A stretch of 42,884 nt of DNA, taken from a virus. A program made the position numbers and the translations under genes. Shown here piece after piece: positions 1-42,884 of this stretch. Each line of letters begins with the position of its first letter. Positions within the stretch are counted from its first letter, which is position 1. Under the pieces are notes generated by a model. It made no database searches and was not told the DNA's origin. It saw only the letters and a list, made by a program, of their open reading frames with translations. The stretch covers positions 1-42,884 of the IMG/VR virus record IMGVR_UViG_3300045988_069332. One strand, 5' to 3'.

Positions 1-99
1 CCCCGCGCCATGAAAGCCCGGCGCAAGTTTTCAGCAAGTTTTCAGCAAGTTTTCAGCAAGTTTTCAGCAAGTTTGTGGCAAAAAAAGAGCAAAAAAAAG
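1..99. repeat. Terminal direct repeat identical to 42786-42884 (assembly overlap of a circular molecule)
   Basis: Both ends read ccccgcgccatgaaagcccggcgcaag(ttttcagcaag)n...gagcaaaaaaaag. Confidence 0.95.
23..74. repeat. Tandem array of about 4.7 copies of the 11-bp unit gcaagttttca
   Basis: Read directly. The units are contiguous with no spacers. The array lies between a minus-strand terminator and the start of the 42744 cargo operon. Confidence 0.95.
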
Positions 100-120
100 A
101 GCCGGGGAATCAATCCCCGG
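81..120 (-). terminator. Rho-independent terminator ending the 881->110 regulator operon
   Basis: Stem ccgggga/tccccgg (102-108/114-120) followed on the minus strand by T-runs (plus-strand A-runs at 81-100). The stop codon of the 110..343 gene sits in the loop. Confidence 0.8.
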
Positions 121-343
121 TTTTGATTGGCTTCAATAAATCTTCCATGGTACAGCCCAATACATGGGCGATGCGCTGCAAAATGATAGCGGACGGTTCC
201 CTCTGGCCATGCTCCCATCGGGAGATCGCCAGCGGCTTGCATCCGACTGCTTCCGCCAGCTGGGCTTGGGTCAGCCCGGCGGCGATCCGGGCGGCGGCGA
301 TGGGACTTTGTGCGCCACGGGCGCGGGGGCTAGTTCTGGGCAT
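110..343 (-). CDS. XRE-family helix-turn-helix protein (77 aa)
   Basis: ATG at 343 with GGAGG 6 nt upstream. Motif LTQAQLAEAVGCKPLAISRWEHGQREPS is typical of an XRE HTH. Confidence 0.8.
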   Translation of the reverse strand: MPRTSPRARGAQSPIAAARIAAGLTQAQLAEAVGCKPLAISRWEHGQREPSAIILQRIAHVLGCTMEDLLKPIKTGD

Positions 344-881
344 GGGATTCCTCCTTCATTTCGATGCCGAGCACTTCTTGGAGCTTTTCCAAATTTTGGG
401 GGCTGGGCGACTGTACCTCTCGTTCCCAACAAGAGACGGTGACCGGGCTGCATCCGATTATTGCAGCCAATTTCCTTTGCGTCATTCTTTTGAAGAGTCT
501 GGCATTGTTGATCGGGTTGTCCGTATATTTACTGTGCGGAGCCTGTTCTCTTTTCGCTGGCGGCAGCCCTAATTTTTTTCGTATGCGACAATCAGCGATT
601 CTTTCTGCATTTATTGTCTTTTGGCTTGTCGCATAGCCGCCCTTCGAATAAGGCAAGTTTGTCTGTACGGTTTTTGGGGATATCCCGAGATATTCGGCGA
701 TCTCCGGCACGGTCATTCCCATCAGGCACAAGCGGGCGACTTCCCGCGTTCGCTCCGACGGATAGATGCCGTTGGAGATCAATACGCGGCGAACCGTCTG
801 CTGCGACAATTTTAATTTTCGGGCAGTCTCTTTCATGCTTTTGGTGGCTTCATACTTGTCGAGGATGTCTTTTTGCGTCAT
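330..881 (-). CDS. Multi-HTH DNA-binding protein (183 aa)
   Basis: Three HTH-like segments: KLKLSQQTVRRVL, MTVPEIAEYLGISPKTVQTNL (sigma-r4/LuxR-like), and a C-terminal XRE HTH MTQRKLAAIIGCSPVTVSCWE. Confidence 0.7.
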   Translation of the reverse strand: MTQKDILDKYEATKSMKETARKLKLSQQTVRRVLISNGIYPSERTREVARLCLMGMTVPEIAEYLGISPKTVQTNLPYSKGGYATSQKTINAERIADCRIRKKLGLPPAKREQAPHSKYTDNPINNARLFKRMTQRKLAAIIGCSPVTVSCWEREVQSPSPQNLEKLQEVLGIEMKEESHAQN

Positions 882-957
882 GGATTTTCCCCCTTGACTT
901 TGCTTGGACGATATGTTATAAAGAATTTGTCTCTCACAGAGAGCGGATCAAAATAGC

Positions 958-967
958 AACTTGCTGA
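958..967. promoter_or_regulatory. Single inverted copy (aacttgctga) of the 11-bp tandem-repeat motif, upstream of the 881 gene
   Basis: 10/10 match to the reverse complement of the 23-74 repeat unit junction. Lies in the 882-975 leader/promoter region. Confidence 0.4.
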
Positions 968-981
968 TATGTTCAGCGAGA

Positions 982-1001
982 AAGAGCGCGCAAGCGCTCT
1001 T
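982..1001 (-). terminator. Hairpin/terminator after the 1004..1585 gene
   Basis: Stem aagagcgc/gcgctctt with loop gcaa. The plus-side T-run is stronger than the minus-side one, so it may be bidirectional. Confidence 0.45.
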
Positions 1002-1003
1002 TT

Positions 1004-1585
1004 TTATTCGCCCAACAGCTGGTCGATTTCCGCGAGGCGGGCCAGCAGCGCTTGTTTTTCTGCGATCAGCTTTTCACGGTCGATTTTTACGCCGCCCTTG
1101 ATATGGGCTTTGTACGCCGCGTCAGTATTGGCGATCACATTTTCCGCGACGGCCTTTGGGACGCGGTAAACCTCGCAAACGCTTCCTTCCGGGATGCATG
1201 TGCTCCAATTTTTCGTGCTTCCGCAGCTTTCGGGGGCTCCAGCGATAAAGGCCACATCATCCCCGACTCTGGCTCCGCTGTCACGACCGAAAGCAACGGC
1301 GATGGTTTTTCCCGCGATTGTAATCGGGCCTTGGGCCTTGACCATCTCGGCGCGGAACTCAAGGACAAGAGTCACGGTTTCGGCGGCTGGGGTCTCATCC
1401 GTCTCTCCATAAACTTCCATCATGGCTTTCCGGGCCGCTTCCAGCGCATCGGCCTTGATCGTCCAGCGGCGGGAACTAGCATCCCATTTCCCTCCGATCA
1501 ATTTAATGCGGCTGACAAAATCAGCATTGTAGGGGCTGGCAATGTAGATTTTTTCGCCTTTGGTTTCAATTCTGATCGCGCTCAT
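1004..1585 (-). CDS. Hypothetical protein (193 aa), stand-alone moron unit
   Basis: ATG at 1585 with GAAGGAG RBS. Has its own consensus promoter and flanking terminators. No family recognised. Confidence 0.7.
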   Translation of the reverse strand: MSAIRIETKGEKIYIASPYNADFVSRIKLIGGKWDASSRRWTIKADALEAARKAMMEVYGETDETPAAETVTLVLEFRAEMVKAQGPITIAGKTIAVAFGRDSGARVGDDVAFIAGAPESCGSTKNWSTCIPEGSVCEVYRVPKAVAENVIANTDAAYKAHIKGGVKIDREKLIAEKQALLARLAEIDQLLGE

Positions 1586-1646
1586 GATTTTATCTCCTTC
1601 GCCCGGCGGTTTATCCCGCCCGCGGCTCCTTCTTGATTACGATATT

Positions 1647-1675
1647 ATTATATATCTTTTTGGATAAATAGTCAA
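1647..1675 (-). promoter_or_regulatory. Consensus sigma-A promoter (TTGACT-17-TATAAT)
   Basis: Minus strand: TTGACT at 1675-1670, 17-nt spacer, TATAAT at 1652-1647. About 55 nt upstream of the ATG at 1585. Confidence 0.75.
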
Positions 1676-1696
1676 TAAGAATATATAATTTTCTGT

Positions 1697-1727
1697 AAAA
1701 AAATTTCCGGGAGTTCAACTCCCGGAA
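1697..1727 (-). terminator. Rho-independent terminator after the 1784..2290 gene
   Basis: 9-bp stem ttccgggag/ctcccggaa followed on the minus strand by a T7 run. Confidence 0.85.
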
Positions 1728-1783
1728 TGCTGTCCCAGACCCTTTCCAGCACCAGCAGCCGCCCGAAGCGCTGGCCGACCAGA

Positions 1784-2290
1784 TCAATCGCCCGCCCCAT
1801 TGATCAATTCCTCCACGGAGATTTCAAGGGCTTTCGCCAACGCCACCGTGGTTTCCGTCCGAGCATGGAGCAGAATGTTCGAGCCATTTTCCAGCTTTTG
1901 GAGCGTCACCAGCGCAACGCCAGCCTTTTTGGCAAGCTCCTTCTGGGTCATGCCTTTCTCCCGGCGGATTGAGCCGAGCCGGTTCGCAAGGTAGGCATTC
2001 GCATCATTTTTGGCGCTGTGCCCGGTATTCAGCGCCCGAAGCGCGGAAGATTCAGACCGGCGGCGCTCGCCCGGCGTAGCAACGTCAAAAGCAGCGGACT
2101 GGATATTATACAGGTCAAGCATCGTCTTGACCTCCCGCCCCAGCAATTCCGCGCATTCGGCCTTGGCGGCCTTATTCCCGGCCATGGCCGATGTGGCAAG
2201 CTCGATCCACCGCGTCGACGCTCCGATGCCCTGTGCTTCGATCTTCGCCTTGAGTTCATTCCGCTCCTTGTAAACAAGCTCCATTTCCAT
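1784..2290 (-). CDS. Protein with C-terminal XRE HTH (168 aa)
   Basis: ATG at 2290 with GGAGG 7 nt upstream. C-terminal motif MTQKELAKKAGVALVTLQKLENG. Confidence 0.75.
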   Translation of the reverse strand: MEMELVYKERNELKAKIEAQGIGASTRWIELATSAMAGNKAAKAECAELLGREVKTMLDLYNIQSAAFDVATPGERRRSESSALRALNTGHSAKNDANAYLANRLGSIRREKGMTQKELAKKAGVALVTLQKLENGSNILLHARTETTVALAKALEISVEELINGAGD

Positions 2291-2297
2291 ATTGGTT

Positions 2298-2329
2298 CCT
2301 CCTTCTGCCGGGCTTTGGCCCGCCCGGCG
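2298..2329. repeat. 32-bp exact repeat (copy 1): structured leader plus SD
   Basis: cctccttctgccgggctttggcccgcccggcg is identical to 2579-2610. On the minus strand it forms a GC hairpin directly 5' of AGAAGGAGG. Confidence 0.9.
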
Positions 2330-2338
2330 GTGGCCGGG

Positions 2339-2572
2339 TTAGCGAGTTCCAAGATATTGGATTTGGATGTTGCCCTCTGCGTCGGCGATAAGCAGATAGT
2401 CGCACTTATCGTCATGGGCGAGTTGCTGCCAGTATCCATCGTCATAATACGGGCCGCCGTCAAGGACAAGCTCTCCATACACATCCTCCATATCGGCATT
2501 GTCAAAAAACCAATCATCAATCATCATTGTAACGTCGTCGGCGGTGTAGAGCGCCTTGTTGTAACTGTTCAT
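2339..2572 (-). CDS. Small, strongly acidic protein (77 aa)
   Basis: ATG at 2572 with GGAGGG RBS. Asp/Glu-rich sequence: DDVTMMIDDWFFDNADMEDVYGELVLDGGPYYDDGYW. Confidence 0.65.
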   Translation of the reverse strand: MNSYNKALYTADDVTMMIDDWFFDNADMEDVYGELVLDGGPYYDDGYWQQLAHDDKCDYLLIADAEGNIQIQYLGTR

Positions 2573-2578
2573 TTTTAC

Positions 2579-2610
2579 CCTCCTTCTGCCGGGCTTTGGC
2601 CCGCCCGGCG
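2579..2610. repeat. 32-bp exact repeat (copy 2): structured leader plus SD
   Basis: Identical to 2298-2329. Precedes the 2572 start. Confidence 0.9.
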
Positions 2611-2622
2611 TGGGCTTTATTC

Positions 2623-2814
2623 TTATGCCTTTACGATCTGACCATCGGCATTGATATCCGCTACTTTGTAGCCATTGATAACACCGGCCATAAAGCTTTC
2701 CTGACTGGTGGCATAGATTTCCATCGTCGCATAGTTCAGCCAATAGGCCTTTCCGCGGTACATGATGGCATAACCCTTCATCAGATAATCCTTTTTGCTG
2801 TTCAGGTACTTCAT
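2623..2814 (-). CDS. Small hypothetical protein (63 aa)
   Basis: ATG at 2814 (MKYLNSK) with GGAGG 8 nt upstream. The track ORF begins 6 codons earlier. Confidence 0.6.
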   Translation of the reverse strand: MKYLNSKKDYLMKGYAIMYRGKAYWLNYATMEIYATSQESFMAGVINGYKVADINADGQIVKA

Positions 2815-2872
2815 TTTTATTTCCTCCATCATTTGGTTTTTCTTTTTATTTTATGCTCCTTAGCACAGATAT

Positions 2873-2901
2873 ATAATACCACAATACTAGTAGTACGTCA
2901 A
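2873..2901 (-). promoter_or_regulatory. Sigma-A promoter with extended -10 (TTGACG-17-TGgTATTAT)
   Basis: Minus strand: TTGACG at 2901-2896 and TATTAT at 2878-2873. Lies directly after the lysis-cassette terminator. Confidence 0.7.
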
Positions 2902-2931
2902 TACTATTTTACGATTTTCTTCAAAATTTTC

Positions 2932-2962
2932 AAAAAAATAAAGCCGCCCACGAAGGGCGGCC
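2932..2962 (-). terminator. Rho-independent terminator closing the late/lysis operon
   Basis: Stem gccgccc/gggcggc followed on the minus strand by TTTATTTTTTT. Confidence 0.85.
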
Positions 2963-2970
2963 TGTTGAAT

Positions 2971-3165
2971 TTACAGATGGCTTTCTACTGTTCCCCGCCA
3001 CCTGTTCACAATGTTCTGCACGGTTCTAGGGTTGATTCCGAGCTCGTCGGCGATCTGCTCATAGCAGATGCCGTCGAGGTATTTACGTTTCAGCGCCCTG
3101 CGGTCGCGCTCACTGCGCACCCACAGTTCAATGACCCTCTCGTAATCCTGCCGCCCGTGCTCCAT
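2971..3165 (-). CDS. Small sigma-70 region-4-like HTH protein (64 aa)
   Basis: ALKRKYLDGICYEQIADELGINPRTVQNIV resembles sigma region 4. Begins 3 nt after the holin stop. Confidence 0.6.
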   Translation of the reverse strand: MEHGRQDYERVIELWVRSERDRRALKRKYLDGICYEQIADELGINPRTVQNIVNRWRGTVESHL

Positions 3166-3168
3166 GGG

Positions 3169-3447
3169 TTAGCCCTCGGACTTGGTGCAGTTGGCCGGAG
3201 GGTCTGTGTAGCCCATGGCGCGCTGGCTGTCGCTTACGCCCTCGGTGGTGGGGTCTACCACCACGCCGAGGATGACCAGCACCCCGAAGACCGCGTTCAC
3301 CACGGCCAGCAGCTTGTCGCCCATGTCCCCAAGGTCAATGGCAAATCCCAGCAGCGCGGCAACGGTCTGGATGACCAGCAGCAGCGCCGGGATCAAGGCC
3401 AGCCAAAAGGCCTTGTTTTTCAATCGTACCGTCCAGTTGATCTTCAT
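3169..3447 (-). CDS. Holin, phi-LC3/LL-H-like family (92 aa)
   Basis: N-terminus MKINWTVRLKNKAFWLALIPALLLVIQ is typical of this holin family. Has TM segments and lies in the lysis cassette. Confidence 0.8.
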   Translation of the reverse strand: MKINWTVRLKNKAFWLALIPALLLVIQTVAALLGFAIDLGDMGDKLLAVVNAVFGVLVILGVVVDPTTEGVSDSQRAMGYTDPPANCTKSEG

Positions 3448-3746
3448 TTTTTCTGCTCCTCGCTTTCCAACTTGTTCAGCCTTGTTTCGTGCGCGTCGAT
3501 CCTGTGGTGGGCGGATTTCGCGCTTTCTTCCACCTTCCCCACCCGGACGGAGAGGTTGACGATATCGTTCCGCATGGCCCGCTGCTCCACGCGGATGTCG
3601 TCCACTCCGTTAGCGATACCCCTGAGGGTGCTCTTGACCTCGCCCTGCTCGGACGCTCCGCCCCTCGTGTCCCGGCGGCCTGTGAGGATCAGCATCAGCA
3701 GGGCGACGATCATGGCCGCAAAGGAGATGATTTCGCTGGTAGTCAT
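3444..3746 (-). CDS. Membrane-anchored coiled-coil protein of the lysis cassette (100 aa)
   Basis: ATG at 3746 (MTTSEI) with GGGGGTGA RBS. N-terminal TM IISFAAMIVALLMLIL followed by a heptad-like region. ATGA-coupled to the holin gene. Confidence 0.6.
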   Translation of the reverse strand: MTTSEIISFAAMIVALLMLILTGRRDTRGGASEQGEVKSTLRGIANGVDDIRVEQRAMRNDIVNLSVRVGKVEESAKSAHHRIDAHETRLNKLESEEQKK

Positions 3747-3788
3747 TTCGTTTTCACCCCCTTTCCGGCAATAAATTCCACATTTTTT

Positions 3789-3841
3789 TGATTTAACGGC
3801 ACAAAGTTTCGCATTTTCGTGATTTAATGGCACAAAGTTTC
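3789..3841. repeat. Two 22-bp direct repeats (tgatttaa[c/t]ggcacaaagtttc), 31-bp period
   Basis: Copies at 3789-3810 and 3820-3841 with one mismatch. They lie between the endolysin stop and the next lysis gene. Confidence 0.9.
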
Positions 3842-4553
3842 ATTCTTGTACCAAAAATCGCGACATCATCCAGCCGGTGCGGCGGATTCCGTCGGTGCAT
3901 AGCGCCGTGATCTGTGACCATTCTTCGCCCGGCTGGCGGATGGTGGCAGGCGTGTCGCTCCGCACGTGCCAGTACAGGTTCTCTCCCTGACTGGGCTTAT
4001 TCCGCAGCTTCACCGGCAGCCCGTTCTCGGCGTACACGGTGGCCTCCGTCATGGGTTCGATTGGTTTCACCGGCTCGGGAGAGTTCTCCGCCTCCCACGG
4101 GCTGGCCCAGTGCGTCCACGGGTAGTCCCTGACCGGCTGATGCACCACGCCGTAGGCCGTGCCCCGGGCATGGACGCACGTCCCGTCCCCCAGTGCGAGG
4201 CCGGTGTGCTGCATGATGGAGCCTTTCTGCCGGTACAGATACACCACCTCGCCCTCCGGCAGGCTGTCGATGGTGCCCTTGCGCTTCCACGGGGCCTTGC
4301 GCCATTGGCTGGTGGCCCCGCTGGGCAATTCTACCCCCGCCGCCTTGGCGGCAAAGCGGGTCAGCTGGGCGCAGTCCCACACGGGCCGCCCGTCCCACTT
4401 GGCCCCGGTGACGAGGATATTCTGGGCTTGATCGGGGTATTGGGCTGCCTGCTGCCGCCGGAAGGCCGCTGTGCACGTCTGGCCCTTGGCCCCGTAGATA
4501 TACCCCTGTCCGATCTTCGACTGGGCGAAGACAGCGGCTCTCTCGCCGGTCAT
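3840..4553 (-). CDS. Endolysin: NlpC/P60-type cysteine peptidase plus C-terminal SH3b-like wall-binding domain (237 aa)
   Basis: Catalytic-type motifs VWDCAQL and IMQHTGLALGDGTCVHA. C-terminal LPVKLRNKPS...GWMMSRFL is SH3b-like. Confidence 0.8.
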   Translation of the reverse strand: MTGERAAVFAQSKIGQGYIYGAKGQTCTAAFRRQQAAQYPDQAQNILVTGAKWDGRPVWDCAQLTRFAAKAAGVELPSGATSQWRKAPWKRKGTIDSLPEGEVVYLYRQKGSIMQHTGLALGDGTCVHARGTAYGVVHQPVRDYPWTHWASPWEAENSPEPVKPIEPMTEATVYAENGLPVKLRNKPSQGENLYWHVRSDTPATIRQPGEEWSQITALCTDGIRRTGWMMSRFLVQE

Positions 4554-4639
4554 AGCTCGCTCCTTCCAGCCGCCAGCAGCGCGGCCACCGCAAAGCCGAC
4601 GATCCCGCCGACCACAAAGCCGATGGCAAAGCCGATCAT
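4550..4639 (-). CDS. 29-aa glycine-zipper transmembrane peptide (not in the ORF track)
   Basis: MIGFAIGFVVGGIVGFAVAALLAAGRSEL. ATGA overlaps at both ends (with 4636..5052 and with the endolysin gene). AGGAAG lies upstream. Confidence 0.55.
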   Translation of the reverse strand: MIGFAIGFVVGGIVGFAVAALLAAGRSEL

Positions 4640-5052
4640 GCCGCCACTTCCTTCCACAGGCTTTCCGTTCCGACCGCGCCCGGCTCCCAAACGTTATTGT
4701 CTACAAGGCTTTCCCACGTCTTGCCGTTGTGCGTCACCTTATCGCCCTTAGCATAGGGGTTGGTGCTGTCCGGCTGTACCCATGGCAGAATCTCCCCGCT
4801 GGGGTCGGTCAGCACCTTAGCCCATAGGCTGTGCGCGTCAGTAGGTGTCCATGCCGCCTGGGCTGTGTGGGCCGTCAGGCAGCGGTAGAGTTCGCCGCCG
4901 TATCGTACCCGGTCTCCTACAGCGTAGGTGGATTCCGCATTCCACGGCTTGAACAGCTCCTGCACCGTGGCCGCCTGTTCGTCCGTCAGCATGGCCCCGG
5001 CCTTGTCCATGATCCCCCGCAGTACCAGCGCCGCGTCGTAGTATTTGCCCAT
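4636..5052 (-). CDS. Protein with two CBM5/12-type carbohydrate-binding repeats (138 aa)
   Basis: YAVGDRVRYGGELYRCLTAHTAQAAWTPTDAHSLW and YAKGDKVTHNGKTWESLVDNNVWEPG..SLW match the Y.GD.V.Y.G..Y....H....W.P....LW pattern. GGGAGG RBS. Confidence 0.75.
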   Translation of the reverse strand: MGKYYDAALVLRGIMDKAGAMLTDEQAATVQELFKPWNAESTYAVGDRVRYGGELYRCLTAHTAQAAWTPTDAHSLWAKVLTDPSGEILPWVQPDSTNPYAKGDKVTHNGKTWESLVDNNVWEPGAVGTESLWKEVAA

Positions 5053-5054
5053 GG

Positions 5055-5306
5055 TCAGTCCTCCCTTACGGCGTAGTTCTCCCACTTCTTGTATACGTCC
5101 ACGTAGGTCTCGTTTTTGTCTCCGTTGTGGGTGATTTCATAGTACATCCCGTCGCTGACGTTGGTACTCAGCAGAGCTTTCCAGTTTTGCAATGTCTTGC
5201 AAAACCACACTACATACACATCTTCAAGGCCGATTTGCTTTCCGTCCGTTTTGTCCATGTGAGAGTTAAAGTAGTCCACCACGATCTGTTTTGCACGTTC
5301 CTGCAT
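5055..5306 (-). CDS. Conserved small phage protein (83 aa), function unknown
   Basis: VYVVWFCKTLQNWKALLSTNVSDGMYYEITHNGDKNE resembles small proteins common between fibre and lysis genes of Firmicutes phages. Confidence 0.6.
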   Translation of the reverse strand: MQERAKQIVVDYFNSHMDKTDGKQIGLEDVYVVWFCKTLQNWKALLSTNVSDGMYYEITHNGDKNETYVDVYKKWENYAVRED

Positions 5307-5572
5307 TATTCTGCTTCCTCCGTTTCGCTGTTGACTCCCAGCAGCTCAAGCGCCGCCTGCATGTCCTCCGCGTCCTTCTGGGCCTGTTCAAGGGCTGTCA
5401 GTACGCGTTCCCCGCCCCGGTAGAAGTCCTGCCCGTCGTAGGTATCGCCGATCGCTACCGGCAAATCCCCGCAGGGAACCGCGTCCGGGAAGTCCGATGC
5501 ATTGGCGGGATATAACCAAATGATGTTCGTTACCGTTCCATTTTCCACAACGGCATAATTCATTTCGTTCAT
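5306..5572 (-). CDS. Hypothetical protein (88 aa), fibre-associated position
   Basis: ATG at 5572 with AAGGAG 8 nt upstream. N-terminus is MNYAVVENGTVTNIIW. Confidence 0.6.
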   Translation of the reverse strand: MNEMNYAVVENGTVTNIIWLYPANASDFPDAVPCGDLPVAIGDTYDGQDFYRGGERVLTALEQAQKDAEDMQAALELLGVNSETEEAE

Positions 5573-5584
5573 GCTTTTCGCTCC

Positions 5585-6367
5585 TTATCTGTGATTGCGA
5601 ATCACGACAATGCCGCTGCCGCCCTTGCCGACGTTCGTCAGGCCGTAGTACATACCGCCGCCACCGCCGCCGGTGTTGGCCGCGCCGCTGCTGGGCTGGT
5701 TTCCGTTCCACGCGCCGTTGCCGCCGCCCCCGCTGCCGCCCTTGGCCTGTGCGGAGCCGTTGCCGCCAGCTCCACCACCGCCCGCATACAGGGTGCCGGT
5801 GCTCTCGCCGAACTCCCGCGTGGTCGTCCCCTGTCCCTTACCGGGGGAACCCCAATGGTCGATGCCGATGTTGGCGGCGTCCTGCGGGTCGCCGTTGCCG
5901 CCGTTGGAGCCGCCGTTGTTCACCTGATTATTGCCATAAGCGCCGCCGCCGCTTCCGCCGCCCAGTTTCGTGCCGCCGCCAGCCGTCACGCCAAGGGCGC
6001 TGGTGCTTCCGCCCGACGCAAAGGCGCTTTGTCCGCCCGCGCCGATCACGATGTTGTAGGCCGTGTTCACAGCCGCCTGAACGCCCTTCTGGGTTTTGGT
6101 GTAACCACCGCTGCCCGCCTTGCCGTAGCCGTTGTTCGCGTCCCAGTTGCCGCTTCCGCCTGCGCATCCGCCTCCAACGAGGAACACGTCAAGGCCGCCC
6201 TTAGCGCTCCCTAGCTTGGTAAAGGTCAGTACGCCGCTGGTCAGAAACTTGATCCGCCAGTTTCCGTCCCCGTCGTCGATCAGGCTGTACGTACCTGTGT
6301 AGGTAAACTCCGGCAGACCCAAGGCCGTCCCAGCTGCGCCACGCCTGGTGATAAAACATTCGCCCAT
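5585..6367 (-). CDS. Glycine-rich tail fibre / receptor-binding candidate (260 aa)
   Basis: Long GGxGG tracts ending in KGGSGIVVIRNHR, typical of phage glycine-rich-domain proteins. Lies in the distal tail module. Confidence 0.65.
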   Translation of the reverse strand: MGECFITRRGAAGTALGLPEFTYTGTYSLIDDGDGNWRIKFLTSGVLTFTKLGSAKGGLDVFLVGGGCAGGSGNWDANNGYGKAGSGGYTKTQKGVQAAVNTAYNIVIGAGGQSAFASGGSTSALGVTAGGGTKLGGGSGGGAYGNNQVNNGGSNGGNGDPQDAANIGIDHWGSPGKGQGTTTREFGESTGTLYAGGGGAGGNGSAQAKGGSGGGGNGAWNGNQPSSGAANTGGGGGGMYYGLTNVGKGGSGIVVIRNHR

Positions 6368-7222
6368 TTATGCCACCACCTTAATCTTGATGTGGATCGC
6401 CGTTTTCGGCTTCGCCGAGGATGTGAAGGTGATCTTCCCCGCGCCGCAAACGGCCTTGAGGATCAGTCCGAATGCATCCTGCGCGTCGCTCATGTCGTCC
6501 AACGTGGTCAGGCCCGTCATGTCCACATCCACAAAGGGCGTGTCACTGCCGAGGATGCCAGCGAGGGTCACCTCCTGCGTGTACGGCCCGGAACCAGTCC
6601 ACCCGGCTACGGTCAGGGTGGCGCTGTATTCCGTCACGTTCACCTTTTCCACGCCATCATAGACGGCTTGCAGGTTCGCTTCCAATTCCGCCAGAATGGC
6701 GTTGTACTGGCTCTGCAGCACGCTGGTGTCGATGCCCGTCACGCCGTCGCGCATCAGGCCGCAGACGGTTTCGTCCAGCCGCTCGTCGGTGATGTTGCCC
6801 GCGTTGATGGCCGTCGCGCCCGCCGCCACGGCGATCTGTGCCACGCTGATTTCATAGGCCGACGCGTCACGCTGCAGGGCGGGAGCCGCAGGAGAGGCCG
6901 CCGCCGTGCCCTTCTTGATGTAGGCGTAGCATTTGTTGTTCAGCATTTCCAGCCGGATGCACACCCGGTCGATGCGCTTGTACTGCGCGTCCGCCAGCGT
7001 CACCGTCAGGGCCTTTCCAACGGTGTTGCCGTACACGCATCCCGCAAAATCCGCATAATGCAGCCACGCAATGCCCGTCCCCAGCGTGACCGCCATGGTG
7101 CCGTTGGCCGTCACTCCCAGATGGGTGCCCGCGTAAACGCCGCTTTGCCGGGTAGCAAACCACAGCTGCGCGTCCTCCGCCGTGTAGGCCGTGTTTTCAA
7201 GTGGAAAACTCTTTTCAGCCAT
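6368..7222 (-). CDS. Tail fibre/baseplate structural protein (284 aa)
   Basis: Lies between the Gp37-like and glycine-rich genes. Start and stop overlap the neighbouring genes. Confidence 0.55.
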   Translation of the reverse strand: MAEKSFPLENTAYTAEDAQLWFATRQSGVYAGTHLGVTANGTMAVTLGTGIAWLHYADFAGCVYGNTVGKALTVTLADAQYKRIDRVCIRLEMLNNKCYAYIKKGTAAASPAAPALQRDASAYEISVAQIAVAAGATAINAGNITDERLDETVCGLMRDGVTGIDTSVLQSQYNAILAELEANLQAVYDGVEKVNVTEYSATLTVAGWTGSGPYTQEVTLAGILGSDTPFVDVDMTGLTTLDDMSDAQDAFGLILKAVCGAGKITFTSSAKPKTAIHIKIKVVA

Positions 7223-8261
7223 TTTTTACGATCTCTCCCTTCACATAATTCAAGGGCTTGTCGCCGATCACTACTTTGATCGTCTCCACCCCTTGCCGGT
7301 TCTCGTATTGATATTCCGTTATCCGCGCGTCAAAGCGCAGGCCGTAGCGCTGGCTTTTGCAAGTCACCTTGTCCCCCAGATCGCAGCGGTGACCGAACTC
7401 ATTCGCCGATAGCTCGCATTCAAAGCACAGGGCGTTTTTATGCTCCTGCAGGGCCTTGATGCCGATCTGCTTCTGCCGTTTCTGCCAATCGGGGTTGGTC
7501 TCGTCCTCGCCCTGATCCTCGCCCGTCACCAGCAGCTCCCGCCGCTGGGCCGCTCCCATCGCGATAGCCTCCGGGGACACATACTCGTAATACACGGTGC
7601 GCGGGTCGTTGTTGGCCGCGCCGGTCACCAGCGCCACGTTCTTGTATACGTCGTCGTCCTCGCTGACGGTCAGCTGTTTCAGATTCCCATATTCTTGAGA
7701 AAACACCACGCCGCCCACGCCGTCCTTGTACGTGCGGTCGGCCCCTTCGTAGACCTCGATCACGTTGGTCTTGTTCGCCAGGTCGAAGTTCGCCCTGATG
7801 CCGTATTCCGTCTGGCCCAGCACTTCTTCCGCCGCTTCCAGCAGGTCTTCTCCTTCGATCTCGCATTCGTACTCCGCCGTCAGCCCCTTCACGGAGGCGG
7901 TGGTGACGTTGAGCCAGCGCAGCTCGGCGTTTATCATGCCATACACGGCGCTTTCCACGTTGGTCACGCTGTACGCGTGAGCTATCGTCCGCCATGTCAG
8001 CAGGTGCAAGGCCGTGTACCCGCCCGCCGTGATGGTGTTGGCCTCCGTGTCCCGCTTGACGCTGATGATCAGCATGGCGGCGGGGCGGTCGGCCCGGTAT
8101 AGATACCAGCCGCGCCGAAGCAGCCCAGCGTATTTGTCGGTGTCGTACACTTCCAGCGTAAACCCGCCCTTGTCCGTGTACTGCTCCGTCCATGTCAGGT
8201 CGATCCAGTTCTCGATTTGGCCCCGATACACAAAGTCCGAATCAAATACATGCAGGATCAT
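7215..8261 (-). CDS. Tail-associated protein, siphovirus ReqiPepy6 Gp37-like (348 aa)
   Basis: Lies directly after Dit. N-terminus MILHVFDSDFVYRGQIENWIDLTWTEQYTDKGGFTLEV is typical of that family (recognised by eye). Confidence 0.6.
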   Translation of the reverse strand: MILHVFDSDFVYRGQIENWIDLTWTEQYTDKGGFTLEVYDTDKYAGLLRRGWYLYRADRPAAMLIISVKRDTEANTITAGGYTALHLLTWRTIAHAYSVTNVESAVYGMINAELRWLNVTTASVKGLTAEYECEIEGEDLLEAAEEVLGQTEYGIRANFDLANKTNVIEVYEGADRTYKDGVGGVVFSQEYGNLKQLTVSEDDDVYKNVALVTGAANNDPRTVYYEYVSPEAIAMGAAQRRELLVTGEDQGEDETNPDWQKRQKQIGIKALQEHKNALCFECELSANEFGHRCDLGDKVTCKSQRYGLRFDARITEYQYENRQGVETIKVVIGDKPLNYVKGEIVKNG

Positions 8262-8264
8262 CCG

Positions 8265-9116
8265 CTACACCCCCGCATAGGCCGGGCGGAAACTGATGGA
8301 TGCCCGCAGCGTGTCGCCGCCCTGATCCGCGTCGGTCTTGATATGGTTCTGGCCGGGCTGCAGCTTAAAGGGCACAGACGCGATATCCAGATACTGGAAC
8401 CCGTCGCTCTCGGTGCCGTCCGTCGCCGTCAGGGTCACGGACAGCTCCTCCCCTTCGTTGCTGATGGTCACCTGCTCCCCGGCGGCCATTGTCCGCATCA
8501 CCCGAACCATTTCGCCGGTCACGATGTTCTTCACATAGGGGTTTTTCGCTTCCAACAGGGCGAGGAAAGTCACCGTCCATCCAACGGGCGCTTCGCCCTC
8601 GTTGTTGACGGTCACATAGCCCACTTGGGCCAATTTGGACATGTAGAAGGGGTTTGGGTCGGAAATATTCCACGGGAACTGGAACTGCGGCTCGTAGCCC
8701 ACCAGAACTTTGTTTTTCCGCTCCGCGTCCCGCCAATAGGGGAAGGGGGCATACAAGGAAAAGCTGAACTTCGCCCCGTAGGGCTGGCGGTCGATATCCG
8801 GCGAGGACTTGACGTAGACTTCAAGCTCATACGCATCGTTATAGATGATCCGCCCCTTTGCCAGCGGGGCCAGCACATGGTTCAGTTGCTCTCGCAGCCC
8901 GTCAGACTTCCCGTTGATCGAGCCTTTGAGGGTGATCGTTTTCGGGCTGACGTTCTGGTGCTGCAGCACTTCGCCGATCTCCCGGTTGGACTTCGTGGTC
9001 TGAAACTCCACGTTCTGCGCCCCGTAGGACGTGACCTTTTCGATGTACGCGCCCGGTGCGCCGCTGTTGAACGTCACGCTGCCGATGTCGTTTTCATACC
9101 GCACCTTTGGGATCAT
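8265..9116 (-). CDS. Distal tail protein (Dit) (283 aa)
   Basis: ATG at 9116 is ATGA-coupled to the tape measure stop, with a GGAGGTGG RBS. Position is canonical. Confidence 0.7.
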   Translation of the reverse strand: MIPKVRYENDIGSVTFNSGAPGAYIEKVTSYGAQNVEFQTTKSNREIGEVLQHQNVSPKTITLKGSINGKSDGLREQLNHVLAPLAKGRIIYNDAYELEVYVKSSPDIDRQPYGAKFSFSLYAPFPYWRDAERKNKVLVGYEPQFQFPWNISDPNPFYMSKLAQVGYVTVNNEGEAPVGWTVTFLALLEAKNPYVKNIVTGEMVRVMRTMAAGEQVTISNEGEELSVTLTATDGTESDGFQYLDIASVPFKLQPGQNHIKTDADQGGDTLRASISFRPAYAGV

Positions 9117-11083
9117 CCGCGCCACCTCCAATCATCCACGGCGTTCCGCACGGCCTGTGCCACTTCGTAGGGGTTATTGGTATTCCCGCTGATATTGATC
9201 GTCAGGTTGACGGGCTGCTCCGTCTGCACGGGCATGGCCCCGATTCCGGCCAGCGACGGCATTCTTTCGCCGCGCCAGATTGCCGCCTGCGAGGCCGTCA
9301 GGACGGCTTCGTTCTCATGCAACCGGGCCTTGAAACCATCATAGGGGACGCGAGGAAGTCCCCTTGCAAAGTGCCCGCCGCCTGCTCCACTATCTGAAAT
9401 TCCAAATACGGCATTTACTTTTAATGAAAGATTGTCCAAAAAACTTTGAAGCGCATTTTTTGATTCCGGGTCAGCTTCGACCAACGCCTTGCCGTTCAGG
9501 TCAAACCCGTCAATGTCCGATTGCATATTGCTTTCAGAATCATCCGTTGGTTCTATTTCCACTTTGGCCGGGTCGAACGTCAGCGTTTCCAGCAAAGAGC
9601 GCCCGCTTTCTTTCTGTTTCGTTGCCGAATCGTTCAAAGCGCCGAGAGGATCGCTGCTGATTTTATCGACATCAACGCCAAGCTCCCGCATTTTTTCTTC
9701 GCCGTTTTTCCACGATTCCATAGCGGCGACCAAGGCGACGATTGCTGTAATGTACGGATGCGCGGCAGCAGTACAGGCAATGAAAGCAAACGCGACCGTT
9801 TTCAAAATGGCCTGCACGGTATCGCCATTTTCAACTGTCCATTCCAAAAAGCCAAGAAAAGCATCAAGGCCATCCACTGCCACGTCACCGATGGAAGAAA
9901 CAAGTTGCCCGATCTGCTCCTTGTTTTCCCCAATCCAGCCGGAAAAGCTTTCAATGACGGGGGCAAATTTTTCCTGTATCTCCGCCATCTTCGTGGTGAT
10001 CGTGTTGCTTACATCGTCCCAGTCAGGAAGTTCAATGTTGAATTTTGCCTTGAATTTTTCCTGAATGATGGGGTATACGGTATTGGCCCATTCGTCAGAA
10101 ATGGTTGAACCGATGCCACGAATCAGGCTTCCGACATTTTTCAAAAAGCCGGGGAATAGCTTGCCGACATTTTTCACGACGTTTTTCGCGGAAGCGGTCA
10201 AATTGTCGAACAGCTTATCAATATCCGCGTTCCCGTCTGCAAGCCCCATCACCAGATTTTCCCACGCGGCTTTCGTGGCGTTCCAGCTACCGGAGATCGT
10301 CTCGGCTGCTTCCGCCTGCGTGGTGCCCGTAATGCCCATTTCCTCCTGAATAACATGGATGGCTTCGATAACGTCGTCAAGGTTCTTGATATTGTACTTT
10401 TGGCCGGATAGCTTCTGCGCGTCCTTGAGCAGCCGTTTCATTTCCGATTGGGTGCCTCCATAGCCCAATTTTAAGTTATCCAGCATGGTATAATTCTGCT
10501 TTGCAAAGCCCTGATAGGCGTTCTGGATACTGGACATATCAGTTCCCATCTTGTTTGCATTGTCCGACATATCCAAAATAGCGGTGTCGGTCAGTTTCGC
10601 CGCCGCTTCTGTATCTCCGCCAAGGCTGGAAACCAGCGAAGCCGCAAAGCTGGTCGCCATATTCATGTACTGGTTTGCAGAAACGCCCGCCGTCTGGTAC
10701 GCCTTTTTGGCATTGGCAAAGACAGTCCCTTGGGCGTTCATAAGCTGGTTATATTTGCCCTCAACTTCTTCTACACTTTTTCCAACGTCCGCAGCGTACT
10801 GTTCCAGATTTTTACCGCCAGTCCCGAACAGCGTTTCCACGCCGCCGACAAGCTGCTCATATTCCGCATAGCCGCTGATAGATGCCTTTGCCAAAACACC
10901 TAAAGCGGCTGCTCCGGCTGTGGCTCCTTTTACGACAGTTTTTCCAACGGAAACGGCTTTTTTCTCGATGTTCTTAAAGGTTTTTGCCAGCCCGCTTGCG
11001 TTAAAGGAAACCTTGTCGATTTTTTTATTTGCCTCTTCGGCGTTGATTGCTATACGCCCGTATAGTGTGAAAAGGTCTGCCAT
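9113..11083 (-). CDS. Tape measure protein (656 aa)
   Basis: Long helical protein immediately downstream of the G/GT chaperones, with central hydrophobic segments. Confidence 0.85.
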   Translation of the reverse strand: MADLFTLYGRIAINAEEANKKIDKVSFNASGLAKTFKNIEKKAVSVGKTVVKGATAGAAALGVLAKASISGYAEYEQLVGGVETLFGTGGKNLEQYAADVGKSVEEVEGKYNQLMNAQGTVFANAKKAYQTAGVSANQYMNMATSFAASLVSSLGGDTEAAAKLTDTAILDMSDNANKMGTDMSSIQNAYQGFAKQNYTMLDNLKLGYGGTQSEMKRLLKDAQKLSGQKYNIKNLDDVIEAIHVIQEEMGITGTTQAEAAETISGSWNATKAAWENLVMGLADGNADIDKLFDNLTASAKNVVKNVGKLFPGFLKNVGSLIRGIGSTISDEWANTVYPIIQEKFKAKFNIELPDWDDVSNTITTKMAEIQEKFAPVIESFSGWIGENKEQIGQLVSSIGDVAVDGLDAFLGFLEWTVENGDTVQAILKTVAFAFIACTAAAHPYITAIVALVAAMESWKNGEEKMRELGVDVDKISSDPLGALNDSATKQKESGRSLLETLTFDPAKVEIEPTDDSESNMQSDIDGFDLNGKALVEADPESKNALQSFLDNLSLKVNAVFGISDSGAGGGHFARGLPRVPYDGFKARLHENEAVLTASQAAIWRGERMPSLAGIGAMPVQTEQPVNLTINISGNTNNPYEVAQAVRNAVDDWRWRG

Positions 11084-11130
11084 TCCGTATCACCTTCTTT
11101 TTAGTGCTGCGTTTTATGCCGTTTTTTCCA

Positions 11131-11159
11131 TTGTTTTCTCTTTATCACCGCCTTATAAT
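11131..11159 (+). promoter_or_regulatory. Sigma-A promoter (TTGTTT-17-TATAAT) for the plus-strand moron
   Basis: TTGTTT at 11131-11136 and TATAAT at 11154-11159. Lies 22 nt before the ATG at 11181. Confidence 0.6.
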
Positions 11160-11180
11160 CTTCCAAAAGGAGGCTTCCAC

Positions 11181-11639
11181 ATGAAAAAAAGGGTTCTTTT
11201 TGTTTTGATTCTTCTTTGCGTTACCTTGTCAATGCCCGCGTTTTCGTCGGCGAATGAATCGGAAGACTTGCAGCTTGCCGTTGGCCTGATCGAACGAACC
11301 ATCAAAAAAGAGGGATACTCTTTCTATTGTGTTTCATACGATGAAGCGGGAATCTGGGTAAGCGTTGCGGAAGACGGAAAAGCCGAAATGATTGCCTCTG
11401 CGAAAGAAAACGGTTATAGTGAGGAATCGTGGGAAAAATCCAGAGAATCCGTACTTTCCGTTTGTGAATCGCTTTACGGATTTGTTCGCAATACGATGGA
11501 CATAAAAGACAAGATTCTTGGCTTTTACTTTCTGGATGATACAGACCATTCCAACGTAATTATCGCCGCTATGGGTTTCGGCGGTGAATCAAGAATCATA
11601 TATGATGTGCTGAAAGACGAAGCTACAGCAGAACCATAA
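11181..11639 (+). CDS. Secreted protein moron (152 aa) with signal peptide
   Basis: AAAGGAGG RBS. MKKRVLFVLILLCVTLSMPAFSSA/NE signal peptide. AT-richer than its flanks. Opposite strand to the surrounding tail operon. Confidence 0.8.
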   Translation: MKKRVLFVLILLCVTLSMPAFSSANESEDLQLAVGLIERTIKKEGYSFYCVSYDEAGIWVSVAEDGKAEMIASAKENGYSEESWEKSRESVLSVCESLYGFVRNTMDIKDKILGFYFLDDTDHSNVIIAAMGFGGESRIIYDVLKDEATAEP

Positions 11640-11641
11640 AA

Positions 11642-11667
11642 GGGAACGGCCCGCGCCGCTCCCTTTT
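11642..11667 (+). terminator. Terminator after the moron (possibly bidirectional)
   Basis: Stem gggaacggc/gccgctccc (one mismatch) followed by TTTT. Confidence 0.65.
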
Positions 11668-11669
11668 CC

Positions 11670-12077
11670 TTATCGCACATTCCCGCGCCCGGCGTTCCTG
11701 TACCTTACATTCAGCCCCGCGTCAATGGCCGGGGTCACCTCACCACACGCCGGAAGGAAAGCGTTCAGGATGCTTTCCGATTCCGCTACAATGCTTTGTA
11801 CTTCTTCCTGCGTTGGTGCTGCGTTCTTTTCCGGGTCGATGCTGTTCACGAAATCGGGGTAGGACTTGTCAAATATACGATGCAGCCAGACTTCCCAAAT
11901 GACCTTTTCCCGCTGCTCGTCGTTGTATCGCTTGACCAGTCCTTCCACAAACTCGCACAGCTTCCCGGCCCGGATCATTCCGTCCATCAGGGGATAGGGG
12001 TTGGCATACCTGCGGAAGATGAGGTCGAAAAAATCCTGCTCGTTCAGCTGCGCGATCTGAAGACCTGCGTAAAAAAA
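11670..12077 (-). CDS. Tail assembly chaperone, -1 frameshift extension (T part of the G-T fusion)
   Basis: The -1 frame is open from the slippery site to the stop at 11670. The predicted fusion reads ...DEFADFF|YAGLQIAQLNEQDFFDLIFRRYANPYPLMDGMIRAG... Confidence 0.7.
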   Translation of the reverse strand, partial: FFYAGLQIAQLNEQDFFDLIFRRYANPYPLMDGMIRAGKLCEFVEGLVKRYNDEQREKVIWEVWLHRIFDKSYPDFVNSIDPEKNAAPTQEEVQSIVAESESILNAFLPACGEVTPAIDAGLNVRYRNAGRGNVR

Positions 12078-12436
12078 TCCGCAAACTCGTCCTTCTGCAG
12101 AACATCCATGACCATCCCTGCGAAGGTGCCCATGGGAAGATCAGCGATCTCCTGTTCCTTCATGCCGGAGAGGGAGGCAAGAAACTGGTACAGCTCCTTC
12201 CGGCATTCCGGCAGGCGTTCCACTACCAGCGAGGCCACATCTAACATGATCTGCATTCCCACGGTGGCGGCCAAGCCGCTTTCCTGTGCATCCCCAGCGT
12301 CCGCAATGGCTTTGCGCACGGTCTCGCCGTCAAAGCACTTTTTCAGCTCGCTCAGTCCAATTTTGTTAATGATGCGCAGCACCGAAAACAGGTCGTCCGC
12401 CTTCAGCATCCGCAGGGTATAGGTCTTTTCGTTCAT
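12044..12436 (-). CDS. Tail assembly chaperone (gpG-like, 130 aa)
   Basis: Lies between the major tail protein and the tape measure. AGGAGGAG RBS. Carries the slippery site near its 3' end. Confidence 0.75.
   Translation of the reverse strand: MNEKTYTLRMLKADDLFSVLRIINKIGLSELKKCFDGETVRKAIADAGDAQESGLAATVGMQIMLDVASLVVERLPECRKELYQFLASLSGMKEQEIADLPMGTFAGMVMDVLQKDEFADFFTQVFRSRS
12071..12077 (-). other. Programmed -1 ribosomal frameshift site T_TTT_TTT
   Basis: Minus strand reads gcg gaT TTT TTT acg in the zero frame, 8 codons before the G stop. The downstream -1 frame is open. Confidence 0.7.
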
Positions 12437-12452
12437 TTTTGTTTCTCCTCCT

Positions 12453-12487
12453 AAAAAATCATGGGGCGGATGGCGTTCATCCGCCCC
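12453..12487 (-). terminator. Hairpin/partial terminator after the major tail gene
   Basis: 10-bp stem ggggcggatg/catccgcccc. A T6 run begins 4 nt after the stem on the minus strand. Confidence 0.55.
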
Positions 12488-12496
12488 GTTTTCCCC

Positions 12497-13096
12497 TTAC
12501 GCCCCAGGGGTGGGGTAGTAGATGTGCCACGGCAGGGTGTCCGCCTCGAGGGTCAAATCCGCGTAGCACTCAAAGGTCAGCGTAGGCGTGGCAACCTCCT
12601 TGTTCTGGGTCTCCACTTCCCAGCCGGAGGTGCACAGCGCATAGTCGAATACCACGATGATCGGGGTGCCGTCCAGCCGCTTGCCCACAAAGCCAAGGTT
12701 CTGCACATAGTCGCCGGTTTTGATCATCCCACGGGATTTCAACTCCGTGTAGCCGGTGGCCTTTTCGGAAACCGCCTCGTCCGCAATGACGGTCTTTTTG
12801 ATCAGGTCGGGGGTCTGCTCCACGGGCTTGATCTCCATGGTGGCGGTCTCGCCCACCTTCACGGCCAAGTCCCTGATCTTCACCAGCGCCCCGTCCACGG
12901 GCACGTCGTACAGCTCCTTGGTAATGCTCACCTTGCTGCCGCCGTTGGTAGCGCACAGCAGGGATTCCGCAAAATTCCACGTCCCGGCCTTAAACTCAAG
13001 GCCTGCGTGTACCGTGCCAGCGCCGAACAGGACGTTGCCCGGCGTGGCCTCCGTAATGCCGGAGGACTTAAATTCGTCGCCCAAAGCCATATTCAT
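12497..13096 (-). CDS. Major tail protein (199 aa)
   Basis: Canonical position upstream of the chaperones. ATGA-coupled to the preceding gene. Confidence 0.75.
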   Translation of the reverse strand: MNMALGDEFKSSGITEATPGNVLFGAGTVHAGLEFKAGTWNFAESLLCATNGGSKVSITKELYDVPVDGALVKIRDLAVKVGETATMEIKPVEQTPDLIKKTVIADEAVSEKATGYTELKSRGMIKTGDYVQNLGFVGKRLDGTPIIVVFDYALCTSGWEVETQNKEVATPTLTFECYADLTLEADTLPWHIYYPTPGA

Positions 13097-13506
13097 TTCT
13101 TCCTTTCACTCAATAGATAGTAGTGGATTTCATAGGACACCCGCCCGCCGACAATGTCTCTGTCCTCGGGGTCTGTTTCGTAGGACAGAAAATTGCTGCC
13201 GTTGGGGCAAAGCACGGCATAGCCATCCCCAACGGGGAGAACGGTTCCCTCCTGGGGGATGGCCGCCTCTACGGAATCCAGAAAGTCGGCGGCATCCGCG
13301 TTGACGTTTCCGCCGCTTTCGGCCTTGAACCAGCCGAACGCCGTCAAGATATTGCCGCTTAAAAAATCCCCTTTCACCACCTCAAAGGTGATGTAGGGGA
13401 ATGGGGTCTTCGGCGGCACATGGCCGGAGAGATACGCCGGGATGGGCTCCCCGCCGGAGGAAAAGCCGCTCCAAAAGGTATACAGGGCCTTGTGAAAACC
13501 CGTCAC
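13093..13506 (-). CDS. Tail terminator/completion protein (DUF3168-like, 137 aa)
   Basis: GTG start with GTGA coupling and a GGAGGTGG RBS. Lies immediately before the major tail gene. Confidence 0.55.
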   Translation of the reverse strand: MTGFHKALYTFWSGFSSGGEPIPAYLSGHVPPKTPFPYITFEVVKGDFLSGNILTAFGWFKAESGGNVNADAADFLDSVEAAIPQEGTVLPVGDGYAVLCPNGSNFLSYETDPEDRDIVGGRVSYEIHYYLLSERKK

Positions 13507-13841
13507 GGCTCCACCACCTCCGCAGTCACTTGGCTGTATTGCACCTGCGCCACGCCGGGGGTGGTCATGTCGGCGCTGTTGGAGGTAACGCGGTAGATTC
13601 GCCCATCCTTCTTCCGCTTCACGCGGTCGTCCTTTTCCAGCGTCAGCGTGACAGGGTGGACAATGGTGTAGATGGCCTTCATGCCGTTTTGCATGGCGAT
13701 CTGAGCCTCATTGGAGCTGTTGGTGGTGATGCCCGCCTGAAACTCCGCGCCGTCGCTCAGCTCCCATGTCAGGCCGCCGAAGCCGTCCGGGGCGCTTTTC
13801 CAATCCTGCATCACAAAGGGTTCGAAGTAGTCCGTCAGCAT
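13503..13841 (-). CDS. Head closure / head-tail joining protein (112 aa)
   Basis: Size, position and beta-rich sequence are typical of HK97 gp9 / SPP1 gp16-type proteins. Confidence 0.55.
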   Translation of the reverse strand: MLTDYFEPFVMQDWKSAPDGFGGLTWELSDGAEFQAGITTNSSNEAQIAMQNGMKAIYTIVHPVTLTLEKDDRVKRKKDGRIYRVTSNSADMTTPGVAQVQYSQVTAEVVEP

Positions 13842-14269
13842 CAGACCATCACCTCACTCGTAAGCCGCTGGTAGTCATTCAGCCGCCCGGCAAAGGCCCC
13901 CTGCCAGCCAGCCGCTCCGGTCACGCTGCCCGCGCTTCCACGGCTGTAGGAATAGCTGCCGAAGCTCTCCGACTGCAGCGCCCCGATGGGGTTTTTGTCG
14001 TCGTAGGCGCTGATCTCTTCCGCCAGCGCCACGAAAGCGGCGGGCGGGGATAACACCCACACCCGCCCGGTGAACGTTTCGTCGGTCAGCTCGTCACCGA
14101 CCTGATGCACCCCGTCGTTATAGGCGCTGCCGCGAATGGCGATATAGCGGCCATGGGCCAGCGCCGGAGTGATGAGCTGGCCGCCCTCGATGGTGATCTC
14201 GCCGTCGTAGCTGCCCGTCTCAAAGTAGTTGCGGCAGTGCCGCATGACGCTGCCCATGGATACCGCCAT
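13841..14269 (-). CDS. Head-tail connector/adaptor candidate (142 aa)
   Basis: First gene after the capsid gene. GGGAGGGA RBS. Confidence 0.45.
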   Translation of the reverse strand: MAVSMGSVMRHCRNYFETGSYDGEITIEGGQLITPALAHGRYIAIRGSAYNDGVHQVGDELTDETFTGRVWVLSPPAAFVALAEEISAYDDKNPIGALQSESFGSYSYSRGSAGSVTGAAGWQGAFAGRLNDYQRLTSEVMV

Positions 14270-14283
14270 ATGCTATCCCTCCC

Positions 14284-15339
14284 TTAGCCCTTGGAGTAGA
14301 TACGGGCAATCGGGATCGCCTTGGTATCGATGTAGGACTTGGAGGACGCGCCGTCGTTGACCAGCGTCCAGTTCGCGGCCTTTTCCAGATCGGCGTTGGT
14401 GGGGCTGGCGCTGGCCATGGAGGACTTGGTAAAACTGAAACCGTAGGGGGCCCACAGCTTCCGCTGGCGGCTGTAGATCATGCTCTTACCGCCCTTGCTG
14501 GCGGGGTCGCGGTCGGGTTCATAGGGCACAGTCGCGCCGATGTCGCAGTAGTCGAAAGCATCCCGGCCCAGCAGGTAGGTGGTGTACTTGGTGTAGCCGT
14601 CGCCCTTGCCGGAGCTGCTTTCCGCCACGTCCTCGGTAGGAACATCGTCGTCGATCATGACGGTGCGGCCGTTCCAAGTGGCAAGGCCCACGTCACGCTG
14701 CAGGCCGTTCGCGTCGGTGGCCTTGAAATATTCCAGCAGCTGCAGATTCTCAAGGTGGGTCGCCACGGCGCTGTGCATGATGGCGAGGGTAAAGATGTTC
14801 TTGTTCGCACCGGCGGCCTGCTGGATGGCATTGTTGAGGGTGTCCGCCGCCATCTTGCCTGCAGAAGCGGTGTTGCCGGTCGCGTCATAGGTATTCTTGG
14901 TGTTAAAGCTGCCCGCGGTCACGCCGAAGATGCCCTTGAGGATGGAGAGCAGGATACCCTGATCCACATCATCCCAGTACTCGGAAATCTGGGTAGCGGC
15001 CTTCTCAAGGAAATCCTGGCCGGTTACGTCGGTGGAGAAATCCAATTCCTCCCAGCCCTTGGCACGGCCCACGACCACCATGGACTGACTGTAGGTCTTG
15101 GTGCTGCTGCGGGTGATGTCCGTCGCGCCGTCATAGTTGACGGGGTCGCCGCCGATGCGGCCGAACATGGGCAGGGTTATGTAGTTACCGCCGGTCTGCT
15201 CGGCCAGCATGGTCTTCAGCTCACTGCGGGTGCGGAAGACACCCGCCCGCAGGAGGGCGTTCTGCTTTACCCGGGGAATGGTATCCACATACTTGCCGAA
15301 TACCTCGGCGTTGAAAATTTTGTTGTCAAAAACAGCCAT
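14284..15339 (-). CDS. Major capsid protein (HK97-fold type, 351 aa)
   Basis: Follows the scaffold gene. AAGGAGA RBS. N-terminus MAVFDNKIFNAEVFGKYVDTIP. Confidence 0.85.
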   Translation of the reverse strand: MAVFDNKIFNAEVFGKYVDTIPRVKQNALLRAGVFRTRSELKTMLAEQTGGNYITLPMFGRIGGDPVNYDGATDITRSSTKTYSQSMVVVGRAKGWEELDFSTDVTGQDFLEKAATQISEYWDDVDQGILLSILKGIFGVTAGSFNTKNTYDATGNTASAGKMAADTLNNAIQQAAGANKNIFTLAIMHSAVATHLENLQLLEYFKATDANGLQRDVGLATWNGRTVMIDDDVPTEDVAESSSGKGDGYTKYTTYLLGRDAFDYCDIGATVPYEPDRDPASKGGKSMIYSRQRKLWAPYGFSFTKSSMASASPTNADLEKAANWTLVNDGASSKSYIDTKAIPIARIYSKG

Positions 15340-15358
15340 GTTTCATTCTCCTTTTCGA

Positions 15359-15988
15359 TTAGTCGATTAATTCTTTCTGTTGCTCCGGGTGCGCATTGAT
15401 GTATTCCATGCGCTTGGATAGGGGCAGCTTTTCGAAGCTCTCACGGGTCATTTTCCCGTCACCGCCGGGGGGATTCAGGGGCGGGGTGCCCTGATTCTGC
15501 ACCGTTCCAAACAGGCCCGCGTGGGCCTCCCGGATGGGCTTCAGGACTGCTTCCGCGTCCTTGAGGGCGTCGCCGTCCAGCTCCACCTCGTCCAGCTTCA
15601 CGGTGTTCAGCATCAGGTCGATGGCGGCGGGGTTGGCGTTGGCGGCTTCCAGCGCCTTTTTGATGAGCGCCTTCTTGCCCGCGTTGGTCTTCTCCGTCTC
15701 TACCTGCTGCTTGTAGGCATCAAAGTCGGCCTGTACCTTGGCCGCGTCGCCGCTGGTCTTTTGGAGGGCTTCATAGTAGGCCTTGTACTTATCCCGCTCT
15801 CGGGTCAGCTCGTCCGCCTTGTCGGCCCTCGCTTTGTACTCGTCCATCTGCTCCCGCAGCGCGTCCAGACTGGACGAATTGCCGTCGAGGATATACTCCA
15901 CGGCCTTCTGGATGTTTTCCTCGGATACGCCCCACTCTTGGAGTTTTTCCTTCAACTGTTTTTTTGGTAGTGCCATGACACATTTCAT
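15359..15988 (-). CDS. Scaffolding protein (GP20-like, 209 aa)
   Basis: Charged helical protein directly upstream of the capsid gene. The start may instead be the ATG at 15976. Confidence 0.75.
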   Translation of the reverse strand: MKCVMALPKKQLKEKLQEWGVSEENIQKAVEYILDGNSSSLDALREQMDEYKARADKADELTRERDKYKAYYEALQKTSGDAAKVQADFDAYKQQVETEKTNAGKKALIKKALEAANANPAAIDLMLNTVKLDEVELDGDALKDAEAVLKPIREAHAGLFGTVQNQGTPPLNPPGGDGKMTRESFEKLPLSKRMEYINAHPEQQKELID

Positions 15989-16032
15989 TCCTTTCTGGTG
16001 GGCGCTCTGCCCGAAATGCTTTTATATGCAAA

Positions 16033-16060
16033 CAGCCGGGGCGGCTCTTCGTCCCGGCTG
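16033..16060 (-). other. GC hairpin upstream of the scaffold/capsid genes (processing or partial terminator)
   Basis: 8-bp stem cagccggg/cccggctg with a 12-nt loop. Only a weak T-run follows. Confidence 0.4.
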
Positions 16061-16130
16061 TAATTGCCAAAATAAGGTGATTAAGTTCACGTTTTTGTGA
16101 GTTTTCTGCGAATTGTCGCATTAAATAACG

Positions 16131-16484
16131 TTAGAACCCCTGTTTCAGGTACTGTTCTGCGATGCTTTGTATCGCCCCGCGCCCTCCCATGATCGCGTCC
16201 CGCAGGTAGGGGCGACCGGCCATTTTATAGGTGCCGTCATGGACAAAGGGCGCGTATTCCAGCGAGTTCCCGATGTCAACGGTGTTCTCCCCGCCTCGCT
16301 CTACTTCGTACTGTACGTCCCGCATCAGATCGCCGGTCTGCCGGATGGGCTTGCCGTAGCCACTCTCCATCTGGCCGAGGGTCAGTTCCACGCCCTTCTG
16401 CCCGATAGCATACAACGCCGCTTTGACGTTCTGTTCCAGCTTGGCTTTCACTTCGGGGGAATGGTCGTCGAATCTTACGGGCAT
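16131..16484 (-). CDS. HK97 gp10-family head-tail/neck protein (117 aa)
   Basis: TGDLMRDVQYEV...VDIGNSLEYAPFVHDGTYKMAGRPYLRDAI matches the gp10-family pattern. Its position before the scaffold gene is unusual. Confidence 0.65.
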   Translation of the reverse strand: MPVRFDDHSPEVKAKLEQNVKAALYAIGQKGVELTLGQMESGYGKPIRQTGDLMRDVQYEVERGGENTVDIGNSLEYAPFVHDGTYKMAGRPYLRDAIMGGRGAIQSIAEQYLKQGF

Positions 16485-16506
16485 GGGTTAGCTCCTTTCG
16501 GGTATG

Positions 16507-16535
16507 AAAAACCGTCCGGCCTTTCGGCTGGACGG
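16507..16535 (-). terminator. Strong intrinsic terminator inside the structural operon
   Basis: Stem ccgtcc..ggacgg (16512-16535) followed on the minus strand by a T-run. Lies just after the 73-aa ORF and before the RBS of the 16484 gene. Confidence 0.75.
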
Positions 16536-16536
16536 C

Positions 16537-16758
16537 TTAGGAATAGAACACTTTTTCGAGATCAACATCAAGACCAAATTCTTTTAAATCTTGATCGTTT
16601 ATATCCAAATCATTTTTGATCGTATCGAGAATTTCATAATATGCAAGCTTTTTCCCTTTATAAAAAGCATCATCCTTATTTTTTCTCTCTTCTTCTAGCG
16701 CATCGTTGGCGTTGTCAATAACTCTAGCAATGATGTACTTAATAGTTTCTTCATTCAT
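16537..16758 (-). CDS. Small acidic helical protein (73 aa), immunity-protein candidate
   Basis: AT-rich. Overlaps the MuF stop by 8 nt. Sequence NDALEEERKNKDDAFYKGKKLAYYEILDTIKNDLDINDQDLKEFGLDVD. Confidence 0.6.
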   Translation of the reverse strand: MNEETIKYIIARVIDNANDALEEERKNKDDAFYKGKKLAYYEILDTIKNDLDINDQDLKEFGLDVDLEKVFYS

Positions 16759-17956
16759 AATAATCCCCCCTTTTCTTTAATTCTTCTATTCTTCGCAGAC
16801 GAGATTCCTTAAAATTTTCTATTTCTTTTTTCCAATGTCTTTTCAGCCCTTCTTGTTCTTGAGGCTCCTTGTCGGTCCAATTTGAGACAGTGTTCTCAGG
16901 ATGCCGAATTTTTTCTTGGTGTTCTGCAATTCGCTTGTCGAACGTTTGTATTGACTTCCTAATGGAAGCTGTTTTTTGCCGTTGCAAATCCTTTTCTTTG
17001 CTGTTCGAAAACTGTTGCAAATCCAGCTTCATTATACCATGTTTGCCAGTATTTTCAAGGTTTTCAGTGCTTTCTTTCCGCTTTTCTTCCGGCGGCAGCA
17101 CCACAGGCACAAGGACGCAATGGCAGTTGATCACATCCCCGGCCTTGCCGTTAGGGTCGCCGGGGTAGTCCATGACGCTGCCGAGGATGGTGTGAAACTT
17201 CTCGGACGCATCGATCTCCTTGCCGTTTAGCTCAATATGGCTTTCGCGGCTGTTGACCATGCGGGTTGACCAGCGCTTTCGCATGTTGATTCCCATCTGC
17301 TCCGCCTCATGGATGGTATCGCTCCGCGCCTGCGATTGCACGCGGTTCCGCTCGGTCTGGGCGATGCGCTTCGCGCAATAAGCGCTGTTTCCCATCACGC
17401 TGCGGATGCGGTGGATCAGCTTCTTCTGATCTTCACCCAGCATGACGGCCTGTGTCATTTCGTTCTGCAGCCTCCGCATCATGGCCGGAGCTTCCCGCAG
17501 GTTTTGATAGGCGATCTTGCTCATGGGCGGCTGGCTGTCCGTGAGGATGATTTCCGCCTGCGCCGTCGTGGGCACAGAATAGGACAGGTTCACCCCAGCT
17601 TGCTGATCGACCAGTTCCGCCGTGTAGAGGCGGTTAACATGGTAGACATTCGCGACGGTCTCCCGCATGACAGGTTCGACCTCCACGCCCGCCTGCTGGA
17701 TGGCCTTTTCGATGTTTTTGACCACATTTTCCCGGCGGAGCAGTTCACGTGTGAACCCGCGCCGCCATTTCAGCACCTTCTCCGGGGTGTCGTAATAGGC
17801 TGGGGGCTTGATTTTCCCCTCATCCACGTCCCGGATTTTCCGCAGGAACCGTTCGCAGCTTTTCACTGCCTGTTTGAGCGCATCGCCGTAAACCGATTCG
17901 ATTCGTTTTTGGAGTGCCTTTTCCAGCTCGTCAGAGGCCCGCAAAGCCTTGTCCAA
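16751..17956 (-). CDS. Head morphogenesis protein (MuF/SPP1 gp7 family) with a foreign C-terminal domain (401 aa)
   Basis: TTG start with AGGAGGGG 6 nt upstream. MuF core ...AKRIAQTERNRVQSQ...GDVINCHCVLVPV. The last ~110 codons are AT-rich. Confidence 0.85.
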   Translation of the reverse strand: MDKALRASDELEKALQKRIESVYGDALKQAVKSCERFLRKIRDVDEGKIKPPAYYDTPEKVLKWRRGFTRELLRRENVVKNIEKAIQQAGVEVEPVMRETVANVYHVNRLYTAELVDQQAGVNLSYSVPTTAQAEIILTDSQPPMSKIAYQNLREAPAMMRRLQNEMTQAVMLGEDQKKLIHRIRSVMGNSAYCAKRIAQTERNRVQSQARSDTIHEAEQMGINMRKRWSTRMVNSRESHIELNGKEIDASEKFHTILGSVMDYPGDPNGKAGDVINCHCVLVPVVLPPEEKRKESTENLENTGKHGIMKLDLQQFSNSKEKDLQRQKTASIRKSIQTFDKRIAEHQEKIRHPENTVSNWTDKEPQEQEGLKRHWKKEIENFKESRLRRIEELKKRGDYYE

Positions 17957-17959
17957 GGT

Positions 17960-19405
17960 TTACCCCTCCTGTCTGTCAGGGTTCGCATTCACAGCCTGCT
18001 GCTGGCCGTCTATGGCCGTCTGGAGGGCATCCAAGGACGGAAGACCGCTGACGCGCTCCGCTTCCAGCGCCTCCAGGATGCCGGGGATGTCGTCCTGACT
18101 GATATAGGGGTTCAGCTTGAGGGCGGTCTCTTGATCGATATCGGAGCGCATGGTGTAGATGTCCTCCACCGTCTCCGACTTGTTGGTGATCTGCTGGCGC
18201 TGGAAAGCGATCTCCTCCGTGTCCACGCCCAGCAGAGAAAGCACCTGCTGAACGAACGCGAAGCATTGCCACTCGTAGTGGTCGCACTTGAGGTTGAGGT
18301 TGGTCATGGCCGCTTGGATGGCTACGTTGGTAAGGCTGCCGCCGGTCAGCTCGCTCATAGAGAGCGCCATATAGTCCTGATACAGCGCCCGCTCCAGCAG
18401 CGTCAGCGCCGTCTGCCGGGCCTGAAAGGGCACGTCGATGGTGCGCGGCTCCGCGCTGGAGCTTCCAGCCCCGTCGGACACGCTCATGGCGACCTTCAAC
18501 TCTTGGATTTCCTGAATGACTTGCAATGCCTGATCGGTGCTGCCGCCGAAGTTGTTCAGCACCCAGTACACGTCATTCGCCCGGTCGAGGTTGTCGCCGA
18601 AGTCCGAGGTGATTTTGTCGTACAGGTCGATTTTTGCCCGGATGGAGGGGGTCAGCTCGCTTTCATGCTCGTCGTTGGCATACAGGGGTACCACCGGCAG
18701 GCCGGAATAGCCCTCGCCGCCCACGACCACTTCCCCCAGCGCGTCCCGACGGACGATCTGCTTGTAGGCCCGCTTGGGCTGCTCCTCGTCGTACTTGCCG
18801 TCCTTGGCGCGGTAGACGGTCACGCCATCTGGCTCAAAGACGCGCATATACAGGGGCCGCTCGCCGGAGAGCTGCCAGAACTGGATGGCCGCGCCCACAG
18901 CCCCGGTCAATTCGTCCAGCAGGCCCACGCAGCCGGACAGCAGGTCGCGGGCCGCGCTGATGGGCTCCAAATGGTCAAGGTTCCAGTAGCCGTAGCTGAC
19001 CCCATGCAGCAGCGCCGCCTCGCCGATCTGCTGCAGCTTCACGTCAAAGCCCCGGCCCAGCCGGTCTTTCAGCGCCGCGTCCTCCAATGTAACGCCGTTG
19101 CCCAGAAGAAACTGGTTCTGCTGGCAGACGAACCGCCGCAGGAACGCCGAGGACACGCGGTTGCCCACCACGCGGACGGTGTCGGCCACCTTGCGGGTCA
19201 GGCCGTCTGCGTCCTTTTGCTCCCGGGTCTGGACTTTCAGCAGGTACTTGTCGTCGAGGGTTGGGTTGCAGCCCGCGAAATAGCGGTTCGCGTCCAGCGC
19301 GGCAACAAAAAACGCGGAGGCCTTGTAGCTCTCCACGATTCGGCGGGCATTCTCCGGGCCGCCGCCCAGATTAAGCCAATCCTGATAGGTGTAATCCGTA
19401 AACAT
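17960..19405 (-). CDS. Portal protein (SPP1 gp6-like, 481 aa)
   Basis: Size and position between TerL and MuF. Typical portal N-terminal region. Confidence 0.85.
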   Translation of the reverse strand: MFTDYTYQDWLNLGGGPENARRIVESYKASAFFVAALDANRYFAGCNPTLDDKYLLKVQTREQKDADGLTRKVADTVRVVGNRVSSAFLRRFVCQQNQFLLGNGVTLEDAALKDRLGRGFDVKLQQIGEAALLHGVSYGYWNLDHLEPISAARDLLSGCVGLLDELTGAVGAAIQFWQLSGERPLYMRVFEPDGVTVYRAKDGKYDEEQPKRAYKQIVRRDALGEVVVGGEGYSGLPVVPLYANDEHESELTPSIRAKIDLYDKITSDFGDNLDRANDVYWVLNNFGGSTDQALQVIQEIQELKVAMSVSDGAGSSSAEPRTIDVPFQARQTALTLLERALYQDYMALSMSELTGGSLTNVAIQAAMTNLNLKCDHYEWQCFAFVQQVLSLLGVDTEEIAFQRQQITNKSETVEDIYTMRSDIDQETALKLNPYISQDDIPGILEALEAERVSGLPSLDALQTAIDGQQQAVNANPDRQEG

Positions 19406-19409
19406 TGCT

Positions 19410-20669
19410 TCACGCTCCTAGGAGGCTGCGGCGGTCTTTGTCCAGCAGTCGGCAGGCCACGGCGGCGCTGTCCGGCGCGTCGTCATGCTCCGCGTCCTCG
19501 GTATAGTCCATGATCTGGGCGATGTACGCCCGGTCGGTGCCGTCCAGAAACACGATATTCCTCCACCATTTCCGCAGATAGGTGGAGATTTTAAGGTACT
19601 TGTTCTGATACTCGGCATAGATGCGGGCCTCTTGGCCCCGGTTGCGTATCTCCTTGCCCAGATACCCCTTGTCGCCGTTGCTCTCGCAGTACACCGGGGC
19701 GCATTGGAGCCGCTGGCACTCGGTGAGGGCCGCGTCCAATACGGTATCCACATGGGCCCGCCACAGGCGGCCATACAGATACAGGGTGTCGCCCCGGCGC
19801 TTGGCGCAGGTCAGGGCGGTATAATCCTCGCCGCCGTAGGCCGCGTCGATGTGGGCGATGCCGTCCCGCAGGAGGGCGGCGTTGTCGGTGCGCCCCGGCT
19901 GGATGTCAAACAGGGCGTTTTCGGCGGCGATATGCCGCAGCTCGTAGTTTGCCGCGAACAGGGACGGGGACATGCTGGCTTTCAGCTCGGCCAGCTTTTC
20001 CGGGGTTATAAGGCCGGTGGTGTAGCAGTCGTGCCGCTCTGGCTCGGCCACCAGCGTGAACGCGTCCTCCTTGTGCCACGGGGTGCCGATGAACACGATG
20101 CGCCCGTCGCGGGTGACGATGTTCCTCAGCTCCTGTACAACGGCCTTTGTGCGCTCCCGCTCGGCCCGGCTGACGCGGTCTTGGAGGTTTACAACGTCGT
20201 CGCAGACGATCAGGTTCGCGTGCTTGCCGGTCATGCTGCCGCCGCAGCCGCAGCCCAGCAGCTGCTCGGCTCCTCGCGGGCTGTCGTACACGTTCACGGT
20301 CAGGCTGTTGGCGGTGGACTTCATCAGCTCCACGTTCGTCCGCAAAAGCAGCGCCGCCATGTACCGAAAGCCCTCGTTTTCAAACACCTTCTTGGCCTGC
20401 GCGATGCTCTCCACGGTATCCGCATCAGTTTTGCGCATGAATAGGGCGTTCTCGCCGTGGTGCAGCACGCACCACATAGCCAGCGCCACGGAAAGGCAGG
20501 AGGATTTATAGCTCAGGCGGTGGGCCTGCAGCGTATAGTCCGACGTGCCGTAGAGGATGTGCTGCATCCATTTCCCGTGGAGCTCGTCGGTCAGGTCTCG
20601 GAAGCCAACCATTCGCCCCACCGCCGCCGGGTGATAGCGCCAGATGTTCCAGACTTCTTCCCGGGTCAC
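19410..20669 (-). CDS. terL: Terminase large subunit (419 aa)
   Basis: GTG start, GTGA-coupled to TerS. ATPase motifs (...LIVCDDVVN...) followed by a nuclease half. Confidence 0.85.
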   Translation of the reverse strand: MTREEVWNIWRYHPAAVGRMVGFRDLTDELHGKWMQHILYGTSDYTLQAHRLSYKSSCLSVALAMWCVLHHGENALFMRKTDADTVESIAQAKKVFENEGFRYMAALLLRTNVELMKSTANSLTVNVYDSPRGAEQLLGCGCGGSMTGKHANLIVCDDVVNLQDRVSRAERERTKAVVQELRNIVTRDGRIVFIGTPWHKEDAFTLVAEPERHDCYTTGLITPEKLAELKASMSPSLFAANYELRHIAAENALFDIQPGRTDNAALLRDGIAHIDAAYGGEDYTALTCAKRRGDTLYLYGRLWRAHVDTVLDAALTECQRLQCAPVYCESNGDKGYLGKEIRNRGQEARIYAEYQNKYLKISTYLRKWWRNIVFLDGTDRAYIAQIMDYTEDAEHDDAPDSAAVACRLLDKDRRSLLGA

Positions 20670-21025
20670 CGTATCTCACCCTTTGTTTCCTCCAGCAGCT
20701 TGTCGAGTTCGGCTTTCGCCTCGTCGGATAGGGTCGTGGTCTTCACATCGATCTGGTCGGGCGGCAGCTCGCCGATCATCTTCAAGCCCAGTTTGTACCA
20801 CTCCGGGGATTTATCCATGTTCAGCACCAGCTTGGCCGCTAGGGTCTTTCGGCGGGTGCTGCCGTCTTTGTTGGGCTCATCCAGCAGGGCGCGCATTTCC
20901 TCCGCGATGCCCCGCCGCTCGGAGGACGCCTTTTTTGCGTTTTCCCTCGCGGAACCGTCAGCGGAGCTGAAACGATGGCCTTTCTTCAAATTCGCGAGGC
21001 TGTTTGGGTGCTGGCCTCTTGGCAT
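20666..21025 (-). CDS. terS: Terminase small subunit candidate (119 aa)
   Basis: ATG at 21025 (MPRGQHPNSLANLKKG) with GGAGG 8 nt upstream. Lies directly upstream of TerL. Confidence 0.65.
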   Translation of the reverse strand: MPRGQHPNSLANLKKGHRFSSADGSARENAKKASSERRGIAEEMRALLDEPNKDGSTRRKTLAAKLVLNMDKSPEWYKLGLKMIGELPPDQIDVKTTTLSDEAKAELDKLLEETKGEIR

Positions 21026-21873
21026 TTCCATTTCCTCCATTTTTCGTTTATAATTTTCGGGCAACAGGCGTTCCAATCGACGTGATGGTGGCAGCGGCGA
21101 TTGGAGGTACCCATTGCCGAAACTTTCACGCACGACGGCGCATAAACGACGGAATAAAATGTCTTGACATATGTTCCACCGTCAAGATAATTTTCCGTCA
21201 TACCACCTTTGGACTTTTGCGTCATTTCTTGGTTTAATCCCGCTTTTAACGTCGTCAAATACAGCTCTCCGCGTATTCCGCCGGTCACATACGTATTTAC
21301 GTCCTCATTGATGCGCCCCACAAAATTGATCGGGTTGTCAACCCGGCAAATAAAACTGTTCATGGCTTTTCGCAAGAGCTGCTGCTTCCATCTGGCGCTT
21401 TTAATGCCGCCGATCAAATCACCACCCTGTGCAATCGCCACGCTTTTTGCACCGGAGTCATCCAAAAATTGGATCAACGCTTCAAACACATGGTCAAGCT
21501 GTTTAATACGCGGATGCCAAAGCTTACCGTTTTTCTCGACCAAATAATGGAAAGCTGTATAATCATCATCCAGTTCGATAAAATATTTCAGTCCAAGATC
21601 ACGCGCGATTGCAAACGCTTCATTTCTTGCAAAAATAATGCAGCGGCGTTCTTTCGACGTATCGCCAACATCCGTTTTTTTAGCGCGATCTTCTTTGCAA
21701 AACTGAACGACTTTATCACCGTAGATTCTGCGGTATTCTTCTTCTTGATCGTCTTCGTCATCAATGACGATGTAATAACGCCCTGTGTAGCCAGCCTTTC
21801 GTAAAGATTTTACCGTTTTGATATTGTTGGCTCGCCCATGGGACAGGATCAAGGCCGCAAAATCGTCACGCAT
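20986..21873 (-). CDS. GT-A-like glycosyltransferase candidate with DxD motifs (possibly TET-associated GT/GREB1-like) (295 aa)
   Basis: ATG at 21873 with a GGGAGGAA RBS. Motifs YYIVIDDEDD, YFIELDDDY, GGMTENYLDGGTY, RRCHHHVDWN. AT-rich. Confidence 0.45.
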   Translation of the reverse strand: MRDDFAALILSHGRANNIKTVKSLRKAGYTGRYYIVIDDEDDQEEEYRRIYGDKVVQFCKEDRAKKTDVGDTSKERRCIIFARNEAFAIARDLGLKYFIELDDDYTAFHYLVEKNGKLWHPRIKQLDHVFEALIQFLDDSGAKSVAIAQGGDLIGGIKSARWKQQLLRKAMNSFICRVDNPINFVGRINEDVNTYVTGGIRGELYLTTLKAGLNQEMTQKSKGGMTENYLDGGTYVKTFYSVVYAPSCVKVSAMGTSNRRCHHHVDWNACCPKIINEKWRKWKCQEASTQTASRI

Positions 21874-22594
21874 CGGTATCTTCCTCCCGCAAGCGATCAA
21901 TTTCCGCGCACATCGTCACATATCCATTGGCGATCGCGTCATCCACATCAATAATTACAAGCGCACTTCTTTCCATCAGCTTTTGGCATTCGGGAGAAGC
22001 AGCAGCATAAAATTCCGCGATTTTCGTATAATCGAAAACGATATGCCGATAAGCCGCAATACGTAAAAAATTCTTCTCCATATCCGGCAGCTCGGACGCG
22101 TTGATTTCTTCGATCATGCTTTGGCATTTTGTATCGTCGTAGAGGTCAACAACGGGCGGGGGTTCACCTTGCACCTCATATTGAGGAATATTCACAGCCG
22201 ACGTATAGGTATTTTCAATTTCTGTTTCCAGTTCTTTTTCGTCGAAGCCGAATTGAGCCATATCCATGCTGATCCCGGCAAGCTCTTTCGAAAGTAAATC
22301 CATATCCCAGTCGGCCAACTCGCCGGACTTGTTGTCGGCCAATCGGTATGCCTTGATCTGCTCCTCGGTGAGGTTATCCGCCACGACAACGGGCACCTCG
22401 GCCAGCCCCAGCTTCCGGGCGGCCTTGTAGCGGGTATGACCGGCGATAATTACGCCGTCCTTGTCTACGACAATCGGCTGCTGCCAGCCAAATTCCCGGA
22501 TGCTGGCGGCCACGGCATCCACGGCGCTGTCGTTGTTCCGTGGGTTGTTCTCATACGGGGTGATTTCCCGGATGGGTCTTTGCAATACCTCCAT
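21866..22594 (-). CDS. ParB/Srx N-terminal-domain (nuclease-type) protein (242 aa)
   Basis: IREITPYENNPRNND...IVVDKDGVIIAGHTRYKAARKLG is a classic ParB-N domain. No methyltransferase motifs seen in the C-terminal half. Confidence 0.8.
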   Translation of the reverse strand: MEVLQRPIREITPYENNPRNNDSAVDAVAASIREFGWQQPIVVDKDGVIIAGHTRYKAARKLGLAEVPVVVADNLTEEQIKAYRLADNKSGELADWDMDLLSKELAGISMDMAQFGFDEKELETEIENTYTSAVNIPQYEVQGEPPPVVDLYDDTKCQSMIEEINASELPDMEKNFLRIAAYRHIVFDYTKIAEFYAAASPECQKLMERSALVIIDVDDAIANGYVTMCAEIDRLREEDTDA

Positions 22595-22612
22595 AGTTAC
22601 GCCTCCAAATTG

Positions 22613-23167
22613 TTACCGGGTATACCGATTCACCCGGTCTAAGATTTCCCTTGCCGTCATTGCAGGCATGCTTCTCAACTGGTCGGAAAGGCTTTGCATC
22701 GTCGTTTTTTGTGCTGCAATTCCGTTAACCATATTCCCCGTCGCAGACCTGACACGATCAGCAAGCTTGCTTTTGGCATACGCGATCTGTTTTTCAGACA
22801 CGCCGCTCGGGTCGTTCAGCTTGATCCCAATCGCAAGGGAGCCGGGTGCAGTGTTGTTCTTTTTCCCATAATCCCAAGACGCTTTGTTGCTGTTAAAATA
22901 GACGTCATTTCGAGACGGGCTAAAACCAACGTTGTAAACAACGTCATAACCGCCCTTGTTGATCTCATTCGAATAACCGACCGCAAAATCGGAGACGGCA
23001 CCCTTGCCGCCGGAAAAGGTGGTGAAGGTTTCGGAGCCAAGTTGTTTCCCCTGATAGGTGATTTCGATCCTTCCCTTTGCGCCGCCCTTGGCGATCCCCT
23101 TCGAACCGCCGCCAGCGCCAATGGAACTGCCTCTGCCGCCGAAAAACTGTAGTTCAAGCCTCCGCAT
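22613..23167 (-). CDS. Hypothetical virion-protein candidate with L27-like N-terminal propeptide (184 aa)
   Basis: ATG at 23167 with a GGGAGGG RBS. N-terminus is MRRLELQFFGGRGSS. Confidence 0.6.
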   Translation of the reverse strand: MRRLELQFFGGRGSSIGAGGGSKGIAKGGAKGRIEITYQGKQLGSETFTTFSGGKGAVSDFAVGYSNEINKGGYDVVYNVGFSPSRNDVYFNSNKASWDYGKKNNTAPGSLAIGIKLNDPSGVSEKQIAYAKSKLADRVRSATGNMVNGIAAQKTTMQSLSDQLRSMPAMTAREILDRVNRYTR

Positions 23168-23804
23168 GGTTCTTTCCCTCCCTCGCTTTTTCAAACCGCC
23201 GGTAAAAGGTTTCCACCGGGCAGATGTTCCCCCGGCACTCCGCCGGGATATGGCCCCAAAACAAGATCGTTTCCGGCTGCAAGCGCTCCAGCATGGCATC
23301 ATAGCCATTCACAAACAGGCGTTTTGCGTCGGGCTCCTTCTGCGTCCCAACGCTGCTTACCGCTACCACGCTCTTTGCCGGTTCCCCATCAAAGCACCAT
23401 TCATAGCTTTTTTCGTCCGCCCAGCAGATCGTCGGGATCACCTTGATCCCATTTTTCTGCCAATACTGCCCAAGCCAATGCTTACGGTAATGGTTGTACA
23501 GATTCAGGGCGGTCGGGGTATCGGTGTATAGGCTGTAGTCAGGGGTCAAAACGGCGCTTGCACATTGAAAGGCTTCTAGATAGCGGGAAGGGTTATTCCA
23601 GCATCTGACCATCCGATAATCGTCCACGAACATGTGTACGCCCTGACTTTTGGTAAATGGCTTGCTCAGATCGTTGAACGGAATCCATTCATCCAAAAAC
23701 GGAAGCTCCACAGGATCGATCACGGGGATGTCGTATTTCCCCACCACATCCGCGAACTGCGGCAAAAGATGTTCGAGATTTTCAGTCAAACGCCGGAATG
23801 CCAT
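23154..23804 (-). CDS. DUF4417-like protein (216 aa)
   Basis: ATG at 23804 with AGGAGGTGA. HMFVDDYRMVRCWNNP...VLTPDYSLYTDTP..LNLYNHYRKHWLGQYWQKNGIKVIPTICW matches the DUF4417 pattern (recognised by eye). Confidence 0.6.
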   Translation of the reverse strand: MAFRRLTENLEHLLPQFADVVGKYDIPVIDPVELPFLDEWIPFNDLSKPFTKSQGVHMFVDDYRMVRCWNNPSRYLEAFQCASAVLTPDYSLYTDTPTALNLYNHYRKHWLGQYWQKNGIKVIPTICWADEKSYEWCFDGEPAKSVVAVSSVGTQKEPDAKRLFVNGYDAMLERLQPETILFWGHIPAECRGNICPVETFYRRFEKAREGKNHAEA

Positions 23805-23918
23805 GCTTTCACCTCCTGAAAAACTGCGCCGCCCCGCCACAGCGCAAAACATGGGGGCAACCACTCCCCATCTTCCCGCGCCGGAGGTAAGCGCCGCTCC
23901 TTAAATCGCCTCCCACGC

Positions 23919-23950
23919 AAAAAGGGAGCGGGCCGAGGCCAACTCCCTTT
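23919..23950 (-). terminator. Intrinsic terminator/attenuator about 25-50 nt downstream of the late-operon promoter
   Basis: Minus strand reads aaaaGGGAGttGGCCtcGGCCcgCTCCCTTTTTgcg. It lies inside the ~145-nt leader of the 23804 gene. Confidence 0.6.
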
Positions 23951-23978
23951 TCCGTGTGCTATTCAATTTGCAATTATC

Positions 23979-24007
23979 ATTATATTGTATTTATTTTTGT
24001 TTTTCAA
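23979..24007 (-). promoter_or_regulatory. Consensus sigma-A promoter (TTGAAA-17-TATAAT) at the head of the late operon
   Basis: Minus strand: TTGAAA at 24007-24002 and TATAAT at 23984-23979. Lies in an AT-rich gap. Confidence 0.7.
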
Positions 24008-24014
24008 CTGCATT

Positions 24015-24368
24015 TTACTGCACGGAAGCCAGCTCGCTGTTCATGGCCTTTATGATCTTTGGGAGCTGCAGGGCGAAGAAATCGATCATTTCCTCGTTCT
24101 GTGCCCAATCGCTGTTTTCCGCCAAGCCGGATTCATACAAAAAGGCATGGATGACCTCATGGCGCATGTTCTTGTTCATTTGCCAATACAGATCGCCTTT
24201 ATTTAACGGATCGTCTCCAGCGTCGCCGTAGTCGTTCACGACGATCTCCTTGATGGAGTTATCGCATAGCCCGTCGCAATCCTTCAAGCGCTTGTCTTCA
24301 CTCTTGTTGCATAGTGTCAGGATGTATTCGGTGCCCAAAATGTCGATCTTATACTTATCCAAGGTCAT
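24015..24368 (-). CDS. HExxH zinc-metallopeptidase-like protein (117 aa)
   Basis: Motif NMRHEVIHAFLYESGL. Start at 24368 overlaps the upstream gene by 14 nt. Confidence 0.55.
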   Translation of the reverse strand: MTLDKYKIDILGTEYILTLCNKSEDKRLKDCDGLCDNSIKEIVVNDYGDAGDDPLNKGDLYWQMNKNMRHEVIHAFLYESGLAENSDWAQNEEMIDFFALQLPKIIKAMNSELASVQ

Positions 24369-24828
24369 TCTCCTCCATCCACCTTCTGATAATGCCAAGC
24401 GCCCGGCCGTGCTGGATGAACACCCAGCGGCTCTGCCGGTCTTCCTGCCGCTGGAAATGCTCGATGATCTCCGGCCATTCCGCGCCCTCGATGTAGCGCA
24501 TAGTCAGGATGAGCTTCTGCCGCTCGTCGGTCAACTGGCCGATGGCGCTCAGTACCTGCGCCGCCTTGCGGTCGATGCGGGCGATCTCCGCCGCGAAGCT
24601 GCGCTGCGCGTCCACATTGTTCACGACGGCCTCGGCCATGCGGTCATATGCCGCCGGGCTGCCGGAAACGCTGATGGGCTTCAGCTTCGCCGTGCAGGAT
24701 GTAGCGGACGCGTAATAGCGCTCCATGTGCCGGGCAAGCCGCTCCCTTCGCTCCAGCATTTCCGGGTAGCCAAACAACCATTTCTTCGCCGGGTTTTCTG
24801 GCTTTTGTATCAGCTTCGCGGTCTCCAT
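24355..24828 (-). CDS. Late-gene transcriptional regulator candidate (DUF1492/ArpU/sigma-r4-like, 157 aa)
   Basis: C-terminal LTDERQKLILTMRYIEGAEWPEIIEHF...HGRALGIIRRW is sigma region-4-like. Lies just upstream of the late promoter. Confidence 0.55.
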   Translation of the reverse strand: METAKLIQKPENPAKKWLFGYPEMLERRERLARHMERYYASATSCTAKLKPISVSGSPAAYDRMAEAVVNNVDAQRSFAAEIARIDRKAAQVLSAIGQLTDERQKLILTMRYIEGAEWPEIIEHFQRQEDRQSRWVFIQHGRALGIIRRWMEENDLG

Positions 24829-24834
24829 CGTTCC

Positions 24835-25359
24835 CTACCTCCCGTCTCGTTCGCCGCAGGGCTGCATTTCGCGGCATTTCCCACGGTACACGCAGTCCGG
24901 CACCAGTACCCGCAGCATTTCCGGGTTTAGCCCGATGATGGCGTTGCAGACCGCAGTCCAGAGCTGCCGTGTCTCCGTCGCCGCTTTATAGCAAAGCCGT
25001 TTCCGGCTGATGTTGATAAGGGCCTGCGCGTTCACATCCATGGTCAGCATCACGGGCGCGTCCTGCCGGGCCTTGTTTCGGTCGTACCTGCTCTGCCGGT
25101 CGTTTCGCTGGCTCTGCACGTACCATTCCACGCCATATTTATGCCGTACAAGATGCATTGCCACCCAATAGGGCACGTCATATATTCGCACCGTCCACAT
25201 AAGGGTTCGGATGGGGGAATGCTCCGCCTTCAAGATTTTTTCCATCCACGCAGGGGTGGGGACTTTGTCCGTCCCCTTCCCCTCCGTTCCCAGCGCCAGC
25301 CGGTAGCATCGCGCCCAGTCTTCTTCCGTCGGCCTGCGGATGATCTCGATCTTACTCAT
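24835..25359 (-). CDS. Divergent, short ThyX (Thy1-fold) thymidylate-synthase-like protein (174 aa)
   Basis: EHSPIRTLMWTVRIYDVPYWVAMHLVRHKYGVEWYVQSQRNDRQSRY parallels the ThyX RHR-x7-S-x-RY signature but is altered. NAQALINISRKRLCYKAATETRQLW is also ThyX-like. Confidence 0.6.
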   Translation of the reverse strand: MSKIEIIRRPTEEDWARCYRLALGTEGKGTDKVPTPAWMEKILKAEHSPIRTLMWTVRIYDVPYWVAMHLVRHKYGVEWYVQSQRNDRQSRYDRNKARQDAPVMLTMDVNAQALINISRKRLCYKAATETRQLWTAVCNAIIGLNPEMLRVLVPDCVYRGKCREMQPCGERDGR

Positions 25360-25528
25360 TCTTCCTCGCTCCTATCCAGTCCACGATATTTTTGGCCGTC
25401 AACACCGCCCAATAGCCGACGATCCACGGCCACATGTTCCGCCCGGCAGCCAGCCCCGCGCACACGGTCAGGGCGATAGCCGCCAGCGCCAGCACAAGGG
25501 AGGCAGAGGTGATTCTGTATGGGTTCAT
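25352..25528 (-). CDS. 58-aa two-TM membrane protein (not in the ORF track)
   Basis: ATG at 25528 with GGAGG 7 nt upstream. MNPYRITSASLVLALAAIALTVCAGLAAGRNMWPWIVGYWAVLTAKNIVDWIGARKNE. Overlaps the ThyX-like start by 8 nt. Confidence 0.6.
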   Translation of the reverse strand: MNPYRITSASLVLALAAIALTVCAGLAAGRNMWPWIVGYWAVLTAKNIVDWIGARKNE

Positions 25529-25540
25529 GGGCGGGCCTCC

Positions 25541-25927
25541 TTATGGTTTGGTTTCCACGTACAGGAGCGGCTCGACGTGGAAATATAGGCGATAATGATA
25601 CGGGTCTGTATGCGTCCCTGTGATGTCCTCCACGACATACATGGTGTAGGCATTTAGATATACATAGTTCTTTTTGTAGGTTTTGGGGCCGGTTTTGACG
25701 GTGACGATTAACTCATTGTTATCATCATCATTGTCGATCGACATATACCCCTCTGCCTCCAATATGATCTTGTCGGTGCGGGCATTGTAGACCGTGATTT
25801 TCCGCTCGGATTCTAAATAATCCGCCTGCTTTGAAATATTCCAGTTGGCCTTGGAGGCTTCGGAGCATCCGCATAGCAGCAGGAGCATGGCGGCGCATAG
25901 GGCAATGAGGGCATGTTTCTTTTTCAT
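25541..25927 (-). CDS. Lipoprotein (128 aa)
   Basis: Signal peptide with lipobox MKKKHALIALCAAMLLLLCG|C. GGAGG RBS. AT-richer than the flanks. Confidence 0.8.
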   Translation of the reverse strand: MKKKHALIALCAAMLLLLCGCSEASKANWNISKQADYLESERKITVYNARTDKIILEAEGYMSIDNDDDNNELIVTVKTGPKTYKKNYVYLNAYTMYVVEDITGTHTDPYHYRLYFHVEPLLYVETKP

Positions 25928-25930
25928 GGT

Positions 25931-26125
25931 TCAATCCTCCTTCGGCGGTTCTGGCAGGGGCATCCAGTGGGTGACAAACCTTGTAATATTGGTCAAATCA
26001 TCACAGGTAAGCCATTCGCCGTCGCCATAATAGACGGCAAACACTATCCCGTACCCGTTTCGCCCATATACAAGATACGTTGCATCGTCTTCCGGCAGCC
26101 TGTCCTTAACGCTGATCCAGTCCAT
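25931..26125 (-). CDS. DUF551 domain protein (64 aa)
   Basis: MDWISVKDRLPEDD...THWMPLPEPP is the DUF551 signature. The alternative ATG at 26131 has a poor spacer. Confidence 0.75.
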   Translation of the reverse strand: MDWISVKDRLPEDDATYLVYGRNGYGIVFAVYYGDGEWLTCDDLTNITRFVTHWMPLPEPPKED

Positions 26126-26127
26126 GC

Positions 26128-26574
26128 TCATTCCTCCCACTTCTCCGCCGCCATCTGCTCCGGCGTGGGCTTCTGGGGCCAGCAGCGCCATGTTTTGCCG
26201 TAATTTGATAGGGTTTCTGTGCATGCTTGTCGTGTTAACGGTGCAAAGAAAAAGGCTGTATCTCCGTGTCTGTGGCTCGGGAATATTGGCACCGCACCCA
26301 TCAGCACTGTACACTCCACCCACACAACATCCAACTCTTTGTTTCCTAATTCCGCAATGATTTCTTCCAGCGTCAGCGGATGATTTTCCGGCTCGGCACG
26401 GTGGAGGGCGGCTTCTCGCGCATATGCCATCTTTTCCTCCTCGGTCATGCCCTTGACTTTTTCTTCGTCCCAGATCACGACGGGGGAATTGGAATAACAT
26501 TTGGGGCATATCCAAGTGTAACTATCATCCAACATTTCCGCCCCGCAATAGGGGCACTTCGGCGTTTCAATCAT
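26128..26574 (-). CDS. Zinc-ribbon protein with Lar-family-like N-terminus (148 aa)
   Basis: IETPKCPYCGAEM...WICPKC. C-terminal YGKTWRCWPQKPTPEQ. ATGA coupling at both ends. Confidence 0.5.
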   Translation of the reverse strand: MIETPKCPYCGAEMLDDSYTWICPKCYSNSPVVIWDEEKVKGMTEEEKMAYAREAALHRAEPENHPLTLEEIIAELGNKELDVVWVECTVLMGAVPIFPSHRHGDTAFFFAPLTRQACTETLSNYGKTWRCWPQKPTPEQMAAEKWEE

Positions 26575-27167
26575 TTTCCGCCCCATCCTTCCGGCTTTTT
26601 GCAGCGCTCAAATTCGATGACCCAGACCCAGGGATTCGCGCTCCAGCAGAACTCACGCAAATCTTCACGTTTGATCGTTTTGTCCCAAAATTCCGCGAAA
26701 CGTGTGAGCGGAGAATCTATACCCGCAGGAGAGTCGGAAAAGCCCTCTGCAATAGCTGTTTCTTCGTCCATAGCGTGCAGCCAGTCAACACGCACATCCT
26801 TCGCCCGCAGGAAGATTCTGGCAGCTTCTTTCGGCATATGGACGGAAGGATACCAGCGAGCTTCCTTTGCCGCATCGCAGGTCGGGTCGTCGGCTTTGTA
26901 TATGTAGTGGATTCCGTCGGTGGGCCAGTTCGGGTAAAGGCCGCACTTGTCCGTGGTACTCCACGTCTCCCGTACCCAGAGAACATCGCCATCTTCGCAA
27001 GGAGGCTTCATTCTGTAGCCATGTCCGTCATTCCAACCGAGCCAACCGATATTGTTCCATCTTGGTCTTGTAGGCTGCGGCTTGATCACCCGCCGTGTCT
27101 GCGTTTTCTGGCCCATCAGAATGGCTCGTACCATGTCGGTGTTGAGCAGAATCGGTTTGAAGGTCAT
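26571..27167 (-). CDS. ASCH domain protein (198 aa)
   Basis: MTFKPILLNTDMVRAILMGQKTQTRRVIKP is a typical ASCH N-terminus. ATGA-coupled start at 27167. Confidence 0.7.
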   Translation of the reverse strand: MTFKPILLNTDMVRAILMGQKTQTRRVIKPQPTRPRWNNIGWLGWNDGHGYRMKPPCEDGDVLWVRETWSTTDKCGLYPNWPTDGIHYIYKADDPTCDAAKEARWYPSVHMPKEAARIFLRAKDVRVDWLHAMDEETAIAEGFSDSPAGIDSPLTRFAEFWDKTIKREDLREFCWSANPWVWVIEFERCKKPEGWGGK

Positions 27168-27469
27168 TCGTTCTTCTCCTCCCCGTCCATCTTCGCGCCG
27201 CAGTTGGGGCAGAACTTTGTGTCCTCCGTCACATAAATACACGGGTTTTGGTGGCAATGTGAACACTCCCAATAATGACCATGGCCTACATGCCGTAAAA
27301 GCCATTTGGCGTGTGTCATAGGCGCAGCGTCAACGGCGGGAAGCCTCCTTGCGTCCTGATGCAGCGCCTTGTTCTCCTCGATCAGGGCGGCGATCCTCAT
27401 GCCGTCCTCCCGGATGCAGTCCTGCAGCCGCTCATACTCGGCGGCGCTGATCTCGATCATCTTTGCCAT
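27164..27469 (-). CDS. Hypothetical protein with C-terminal zinc ribbon (101 aa)
   Basis: WECSHCHQ...FCPNCGAKM. Confidence 0.6.
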   Translation of the reverse strand: MAKMIEISAAEYERLQDCIREDGMRIAALIEENKALHQDARRLPAVDAAPMTHAKWLLRHVGHGHYWECSHCHQNPCIYVTEDTKFCPNCGAKMDGEEKNE

Positions 27470-27470
27470 A

Positions 27471-27842
27471 TCAATCCTCGTCCTCCAATTCGATCCAATT
27501 CAGCGGGTCGCCGAAATCCAGCGTCAGCCCCATGCGCTTATAGACGGCTTGCACGGCATCAGCGCTGGTAAAGCAATCCACGATATACCGTTGCATTTTC
27601 TCCAAGACCCGGTGGCAGCGCTTCCCGCCGAAGCCGTGGATGTCGTTCAGGGCAAGGCATACGGCGGCGAAGCATATCTGATAGGTGCCGTTGATCCCGG
27701 CGGTGCGCCCGTCCTCGTAGGCGCTGTCCAAGTCCTTCTGCGTGATGCCGTTCTTCACCAGCGCGGCAAGTTTCTGGTCGTGGGTCATGCGCTGCCATTT
27801 CGGCTGCTGCTTCTTGGCGGCTCTCCTTTGTGCGCGGTTCAT
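27471..27842 (-). CDS. Hypothetical protein (123 aa)
   Basis: ATGA-coupled to the upstream gene. Coherent, protein-like composition. Confidence 0.6.
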   Translation of the reverse strand: MNRAQRRAAKKQQPKWQRMTHDQKLAALVKNGITQKDLDSAYEDGRTAGINGTYQICFAAVCLALNDIHGFGGKRCHRVLEKMQRYIVDCFTSADAVQAVYKRMGLTLDFGDPLNWIELEDED

Positions 27843-28507
27843 GGCCGGTATCCCTCCAATACGACGTATTCTTTAGGATATATAGCAATATTAATTCCCT
27901 TCACGATTACCCAGCCGTCGCGTTCCCCATTGGAATAGTAAGAACATCTTGTAACCTGGAAAATATCGCCATTATGATAAGTATCTTCATAACCAGGAAA
28001 AGGATTTACGATCTTGATGTACTCTCCGGGATTTGCATAGCGCTTCACTTCCCGCACTTCCGGCTTCTTCTCGGCCTTCCTTTGGCTGTTCCACAGCCGT
28101 TCAAACGCCAGCTCCGCCCCTTTCTTCCAGTCGAACTTGTCCGCCGGGTTCCGCCGGGCAATGGCGGTCTTGATCTCCCTGCCATTGATGGTCATGGTGG
28201 CAGTGGTAGTAGTGCCGTCGCAATCGATCAGGATTTGATACGACGGTTTGCACGGGCAAAAATCGATCTGGTCAAAATCAACGACGTTACGTTCATCATG
28301 GCCGTTGCTTTGCGTTAACCTACCATTGCCGAAAAAATCCATTTCTAAAACCGGCATAAGGTAAAGAATGGAAGTTGCTTTTAGGTTATTGTTCCAGACA
28401 ACCCCGCGCTTGTCGCACTCTTTCAGCAGCGACAACGCCTGTTTGTTGTTCTTACAGCGGATATCCACTTTCCCGGCGAAAAAATCATTGATGGAATACC
28501 TTTTCAT
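27839..28507 (-). CDS. Hypothetical protein (222 aa)
   Basis: GGAGGGAAAAGGA RBS. AT-richer gene. No family recognised. Confidence 0.6.
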   Translation of the reverse strand: MKRYSINDFFAGKVDIRCKNNKQALSLLKECDKRGVVWNNNLKATSILYLMPVLEMDFFGNGRLTQSNGHDERNVVDFDQIDFCPCKPSYQILIDCDGTTTTATMTINGREIKTAIARRNPADKFDWKKGAELAFERLWNSQRKAEKKPEVREVKRYANPGEYIKIVNPFPGYEDTYHNGDIFQVTRCSYYSNGERDGWVIVKGINIAIYPKEYVVLEGYRP

Positions 28508-28519
28508 TCCTTTTCCCTC

Positions 28520-28786
28520 CTACTCGTCCTTTTCGTCTTTGGCTCCCTTGTTCCGATGATACGGCGTTCCGGGGTTCCCCCAGACGGCCTTGTACTTGTT
28601 GCACTTAGTGGCGGCGGCTACGCGGCGCACGTATTCGCCGCAGCTGGTCGGCGGCTCCAGATGGTAGCTGGGGCTCTGCTGGCAGTAGCAGCGGTAGCCC
28701 GGCTCCCCGTTCAGCTCCGGCCAGTGCCACAGGCAGGTAGAGCAGCGCCCGTGACGTTTCTTCCGGCTCAGGTCGATGACGGTCAT
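28520..28786 (-). CDS. Small Cys-rich protein (88 aa)
   Basis: ATG at 28786 is ATGA-coupled, with GGAGG 7 nt upstream. RCSTCLWHW...YRCYCQQ...SCGEY. Confidence 0.55.
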   Translation of the reverse strand: MTVIDLSRKKRHGRCSTCLWHWPELNGEPGYRCYCQQSPSYHLEPPTSCGEYVRRVAAATKCNKYKAVWGNPGTPYHRNKGAKDEKDE

Positions 28787-29148
28787 GACCTCGCCTCCAA
28801 TTCCCGGCCCGCCTCCCACTCCCGATAGAGGGCCATCCAGTCCGGCAGGGTCATGGTGACCAGGATGGCCGCGTTGTTTTTGCGGTGGAAGACGGCTGGC
28901 AGGTCTCCCTTTCCCCCGGCTGCAGCGTCCCGGATGGCCTGCTCCACCCACTCGTAGAGCCGCATCTGCTCGCAGTGCTTGGCCTCGATGTGGATGCCCG
29001 GTAGGCCGATCACATCAGACGCGTCGCCGGTGTTGCCGCAGTACTGGGCCGTGCGCCGGGTGTCGTACCCTTCGGCCCGCAGGACCGAGGCCAGCTCTCG
29101 CTCAAACCGTGCACCCTTTCGGCGGCTGTTGATCGTCATGTTCCTCAT
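28783..29148 (-). CDS. Holliday-junction resolvase / PDDEXK nuclease candidate (121 aa)
   Basis: RRKGARFERELASVLRAEGY...DVIG...IHIEAKH pattern. Start uncertain (29148, 29139 or 29163). Confidence 0.6.
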   Translation of the reverse strand: MRNMTINSRRKGARFERELASVLRAEGYDTRRTAQYCGNTGDASDVIGLPGIHIEAKHCEQMRLYEWVEQAIRDAAAGGKGDLPAVFHRKNNAAILVTMTLPDWMALYREWEAGRELEARS

Positions 29149-30464
29149 CCTTTCGCGATGCATTTATAGGTCATGTGACTGGGGTCGAAGATCAATCCGA
29201 TTCGCCCTAGGCTGTCGTTTCGGTTCTTGGCAACCTGCAGGGCGATATACTGTTTTCCATGGCGGGTAGCCATTTCCGCAATGCCACGATGGCATTCTGG
29301 GATGGCGGGGTCATCCAAGGTTTCGGGGCGGTGCAAAAACACGATGCTGTCCGCGTCCTGCTCGATATCGCCGGAGCCGCGCAGACAATCCATGGTTGGC
29401 ATTTCCAATCGGCCCTTCTGCTGCGGGCGGCTGACCTGTGCCAAGGCCAAAACCGGGATTTTCAGGTCAAGGGCCATTGCCTTTAGTTCATGGCTGACGG
29501 TGGTAATTCGCACAAACTCGCTGTCGGTCTTTTGGGCCGTCTTTAGCAACTGCAGGTAATCGACAACGAGCAAATCGAGGCCGCGTTCATCCTTTCGCCG
29601 CTCTGCCTCGGCCCGCAGGGCTTCGACGGTGCGGACGGAAAACGTAAAGGGCATGTTGAGATTCGCAAGTTCATTTCCGGCCTCCATGATGTGTTCCCAA
29701 TCGTCGACCTCAAGGCCCTTGCCGGTGCGCAGCTTTCGCCCCTCCACGCCGCTCCGGGCGGCGATCAGCCGGCGGAGATACTGGCTGGGGGTCATTTCCA
29801 GCGAGCAGACGCCCACCTTCTTCCCGGCCCCGGCGATATGCATGGCCATGTAGGCGGCGAGGGCGGATTTCCCTACGGCGGGCCGTGCGCCGAGCACCGT
29901 CATTTCGCCGGGGAACAGACCGCCTAATACCGTGTCCAAGCACGGCACGCCGGTATTCAGGTACGTGATTTTTCCCTGACTGGCCGTCTCGATCTCGTCG
30001 ATGGTGGTCATGACAAGATCGGTCATTTCCACCCAGCCATCATTGCCGGAGGTTAGTTTCCGCAGGCTGTCCATGGTGGCGGCCTTGATAGCGTCCGTGT
30101 CCCGATGCTGGTCGTTGGCGGCAATGGACAGGGCTTCGGCGATCCGTTCCATGTCCCGGCGGGTGGTGATCTCCCGCAGGGCCTTGATATCCTGCGGCAA
30201 CATCACGGTGGACGGAGAATACCGCAGGGCCTCCAACACGGCAGCCTGCCCGGTCGTGGGAAATTCCTCCGCGATCGCCCGGCCAATGCTGGGCGCGTCG
30301 TAGGGTTCACGGCGGGCCGTGGCCTTCTTCATGGCGGCGAATATGGCCTTGTATTCGGGCACGGTGAAATCCCTTTCGGTTAGGCCGGGGAGCCATTTCC
30401 GGGGATCGCCGGTCTGCAGCAGGCCCCCGATGACGGAGCGTTCGATGGTCTGGTCGTAGATCAT
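29145..30464 (-). CDS. dnaB: Replicative DNA helicase DnaB (439 aa)
   Basis: ERSVIGGLL N-terminal domain. Walker A GARPAVGKSALA. LVVDYLQLL. ATGA-coupled start at 30464. Confidence 0.9.
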   Translation of the reverse strand: MIYDQTIERSVIGGLLQTGDPRKWLPGLTERDFTVPEYKAIFAAMKKATARREPYDAPSIGRAIAEEFPTTGQAAVLEALRYSPSTVMLPQDIKALREITTRRDMERIAEALSIAANDQHRDTDAIKAATMDSLRKLTSGNDGWVEMTDLVMTTIDEIETASQGKITYLNTGVPCLDTVLGGLFPGEMTVLGARPAVGKSALAAYMAMHIAGAGKKVGVCSLEMTPSQYLRRLIAARSGVEGRKLRTGKGLEVDDWEHIMEAGNELANLNMPFTFSVRTVEALRAEAERRKDERGLDLLVVDYLQLLKTAQKTDSEFVRITTVSHELKAMALDLKIPVLALAQVSRPQQKGRLEMPTMDCLRGSGDIEQDADSIVFLHRPETLDDPAIPECHRGIAEMATRHGKQYIALQVAKNRNDSLGRIGLIFDPSHMTYKCIAKG

Positions 30465-31156
30465 CTGATCACCTCCCCGTCTTGGATGAACGGTATCTCG
30501 TAGAGGCTTTTGCTCTCTTCGGCGGGCTTTGGTTTGTCCTCCAAGATGCGGCGGACGAAGGGCCAATTCACGCCGCCCTTGCGGTCATGGTCGCTGGCGG
30601 TGCGCAGGGCTGCCAGCAGGCGCTCCTCCCCGTAGTCGGCCAGCAGCCCCATGGCGGTGTCCATGGCCTGCAAGGTGGGCTGGATGCCGACCCGCACGAG
30701 GGTATTTTTCACCCGGTCGTACTGCTGGGCGGCTGCGTCGCATTCCTCCGGGGTCATAAAGGGGGCGGTGGCGGTCATGCCCTCGCGCGCGCACGCGCGT
30801 TCCTCCTCCTCTTTGTCTTTGTCTTTGTCTTTGTCTTGCACGATATCGTACGATATCGATTTTTCTTGCACGATATCGTACGATATCGATTTTTCTTGCA
30901 CGATATCGTACGATATCGTGGATGTTCTTTTTCGGGCAGCTTTCCGAGCACCTTCGGCCTTTCGGTCGTAAGTTTGCTGATCTCTGTCGATGCTGGCTTT
31001 GGCCGAGGGCCATACAAACCGCTCGTTTCCGCGAAGATCAGGCTCTTGTCCAGACATAGCGTATTCCAGCATCGCCTTAAAGAGCCGTCCGCATTCCGCG
31101 TCGCTGAGGGGCGCAAGGCTTGAGGCAAAGTCCGTAAAGACTTTCAGATACTTCAT
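30461..31156 (-). CDS. Replisome organizer / DnaD-like replication initiation protein (231 aa)
   Basis: N-terminal LSDAECGRLFKAMLEYAMSG. C-terminal DnaD-like domain. The central linker is encoded by iterons. Confidence 0.7.
   Translation of the reverse strand: MKYLKVFTDFASSLAPLSDAECGRLFKAMLEYAMSGQEPDLRGNERFVWPSAKASIDRDQQTYDRKAEGARKAARKRTSTISYDIVQEKSISYDIVQEKSISYDIVQDKDKDKDKEEEERACAREGMTATAPFMTPEECDAAAQQYDRVKNTLVRVGIQPTLQAMDTAMGLLADYGEERLLAALRTASDHDRKGGVNWPFVRRILEDKPKPAEESKSLYEIPFIQDGEVIR
30835..30918. repeat. Iterons: 2.8 copies of a 30-bp unit, each with two ACGATATCGT palindromes; putative replication origin
   Basis: cttgcacgatatcgtacgatatcgattttt is repeated. Flanked by (tctttg)4 at 30811-30836 and a cgcgcgcgcacgcgcg tract at about 30785-30800. 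Confidence 0.75.
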
Positions 31157-31182
31157 GGGTGTGCTCCTACTTCATTATTCGG

Positions 31183-31569
31183 TCAGAACGGAAGATCGTC
31201 GTCCGTGACTTCCTGATAGCCATTGTTCACCGGGGCTGCGGGGGCCGGTGCGGGCTGCTGCTCGGCTCTTGGGGTCAGGAACTCCACGTCCTGCGCCATG
31301 ACCTCCAGATTGGCGTAGGCCTTGCCATCCTGCCCGGTGTAGGTGGAAACGCTGACGGGGCCGGTAACGGCCACCTTGCGGCCCTTGGAAAGGTACTTCT
31401 GGCAGGTCTCGCCGGTCTTGTTCCATGCCGACACCCGGAAAAAGTCGGTCTTGTCGTCCTGCCCGCGGCGGCTGACAGCCACGGTGAAGGAGCAAACGGA
31501 GGAGCCGGACTGGGTGACCCGGGTCTCCGGGTCGCGGGTGAGGTTGCCGATGATGGTGAGTTTATTCAT
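31183..31569 (-). CDS. ssb: Single-stranded DNA-binding protein (128 aa)
   Basis: MNKLTIIGNLTRDPE OB-fold N-terminus and acidic DDDLPF tail. Confidence 0.9.
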   Translation of the reverse strand: MNKLTIIGNLTRDPETRVTQSGSSVCSFTVAVSRRGQDDKTDFFRVSAWNKTGETCQKYLSKGRKVAVTGPVSVSTYTGQDGKAYANLEVMAQDVEFLTPRAEQQPAPAPAAPVNNGYQEVTDDDLPF

Positions 31570-32224
31570 GTTGCTTTCCTTTCAGCCGGTATACCCGGCA
31601 GATTTTTTCGTCGATGGTGATGGGCTGCAGGTGGTATTTTTCCATCAGCTCGGGGTCGCCGTGCTGGTGGGCCTCCATGTGATGCTCCCGGCAGAGGGGC
31701 AGGGCCTCCATACCCATGTGGTCGATCTCGTCCCGGTTCCGGCCCATGCCCACCCGGTCGATGTGGTGCAGCTCTCCAGGCCTCCGGCAGACCGCGCAGA
31801 CCTTGCGCATGGCGCAGGCGTAGACGTAGGCGGTCACGTCTCCGGCGATCTCCGCAAGGTTTTCCCGGGTGGGGATGCCGTGCTCCACGCAAAAATCGAT
31901 GTACAGGCGGGCGGTGGTCATGTCGCAGTCGGACAGGCTAAAGCGCTTGATGGCCTCGGCGGTGAGCTCATCCATGCGGTCGATCAAAAACTTGCGTTTC
32001 AAGTCGCCGTTGAGCATTTCCCGGTCGCCCGCGCTCAGGTAGCCGCAGGCGGCGGAAATATCGCCCACCAGCGCCCATGCGTGGCGGCGCTGCTCCGGGC
32101 TGATCTGCCGCTTATCGTGCCATAGCACCATCACGTCTTCGCTCAGGTTATCCACCGGGGGGCGGATGGTTTTCACCGCCACGGCTCCCCGGTGGTCATA
32201 GGCCCGGCCCACGGTGGAGATCAT
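31562..32224 (-). CDS. HNH-type nuclease (HNHc_6-like, 220 aa)
   Basis: CAVCRRPGELHHIDRVGMGRNRDEIDH...LPLCREHHMEAHQHG. Confidence 0.7.
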   Translation of the reverse strand: MISTVGRAYDHRGAVAVKTIRPPVDNLSEDVMVLWHDKRQISPEQRRHAWALVGDISAACGYLSAGDREMLNGDLKRKFLIDRMDELTAEAIKRFSLSDCDMTTARLYIDFCVEHGIPTRENLAEIAGDVTAYVYACAMRKVCAVCRRPGELHHIDRVGMGRNRDEIDHMGMEALPLCREHHMEAHQHGDPELMEKYHLQPITIDEKICRVYRLKGKQHE

Positions 32225-32874
32225 AGGCGGTCACCTGCCGAGCGCCGGGCGGCTTCGTCCTTGCCGCAATCCACGCACAGCACTTCGCCGAACTTCTCCT
32301 TGCTGGCCTTCGCCAGCTCCTGGGCGGTGCGGTTGCCGTAGGGCTTGATCTCATGGCCGCAGGCGGTGCAGTAGATCGGGACGGCATCGGACTGGTTCGC
32401 CGGGGTGCCGGTCTGTTTCTTCTGCTCGGTCTCCTGTTGGTTCTGTTCGCTCTCTGGGGGCTTCTTTTGGGCGGGCGGGTCTTCCGGCAGGTCTTCGCCC
32501 GCGTAGATGTACAGGCCCAATCCGTGGCGGGCAATGGCCTTCGTCAGGCTCCGCTGGATGGTCTTGTTGACGGCGAAGCTGTCTACCTGCGCCAGAGGGA
32601 TGCTGTGGTTCAGCGCGTCCATCACCGGCAGGTACTCGATGTGCTCCAGCGAGGTCTCCCCGTCCACAAGCGTCACGCCGGTCTTCACCCAGCAGGTCTT
32701 GCCGTCGGTGTGGTAGGGGTTGCCGTTGGCCGCCTCATAGACGGTGTAGTAGCTCATGGGGTAGCGCTTTTTCAGCTCGCCCCATGCCCAAGCCCAGCTC
32801 AGGTAAGTCAGGTTTCCTTTCTTCTCGGTGTGGCCGCTTACGTCCACGCCGTTCAAAATTTCAAACGGGCTCAT
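32221..32874 (-). CDS. Single-strand annealing protein, Sak/Rad52-like (DUF1071) with C-terminal zinc ribbon (217 aa)
   Basis: LTYLSWAWAWGELKKRYP...LPVMD..N...RHGLGLYIYAGEDLP. ATG at 32874 with a GGAGG-rich RBS. Confidence 0.75.
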   Translation of the reverse strand: MSPFEILNGVDVSGHTEKKGNLTYLSWAWAWGELKKRYPMSYYTVYEAANGNPYHTDGKTCWVKTGVTLVDGETSLEHIEYLPVMDALNHSIPLAQVDSFAVNKTIQRSLTKAIARHGLGLYIYAGEDLPEDPPAQKKPPESEQNQQETEQKKQTGTPANQSDAVPIYCTACGHEIKPYGNRTAQELAKASKEKFGEVLCVDCGKDEAARRSAGDRL

Positions 32875-33094
32875 TTCCTTCCTCCTCCTTCTCCAGCGGG
32901 CACCAGAGGCCGAAACGCTTCGGCGCCCAGATGATCTCCCCGGTGACGTTACAGCGCTTGCGGTCGCGGTTGTATGCGTCGGTCTGGCAATACTTGCAGC
33001 CCTCGCAGCACTGGTGGTCGGGGTCAAAGCCTACGCGGTCGGTCAGGCGATAGACCGCCGGGCGGATACCTCCATGCACGGCCTGTCCCTCCAT
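32861..33094 (-). CDS. Small Cys-rich protein (73-77 aa)
   Basis: HQCCEGCKYCQ...RCNV...WCPL. Start is either the ATG at 33094 or the GTG at 33082 (GGAGGG 6 nt upstream). Overlaps the neighbouring genes. Confidence 0.45.
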   Translation of the reverse strand: MEGQAVHGGIRPAVYRLTDRVGFDPDHQCCEGCKYCQTDAYNRDRKRCNVTGEIIWAPKRFGLWCPLEKEEEGNEPV

Positions 33095-33375
33095 TCCATG
33101 TAACTGTCATAGTAGGGGGAGCACTCCACGAGGCCGCAGGCCCATTCTATGGCCCGGTCGGGCTGATCCTGCTCGATCATGTCCCAGATCACTTCCATCA
33201 GGTCTTTCTGGGGCTCTTGGGAAAACTTGTGTACGTTCATGCCGATGGCCGCCGCCCGCCAGCCGAGGTGCTTCTCCCGCACATAGGCCATGCGGTTTTC
33301 GTCGGTGTCGGGCAGCATCTTGGAGGGCTCGTAGTAGTCGCCGATCACGGCTGGATTCTCTAGTTCATATCCCAT
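33043..33375 (-). CDS. Hypothetical protein (110 aa)
   Basis: ATG at 33375 (MGYELENP). The upstream part of the track ORF overlaps the 33360..33548 gene. Confidence 0.5.
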   Translation of the reverse strand: MGYELENPAVIGDYYEPSKMLPDTDENRMAYVREKHLGWRAAAIGMNVHKFSQEPQKDLMEVIWDMIEQDQPDRAIEWACGLVECSPYYDSYMEWRDRPCMEVSARRSIA

Positions 33376-33548
33376 TCTTCCCACGCCTTTCTCATCCTTA
33401 GTTTCTGGTCTTCCAGCTGGCTCGCCGGGGTGCGGTCGTAGTCTCCGCGCCCGGGCTTCTTCCGCCGCTTGGGGCGGTCGGGGCGCTGGCACTCGTGGGC
33501 CTCCCACGGTTGATCCAGATACGCCCCGCATTCGCAGCAGCGATACAT
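33360..33548 (-). CDS. Small zinc-ribbon-like protein (62 aa)
   Basis: MYRCCECGAYL...HEC. AAGGAG 9 nt upstream. Confidence 0.6.
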   Translation of the reverse strand: MYRCCECGAYLDQPWEAHECQRPDRPKRRKKPGRGDYDRTPASQLEDQKLRMRKAWEEWDMN

Positions 33549-33576
33549 TGCGTTTCGCTCCTTTTTGTGTTATAAT
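33548..33576 (+). promoter_or_regulatory. Plus-strand sigma-A promoter with extended -10 (TTGCGT-17-TGtTATAAT)
   Basis: TTGCGT at 33548-33553, TG at 33568-33569, TATAAT at 33571-33576. Antisense to the early operon. Confidence 0.55.
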
Positions 33577-33583
33577 GATGGTG

Positions 33584-33670
33584 GTTGTTTTGGACTGGCT
33601 TTCCTTTCGCGCCTCATCCTTTTGTCTTGGTACCCCTTGGGCTCGTGCTGGTAACACGAGCCCTCTTTTT
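33584..33670 (+). ncRNA. Candidate ~85-nt antisense small RNA (OOP-like)
   Basis: Runs from the promoter above to a terminator: 9-bp stem gggctcgtg/cacgagccc (33639-33663) followed by tcTTTTT. No SD or ORF inside. Confidence 0.4.
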
Positions 33671-33890
33671 ATACCAGTCCGTGGCCCCACGCGATGAACG
33701 CGCCCACAAACAGCGCCACGGCGGCGAACATGGCGACGATCACTTCCCAGCTCTTATCGGGCGGGCAGACCTCCGAGGCCATCCAGCGCAGGCGGCGCTT
33801 GTAGCGCAGCAGGTTCAGGCCGGTGCGGGGGATGTACTCCATCATGGGGATGCCGGTAAACATCTTAGGTACGATGCGCATCATTCTCAC
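33669..33890 (-). CDS. Small protein with C-terminal TM (73 aa)
   Basis: WEVIVAMFAAVALFVGAFIAWG. Confidence 0.5.
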   Translation of the reverse strand: MRMMRIVPKMFTGIPMMEYIPRTGLNLLRYKRRLRWMASEVCPPDKSWEVIVAMFAAVALFVGAFIAWGHGLV

Positions 33891-34216
33891 CTCCTTTTGA
33901 TTCTCAATTTCCCGTCTTGGTCGATATATCCGCCCTCCGGGGCTTCTTCCATCGCCCGCCGGTGCTGCCGGACGGGCTTTTTCGCGGGCCGTCTGGCCTC
34001 CTGTGCCATATCCTGCCGGGCTAGCTGCCAGCGGGTCACGGCCCGCTCGGTGGTGGCCAGTCGCGGGCGGGGGCTGCTGGGGTCAACGCCCACCGCGAAG
34101 CTCTCGATCTGCCCCGACCGCATCAGGCGGCATACGTTCTGGTAGGTCATGCCGGTGGCCTCGGCCACCTGCCGGGGGGTCATTTGGCGCTCCATCTTCT
34201 TGCCTCCCTTCGTCAT
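33887..34216 (-). CDS. Excisionase-family (MerR-like) HTH protein (109 aa)
   Basis: MTPRQVAEATGMTYQNVCRLMRSGQIESFAVG. The ATGA-coupled ATG at 34216 and the ATG at 34195 (GGGAGG 7 nt upstream) are both possible starts. Confidence 0.6.
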   Translation of the reverse strand: MTKGGKKMERQMTPRQVAEATGMTYQNVCRLMRSGQIESFAVGVDPSSPRPRLATTERAVTRWQLARQDMAQEARRPAKKPVRQHRRAMEEAPEGGYIDQDGKLRIKRR

Positions 34217-34647
34217 TTCCCGATCCTCGCAAGGGTGTCGCTCAGGCTGGCGATCAGCGCCCTGATCTTCTCGGCGTACTGCCCGCTCAAGTCCTGATCG
34301 TCGATGTGCCCGTCCATCACGTCCCGCTCCACGGCCTCCTGCAGCTGGGCCACATCGGCCATGGTGTAGCGGTTTCGCATCACGCTCACCGGCAGAGCCA
34401 TGTCGGCGCAGCCGATATAGCGGCGGCGGTAGCTGTCGTAATGGCTGAGCATCCATTTATGCCAGAGGGTGGGCTCGCCCAGCGCCTCGCCGATGTTGTC
34501 GATATCCTCCGGCGTGGGCACCGTCTCGCCGCTTTCCCAGCGCTCGATGGTGCTTTCGCTCACGCCTATCTTCTCGCCCAGCTTCCAGCGGGGCAGGCCC
34601 TTTGCTTCCCGGGCTTTTCGCAGGTCTTTTTCCGTAAATTCTGCCAT
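34213..34647 (-). CDS. XRE-family HTH protein of the early operon (144 aa)
   Basis: ATG at 34647 with GGAGG 8 nt upstream. LPRWKLGEKIGVSESTIERWESGETVP. Confidence 0.75.
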   Translation of the reverse strand: MAEFTEKDLRKAREAKGLPRWKLGEKIGVSESTIERWESGETVPTPEDIDNIGEALGEPTLWHKWMLSHYDSYRRRYIGCADMALPVSVMRNRYTMADVAQLQEAVERDVMDGHIDDQDLSGQYAEKIRALIASLSDTLARIGK

Positions 34648-34668
34648 GTTTCGTGCCTCCATGGTGTG

Positions 34669-34839
34669 CTATGCTTTCGCTGCGGGGGAATGGAAGGGGG
34701 CTTCCCGCTTCAGAGCTTCCCGCAGGTAGTACACGATCTGCTGATTGACGCTTCGGTTGTCCCGCTGGGCGGCGGTCACAACTTCCGCAAGGATTTTTTC
34801 ATCGATGCGCAGAGTTGTTTTCTTCTGATTGGCCGTCAC
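34669..34839 (-). CDS. Ribbon-helix-helix (Arc/CopG-like) protein, 56 aa (not in the ORF track)
   Basis: GTG at 34839 with AGGAGG 10 nt upstream. MTANQKKTTLRIDEKILAEVVTAAQRDNRSVNQQIVYYLREALKRE is a textbook RHH. Confidence 0.7.
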   Translation of the reverse strand: MTANQKKTTLRIDEKILAEVVTAAQRDNRSVNQQIVYYLREALKREAPFHSPAAKA

Positions 34840-34888
34840 TGTGCCGTCACCTCCTGTTTATTATATCATGCCGTCACCTTGCCGTCAA
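34831..34888 (-). promoter_or_regulatory. Early promoter (TTGACG-17-TATAAT) interleaved with four 9-bp TGCCGTCAC operators in two 11-bp-spaced pairs
   Basis: -35 at 34888-34883 and -10 at 34865-34860 (minus strand). Repeats at 34832-39, 34842-50, 34869-77 and 34880-88. A fifth copy lies at 34942-50. Confidence 0.7.
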
Positions 34889-34940
34889 TGAGCCGCGCGA
34901 ACTTTTTCCGGGGTATAATCCGCAGAAAGGAGGGGATTTC

Positions 34941-35123
34941 GTGCCGTCGAATCTGCCAAAGTTTACGCTGCGCACCGACCGGGTGACGCTGGAAAAGTTC
35001 CGATTTGTGGCTGACAACAATTTCCGCACCGTGAACCGGGAGTTGGAAATGCTGATGCAGCGCCACATTGCCGAGTACGAGAAGGAACACGGGGAAATCC
35101 GGGTGCCGGAGGGGGAGGACTGA
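34941..35123 (+). CDS. Ribbon-helix-helix protein (60 aa), divergent from the early operon
   Basis: GTG at 34941 with AAAGGAGGGG 5 nt upstream. KFTLRTDRVTLEKFRFVADNNFRTVNRELEMLMQRHIAEYE. Confidence 0.7.
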   Translation: MPSNLPKFTLRTDRVTLEKFRFVADNNFRTVNRELEMLMQRHIAEYEKEHGEIRVPEGED

Positions 35124-35572
35124 TGAAGAACCCATCGGTCGAAGACCTTGCCTATCTCAAGTCCCTCCGGGACGCTCCCGGCGGGCGGCTTCCGCTTCCC
35201 CAAGATCACATAACCATGCAGCGGGTAAAAGCGCTTCAGCAGAAGGGCTTTGTCAGGGTGATCCAGCGCTCCTTGCTGGAATTGGGTGAAGACTGCGTTG
35301 AGATCACCGTGGCCGGTCGTGACGCTGTATCCGCGTGGGAACGCTCACTGGATGCCGAGAACAAAGAACTTGAACGCCTGCGTCAGGAGGCCGAGAAGGA
35401 AGCCGCACAAAGCGCCAAGCAGGATGCGTCCGAGAGGCGAGCCGCCCGGCGCTCGTGGTGGCAGTTTTGGCTTGGTCTTCTGATGGGCTGGATTCTTGGC
35501 GGTTTCACGGCCCGTGAGGCTTTCACATGGCTTGCCGCTTTGTTTCAAGGCTCTGCTCCTCCTGTCGGTTGA
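35123..35572 (+). CDS. Membrane-anchored protein with winged-helix-like N-terminus and coiled coil (149 aa)
   Basis: TGATG coupling to the RHH gene. C-terminal TM WWQFWLGLLMGWILGGF. Confidence 0.6.
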   Translation: MKNPSVEDLAYLKSLRDAPGGRLPLPQDHITMQRVKALQQKGFVRVIQRSLLELGEDCVEITVAGRDAVSAWERSLDAENKELERLRQEAEKEAAQSAKQDASERRAARRSWWQFWLGLLMGWILGGFTAREAFTWLAALFQGSAPPVG

Positions 35573-35756
35573 TGGGTTCAAAGAACTTCGTCCACTCCAC
35601 GCCGAGGGCCGCGGCGATGCGCTGGGCCGTGGGGACGGAGGGAAGACGGATACCACTTTCATAACGGCTAATGGACACGTAAGAAACATTGGCGACCTTC
35701 GCAAGCTCTTTCTGGGTCATATGTTTTGCCTTGCGTGCCTCTCGGATTTTTACCAC
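35523..35756 (-). CDS. Cro-like XRE HTH protein (77 aa)
   Basis: GTG start. VKIREARKAKHMTQKELAKVANVSYVSISRYESG. Divergent from the cI-like gene. Its 3' end overlaps 35123..35572 by 50 nt. Confidence 0.7.
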   Translation of the reverse strand: MVKIREARKAKHMTQKELAKVANVSYVSISRYESGIRLPSVPTAQRIAAALGVEWTKFFEPINRQEEQSLETKRQAM

Positions 35757-35771
35757 TTAACCACCTTCTTT

Positions 35772-35861
35772 TACCTTTTCGGTAAGTCTATTATATACCT
35801 ATTCGGTTAATTGTCAATAACAAATTTAACTCTTTGGATATTTTCTTTTTACCTTTTTGGT
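35772..35861. promoter_or_regulatory. Switch region with three TACCT(t/a)TT(c/t)GGT operator-like sites
   Basis: taccttttcggta at 35772-84, tacctattcggtt at 35796-808, tacctttttggt at 35850-61. All in the AT-rich divergent intergenic region. Confidence 0.6.
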
Positions 35862-35889
35862 TGTATACTTTTGCTGATGAGGTGGAAAC

Positions 35890-36210
35890 ATGGAACGCTT
35901 GAGAGAGCTTCGGTTGAAACGCGGAATGACGCAAACACAAGTCGGTGACTTAATAGGTGTTTCCTGCGTTACTATTGGGAGATACGAAGCCGGAGAAAGA
36001 GAGCCGTCAAACGCAAAAATAGCGGCTCTTGCAGATTATTTTGGCGTTTCCGTTGATTATCTAATGGGGCATGACGAGCAGCTTCAGTCCTCCCCCTCCC
36101 CAGCCGACCGGCAAAGGCGGGACGTGGAGACAATGCTGCGGGCGATGTCCGAGGCCGATCTGGAAAAGGTATATGACTATGCCCGGTTCATCACGCGGGA
36201 TAAAAAATGA
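35890..36210 (+). CDS. CI-like XRE-family repressor (106 aa)
   Basis: MERLRELRLKRGMTQTQVGDLIGVSCVTIGRYEAGEREPS. GAGGTGG RBS. Confidence 0.75.
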   Translation: MERLRELRLKRGMTQTQVGDLIGVSCVTIGRYEAGEREPSNAKIAALADYFGVSVDYLMGHDEQLQSSPSPADRQRRDVETMLRAMSEADLEKVYDYARFITRDKK

Positions 36211-36258
36211 TCTTCGCGGCCACGGTCTGGCCGTAAAAATTGGAAAAGAGGGGTTCTT

Positions 36259-36531
36259 ATGATCAAAGCAACTCGTTGGTTTGCCTATCTAATTCTTCTT
36301 GGCGGCGTTATAGGCGCGTTTCTGTCGTTTAATGTTTATAGCTGGGCCCCGTCCGCTTCGACTCTCGGCGGCGGCGTCGTTGGATTCCTGCTGTTCGGCT
36401 CCATCAGCTTGTCGTTGGAGTACAAGGAGGAAGCGGAAAAGCAGCGCAAGGCCATGCTGGAAGAGCTGAAGGCCATCCGGCAGCAGCTTTGCCCCGAAGC
36501 GCCCGCAGAGCAAAAAGAAGAAACCAAATAA
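36259..36531 (+). CDS. Two-TM membrane protein (90 aa), co-transcribed with the repressor
   Basis: WFAYLILLGGVIGAFL and GGGVVGFLLFGSISL. Followed by the hairpin agcgcc-gaaa-ggcgct. Confidence 0.65.
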   Translation: MIKATRWFAYLILLGGVIGAFLSFNVYSWAPSASTLGGGVVGFLLFGSISLSLEYKEEAEKQRKAMLEELKAIRQQLCPEAPAEQKEETK

Positions 36532-36566
36532 AAAAGCGCCGAAAGGCGCTGGGGGGATGATTTTTG

Positions 36567-37193
36567 ATGCAAAACCAACCGGCGGGTTGGGAGGTAGGGG
36601 ACATAATAGCGGGGCTTGCCCTCGGATTGTCACTGATTAATCTAATTGTTGGTGTTTTCGTAGAGAGATACAGACGGCGACGCTCGATTTCTATCGAGGA
36701 CGCATTTTTATTCCCCGTTGGCTATACATCTGATTTTTGCTGGCTGGTTGTGCTGGCAACGCTTGTCAATAACACTCATGCCTGTTTGTCGTTCACCAAC
36801 GCAAGACTTCGGTTGAAAGACGGGGAGATAAAAAACGAGATCAATCTCCGCGTACTTCCCTTCGGGGAAAAGAAGATCGAATTGGATTCCCTTCCGATCA
36901 TCATCCCGGAACGAGGGGCGGAGCGGGTCACATTCGCCTTTCGGTTGAAAAGCGAAATGGATTCCCTCACAGCCCCATTCGTTCGGTGCAAGAATGAAGA
37001 AATTCGGAAACTTTGCTTCCCAAACGTGAATGTCTTGGTGCCGTCTGGCGGCAGCCACGAAGGGCAATGTCGTAAATTTCCTGATAATTCGGGGTTAAAG
37101 GATTTCCATCTTCCTTTGTCTTTTCTAGTTTCTGGCAAATTGCTTCAAAAAGATGTCTGCTTTGCCGTTGACGACATTCGATCGTTGCTTTAA
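36567..37193 (+). CDS. N-terminally anchored protein of unknown function (208 aa); exclusion/defence candidate
   Basis: ATG at 36567. TM IIAGLALGLSLINLIVGVFV followed by a beta-rich domain. AT-rich. Confidence 0.55.
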   Translation: MQNQPAGWEVGDIIAGLALGLSLINLIVGVFVERYRRRRSISIEDAFLFPVGYTSDFCWLVVLATLVNNTHACLSFTNARLRLKDGEIKNEINLRVLPFGEKKIELDSLPIIIPERGAERVTFAFRLKSEMDSLTAPFVRCKNEEIRKLCFPNVNVLVPSGGSHEGQCRKFPDNSGLKDFHLPLSFLVSGKLLQKDVCFAVDDIRSLL

Positions 37194-37305
37194 TGACAAA
37201 ATGAGTGTTTTCCACGATTGCGGCGGCAATAACAACCGCAACGGCGGTCAGGCCAACCGTGACACTTGCTACGACAGCGCTTAAACAGATCAATAGAAAA
37301 TTCAA
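36967..37305 (-). CDS. TM protein (112 aa) convergent with and overlapping 36567..37193
   Basis: TTG start with AAGGAGGG 7 nt upstream and its own promoter. MNFLLICLSAVVASVTVGLTAVAVVIAAAIV. Confidence 0.5.
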   Translation of the reverse strand: MNFLLICLSAVVASVTVGLTAVAVVIAAAIVENTHFVIKATIECRQRQSRHLFEAICQKLEKTKEDGNPLTPNYQEIYDIALRGCRQTAPRHSRLGSKVSEFLHSCTERMGL

Positions 37306-37327
37306 ATGCTTTCCCTCCTTGGCCTTA

Positions 37328-37368
37328 ATGATAGTTCCAGTATATTCTATTGGTCAATAGATAGTCAA
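37328..37368 (-). promoter_or_regulatory. Promoter(s) for the 37305 gene (TTGACT-18-TATACT / TTGACC-18-TATCAT)
   Basis: Read on the minus strand. The region contains the palindrome ctattg-gt-caatag. Confidence 0.5.
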
Positions 37369-37469
37369 ATGGTTTTGAGGAATTCAAGAAACTTTTGAAA
37401 TTCCTCGTCGCTCATTTCTACCACTTTTTTCACGATCTTTTCAATGGTTTCCTCTCGCCGGTCTTTCAT
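37365..37469 (-). CDS. 34-aa charged peptide (not in the ORF track)
   Basis: MKDRREETIEKIVKKVVEMSDEEFQKFLEFLKTI. ATGA-coupled to the 44-aa ORF. Confidence 0.35.
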   Translation of the reverse strand: MKDRREETIEKIVKKVVEMSDEEFQKFLEFLKTI

Positions 37470-37600
37470 GCCCTGTTCCTTTCAGCCCCGCATAGGCTGT
37501 TGTAAATCATTCGCACGAATTTATAGATTTTTTTCAGTGCGCTCTCCGGGCAAACAGCCTGTACCATGCGGATAATTTCGTTACGGTAGTCCATTTCCAT
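37466..37600 (-). CDS. 44-aa small protein
   Basis: ATG at 37600 with a GGGGAGGAAAA RBS. MEMDYRNEIIRMVQAVCPESALKKIYKFVRMIYNSL. Confidence 0.45.
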   Translation of the reverse strand: MEMDYRNEIIRMVQAVCPESALKKIYKFVRMIYNSLCGAERNRA

Positions 37601-37726
37601 TTTTCCTCCCCAGTTGTCTTTTGGCGTTGCGCCCTGTTCTGCTTCCGTGATACTACACACCGCCAAAATAGGCAATAGGCAGAAATGGGACGTTCGACAA
37701 AATGCGACAGAATAGGAGGCCTAAAT

Positions 37727-38281
37727 ATGGGACAAACTGACCAAAAATATGGGACAATTATTGATATGGACGACCTGCGGGAGCGCATAAAGGCAGAAAT
37801 GGGGCGGCAGGAAATCGGAATCGGAAAACTGTCCGCAATGACCGGAATCCCGAAAAGCACCATCGACAATTTTATCAATACCTCTACAGTCCCCGCCTTT
37901 GATCGCGTGTACCAGATCACAACGGCCCTTGGGTTGGAGATCGTGGAACAGCCGCCGGACATCCCGGAGGACGCACCAGCGAAGCACGGCTACACGTCGG
38001 AGTATGTCAACGACATGAACGCCGTCCACCAACAGGAGAAAACCGACATACGGGAAAACCAGCGCTATGCCATTGACGCATTGAAAGAAGCGTATGAAAA
38101 CGAACGGGAAATTACGCAGCAGCTAATCACATCCCTGAAAAAGGAAAAACGCATATGGTGTATTCTGGCCGTCGTTATGATTGCGTTTATTTGTGTGTGG
38201 TTTATTTGGGATATCACGAGCCCCGCCTGCGGAATCATCCGCTACAACCGCTCCCTTGTCGGCCCATTCGCCAAGGGCTGA
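37727..38281 (+). CDS. Membrane-tethered XRE-like HTH protein (184 aa), upstream of the integrase gene
   Basis: ATG at 37727 with AGGAGG 7 nt upstream. IGKLSAMTGIPKSTIDNFINTS HTH. C-terminal TM IWCILAVVMIAFICVWFIW. Confidence 0.65.
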   Translation: MGQTDQKYGTIIDMDDLRERIKAEMGRQEIGIGKLSAMTGIPKSTIDNFINTSTVPAFDRVYQITTALGLEIVEQPPDIPEDAPAKHGYTSEYVNDMNAVHQQEKTDIRENQRYAIDALKEAYENEREITQQLITSLKKEKRIWCILAVVMIAFICVWFIWDITSPACGIIRYNRSLVGPFAKG

Positions 38282-38296
38282 ATAGGAGGAAATAAT

Positions 38297-39463
38297 ATGC
38301 CACGCCAGACCCTCAAGCAACGCAAGGACGGTCGCTACAAGTGCGTTTACAAGGGCATTCAATTTTACGGGGAGACGCAATCCGAGGCATTAGCCGCCCG
38401 TGACGCTTACAAGCGGCAGGAGGCGCAGAAAAAGCCGCAGGACGTGACGGTGATGGCCTATGTCCTGCGGTGGCTCCCGGCGTACAAAAGCGGGGTTACG
38501 CGGCGAACCTATAATCTTTATGCCGGGATGCTGGAACGGTTTTCCTGGTTTGTTGGGGCAGAGACCCTGCTGCGGAACGTTACAAAAACAGATATCGCCG
38601 AATATTATAATACGATCTCCGACAGAAGCAGCTCCTATATCCACAAAACACAATATCTGATCCACGCGCTATTTGAGGACGCGCAGGACGACGGGATCAT
38701 CAACAGCGACCCTTCCCGCAAGATCAAGCCGCCGAAGGGCACAAGCGGAACGCACAGAGCCTTGGAGCCGTGGGAACGGCAGCTTGTTCACGAGATGGTA
38801 GATCATCCTTTCGGGGTTTGCGCCATGCTCATGCTGTATGGCGGCCTTCGCCGTGGGGAAGCATTGGCATTTGATATCGACCGGGACGTAGACTTCGACA
38901 AAGGGGTTATTTTCATTCGTTATGCTATGAGCTATTGCACCAGCCACCGGGGGACGGTCAAAGAGCCGAAAACAGAAGCAGGCGTTCGCACGATCCCGCT
39001 TTTCAATCCGCTGCGTGCCGTTCTTTCAGGGCGGCACGGTCTGGCATTCCAGCCAAAAAACGGGCAAACCACGCATTCTTCTTTTTTTAATGCGTGGAAC
39101 AGTTATATAAACAAAATGGAAGCCCTTCTCAACGGATGCTCAAAACGCTGGTATGGGCGGACAAAGGCTCAACAGGAGCTTGCCTCCGCCGGGCAGCTTC
39201 CGCCATGGAAAGAGATCACCATCCGCACCCACGACTTCAGGCATTCCTTCTGCACCATGTGCAGGGATGCGCATGTTCCAGCAGAGGTCCTTGTGCAATG
39301 GATGGGCCACAAAGACGATAGCATGATCCGGCAGATTTACGACCACATTTCCGATAAGCGCAGAATGGAAGCGAAGCAAAATGCCGAAAACGAAATGTCC
39401 ATCATTTTTGGCTTAGAGGTTCAAAACGAGGTTCAATCGTCCTTTGATATTCGCAAAGCATAG
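38297..39463 (+). CDS. int: Tyrosine integrase (388 aa)
   Basis: GLRRGEAL, HDFRHSFCT and MGHKDDSMIRQIYDH catalytic-type motifs. AGGAGGA RBS. Confidence 0.9.
   Translation: MPRQTLKQRKDGRYKCVYKGIQFYGETQSEALAARDAYKRQEAQKKPQDVTVMAYVLRWLPAYKSGVTRRTYNLYAGMLERFSWFVGAETLLRNVTKTDIAEYYNTISDRSSSYIHKTQYLIHALFEDAQDDGIINSDPSRKIKPPKGTSGTHRALEPWERQLVHEMVDHPFGVCAMLMLYGGLRRGEALAFDIDRDVDFDKGVIFIRYAMSYCTSHRGTVKEPKTEAGVRTIPLFNPLRAVLSGRHGLAFQPKNGQTTHSSFFNAWNSYINKMEALLNGCSKRWYGRTKAQQELASAGQLPPWKEITIRTHDFRHSFCTMCRDAHVPAEVLVQWMGHKDDSMIRQIYDHISDKRRMEAKQNAENEMSIIFGLEVQNEVQSSFDIRKA
39421..39436. repeat. 16-bp direct repeat ttcaaaacgaggttca (copy 1, inside the int 3' end)
   Basis: Identical to 39639-39654. Confidence 0.9.
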
Positions 39464-39651
39464 ATATATAAAGGATTTGTCTTTATATGGTACATCACGG
39501 CTGGGCATACTGCCAAATTATATTTTTTTACAAAAAAAGCATCCGAAACCCCGCACCCACAAAGGGTTGCGGGGTTTTCCTATGCAAAAATATTTTCTCA
39601 AATTCTTTTCAAAAGTCCCTTATTTTCCAGTTCAAAGATTCAAAACGAGGT
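39464..39651. other. Probable attP region
   Basis: Non-coding, AT-rich gap directly 3' of int. Contains inverted repeat atataaag/ctttatat (39465-39488) and TTCAAA-type repeats. The core was not identified. Confidence 0.5.
39547..39578 (+). terminator. Rho-independent terminator for the integrase gene
   Basis: Stem aaccccgca(ccc)/(ggg)ttgcggggtt followed by TTTT. Confidence 0.75.
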
Positions 39652-39654
39652 TCA
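39639..39654. repeat. 16-bp direct repeat ttcaaaacgaggttca (copy 2)
   Basis: Identical to 39421-39436. Overlaps the stop codon of 39652..39972. Confidence 0.9.
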
Positions 39655-39972
39655 GACTTTCCCGCCTAAAATCCCGGCCCATGTCTTCATATCCTTTGCC
39701 CGTTTCAGCTGCTCCCGATCCTCTACCGCTACGGCAGCGAGGGCCTGTTCTATCTGCTCCAAGCGGGGGACTTTGTCGAGGTCGGCGCAATAGTCGGACA
39801 GATACACCTTCGGGGCTTCTTCCTTCGCCGGTTCGGCCTGCACGGCTTCAGACGGGGCGGCAAGATACGCCCGCACGGTGATGAGCGCTGCCAGATCATA
39901 CACGTTTCGGGCATTCGGTTCCCCGGCCAACGACTTCTCGATCTCACTTTCCACCCAGCTCAGCGTGATCAT
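39652..39972 (-). CDS. Hypothetical protein (106 aa), last cargo gene before attP
   Basis: ATG at 39972 with a GGAAGGAGGGG RBS. Confidence 0.6.
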   Translation of the reverse strand: MITLSWVESEIEKSLAGEPNARNVYDLAALITVRAYLAAPSEAVQAEPAKEEAPKVYLSDYCADLDKVPRLEQIEQALAAVAVEDREQLKRAKDMKTWAGILGGKV

Positions 39973-39987
39973 GCCGCCCCTCCTTCC

Positions 39988-40383
39988 TTAGCGTTTCTTC
40001 AGTTCGTCCATCAGGCGCTGGATCATTTCACGCTCCCGCTGGCCGTCGGCTTTCTGCATCAGGCGCTCCAGTTCCTCTTCCATGCTGCCGCCGTCGCGGC
40101 TGTAGTGGGCACGGACGTAGTGCTGACCGCTCCTTGCATAGCTGTTTCCGCCGTCGTTGTACCGGCTGTAGCTCCCACGGGCTTCCCAGCCGCCGCCCCG
40201 GCTGTAGCCATCTTCCCGGCTGTACCCGCCGTCTTCTTCCAGCATCATGATCTTGTCGATGTTTTTCACCGTGTCGGTGAGCTTGTGCACCAGATCAAGA
40301 TCGCCTACGGACATTTCGCCCTTCCCGGCCAGTTCATCCAGCTCCCGGCAGAGCATTTCCCTCAATTCATACAACGCTTTCAT
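39988..40383 (-). CDS. Helical protein with central Gly/Tyr/Ser/Arg-rich repeat region (131 aa)
   Basis: GGYSREDGYSRGGGWEARGSYSRYNDGGNSYARSGQHYVRAHYSRDGG flanked by charged helices. Confidence 0.6.
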   Translation of the reverse strand: MKALYELREMLCRELDELAGKGEMSVGDLDLVHKLTDTVKNIDKIMMLEEDGGYSREDGYSRGGGWEARGSYSRYNDGGNSYARSGQHYVRAHYSRDGGSMEEELERLMQKADGQREREMIQRLMDELKKR

Positions 40384-40400
40384 GTTCGTTTCTCCTTTCC

Positions 40401-40823
40401 TTACGCTTCGCGGGTGACGATGAGGTTCGCGTTCTGCACCTCAATGTCCACGCCGCTGGTGTTCTCCACGGCCACCGTCACGCAGCAGCCCGCCGGTACG
40501 TCGATAAACGTATCGACGCTCACGTTAAAAAACTGTTCCACCGCCGCAGGGGTCACAATGGCCTTGCTGGCCGGAAGTGCTTCCCCGGCAATGGCAATGG
40601 CAACGGAGATCGGCCCAGCCGTTCCGCCAGCCGGGAGGGCAATGTTGCCGCCGAAGGTCACGCGATACCGTGCCTTGCACTGAGCCGTCAAGCCCCGGAG
40701 GGTCACAATGCCGCTGCCATCCCGGTGTACGATGCACCGGGAGGGGCACACCGGCGTTTCCGTCAGGATCACGTTCTGATCGCTGGCCACCGTTTGGAGG
40801 GCCGCGTTCGTAAATTCTGCCAT
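40401..40823 (-). CDS. C1q/TNF-like jelly-roll protein resembling the BclA C-terminal domain (140 aa)
   Basis: ATG at 40823 (AAGGAGA 7 nt upstream). The beta-rich pattern ...YRVTFGGNIALPAGGTAGPISVAIAIAGEALP...VTVAVENTSGVDIEVQNANLIVTR resembles BclA-CTD (recognised by eye). Confidence 0.4.
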   Translation of the reverse strand: MAEFTNAALQTVASDQNVILTETPVCPSRCIVHRDGSGIVTLRGLTAQCKARYRVTFGGNIALPAGGTAGPISVAIAIAGEALPASKAIVTPAAVEQFFNVSVDTFIDVPAGCCVTVAVENTSGVDIEVQNANLIVTREA

Positions 40824-40845
40824 ATTCATTCTCCTTTCAACAAAA

Positions 40846-40880
40846 GCGGCGAGGGATATTTCCCCCGCCGCAGATCGTCA
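40846..40880 (-). terminator. Terminator between the 40935 and 40823 genes
   Basis: Minus strand reads GCGGCGGGGGaaatatCCCTCGCCGCTTTTG. Confidence 0.6.
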
Positions 40881-40934
40881 GCACCGGCTTTTGCCGGTCA
40901 TCCCGTCAGGGCGGGAAGCTGTGTCATGCACTTG

Positions 40935-41666
40935 TCAGCCGTTGCAGAGCTGCTGGCCGCAGCAGTACGGATCGGGCACCATGTAGGCCGGGATGGGGCC
41001 GGGCCGCAGGGTCTGCACCAGATACTGGTTCTGCGCCGCCTGACTGGCCGCCAGCTGCGCCGCAAAAAGCTGCTGATTCTGGGCCGCGATCTTCTCATCC
41101 TTGGCCTCGATCCTCTGCGCGGTCAAAGCGTCAAGGATGGCGCGGGCATTGCAGTTCTGGTTCTCGATGATGTCCCGGGTGCCGTTCTGGATGGTGTTGC
41201 GCGTTTCACAGGCCTGCGTAGCCAGGTTGTAGTTCACGCCCTGGATGGCAGTCTGCGTCTTGCAGCAGCAGTCCGCCGCCTGCATGGCCATGTTGTTCAG
41301 CTGCTGCATCAGCGCGGCCTGTTGGTTGGAGCGGGAAAGTTCCGCCTGCCCAAAGCCGTTGGCCATCTGCATCTGCACGCCGTTCACCAGCTGCGCCTGA
41401 GCGTAAAAGCCGTCGCACAGCCCGTTATTCACGCCATCGATCTTGCGCTCGATGTTCGCAAAATCGCTGGTCAGCAAGTAGCCATCCATAGCCGTTCCCT
41501 GCCCGCCGCGAGCGTTTCCGCCCCAGCCGCCGCCCCAGCCGCAGAACACAAACAGGAAAAGGATGATGATCCACCATGCGCCGTTTCCACCGAACATGCC
41601 GTCGCCGCTGTTGTTCCGACCCGTTACCGCCGCGATATCGGCGGGGGTCATTTCGTTGCCGTTCAT
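40935..41666 (-). CDS. Membrane protein with Gly/Trp-rich TM region and Cys-rich Gln/Asn-rich ectodomain (243 aa)
   Basis: GGNGAWWIIILFLFVFCGWGGGWGGN. Also CCCK, NQNCN and YCCGQQLCNG. Confidence 0.6.
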   Translation of the reverse strand: MNGNEMTPADIAAVTGRNNSGDGMFGGNGAWWIIILFLFVFCGWGGGWGGNARGGQGTAMDGYLLTSDFANIERKIDGVNNGLCDGFYAQAQLVNGVQMQMANGFGQAELSRSNQQAALMQQLNNMAMQAADCCCKTQTAIQGVNYNLATQACETRNTIQNGTRDIIENQNCNARAILDALTAQRIEAKDEKIAAQNQQLFAAQLAASQAAQNQYLVQTLRPGPIPAYMVPDPYCCGQQLCNG

Positions 41667-41717
41667 CTGTTTTTCTCCCTTCTTTTATATGCTCAATCGT
41701 GGCCACGATCAACGCCG

Positions 41718-41945
41718 TTACTGTCCACCCAGCAGGCATTGGAACATCTGCGCCGCCTGCTGCAGCTGGTCAAGCTGCTGCTGGCTCATCTGCCCGGTGC
41801 GCAGCAGCTTTTCTACCTCCGCTTTCGGATCGCCCGTGAAACTTTGGCGGAATTTTTGGAACTGCTGTACCATGCTGTGGAATTGTCCCATGGGGCCGGG
41901 CATATGTGCCCCCATGCCGCCAAGCTGCTTAAACAGAGGGTTCAT
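41718..41945 (-). CDS. Gln/Met-rich small protein (75 aa)
   Basis: ATG at 41945 with GGAGG 9 nt upstream. Confidence 0.55.
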   Translation of the reverse strand: MNPLFKQLGGMGAHMPGPMGQFHSMVQQFQKFRQSFTGDPKAEVEKLLRTGQMSQQQLDQLQQAAQMFQCLLGGQ

Positions 41946-42363
41946 CCGCCGCCGCCTCCTTCTTAGCCCGCGCCGGGCGCTTCGTCAGTTCGTCTACCCG
42001 GCTCTGCAGGGCTTCAAAGTCCTTCCGGGTGACGTATTCCGCCGCCGCCTCTTCCGGGATGGGCGCGGCCTTGCGCTCCTGATAGTCAAAGACCCGCATG
42101 GAGGGCATCCCCGCCGCGTCACAGCTTTTCAAGTAAAAGCACTGGCGCTCGCTATCCATCAGCAGAACGCTGGAACCATTTGCAACCATGTAGCTTTTGG
42201 CCCCGGCCTCTCCCTGCACCCATACCAGCCCGCCGCCGTTCTGCTGCTGCCCCTGCTGCTGCATCTGCATGGGCTGATTCTGGCCCATCCGCATCTGCGC
42301 CAGCTGATCCGGCGCGGCCCCATAATAACCGCCGAAGCCCGGTTGATACCCATATCCAAACAC
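41929..42363 (-). CDS. Protein with Gly/Tyr/Gln-rich N-terminus and small beta domain (144 aa)
   Basis: GTG start with GGAGG 8 nt upstream. MFGYGYQPGFGGYYG...QMQQQGQQQ...LVWVQGEAGAKSYMV. Confidence 0.55.
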   Translation of the reverse strand: MFGYGYQPGFGGYYGAAPDQLAQMRMGQNQPMQMQQQGQQQNGGGLVWVQGEAGAKSYMVANGSSVLLMDSERQCFYLKSCDAAGMPSMRVFDYQERKAAPIPEEAAAEYVTRKDFEALQSRVDELTKRPARAKKEAAADEPSV

Positions 42364-42366
42364 GGT

Positions 42367-42744
42367 TTATTCCTCCTTTTGCCAGTAGTACACGGGCGTT
42401 TCGCGCCCGCTGTCCCAACTGTCGTACCAGTCGCCATTGTCTACACACACCACATGCCCACTGATCGCCAGCACGTACAGGCCCTCCGGGTGCTCCCGGC
42501 AGAAATCCTCCACGGTGTAGCAATCGGGGCAGGTATCGGGGAGGATATGCCGCCGGAAACCGTGCCGACGGAGATAAGCGCCCCACACCGCATTGGCGCT
42601 GGGCATGTCGCACAGCTCAAGCCCTGCGGCGCATAACCCGGTATAGGTCTCTGCCCAGCTGCGGCCTGTGGCCCTCGCAATGGCCCGGATAACGCAGTCG
42701 CCGACACGCTTGCCGCTTGGATTAAGGTTATACTCGCAGTACAT
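42367..42744 (-). CDS. Papain-like (C39-like) cysteine peptidase candidate (125 aa)
   Basis: GDCVIRAIARATGRSW (Cys) and ISGHVVCVDNGDWYDSWDSG (His/Asp). AAGGAGG RBS. Confidence 0.5.
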   Translation of the reverse strand: MYCEYNLNPSGKRVGDCVIRAIARATGRSWAETYTGLCAAGLELCDMPSANAVWGAYLRRHGFRRHILPDTCPDCYTVEDFCREHPEGLYVLAISGHVVCVDNGDWYDSWDSGRETPVYYWQKEE

Positions 42745-42785
42745 CGCCCACCGCCTCCTTACCTATATCATGGCACGGAGCGCGG

Positions 42786-42884
42786 CCCCGCGCCATGAAA
42801 GCCCGGCGCAAGTTTTCAGCAAGTTTTCAGCAAGTTTTCAGCAAGTTTTCAGCAAGTTTGTGGCAAAAAAAGAGCAAAAAAAAG
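42786..42884. repeat. Second copy of the terminal repeat (duplicate of 1-99, including the 11-bp tandem array at 42808-42859)
   Basis: Identical, base for base, to 1-99. Confidence 0.95.

Follow-up and report, generated by a model that had tools for sequence, protein, structure and literature searches.

A foreign two-gene cassette fused in frame to a phage MuF head protein, with an L27-like leader and a predicted promoter at the junction

MuF polymorphic toxins (PMC5576092; PMC3482391) are encoded by temperate phages of Bacillota hosts and combine an N-terminal MuF domain, encoded beside the portal gene, with a C-terminal extension that differs among near-identical phages and is followed directly by a small ORF. 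The locus we describe here shares each of these features. It differs in that its cargo domain and partner protein match none of the described toxin/immunity families, in that minor capsid protein 2 and, at one locus, a portal serve as further carriers of this cargo, and in that its junction combines a protease motif of the L27 type with an in-frame promoter; the words cleavage, promoter, transcription and recombination do not occur in Jamet et al. 2017 (PMC5576092). Polyvalent proteins (Iyer et al. 2017, PMC5512222) also place effector domains on MuF or portal carriers that are thought to be injected with the DNA, and the internal proteins of T4 and the Dar proteins of P1 have been discussed as capsid-internal effectors (PMC5512222). 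Some relatives of the present cassette resemble the polyvalent proteins in that an enzyme domain (HExxH or ADP-ribosyltransferase) is followed by the cargo, and proteolytic separation of modules is part of the model we favor. Processing of polyvalent proteins, however, is attributed to internal peptidase domains or the prohead protease, whereas the site here matches an essential host protease; L27 does not occur in the text of Iyer et al. 2017 (PMC5512222). For MuF-borne effectors, which are likewise thought to be injected with phage DNA, the separation of cargo from carrier and the protection of lysogens have not been worked out. Our verdict is that the cassette represents a new cargo and partner family within the known MuF polymorphic-effector system, and that the leader and the in-frame promoter at its junction are two features of which we did not find a description in the literature.

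Morons are promoter-gene-terminator units that are inserted in phage late operons and were defined for lambdoid phages. The cassette is like them in having its own predicted promoter and terminator, an aberrant composition and a position between late genes, and in being missing from close relatives, but its promoter lies inside, and is translated with, the upstream structural gene, to whose product half of the unit is fused. CdiA-CT/CdiI and Rhs are toxin/immunity pairs whose immunity genes are sometimes kept without the toxin, and here, too, the second gene is found alone with a stub of the first. As in these pairs and in type II toxin-antitoxin systems, two small overlapping genes specify a basic and an acidic protein and are mobile. 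Neither protein matches a described type II family (NCBIfam, Pfam, PADLOC), and, unlike in those systems, the first gene has a predicted protease-removable leader. The protease in question is Prp, whose reported substrates are L27 of Bacillota and the capsid and scaffold proteins of Staphylococcus aureus phage 80alpha (PMC5744158, PMC9405229); a long L27 together with Prp has been reported for Bacillota (PMC9405229).

The window, by which we mean the whole 42,884-nt stretch of DNA that was analysed, has the gene order terminase, portal, MuF, scaffold and capsid, and the presence of an integrase and an HTH repressor-like gene indicates that the phage is temperate. The MuF ORF (16751..17956, minus strand) encodes 401 residues, of which 163-282 match Phage_Mu_F (PF04233, E 1.2e-15 in Pfam); its PHROG matches are head-morphogenesis families. 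The MuF core ends with ..GDVINCHCVLVPVV (V286), and beyond it lies a cassette in which MuF residues 287-401 are followed by a 73-aa ORF that overlaps the MuF gene and by a strong terminator. The features are as follows, with the cargo domain and its gene referred to as A and the partner as B.

17099..17956, minus strand: MuF (SPP1 gp7-type) core, residues 1-286, the resident phage gene that carries the cassette fusion; GC3 0.76
16505..17098, minus strand: low-GC cassette, consisting of a linker with the promoter, the L27-like leader, the cargo domain, the partner gene and the terminator
17031..17058, minus strand: predicted sigma-A-type promoter, read as L-E-N-T-G-K-H-G-I-M; -35 box TTGAAA at 17058-17053, 16-nt spacer, extended -10 box TGgTATAAT at 17039-17031
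17006..17029, minus strand: L27-like leader K310-L-D-L-Q-Q-F316 / S317, with a predicted Prp-type scissile bond between F316 (17011-17009) and S317 (17008-17006)
16754..17008, minus strand: cargo domain A, S317-E401, 85 aa, pI 9.6, predicted helical hairpin
16537..16758, minus strand: acidic 73-aa partner B, pI 4.4, predicted helical hairpin; ribosome-binding site (RBS) GGGGGG at 16770-16765
16507..16538, minus strand: predicted intrinsic terminator, a GC-rich hairpin (16538-16509) followed by U5, at the right end of the cassette
16485..16504, minus strand: junction segment that supplies the RBS AAAGGAG (16498-16492) to the downstream 117-aa HK97-gp10-like gene

Segment 16505-17098 is a foreign insert that extends the MuF gene in frame from its 3' end. 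GC content is 0.29-0.41 across approximately 16500-17075 versus about 0.6 on either flank, and the lowest-GC 600-nt stretch of the full 42.9-kb window is 16501-17100 (GC 0.378). GC3 is 0.38 in the MuF tail and 0.30 in the 73-aa ORF, versus 0.76 in the MuF core and 0.75-0.84 in the portal, 117-aa, scaffold and capsid genes, and the tail has a GC content of 0.39 where 0.54 would be expected under the phage's own codon usage. The drop in GC3 and the shortfall against the codon-usage expectation show that the fall in GC is not only a matter of amino-acid composition, and exclude the idea that it is a mere by-product of a composition rich in Lys, Glu and Asn. A cassette GC below that of the flanks recurs in almost all of approximately 60 loci. 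Comparison with relatives places the boundaries of the insert. Short MuF homologues (293-296 aa, 88-98% identity) stop just past the core end, and in phages with 98%-identical cores a 295-aa MuF gene leads directly to the next gene, with the entire block, including the 73-aa ORF, absent. When gene order was compared between two short-form phages (L001 and L002) and L005, L006 and the window, near-identical phages were found to differ by the cassette alone, and the DNA alignment with L001 contains a single clean indel, from CCTGTGGTG to the ATG of the 117-aa gene, which in short-form phages overlaps the MuF stop. A blastn search of 16100-18000 against 50,697 GenBank phage records gave no match. 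An earlier, sequence-only reading of this DNA had proposed a single swapped-in AT-rich module that comprises the tail, the 73-aa ORF and the terminator, and the GC3 break and the absence of the block from phages with 98%-identical cores bear this out. That reading also placed the foreign part correctly but opened it at the Met of the leader; the foreign block begins instead at about 17098/17083, after V286 or LPPEE, and its first 22 codons are a linker with a promoter-like site. The terminator that was said to close the block is a consensus-level prediction, with a predicted fold of -20.5 kcal/mol (z -4.64) that none of 200 shuffles equalled in stability, and its hairpin is kept in L005 and in chromosomal copies of B that have no tail gene.

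The MuF junction, which lies after VINCHCVLVPVV, is polymorphic: cores that are 88-98% identical carry no tail, the present tail or other tails, and sister MuF proteins bear at the same junction the unrelated C-terminal domains PF15644, HExxH, ParB and PBECR-like. Variability from a common junction was what the module proposal had anticipated, and tail-less, same-tail and other-tail homologues were all found; the tail-less relatives contradict the opposite case, in which the tail would be conserved and collinear in all close MuF homologues with no break in composition. Of two linker variants and two tail variants, every one of the four possible pairings occurs (P0002, P0003, P0005 and P0007). 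An exhaustive HMMER search returned 18,895 matches, mostly MuF cores, from which the tail-bearing proteins were picked with a tail-only HMM, and a word-indexed search with the tail alone returned four proteins, all of them free-standing forms. We consider below 49 distinct junctions from genomes, 12 of them free-standing and 37 fused, and 21 from viral contigs. Carriers of the cargo domain are Phage_Mu_F, Phage_min_cap2, Phage_portal (one locus) and MuF with an ADP-ribosyltransferase; in P0348 and P0358 the order is enzyme domain, leader and then A. A locus search, in which the query was a 9-sequence subset of a 32-sequence alignment, found the cassette almost entirely in Bacillota.

The tail and the 73-aa protein had been described as basic and helical and as acidic, respectively, and both descriptions hold, with pI values of 9.6 and 4.4. 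AlphaFold2 models the tail as a confident helical hairpin (mean pLDDT 86, with helices spanning model residues 24-46 and 60-91), and in an alignment of 32 diverse members the H, P, W, G, HW, E, F and R positions are invariant or nearly so. The two-helix hairpin predicted for A presents no obvious catalytic site. B is also predicted to be a helical hairpin (pLDDT 95), and its ORF shares 8 nt with the end of the MuF ORF (ATGAATGA). Homologues of B fall in 275 database clusters, with one sequence present on 403 contigs, and a homologue of B directly follows the cargo domain at all 49 genome and all 21 viral junctions, with gaps between A and B that range from -7 to +20 nt. Copies of B that are 90% identical also occur at two or more chromosomal sites without a tail gene, where only the last ~45 nt of gene A are retained; one such copy lies on the 2.76-Mb contig ERZ28758292 contig_760. 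Profile searches and structure prediction, which had been suggested as checks on the proposed toxin, returned the hairpins and no toxin clan or family: A and B have no toxin, immunity, toxin-antitoxin or defence match in Pfam, PHROGs, NCBIfam or PADLOC, and no solved-fold neighbour below E ~1 among PDB sequences or with Foldseek. We treat a weak YwqH-like match, which 5 of 32 members gave below cutoff (best E 1.5e-4), and Foldseek matches to the hairpins of ribosomal L29, L35 and S15 as coiled-coil noise, and the other sub-threshold matches are of coiled-coil type only. Since neither protein has a family or fold match, we infer, rather than observe, a toxin/immunity function and cleavage by Prp. 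The evidence from context, namely the invariant synteny, the opposite charges, the existence of B without A, and a slot in common with toxin domains, provides good motivation for proposing that A may be a toxin and B its immunity protein.

It might be argued that the tail is instead a dispensable structural or assembly extension without any antagonistic role, for example a coiled-coil that contacts the portal, scaffold or DNA, with the 73-aa protein acting as an assembly chaperone and the leader serving as it does on the 80alpha scaffold and capsid proteins. That both proteins are plain helical hairpins with only coiled-coil-type sub-threshold matches, that the carriers are all head proteins, and that the known phage uses of the leader are all on assembly proteins (PMC5744158) would fit such a role. 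We consider it decidedly unlikely, because an extension of this kind sits poorly with complete absence from phages with 98%-identical cores, with free-standing cassettes and lone copies of B in non-phage chromosomal contexts, with a foreign composition and a separate promoter and terminator, and with a slot that in sister phages holds enzymatic effector domains.

The motif MKLDLQQFS (17032-17006, M309-S317) is the sole match to an L27-type pattern in the six reading frames of the window. The sequence-only reading had drawn attention to this leader, which proves to be family-wide: it precedes the cargo domain at 40 of the 49 genome junctions (12/12 free-standing and 28/37 fused) and at 20 of the 21 from viral contigs. 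The residue profile of the family (P6 I/M/L, P5 D/N, P4 L, P3 Q, P2 F/L, P1 F, P1' A/S/G) equals the published Prp consensus, MLxx(D/N)LQ(F/L)F'A(S/H)KK, and the determinants of specificity at P1, P3, P4, P6 and P1' coincide (PMC9405229). Free-standing homologues of A begin with MLRMNLQFFA or MNLQFFA, the canonical L27 leader, which matches the 10-residue consensus, and in all 12 of them the leader of 6-10 residues is at the extreme N-terminus, as it is in L27. Ruminococcus torques, we presume, is now placed in Mediterraneibacter, and the cassette loci of Mediterraneibacter have KMNLQFF or KMDLQFF as their leader; the cultured strain Mediterraneibacter hominis NSJ-55 is a carrier. The L27 of R. 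torques reads MMKMNLQFF'A (PMC9405229). The resemblance of KLDLQQF|S to an L27 leader is not due to chance.

The window site, L-D-L-Q-Q-F'S, shares with Prp substrates Leu at P6 and P4, Gln at P3, Phe at P1 and a small residue at P1', and the only position that does not fit is P2, which is Gln where the consensus has Phe or Leu; the 80alpha capsid protein has His at P2, and E. rectale FlhB has Trp there (PMC9405229). It differs from those substrates in that the motif is internal (residues 310-317), 310 residues inside the protein and at a hinge between domains, in that the predicted cut is followed by (S/A)-E-K-D rather than A-S/H-K-K, and in that what would be released is a non-structural cargo with a dedicated partner rather than a building block of a large assembly. 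Known Prp substrates have their cut close to the N-terminus, behind a leader of about 8-15 residues, and we found no experimental precedent in the literature for an internal Prp site 316 residues into a protein. The window has no detectable Prp-like ORF (a weak test, as the Prp query sequence was approximate), and no L27 gene is present in any cassette locus retrieved. Given these similarities, it is well motivated to propose that Prp would cleave at KLDLQQF|S. A simpler view is that the likeness to L27 is a structural feature of the N-terminus of the domain and that no protease cuts it, and both the Gln at P2 in the window and the 9 of 37 fused forms that swap the motif for ..KEAAA or another linker while keeping the domain are compatible with that view; these nine also indicate that cleavage is not obligatory. 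We regard the view as very unlikely. It does not account for free-standing forms that start exactly like L27, for conservation that tracks the known specificity positions of Prp, or for a different cargo (P0258) with the leader KLDLQLF|S, and in the alignment of 32 diverse members the leader is replaced as a block with the fold untouched. Across the leader AlphaFold confidence is low and no structure is predicted, as would suit a flexible linker.

The conserved linker peptide "NGII/M" upstream of the leader is a translated near-consensus sigma-A promoter (TTGAAA-16-TGgTATAAT). This in-frame cassette promoter (..NTGKHGIM in the window) was not part of the sequence-only reading. As a consensus-level prediction it matches 11 of 12 consensus positions plus the TG, and the element is unique in the window, where 0.00 were expected in 100 shuffles. 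An element of this kind lies upstream of the cargo domain at 32 of 64 distinct junctions, versus a background of 0.011 per equivalent stretch, and at 18 of the 21 viral junctions; it recurs at MuF junctions with unrelated cargo domains and, where copies are free-standing, in the non-coding DNA that precedes them. The residue before "II" varies (G, D, V or A) while its codon always ends in T, and the residues encoded by the -35 box differ while TTGnnA is kept, indicating that the promoter is conserved as DNA. At most fused loci an RBS and an ATG (P6) are kept 25 nt past the -10 box. In the lineage of the window this RBS and ATG, between the -10 box and the leader, have been deleted, and an internal translation start at M309 is excluded, as there is no RBS and the ATG overlaps the -10 box. 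With this stretch lost, the late transcript becomes the one source of A (S317-E401), which is then translated solely as the C-terminal end of MuF. Transcription from the embedded promoter is predicted to begin within the leader codons, so that only B, which has the cassette terminator immediately after it, could be expressed from it.

These observations bear on whether the fusion itself matters. The cassette could be a selfish or moron-type module, toxin-antitoxin-like or of benefit to the lysogen, for which the 3' end of a head gene is simply a safe landing site; Prp would then free A in the producing cell, leaving MuF unharmed, and no delivery by the virion would be involved. Such a module would be expected to be self-sufficient, and outside phages the cassette is indeed complete, with promoter, RBS, leader, A, B and terminator, while most fused copies keep their own promoter, RBS and ATG; the conserved promoter and leader DNA is, moreover, a plausible target for recombination. 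The Prp substrates of 80alpha are already cut by the procapsid stage (PMC5744158), which makes cleavage before packaging the default expectation. Yet the carriers are non-random, all those checked being capsid-internal or portal proteins, 20 of the 21 viral junctions join the cargo in frame to a long ORF, and several lineages, that of the window included, have lost the RBS and start and have A only as a fusion. Some fusions that lack the leader and promoter still keep A and B, which argues that the fusion itself is selected. We therefore hold the landing-site explanation to be unlikely.

We lean, by a modest degree, towards a mobile cassette of two genes that came from Bacillota of low GC content and has become fused in frame to the MuF of a temperate siphovirus, with A packaged and then released by Prp and with B neutralizing A. 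This draws on the insertion, its foreign composition, the family-wide leader and promoter, the linkage of A and B, the lone copies of B and the restriction of the carriers to head and portal proteins. The ancestral cassette would have had the order sigma-A promoter, RBS, start codon, gene A, gene B and terminator, with gene A specifying a small basic protein, a helical hairpin preceded by an L27-type leader (M..(D/N)LQFF|A), and gene B an acidic helical-hairpin partner translationally coupled to it. Upon fusion to a capsid-internal carrier, the carrier frame would read through the promoter and leader into A. The MuF-A protein would enter the head with the few copies of MuF at the portal, and host Prp, the cysteine protease that processes L27, would cut the flexible KLDLQQF|S, most usefully in the newly infected cell, and free an 85-aa basic effector. 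In lysogens and in cells that produce phage, B would bind and neutralize A, the two probably forming a four-helix heterodimer. Prp is present in the producing cell too, and a cut that removed A before packaging could defeat delivery, unless B or assembly shields the site.

More tentatively, and at somewhat less than an even chance, the members of this Bacillota cassette family might all use host Prp as a universal release switch for A, whether A is alone, on MuF, minor capsid protein 2 or portal, or behind another effector domain, with the hidden promoter keeping B on; under this same joint reading the in-frame sigma-A promoter (read ..GII..) would sustain the neutralizing partner in lysogens. 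A bolder version is that A targets Prp, or the maturation of L27 and the ribosome, itself, a suggestion prompted by the lack of an enzyme fold in A and its constant company with a Prp recognition sequence.

The analysis delimits a family of two proteins that is widespread among gut Bacillota and their phages and carries no annotation, and it extends Prp-type leaders beyond ribosomal, capsid, scaffold and tail proteins. The candidate release site copies a substrate of an essential host protease, one that a resistant host could not simply lose. The embedded promoter, translated as the linker between carrier and cargo, also marks the point of recombination for cargo swaps. The cassette on this temperate gut phage thus points to a testable means by which a packaged protein may be released through an essential protease of the host.

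The low-GC cassette in the MuF gene (window 16505-17098), which comprises the MuF tail, a 73-aa open reading frame (ORF) and a terminator, is real and not an artefact, and it has been acquired horizontally. It lies in the late operon, whose genes run in this order:

19410-20669, minus strand, large terminase
17960-19405, minus strand, SPP1-type portal
16751-17956, minus strand, MuF, 401 aa, with Pfam Phage_Mu_F on residues 163-282
16537-16758, minus strand, 73-aa ORF, directly after MuF
16131-16484, minus strand, 117-aa HK97-gp10-like gene
then, minus strand, scaffold followed by major capsid protein, at the end of the gene order listed

A composition scan of the window gives the stretch from about 17075 to 16500 a GC of 0.29-0.41, down from ~0.6 and the lowest in the 42.9 kb. 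GC3 drops to 0.38 for MuF codons 287-401 and 0.30 for the 73-aa ORF, against 0.76 for the MuF core and 0.75-0.84 for four adjoining genes. The tail has a GC of 0.39 as against 0.54 expected under the phage's own codon usage, and the drop in tail and ORF is synonymous. The ORF starts 8 nt ahead of the MuF stop, with GGGGGG as its ribosome-binding site, and directly 3' of it folding finds a hairpin followed by U5 (-20.5 kcal/mol, z -4.6). The sequence-only reading had taken tail, ORF and terminator for one low-GC, swapped-in module; GC, GC3 and folding bear out the block, and comparison with phages whose MuF core is 98% identical resolves the module into a single indel, which in the DNA alignment is clean, opens directly behind CCTGTGGTG (about 17098) and closes immediately in front of the ATG at 16484. 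The 295-aa MuF form of these relatives is followed on two contigs directly by the 117-aa gene, and contigs that bear the tail also have the 73-aa gene.

This junction is a fixed site of polymorphism. Among 498 MuF homologues, those with 88-98% core identity fall into four groups: proteins of 293-296 aa that stop a few residues past VINCHCVLVPVV; proteins of about 400 aa with the tail seen here; proteins of 400-540 aa whose C-terminal domains are unrelated (PF15644, HExxH, ParB or a TDKQFGKKVGKHA-type domain, which we take to be PBECR-like); and proteins of 577-580 aa with an intein in the core. Each of the four possible pairings of two linker variants with two tail variants exists (P0002, P0003, P0005 and P0007), so recombination takes place at the identical ..GGTATAATGAAGCTGGATTTGCAA.. 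junction. BFVD holds the same MuF at 98% identity as "Minor capsid protein, Siphoviridae sp. ctS1E53". We also note that in MuF homologues of 568-580 aa (P0042, P0044, P0075, P0078, P0080, P0096 and P0119) an intein-like insertion (PF14890 in most) sits exactly within a conserved motif of the core, between VINC and HC, corresponding to window about 17120-17125, with ..HNCHCVLVPVV resuming after it. The cassette terminator stands in the middle of the head-gene operon (near window 16485-16504); the 117-aa gene is translationally coupled to MuF in cassette-free phages and here has a separate AAAGGAG ribosome-binding site (16485-16504).

The tail carries an L27-like leader, K310-L-D-L-Q-Q-F316'S317 (the apostrophe marking the predicted scissile bond), the sole such motif across the six frames of the window. 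The sequence-only reading had singled out this motif, and it proves to be family-wide: xx[LIMT]QxFx directly precedes a conserved E-K-D in 40 of 49 distinct genome junctions extending over the N-terminus of the domain (12/12 free-standing and 28/37 fused copies) and in 20 of 21 viral-contig junctions. The profile of the 40 shows I/M/L at P6, D/N at P5, L at P4, F/L at P2 and A/S/G at P1', P3 Gln and P1 Phe being set by the search pattern. The L27 leader consensus is MLxx(D/N)LQ(F/L)F'A(S/H)KK, and the crystal structure of Prp, the host protease that cuts it, with substrate identifies P1 Phe, P3 Gln, P4/P6 Leu and a small P1' as determinants (PMC9405229). The Ruminococcus torques leader is MMKMNLQFF'A (PMC9405229, Table 2), and two Mediterraneibacter loci carry KMNLQFF'S and KMDLQFF'A. 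In the AlphaFold model the motif falls within the low-confidence N-terminal 20 residues, the remainder scoring above 90. On this sequence match, Prp probably cuts between F316 and S317. The leader is not confined to one cargo family, since a further MuF tail, unrelated, unannotated and of 70 aa (LDPWKYKQIYLPKEEY..., residues 310-394 of the 394-aa P0258), stands behind KLDLQLF'S. P0348, P0358 and locus L060 have the domain behind an HExxH or ADP-ribosyltransferase domain, with the leader in between. Cleavage is not obligatory, because nine fused junctions have other linkers in place of the motif. Our literature search found no paper connecting an L27-type motif with MuF proteins: the MuF-toxin paper (PMC5576092) never mentions cleavage or a protease site, the text search in which the polyvalent-protein paper (PMC5512222) came up did not count the term L27 there, and text searches on the motif strings gave relevant matches only in Prp papers.

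Immediately ahead of the leader, a consensus scan finds TTGAAA-16 nt-TGgTATAAT at 17058-17031, a promoter-like site unique in the window (0.00 expected on shuffling) that is read in frame as L-E-N-T-G-K-H-G-I-M. Where a [GDAV]-I-[IM] peptide precedes the leader, 33 of 34 loci encode it as nT-ATA-AT, with TTGACA, TTGAAA or TTGCAA 16-17 nt upstream. A formal score (at least 11 of 14 over -35, -10 and TG, within 110 nt) picks out such a site at 32 of 64 distinct junctions, the background being 0.011 for a stretch of that length across all locus DNA, with TATAAT in 30 of the 32 and the TG extension in 29; 18 of 21 viral-contig junctions have it. The residue before "II" differs (G, D, V or A) with a codon that always ends in T, and the -35 box translates into different residues; because residues vary while bases stay, the promoter is conserved at the DNA level. 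Free-standing copies have it ahead of them in untranslated DNA. On sequence evidence, then, the embedded promoter is family-wide. The same promoter occurs at MuF junctions with unrelated cargo, where AATGGTATAAT encodes "NGII(K)" and TTGAAA or TTGCAA stands 17 nt upstream:

L081:3390-3440, junction of P0055, PBECR-like cargo
L082:3390-3440, junction of P0057, HExxH cargo
L083:3380-3430, junction of P0084, cargo of a third type

In this MuF clade "NGII(K)" is thus promoter sequence read as protein and a marker of the cargo junction; such promoters seem to be general to the cargo junctions of the clade and not specific to the cassette. The commonest layout, fused genes included, has a ribosome-binding site and an ATG at P6, 25 nt past the -10 box, so that the cargo can be made both alone and as a fusion. 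The window and loci L005, L027 and L031 have a spacer of only 10 nt without a ribosome-binding site, and the M309 ATG overlaps the -10 box. Here a transcript would start near 17024 and end at the cassette terminator; as it lacks the tail's start codon, the promoter can express the 73-aa partner only. The phage is temperate, judging from its integrase and HTH_3 repressor-like genes, and it is reasonably likely that in lysogens promoter and terminator together limit expression to the partner.

The predicted model of the cargo (S317-E401; 85 aa, pI 9.6; pLDDT 86) shows two long helices that a conserved H-P-x6-W loop connects into a hairpin, and that of the partner (pI 4.4; pLDDT 95) a hairpin with two short helices besides; the two could plausibly form a four-helix heterodimer. 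Searches of Pfam, PHROGs, NCBIfam, PADLOC and PDB sequences, and Foldseek against PDB, gave no significant match for either protein, and BFVD, searched with the tail, gave only this MuF as a significant match. A tail-only sequence search returned free-standing proteins of 88-91 aa starting MLRMNLQFFAEKD.. or MNLQFFAE.., on contigs where a 76-aa partner homologue overlaps the cargo stop; on one low-GC contig of 6.7 kb such a pair has its own promoter and terminator and non-phage neighbours. A scan of genomes, one for each species, yielded 61 loci, almost all in Bacillota (Lachnospiraceae, Ruminococcus, Oscillospiraceae, Christensenellales, Peptoniphilus, Enterococcus and Selenomonadales), and IMG/VR gave 47. 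By local HMMs a partner homologue lies downstream in 49/49 distinct genome and 21/21 viral junctions, at a gap of -7 to +20 nt, rarely more. The cargo thus obligatorily has its partner gene, and partner copies also exist without the cargo. The partner family comprises 275 clusters; one member, 90% identical to the 73-aa protein, is on 403 contigs, is assigned to "Candidatus Limiplasma" in one source, bears the NCBI name "transposase", for which nothing in the analysis gives support, and occupies at least two ordinary chromosomal sites without the tail gene. All that such copies retain of the cassette besides the partner is about 45 nt from the end of the tail gene, together with the terminator hairpin; orphan immunity genes are known to show this pattern. 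The unrelated chromosomal sites L014:5950-6400 and L017:5950-6400 (bacterial contigs of 2.76 Mb and 82 kb) share partner, stub, hairpin and ~150 nt more with two further hairpins, which looks like a small duplicated or mobile unit. At L007:5067-5542, beside a free-standing cassette, there is an IS30-like transposase fragment upstream and, downstream, a frameshifted ORF pair that may resemble ToxN/AbiQ-type toxins; if so, this cassette lies in a mobile or defence-island setting.

Ten long ORFs ending in the cargo domain were compared with Pfam, and their N-terminal parts are Phage_Mu_F, Phage_min_cap2 (five), Phage_portal (one), VG15 (one) and MuF plus ADP-ribosyltransferase. VG15 aside, the carriers are restricted to head proteins, capsid-internal or at the portal vertex. 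In a Clostridiales genome (L030:1684-3264) the domain is fused to an HK97-type portal (PF04860), and in Peptoniphilus (L060:1231-3261) it follows MuF and an ADP-ribosyltransferase exoenzyme domain, with FDLQLF'S between. Capsid-internal and portal-vertex proteins are known carriers of injected effectors (PMC5512222), and it is mainly for this reason that we rank virion delivery above purely selfish insertion. The main difficulty for delivery is that Prp is present in the producing cell too; in 80alpha, capsid and scaffold proteins are cut already in procapsids (PMC5744158). The site would need to be shielded until after injection, for example by the partner or by rapid assembly, or the cut cargo would have to stay bound non-covalently; if neither holds, the cargo is freed in the producing cell and not delivered. 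As side observations, a TET-associated glycosyltransferase gene (window 20986-21900, minus strand; PF20691, E 2e-34) sits upstream of and close to the terminase genes, and relatives have ParB_N and methyltransferase genes nearby, which hints at DNA hypermodification in this phage group.

The cassette has the form of a moron and every structural feature of a MuF polymorphic toxin locus (PMC5576092), except for the functionally important one, a recognisable or demonstrated toxin. New with respect to all that we found to be known are the cargo and partner family, the internal L27-type site as a hinge between domains, and the promoter translated as a linker. Returning to virion delivery, we see an even chance that MuF with its cargo is packaged and that the cargo acts in the next cell; in roughly equal measure, the cargo may be harmful, or at least antagonistic, and the partner may neutralise it by binding.

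Follow-up and report, generated by a model that had tools for sequence, protein, structure and literature searches.

A two-gene cassette, encoding a ParB/Srx-fold protein (ParB) and a TAGT/GREB1-like glycosyltransferase (TAGT), lies directly upstream of the terminase genes in the phage DNA analysed here (the window, 42,884 nt, IMG/VR record IMGVR_UViG_3300045988_069332), and is a variant of known DNA-modification systems. The sequence data are best explained by horizontal acquisition of the two genes as one cassette, with TAGT translationally coupled to ParB. The pairing of the two genes is near-obligate, the cassette is allelic with a ParB-methylase fusion of sister phages, most of it is foreign in composition, and the known precursor enzymes are absent from the ORFs scanned. 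We propose, giving the proposal an even chance, that the cassette serves ParB-assisted post-replicative glycosylation of phage DNA by TAGT, on an acceptor other than a phage-made 5-hydroxymethyl-pyrimidine.

The slot between the late leader and terS

The phage is a temperate siphophage, a prophage of a gut bacterium, the host probably being Subdoligranulum or another member of the Oscillospiraceae. The region contains the following features:

17960-19405: portal gene
19410-20669: terL
20666-21025, minus strand: terS (small terminase subunit), downstream boundary of the cargo slot, where the packaging genes begin
20986-21873, minus strand: TAGT, 295 aa from ATG, Pfam PF20691 and phrog_842
21866-22594, minus strand: ParB, 242 aa, ParB_N and phrog_620
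22223-22594, minus strand: N-terminal ParB/Srx (CTPase-fold) domain of ParB, residues 1-124
21866-22222, minus strand: C-terminal domain (CTD) of ParB, residues ~125-242, predicted partner domain specific to TAGT
21036-22303: compositionally foreign segment peculiar to the window, ParB residues ~98-242 and TAGT residues 1-279
22613-23167, minus strand: orf184, 184 aa, ORF between the DUF4417 and ParB genes
23154-23804, minus strand: DUF4417 protein, 216 aa, Pfam PF14386
23826-24007, minus strand: conserved late-operon leader, ahead of the cargo slot
24835-25359: ThyX-like gene, 174 aa, Pfam Thy1 E 1.3e-9, 1 kb upstream

The TAGT, ParB and DUF4417 genes, which an initial annotation had described as a DNA-modification island of three neighbours, were all found on the minus strand and at the same coordinates. 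They are not a contiguous set: orf184 separates DUF4417 from ParB. The longest TAGT ORF is 304 aa and starts at TTG 21900. The TAGT start and the ParB stop have 8 nt in common (ATGCGTGA), and orf184 shares 14 nt with the DUF4417 stop. Independent gene calling in a 95%-identical relative reproduced both the gene set and the TAGT/terS overlap, the orf184 counterpart being called as a 185-aa gene.

The region is a cargo slot of variable content that opens the late (packaging) operon and carries two independent units. The slot extends from the conserved leader (ending at ~23826) to terS (~21036). The leader has a promoter-like site, TTGAAA-17-TATAAT (24007-23979), then two hairpin plus T-run elements; reading the sequence by eye placed a hairpin at 23948-23918, and a terminator-like element lies at 23847-23824. 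The leader stretch 23972-23826 is 97% identical in L167, whose cargo differs, and terS is 98% identical in relatives with other cargo. The ParB-TAGT cassette is dispensable in near-identical phages, whose slot holds a ParB-methylase fusion, an antirepressor, HicAB, or PAPS-reductase together with ParB.

Break points in blastn comparisons with L084, L164 and L167 delimited the segment 22303-21036, the flanks of which are 93-97% identical. This segment, covering the ParB CTD and TAGT, has low GC and a drop in GC3. The GC content of TAGT is 45.7% versus 62-63% for terL and portal, and GC3 is 0.47 in the ParB CTD and 0.73 in the ParB N-domain, which is like the backbone in composition. The segment stands in place of the methylase module of sister phages: in L084 and L164 the same slot is occupied by fusions of ParB_N with an N6_N4 DNA methylase (438-441 aa), and their N-domain has 89% amino acid identity to that of ParB. 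The presence of the methylase fusion in the same slot supports a role of the cassette in DNA modification.

The final ~16 codons of TAGT are part of the conserved terS-proximal backbone, and the same tail is found in relatives on an unrelated 65-aa ORF, which makes the TAGT/terS overlap a cassette junction and no TAGT-specific feature. The 40-nt overlap had been taken as a sign of tight co-expression with packaging. It exists provided that the start of terS is ATG 21025, but it is no evidence of special coupling, since the overlapping tail belongs to the terS-proximal backbone.

The ParB and TAGT proteins and their pairing

TAGT matched Pfam PF20691 (E 2.3e-34, 119.6 bits, cut-off 27.5) and phrog_842 (9e-69). 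This bears out its initial description as a TAGT/GREB1-like glycosyltransferase, and the NCBI pipeline calls the E. coli homologue 'GREB1-related protein'. The motifs singled out in that description (YYIVIDDEDD, FIELDDDY, GGMTENY and NRRCHHHVDWN) are all present in the translation. Comparison of 12 diverse homologues, including HHTV-2, Vibrio, Lactobacillus and E. coli-type sequences, revealed as invariant residues R14, D41, D102-D104, Y105, D152, R168, K169, N189-E190-D191, R260, H262 and H263. The motifs R...DDD...ED, reported for phage DNA GT-A enzymes (bioRxiv 10.1101/2023.12.21.572611), correspond in TAGT to R14, D102-D103-D104-Y105 and E190-D191, and are conserved without change across bacterial phages and an archaeal virus. 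Following the literature assignment of the family, TAGT can be predicted to be a GT-A-type enzyme. A sequence-profile search of the PDB with TAGT found no relative.

ParB matched ParB_N (PF02195; E 1.3e-10, 41.6 bits, cut-off 26.3) and phrog_620 (2e-66). As annotated initially, it is a ParB-fold protein without a methylase: Pfam search of the 242-aa protein found no methylase domain. The N-domain matched the PADLOC type II methylase model (3e-27). In the AF2 model it has a pLDDT of 85-94, and Foldseek matched it to ParB, Noc and KorB with E values of 6e-7 to 1e-5. The invariant residues of the CTD in the alignments include PQY, RH and an LVI-D segment. Box II (GxxR) is formed by G52-H53-T54-R55 and is invariant in 30 homologues; the homologue from Nocardia phage NTR1 has lost it. 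Since box II is GHTR, not GERR, and so lacks the hydrolysis Glu, and since the Arg is also gone in the Nocardia phage homologue, canonical CTP-clamp behaviour of ParB appears doubtful. We rejected a chromosome- or plasmid-segregation ParB (ParABS) on the basis of the same box, the lack of an HTH family in the protein and the lack of a ParA-type ATPase among the ORFs covered by the integrase-to-portal Pfam scans. The scores of the NCBIfam partition models on ParB were far under the cut-offs.

A full-length ParB with the same conserved CTD was found directly upstream of TAGT in 79 of 79 testable viral loci and in 24 of 24 testable loci in species-representative genomes. In the reverse test TAGT was downstream of all testable CTD-bearing ParBs (72/72), and it was present in none of the seven loci with the ParB N-domain only. 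De-replication of TAGT at 70% identity yielded 59 clusters, 57 of which were paired with ParB; at least one of the two unpaired clusters (L002) is a split ParB match. In Vibrio phage pv27 the CTD alone, without the ParB N-domain, adjoins TAGT. ParB and TAGT are the only genes that most loci share within +/-7 kb, no third gene is conserved near the pair, and no structural gene is conserved beside the pair across hosts. The near-obligate pairing suggests that ParB and TAGT function as one unit, with the CTD as the dedicated partner of the enzyme. In some variants of the cassette an insert separates ParB from TAGT; it encodes either a further TAGT or a fusion of a phosphatase with an HldE-like sugar-1-phosphate nucleotidyltransferase. 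Such inserts would count for active sugar chemistry.

The pair was found in E. coli Rac-like prophages, in Lactobacillus, Nocardia and Vibrio phages, and in the haloarchaeal virus HHTV-2. It sits almost always directly upstream of terS/terL, and in phage c5 it adjoins cos. The E. coli Rac-type genes, ynaK and that of the 'GREB1-related protein', are the same cassette (43% and 50% amino acid identity) at the same place before terS/terL, but the host phylum and the phage backbone differ from those of the window, and ynaK is often truncated. In one E. coli example ynaK, the ParB gene, is a pseudogene and TAGT is intact. The E. coli cassette had matches in 1550 of 5426 complete genomes, in 907 of them at a coverage of at least 80%. 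The literature searched contained no published function for ynaK and the 'GREB1-related protein'.

DUF4417, orf184 and the ThyX-like gene

The third protein was correctly recognized in the initial annotation as DUF4417 (PF14386; E 5e-53, 179.7 bits, cut-off 28.9). Together with orf184 it constitutes a separate cargo unit, outside the ParB-TAGT unit. The orf184 gene accompanies DUF4417 in relatives; its family is rare (9 representatives), and searches of Pfam, PHROG, NCBIfam and PADLOC gave nothing. Sister phages keep DUF4417-orf184 with the methylase or without any ParB (L084, L086), and in many phages DUF4417 follows the portal gene. None of 80 DUF4417 loci contained TAGT, and none of 80 TAGT loci contained DUF4417. 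The suggested co-occurrence of the three genes thus holds for ParB and TAGT and fails for DUF4417, and what stands of the DNA-modification island is a hypervariable cargo slot, not a single three-gene pathway.

The AF2 model of DUF4417 (pLDDT 90.4) was without a significant match in the PDB, the best E value among the top 50 matches being 0.06. An NDT-like fold, raised in the initial annotation, was not found: none of these 50 matches is an NDT, and in BFVD a 'deoxyribosyltransferase' appeared only at rank 46 (E 1.3). The best BFVD matches outside the family were five phage 'queuine tRNA-ribosyltransferase' models, all weak (E 9e-3 to 4e-2, TM 0.29-0.52). Alignment with DpdA of phage 9g by hhalign gave a probability of 0.3%, and Pfam TGT had no match in 30 DUF4417 members. 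By our reading of its secondary structure, the model has an alpha/beta fold and does not look dioxygenase-like. The profile phrog_940 matches both ParB and the DUF4417 protein of the window.

The ThyX-like gene 1 kb upstream was absent from the initial annotation. Its product scored 38.5 bits with Pfam Thy1 (cut-off 24.8) and 31.9 with TIGR02170 (cut-off 87.9), and had no match in PDB sequences. The ThyX motif is RHR-x7/8-S-x-R-Y; the ThyX-like protein has RHK-x8-SQRN. The gene belongs to the backbone in 9 of 9 relatives, all of them without TAGT, and is missing from 80 of 80 TAGT loci.

A candidate mechanism and its alternatives

No member of the TET/JBP, ThyA-type or DpdA/TGT families came up when the ORFs from integrase to portal were scanned with Pfam, in agreement with the initial annotation. 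The complete genomes of phages c5 (31.8 kb) and phi jlb1 (38 kb) have no annotated precursor pathway (TET/JBP or thymidylate-synthase homologue), and every ORF above about 210 aa in them has an assignment. Canonical DNA lacks a hydroxyl acceptor like those that the characterised TAGT members use (hmC, hmU or a sugar attached to either).

The beta-glucosyl-HMC-alpha-glucosyltransferase of T2/T6 and the TET/5mYOX-associated GT-A enzymes are like TAGT in Pfam PF20691, PHROG and the R...DDD...ED motifs; they are likewise phage-encoded, with late or post-replicative action, as we suppose for TAGT. However, the substrates of these enzymes are 5hmC, 5hmU or glucose that is already attached, and they depend on a dCMP hydroxymethylase or on a C5-methylase together with TET. 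Neither the ORFs scanned in the window nor the annotations of the small cassette-bearing genomes include such a supplier, and in the clade of TAGT the ParB CTD is a dedicated partner. Solitary TAGTs, encoded by 288 of 753 GT-encoding phage genomes, have been described as functionally undefined (PMC13216743). In the 5mYOX176/ParB176 system a short ParB, also composed of an N-domain and a C-terminal domain, lies beside the modifying enzyme and terminase genes. The thymine dioxygenase of that system works on dsDNA only when activated by this phage ParB, which consists of a nucleotide-binding and a C-terminal domain and lacks a DNA-binding domain (PMC13229309). Its partner is a dioxygenase, whereas the partner here is a glycosyltransferase, for which only co-occurrence points to a need for ParB. 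A proposal cited in PMC8256090 is that ParB guides the DNA-modification apparatus during packaging. The ParB_N-N6_N4_Mtase prophage fusions, with their identical slot and closely similar N-domain, likely serve late phage DNA modification; in the window the CTD and a separate glycosyltransferase gene replace the methylase domain, and chemistry and acceptor would be different.

In the mechanism that we propose the cassette would be expressed late, while replicated phage DNA undergoes packaging. ParB would bring the glycosyltransferase to double-stranded phage DNA or activate it there, the ParB/Srx fold contacting DNA or nucleotide and the CTD binding TAGT. TAGT would move a sugar from a nucleotide-sugar donor to the DNA, and the sugar would shield the DNA from host restriction, the same job as that of the sister phages' ParB-methylase fusion. 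Because the cassette would work without a hydroxylase or hydroxymethylase, the acceptor would be something other than a phage-made 5-hydroxymethyl-pyrimidine. It is the genomic context that suggests a DNA target, activation or loading of the enzyme by ParB, and a function against restriction. Points against the proposal are the lack of a suitable hydroxyl in canonical DNA, the protein target of the related GREB1, the ability of divergent 5mYOX enzymes to escape Pfam, the GHTR box of ParB, and the E. coli ynaK pseudogene beside an intact TAGT. More tentatively, and rather less probably, ParB-CTD and TAGT could be a self-sufficient two-protein machine that puts sugar directly on unmodified DNA, without a hydroxymethyl handle. 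If true, DNA would be modified by a so far undescribed chemistry, whose carriers would be a haloarchaeal virus, temperate phages from six or more bacterial phyla, and Rac-like prophages in about one of every six complete E. coli genomes.

It is unlikely, in our judgement, that the glycosyltransferase modifies a protein or other non-DNA target (virion protein, ParB, terminase or host factor), ParB being substrate or scaffold and not DNA loader. In favour of such a target, a relative in the same superfamily, human GREB1, O-GlcNAcylates ER-alpha (PMC7968844); GREB1 is a 1949-aa eukaryotic protein that has a related GT domain, acts on a transcription factor and has no ParB partner. Also in favour, the solved structure closest to the phage GT-A enzymes is that of TarP, which glycosylates teichoic acid (bioRxiv 10.1101/2023.12.21.572611), the TAGT gene heads the structural and packaging operon, and neither the Pfam scans nor the c5 and phi jlb1 annotations gave a hydroxylated DNA acceptor. 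Against such a target stand the near-obligate partnership with a ParB/Srx-fold protein, the slot shared with a ParB-DNA methylase fusion and the variable structural genes around the pair; moreover, all experimentally assigned phage members of the TAGT family act on DNA (PMC13216743). A classical pathway whose first step has escaped notice, in which 5hmC or 5hmU comes from an unrecognised phage enzyme (ThyX-like, divergent dioxygenase or DUF4417), would suit the need of all characterised TAGT relatives for a hydroxymethyl or sugar acceptor. The nearby ThyX-like gene speaks for it, and divergent 5mYOX enzymes can escape Pfam, thousands of 5mYOX-like contigs having been missed by the TET/JBP model (PMC13229309). 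We nevertheless consider this pathway quite improbable, since the ThyX-like gene goes with the backbone and not with TAGT, only the pair is common to most loci, c5 and phi jlb1 offer neither an annotated candidate nor a larger unassigned ORF, and DUF4417, alpha/beta in its model, never accompanies TAGT outside the window's lineage.

The least probable reading is that of the initial annotation, in which DUF4417, ParB and TAGT would be three enzymes of a single DNA-hypermodification pathway. The genes are adjacent in one operon in the window phage and its closest relative, and ParB_N-DUF4417 fusions, reflected in phrog_940, have been reported (PMC12704722 / bioRxiv 10.1101/2025.10.10.680097), but the absence of DUF4417/TAGT co-occurrence in either direction, the sister-phage arrangements of DUF4417-orf184 and the post-portal location of DUF4417 argue against a common pathway. 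Very unlikely, too, is that the pair is no modification system and instead assists packaging or partition, with ParB tagging DNA for the terminase, or serves in prophage defence or exclusion. The location of the pair before terS/terL, and beside cos in c5, speaks for such a role, and type IV restriction enzymes contain ParB_N-like domains (PMC12373910). That location, however, matches the general cargo slot after the late promoter; PADLOC gave no match for TAGT, near-identical phages dispense with the cassette, and the catalytic motifs of TAGT are invariant.

Genes of the region upstream of terS

The window represents a temperate siphophage or prophage, with genes mostly on the minus strand. 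The integrase gene is followed in transcription order by genes for a Sak annealing protein, an HNH nuclease, an SSB and a DnaB helicase.

Features of the window
38297-39463, plus strand: integrase
24835-25359, minus strand: ThyX-like gene, 174 aa
24355-24828: sigma-like late regulator, after the ThyX-like gene and followed by a phrog_1233 protein
23826-24007, minus strand: leader with a promoter-like, near-consensus TTGAAA-17-TATAAT (24007-23979), then two hairpin + T-run elements
23154-23804, minus strand: DUF4417 gene, 216 aa, family match 5e-53
22613-23167, minus strand: orf184, 184 aa, overlapping the DUF4417 stop by 14 nt
21866-22594, minus strand: ParB, 242 aa, ParB_N E 1.3e-10
20986-21873, minus strand: TAGT, a predicted TET-associated/GREB1-related glycosyltransferase, 295 aa, Pfam PF20691 'TET-associated glycosyltransferase', E 2.3e-34, 119.6 bits (cut-off 27.5)
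19410-20669: terL, after terS in transcription order
17960-19405: portal gene, after terS in transcription order

The initial annotation had described a candidate three-gene DNA-modification island between 20986 and 23804, consisting of a glycosyltransferase, a ParB/Srx-type protein and a DUF4417 protein. All three genes are present, and the peptide motifs quoted for the first occur in the TAGT translation, but a fourth ORF, orf184, which lies between the DUF4417 gene and ParB, had not been listed. A separate gene call on a contig with a 95% identical TAGT reproduced the five genes and also the 40-nt overlap of TAGT with terS. An Rfam scan of 20500-25600 returned one sub-threshold chance match.

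The earlier proposal that the 295-aa protein is of the TAGT/GREB1 type agrees with the PF20691 score. The protein is also matched at 9e-69 by phrog_842, annotated after the T2/T6 enzyme. Across 12 distant homologues R14, D41, D102-D104, Y105, D152, R168, K169, N189-E190-D191, R260, H262 and H263 are invariant. Among them are the R...DDD...ED motifs described for phage DNA GT-A enzymes (bioRxiv 10.1101/2023.12.21.572611), and by sequence and motifs the predicted glycosyltransferase belongs to the TAGT family.

The second protein consists, as had been suggested, of a ParB_N domain without an attached methylase domain, and of a C-terminal domain (CTD, residues ~125-242). In the predicted structure (mean pLDDT 77.5; N-domain 85-94) the N-domain matched the CTPase-fold structures of ParB, Noc and KorB (E 6e-7 to 1e-5) and, more weakly, sulfiredoxin and SerK. 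Box II reads GHTR, invariant in 30 homologues, instead of GERR, thus the hydrolysis Glu is absent. A role as segregation ParB was rejected, because the protein lacks the GERR Glu, an HTH and a ParA partner; it is a ParB/Srx-fold protein of a different type. The CTD is predicted to be helical, in part at low confidence. Its residues Y130, P137, Y139, F176, L177, R183, H184, L212-V213-I214, D216 and G224 are invariant from bacterial phages to the haloarchaeal virus HHTV-2. PDB sequence profile searches with TAGT, the DUF4417 protein and the ParB CTD found no relatives; the ParB N-domain was the exception. Neither TAGT, DUF4417 and orf184 nor the ThyX-like protein matched a defence-system model of PADLOC, and NCBIfam had no model for the first three.

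Pairing of TAGT with a ParB-type partner

Co-occurrence was analysed for TAGT homologues (48-58% identity) on 80 viral contigs, 79 of which had upstream sequence. A full-length ParB homologue was located directly upstream of TAGT in all 79. In the proposed three-gene association this link held, but the DUF4417 gene was found in none of the 80 contigs, and neither were orf184 and the ThyX-like gene. When ORFs within +/-7 kb were clustered, ParB and TAGT alone were common to most loci. Downstream of the pair, most loci continued with terS, terL and portal genes, which belonged to several unrelated types. After de-replication at 70% identity the pairing was seen in 57 of 59 TAGT clusters, and at least one of the two unpaired clusters, L002, has a ParB match that is split. 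ParB and TAGT together form the functional unit, which requires no other conserved gene. In the window the first 8 nt of TAGT are also the last 8 nt of ParB.

The reverse comparison started from ParB. Loci with a CTD-bearing ParB were recovered by an alignment-based scan; a single-sequence scan with the CTD alone gave no matches. TAGT was downstream of the CTD-bearing ParB in all 72 testable loci, adjacent in 59 and separated by one gene in 13. Loci matching the ParB N-domain only had no TAGT (0/7). TAGT of the 191-kb Vibrio phage pv27 is preceded by a gene for the CTD alone, without ParB N-domain, which identifies the CTD as the TAGT-specific partner. Orphan TAGTs are not truly solitary: a dedicated ParB-type partner domain is present.

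The pair was also found in each of 24 testable loci of cellular genomes, among others of Subdoligranulum, Bacteroides, Prevotella, Muribaculaceae, Escherichia, Shigella, Serratia, Phascolarctobacterium, Ignavibacteria, Planctomycetaceae and Saccharibacteria MAGs. It is annotated, without function, as genes 24 and 25 of Lactobacillus phage phi jlb1, ORF1 and ORF2 (adjoining cos) of Lactobacillus phage c5, Orf1 and Orf2 of Nocardia phage NTR1, genes 21 and 22 of HHTV-2, and in Salmonella and E. coli siphophages. The E. coli form consists of the Rac-type ynaK, which corresponds to ParB, and a neighbour annotated 'GREB1-related protein'. This pair matches 1550 of 5426 complete genomes, 907 of them at >=80% coverage. 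In E. coli CFSAN061763 (L175, 4989-6702) ynaK is a pseudogene and the glycosyltransferase is intact. The protein collection contained more than 7,000 homologues each of ParB and TAGT, and the window is one of thousands of instances of the cassette. Literature searches on ynaK and on L. delbrueckii phages returned nothing relevant, and a search on HHTV-2 nothing specific to that virus.

In phi jlb1 (L173) the 1.4 kb directly upstream of the pair (11350-12746) have no annotated gene and no ORF longer than 73 aa. This stretch may contain RNA genes or regulatory DNA.

A variable slot between the late leader and terS

A megablast search of 50,697 phage records with 19000-26000 gave zero matches, so relatives had to be sought via proteins. 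Protein-guided searches identified near-identical phages; their identity to the window is 95-99% in the terL, portal, ThyX-like and sigma-like proteins. At the nucleotide level they are collinear with the window (92-97% identity) to ~23826 and again from ~21035, and divergent between these points. The region 20986-23804 thus coincides with a hypervariable cargo slot, flanked by the conserved leader on one side and terS on the other. The leader is 97% identical in a relative carrying entirely different cargo, and resembles a late promoter followed by terminators, perhaps of the antitermination type.

Content of the slot in relatives (L-numbers are loci compared)
L084: DUF4417, orf184, a 438-aa ParB_N-N6_N4 DNA methylase fusion, two small ORFs
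L164: HicAB and a ParB_N-N6_N4 DNA methylase fusion of the kind found in L084
L085 and L165: ParB remnant and ANT/Bro antirepressor
L086: DUF4417, orf184, a 25-codon ParB remnant
L167 (9387-10704) and L170: PAPS-reductase-family protein overlapping a 241-aa ParB-like ORF

The ParB-TAGT pair and the ParB-methylase fusions replace each other at one late-operon slot. Divergence between L084 and the window is confined to 22303-21036, corresponding to ParB residues ~98-242 and TAGT residues 1-279. A drop in GC3 agrees with this replaced segment: the backbone genes have 0.76-0.85 and the ParB N-domain 0.73, against 0.47 in the CTD and 0.49 in TAGT. The last ~16 codons of TAGT and the terS overlap are backbone sequence, and the tail …EASTPTASRI also ends an unrelated 65-aa ORF in L084 and L164. 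The 40-nt overlap, taken earlier as a sign of tight co-expression with packaging, is real, but it is a by-product of the junction and does not support a special coupling. The genes in L167 and L170, which we read as an IbrA/IbrB-like pair, form another ParB-plus-enzyme module at the position of window 21036-23826.

DUF4417 is a separate cargo unit, and its absence from the 80 TAGT loci contradicts a part in a glycosyltransferase pathway. In sister phages it keeps orf184 beside it whatever follows downstream. Over 20 other viral contigs have a stand-alone DUF4417 gene, with no ParB beside it, directly downstream of the portal gene (L135, L139-L143, L147-L155, L157-L161; DUF4417 at ~8001-8600, portal at ~6600-7800), the usual place of head-morphogenesis genes. 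A connection to ParB biology lies in the existence of ParB_N-DUF4417 fusions (bioRxiv 10.1101/2025.10.10.680097); phrog_940 matches both proteins of the window.

The AF2 model of DUF4417 (pLDDT 90.4, pTM 0.86) had no significant match in the PDB (best E 0.06, TIM-barrel-like fragments), and the NDT-like fold considered earlier was not found in structure searches of the PDB and a viral structure library. In that library the best matches outside its own family were five models of phage 'queuine tRNA-ribosyltransferase' (DpdA/TGT-type). These Foldseek matches are weak (E 9e-3 to 4e-2, TM 0.29-0.52) and profile comparisons give no support; the predicted likeness to DpdA/TGT is a weak lead only.

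The orf184 family is rare, with 9 representatives among 1.84 billion proteins. We take its N-terminus, MRRLELQFFGGRGSS, to resemble the Prp-protease cleavage motif that occurs in ribosomal protein L27 of Firmicutes and in some phage capsid proteins. This motif would suggest that orf184 is processed, and possibly virion-associated.

Target of the glycosyltransferase

The initial annotation had seen no complete known modification pathway and, in agreement, Pfam finds no TET/JBP, ThyA-type or TGT family between integrase and portal. The assigned phage DNA glycosyltransferases all decorate a hydroxymethylated base or a sugar already on one (PMC13216743, PMC13390438). Characterised TAGT members have a hydroxymethyl-pyrimidine source in their context, whereas the window TAGT does not. 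Nor is a hydroxymethyl-pyrimidine route annotated in the complete genomes of c5 (31.8 kb) and phi jlb1 (38 kb), which have no unassigned ORF above ~210 aa.

The ThyX-like gene was considered as the missing hydroxymethylase and rejected as a cassette partner. It accompanies TAGT in 0/80 and 0/9 loci, being a backbone gene in 9/9 relatives of the window regardless of cargo. Its product scores above the Pfam Thy1 threshold and far under the TIGR02170 cut-off, has the motif RHK-x8-SQRN (the ThyX motif is RHR-x7/8-SxRY) and has no sequence relative in the PDB.

The best-supported reading is that the cassette, expressed together with the packaging genes, would modify phage DNA after replication with the assistance of ParB. 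DNA as target is suggested by the near-obligate ParB partner, by the allelic ParB-DNA methylase fusion, whose ParB N-domain is 89% identical, and by PADLOC, where the ParB N-domain matches a type II methylase model. The assigned members of the TAGT family act on DNA (PMC13216743, PMC13390438), and in 2026 a thymine dioxygenase was shown to need, for activity on dsDNA, a short phage ParB made of an N-domain and a CTD, without DNA-binding domain, as its activator (PMC13229309). A passage of Burke et al. (PMC8256090) quotes the proposal that ParB proteins direct the modification apparatus during packaging, which points the same way. On the other side, none of the phages with this cassette is known to contain a modified base, the hydroxyl acceptor that the TAGT family uses is missing from canonical DNA, and Pyle et al. 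regarded GT contigs without 5mYOX or ThyS as less obviously DNA-directed. We give glycosylation of DNA, with the acceptor unassigned, about an even chance; within this reading, direct transfer of the sugar onto otherwise unmodified DNA is possible, if doubtful.

A protein or other non-DNA molecule as TAGT target appears unlikely; it draws on GREB1, a TAGT relative that glycosylates a protein (PMC7968844), and is opposed by the ParB-related arguments for DNA. Still more improbable is a hidden hydroxymethyl precursor made in the phage, even though divergent dioxygenases can escape Pfam (PMC13229309), which also weighs against the DNA glycosylation reading. The small remainder falls to other roles of the cassette.

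Solitary TAGT genes are common and were flagged as unexplained in recent papers (PMC13216743). Since they and their ParB neighbours were already noted (PMC13216743, bioRxiv 10.1101/2023.12.21.572611, a passage of PMC8256090), neither the gene families nor their adjacency is new. New relative to the literature found are three points: TAGT is near-obligately paired with one specific ParB CTD, which can also stand alone; the cassette is self-sufficient; and at a defined point of recombination it is exchanged for ParB-methylase. The cassette resembles ParB-dependent 5mYOX systems and ParB-methylase fusions in logic, but the enzyme is different. The question is reduced to two genes, and HHTV-2, the Lactobacillus phages c5 and phi jlb1 and the Rac-like prophages of E. 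coli are tractable systems for it. Should the target be DNA, the cassette would represent a new anti-restriction modification and a second case in which ParB proteins serve enzymes that modify DNA as cofactors. Should it be a protein, GREB1 would have a counterpart in bacterial viruses.

Some cassettes are extended (L230, 4713-5666; L236, 4737-5729; L191, 4726-6114; L200, 4731-5558). Seven loci have a second TAGT paralogue between ParB and TAGT. Two others have at this place a histidine phosphatase fused to a cytidylyltransferase-like domain (HldE-like sugar-1-phosphate nucleotidyltransferase), which matches a heptose-1-phosphate adenylyltransferase PHROG. We infer that the inserted genes and paralogues serve glycan extension and donor supply. 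In L191 TAGT is fused to a P-loop (GGSRAGKT) domain, and this N-domain had zero matches in PHROG and Pfam. In P0024, a 430-aa TAGT homologue, the N-terminal half is duplicated, resulting in tandem partial GT domains in one protein.
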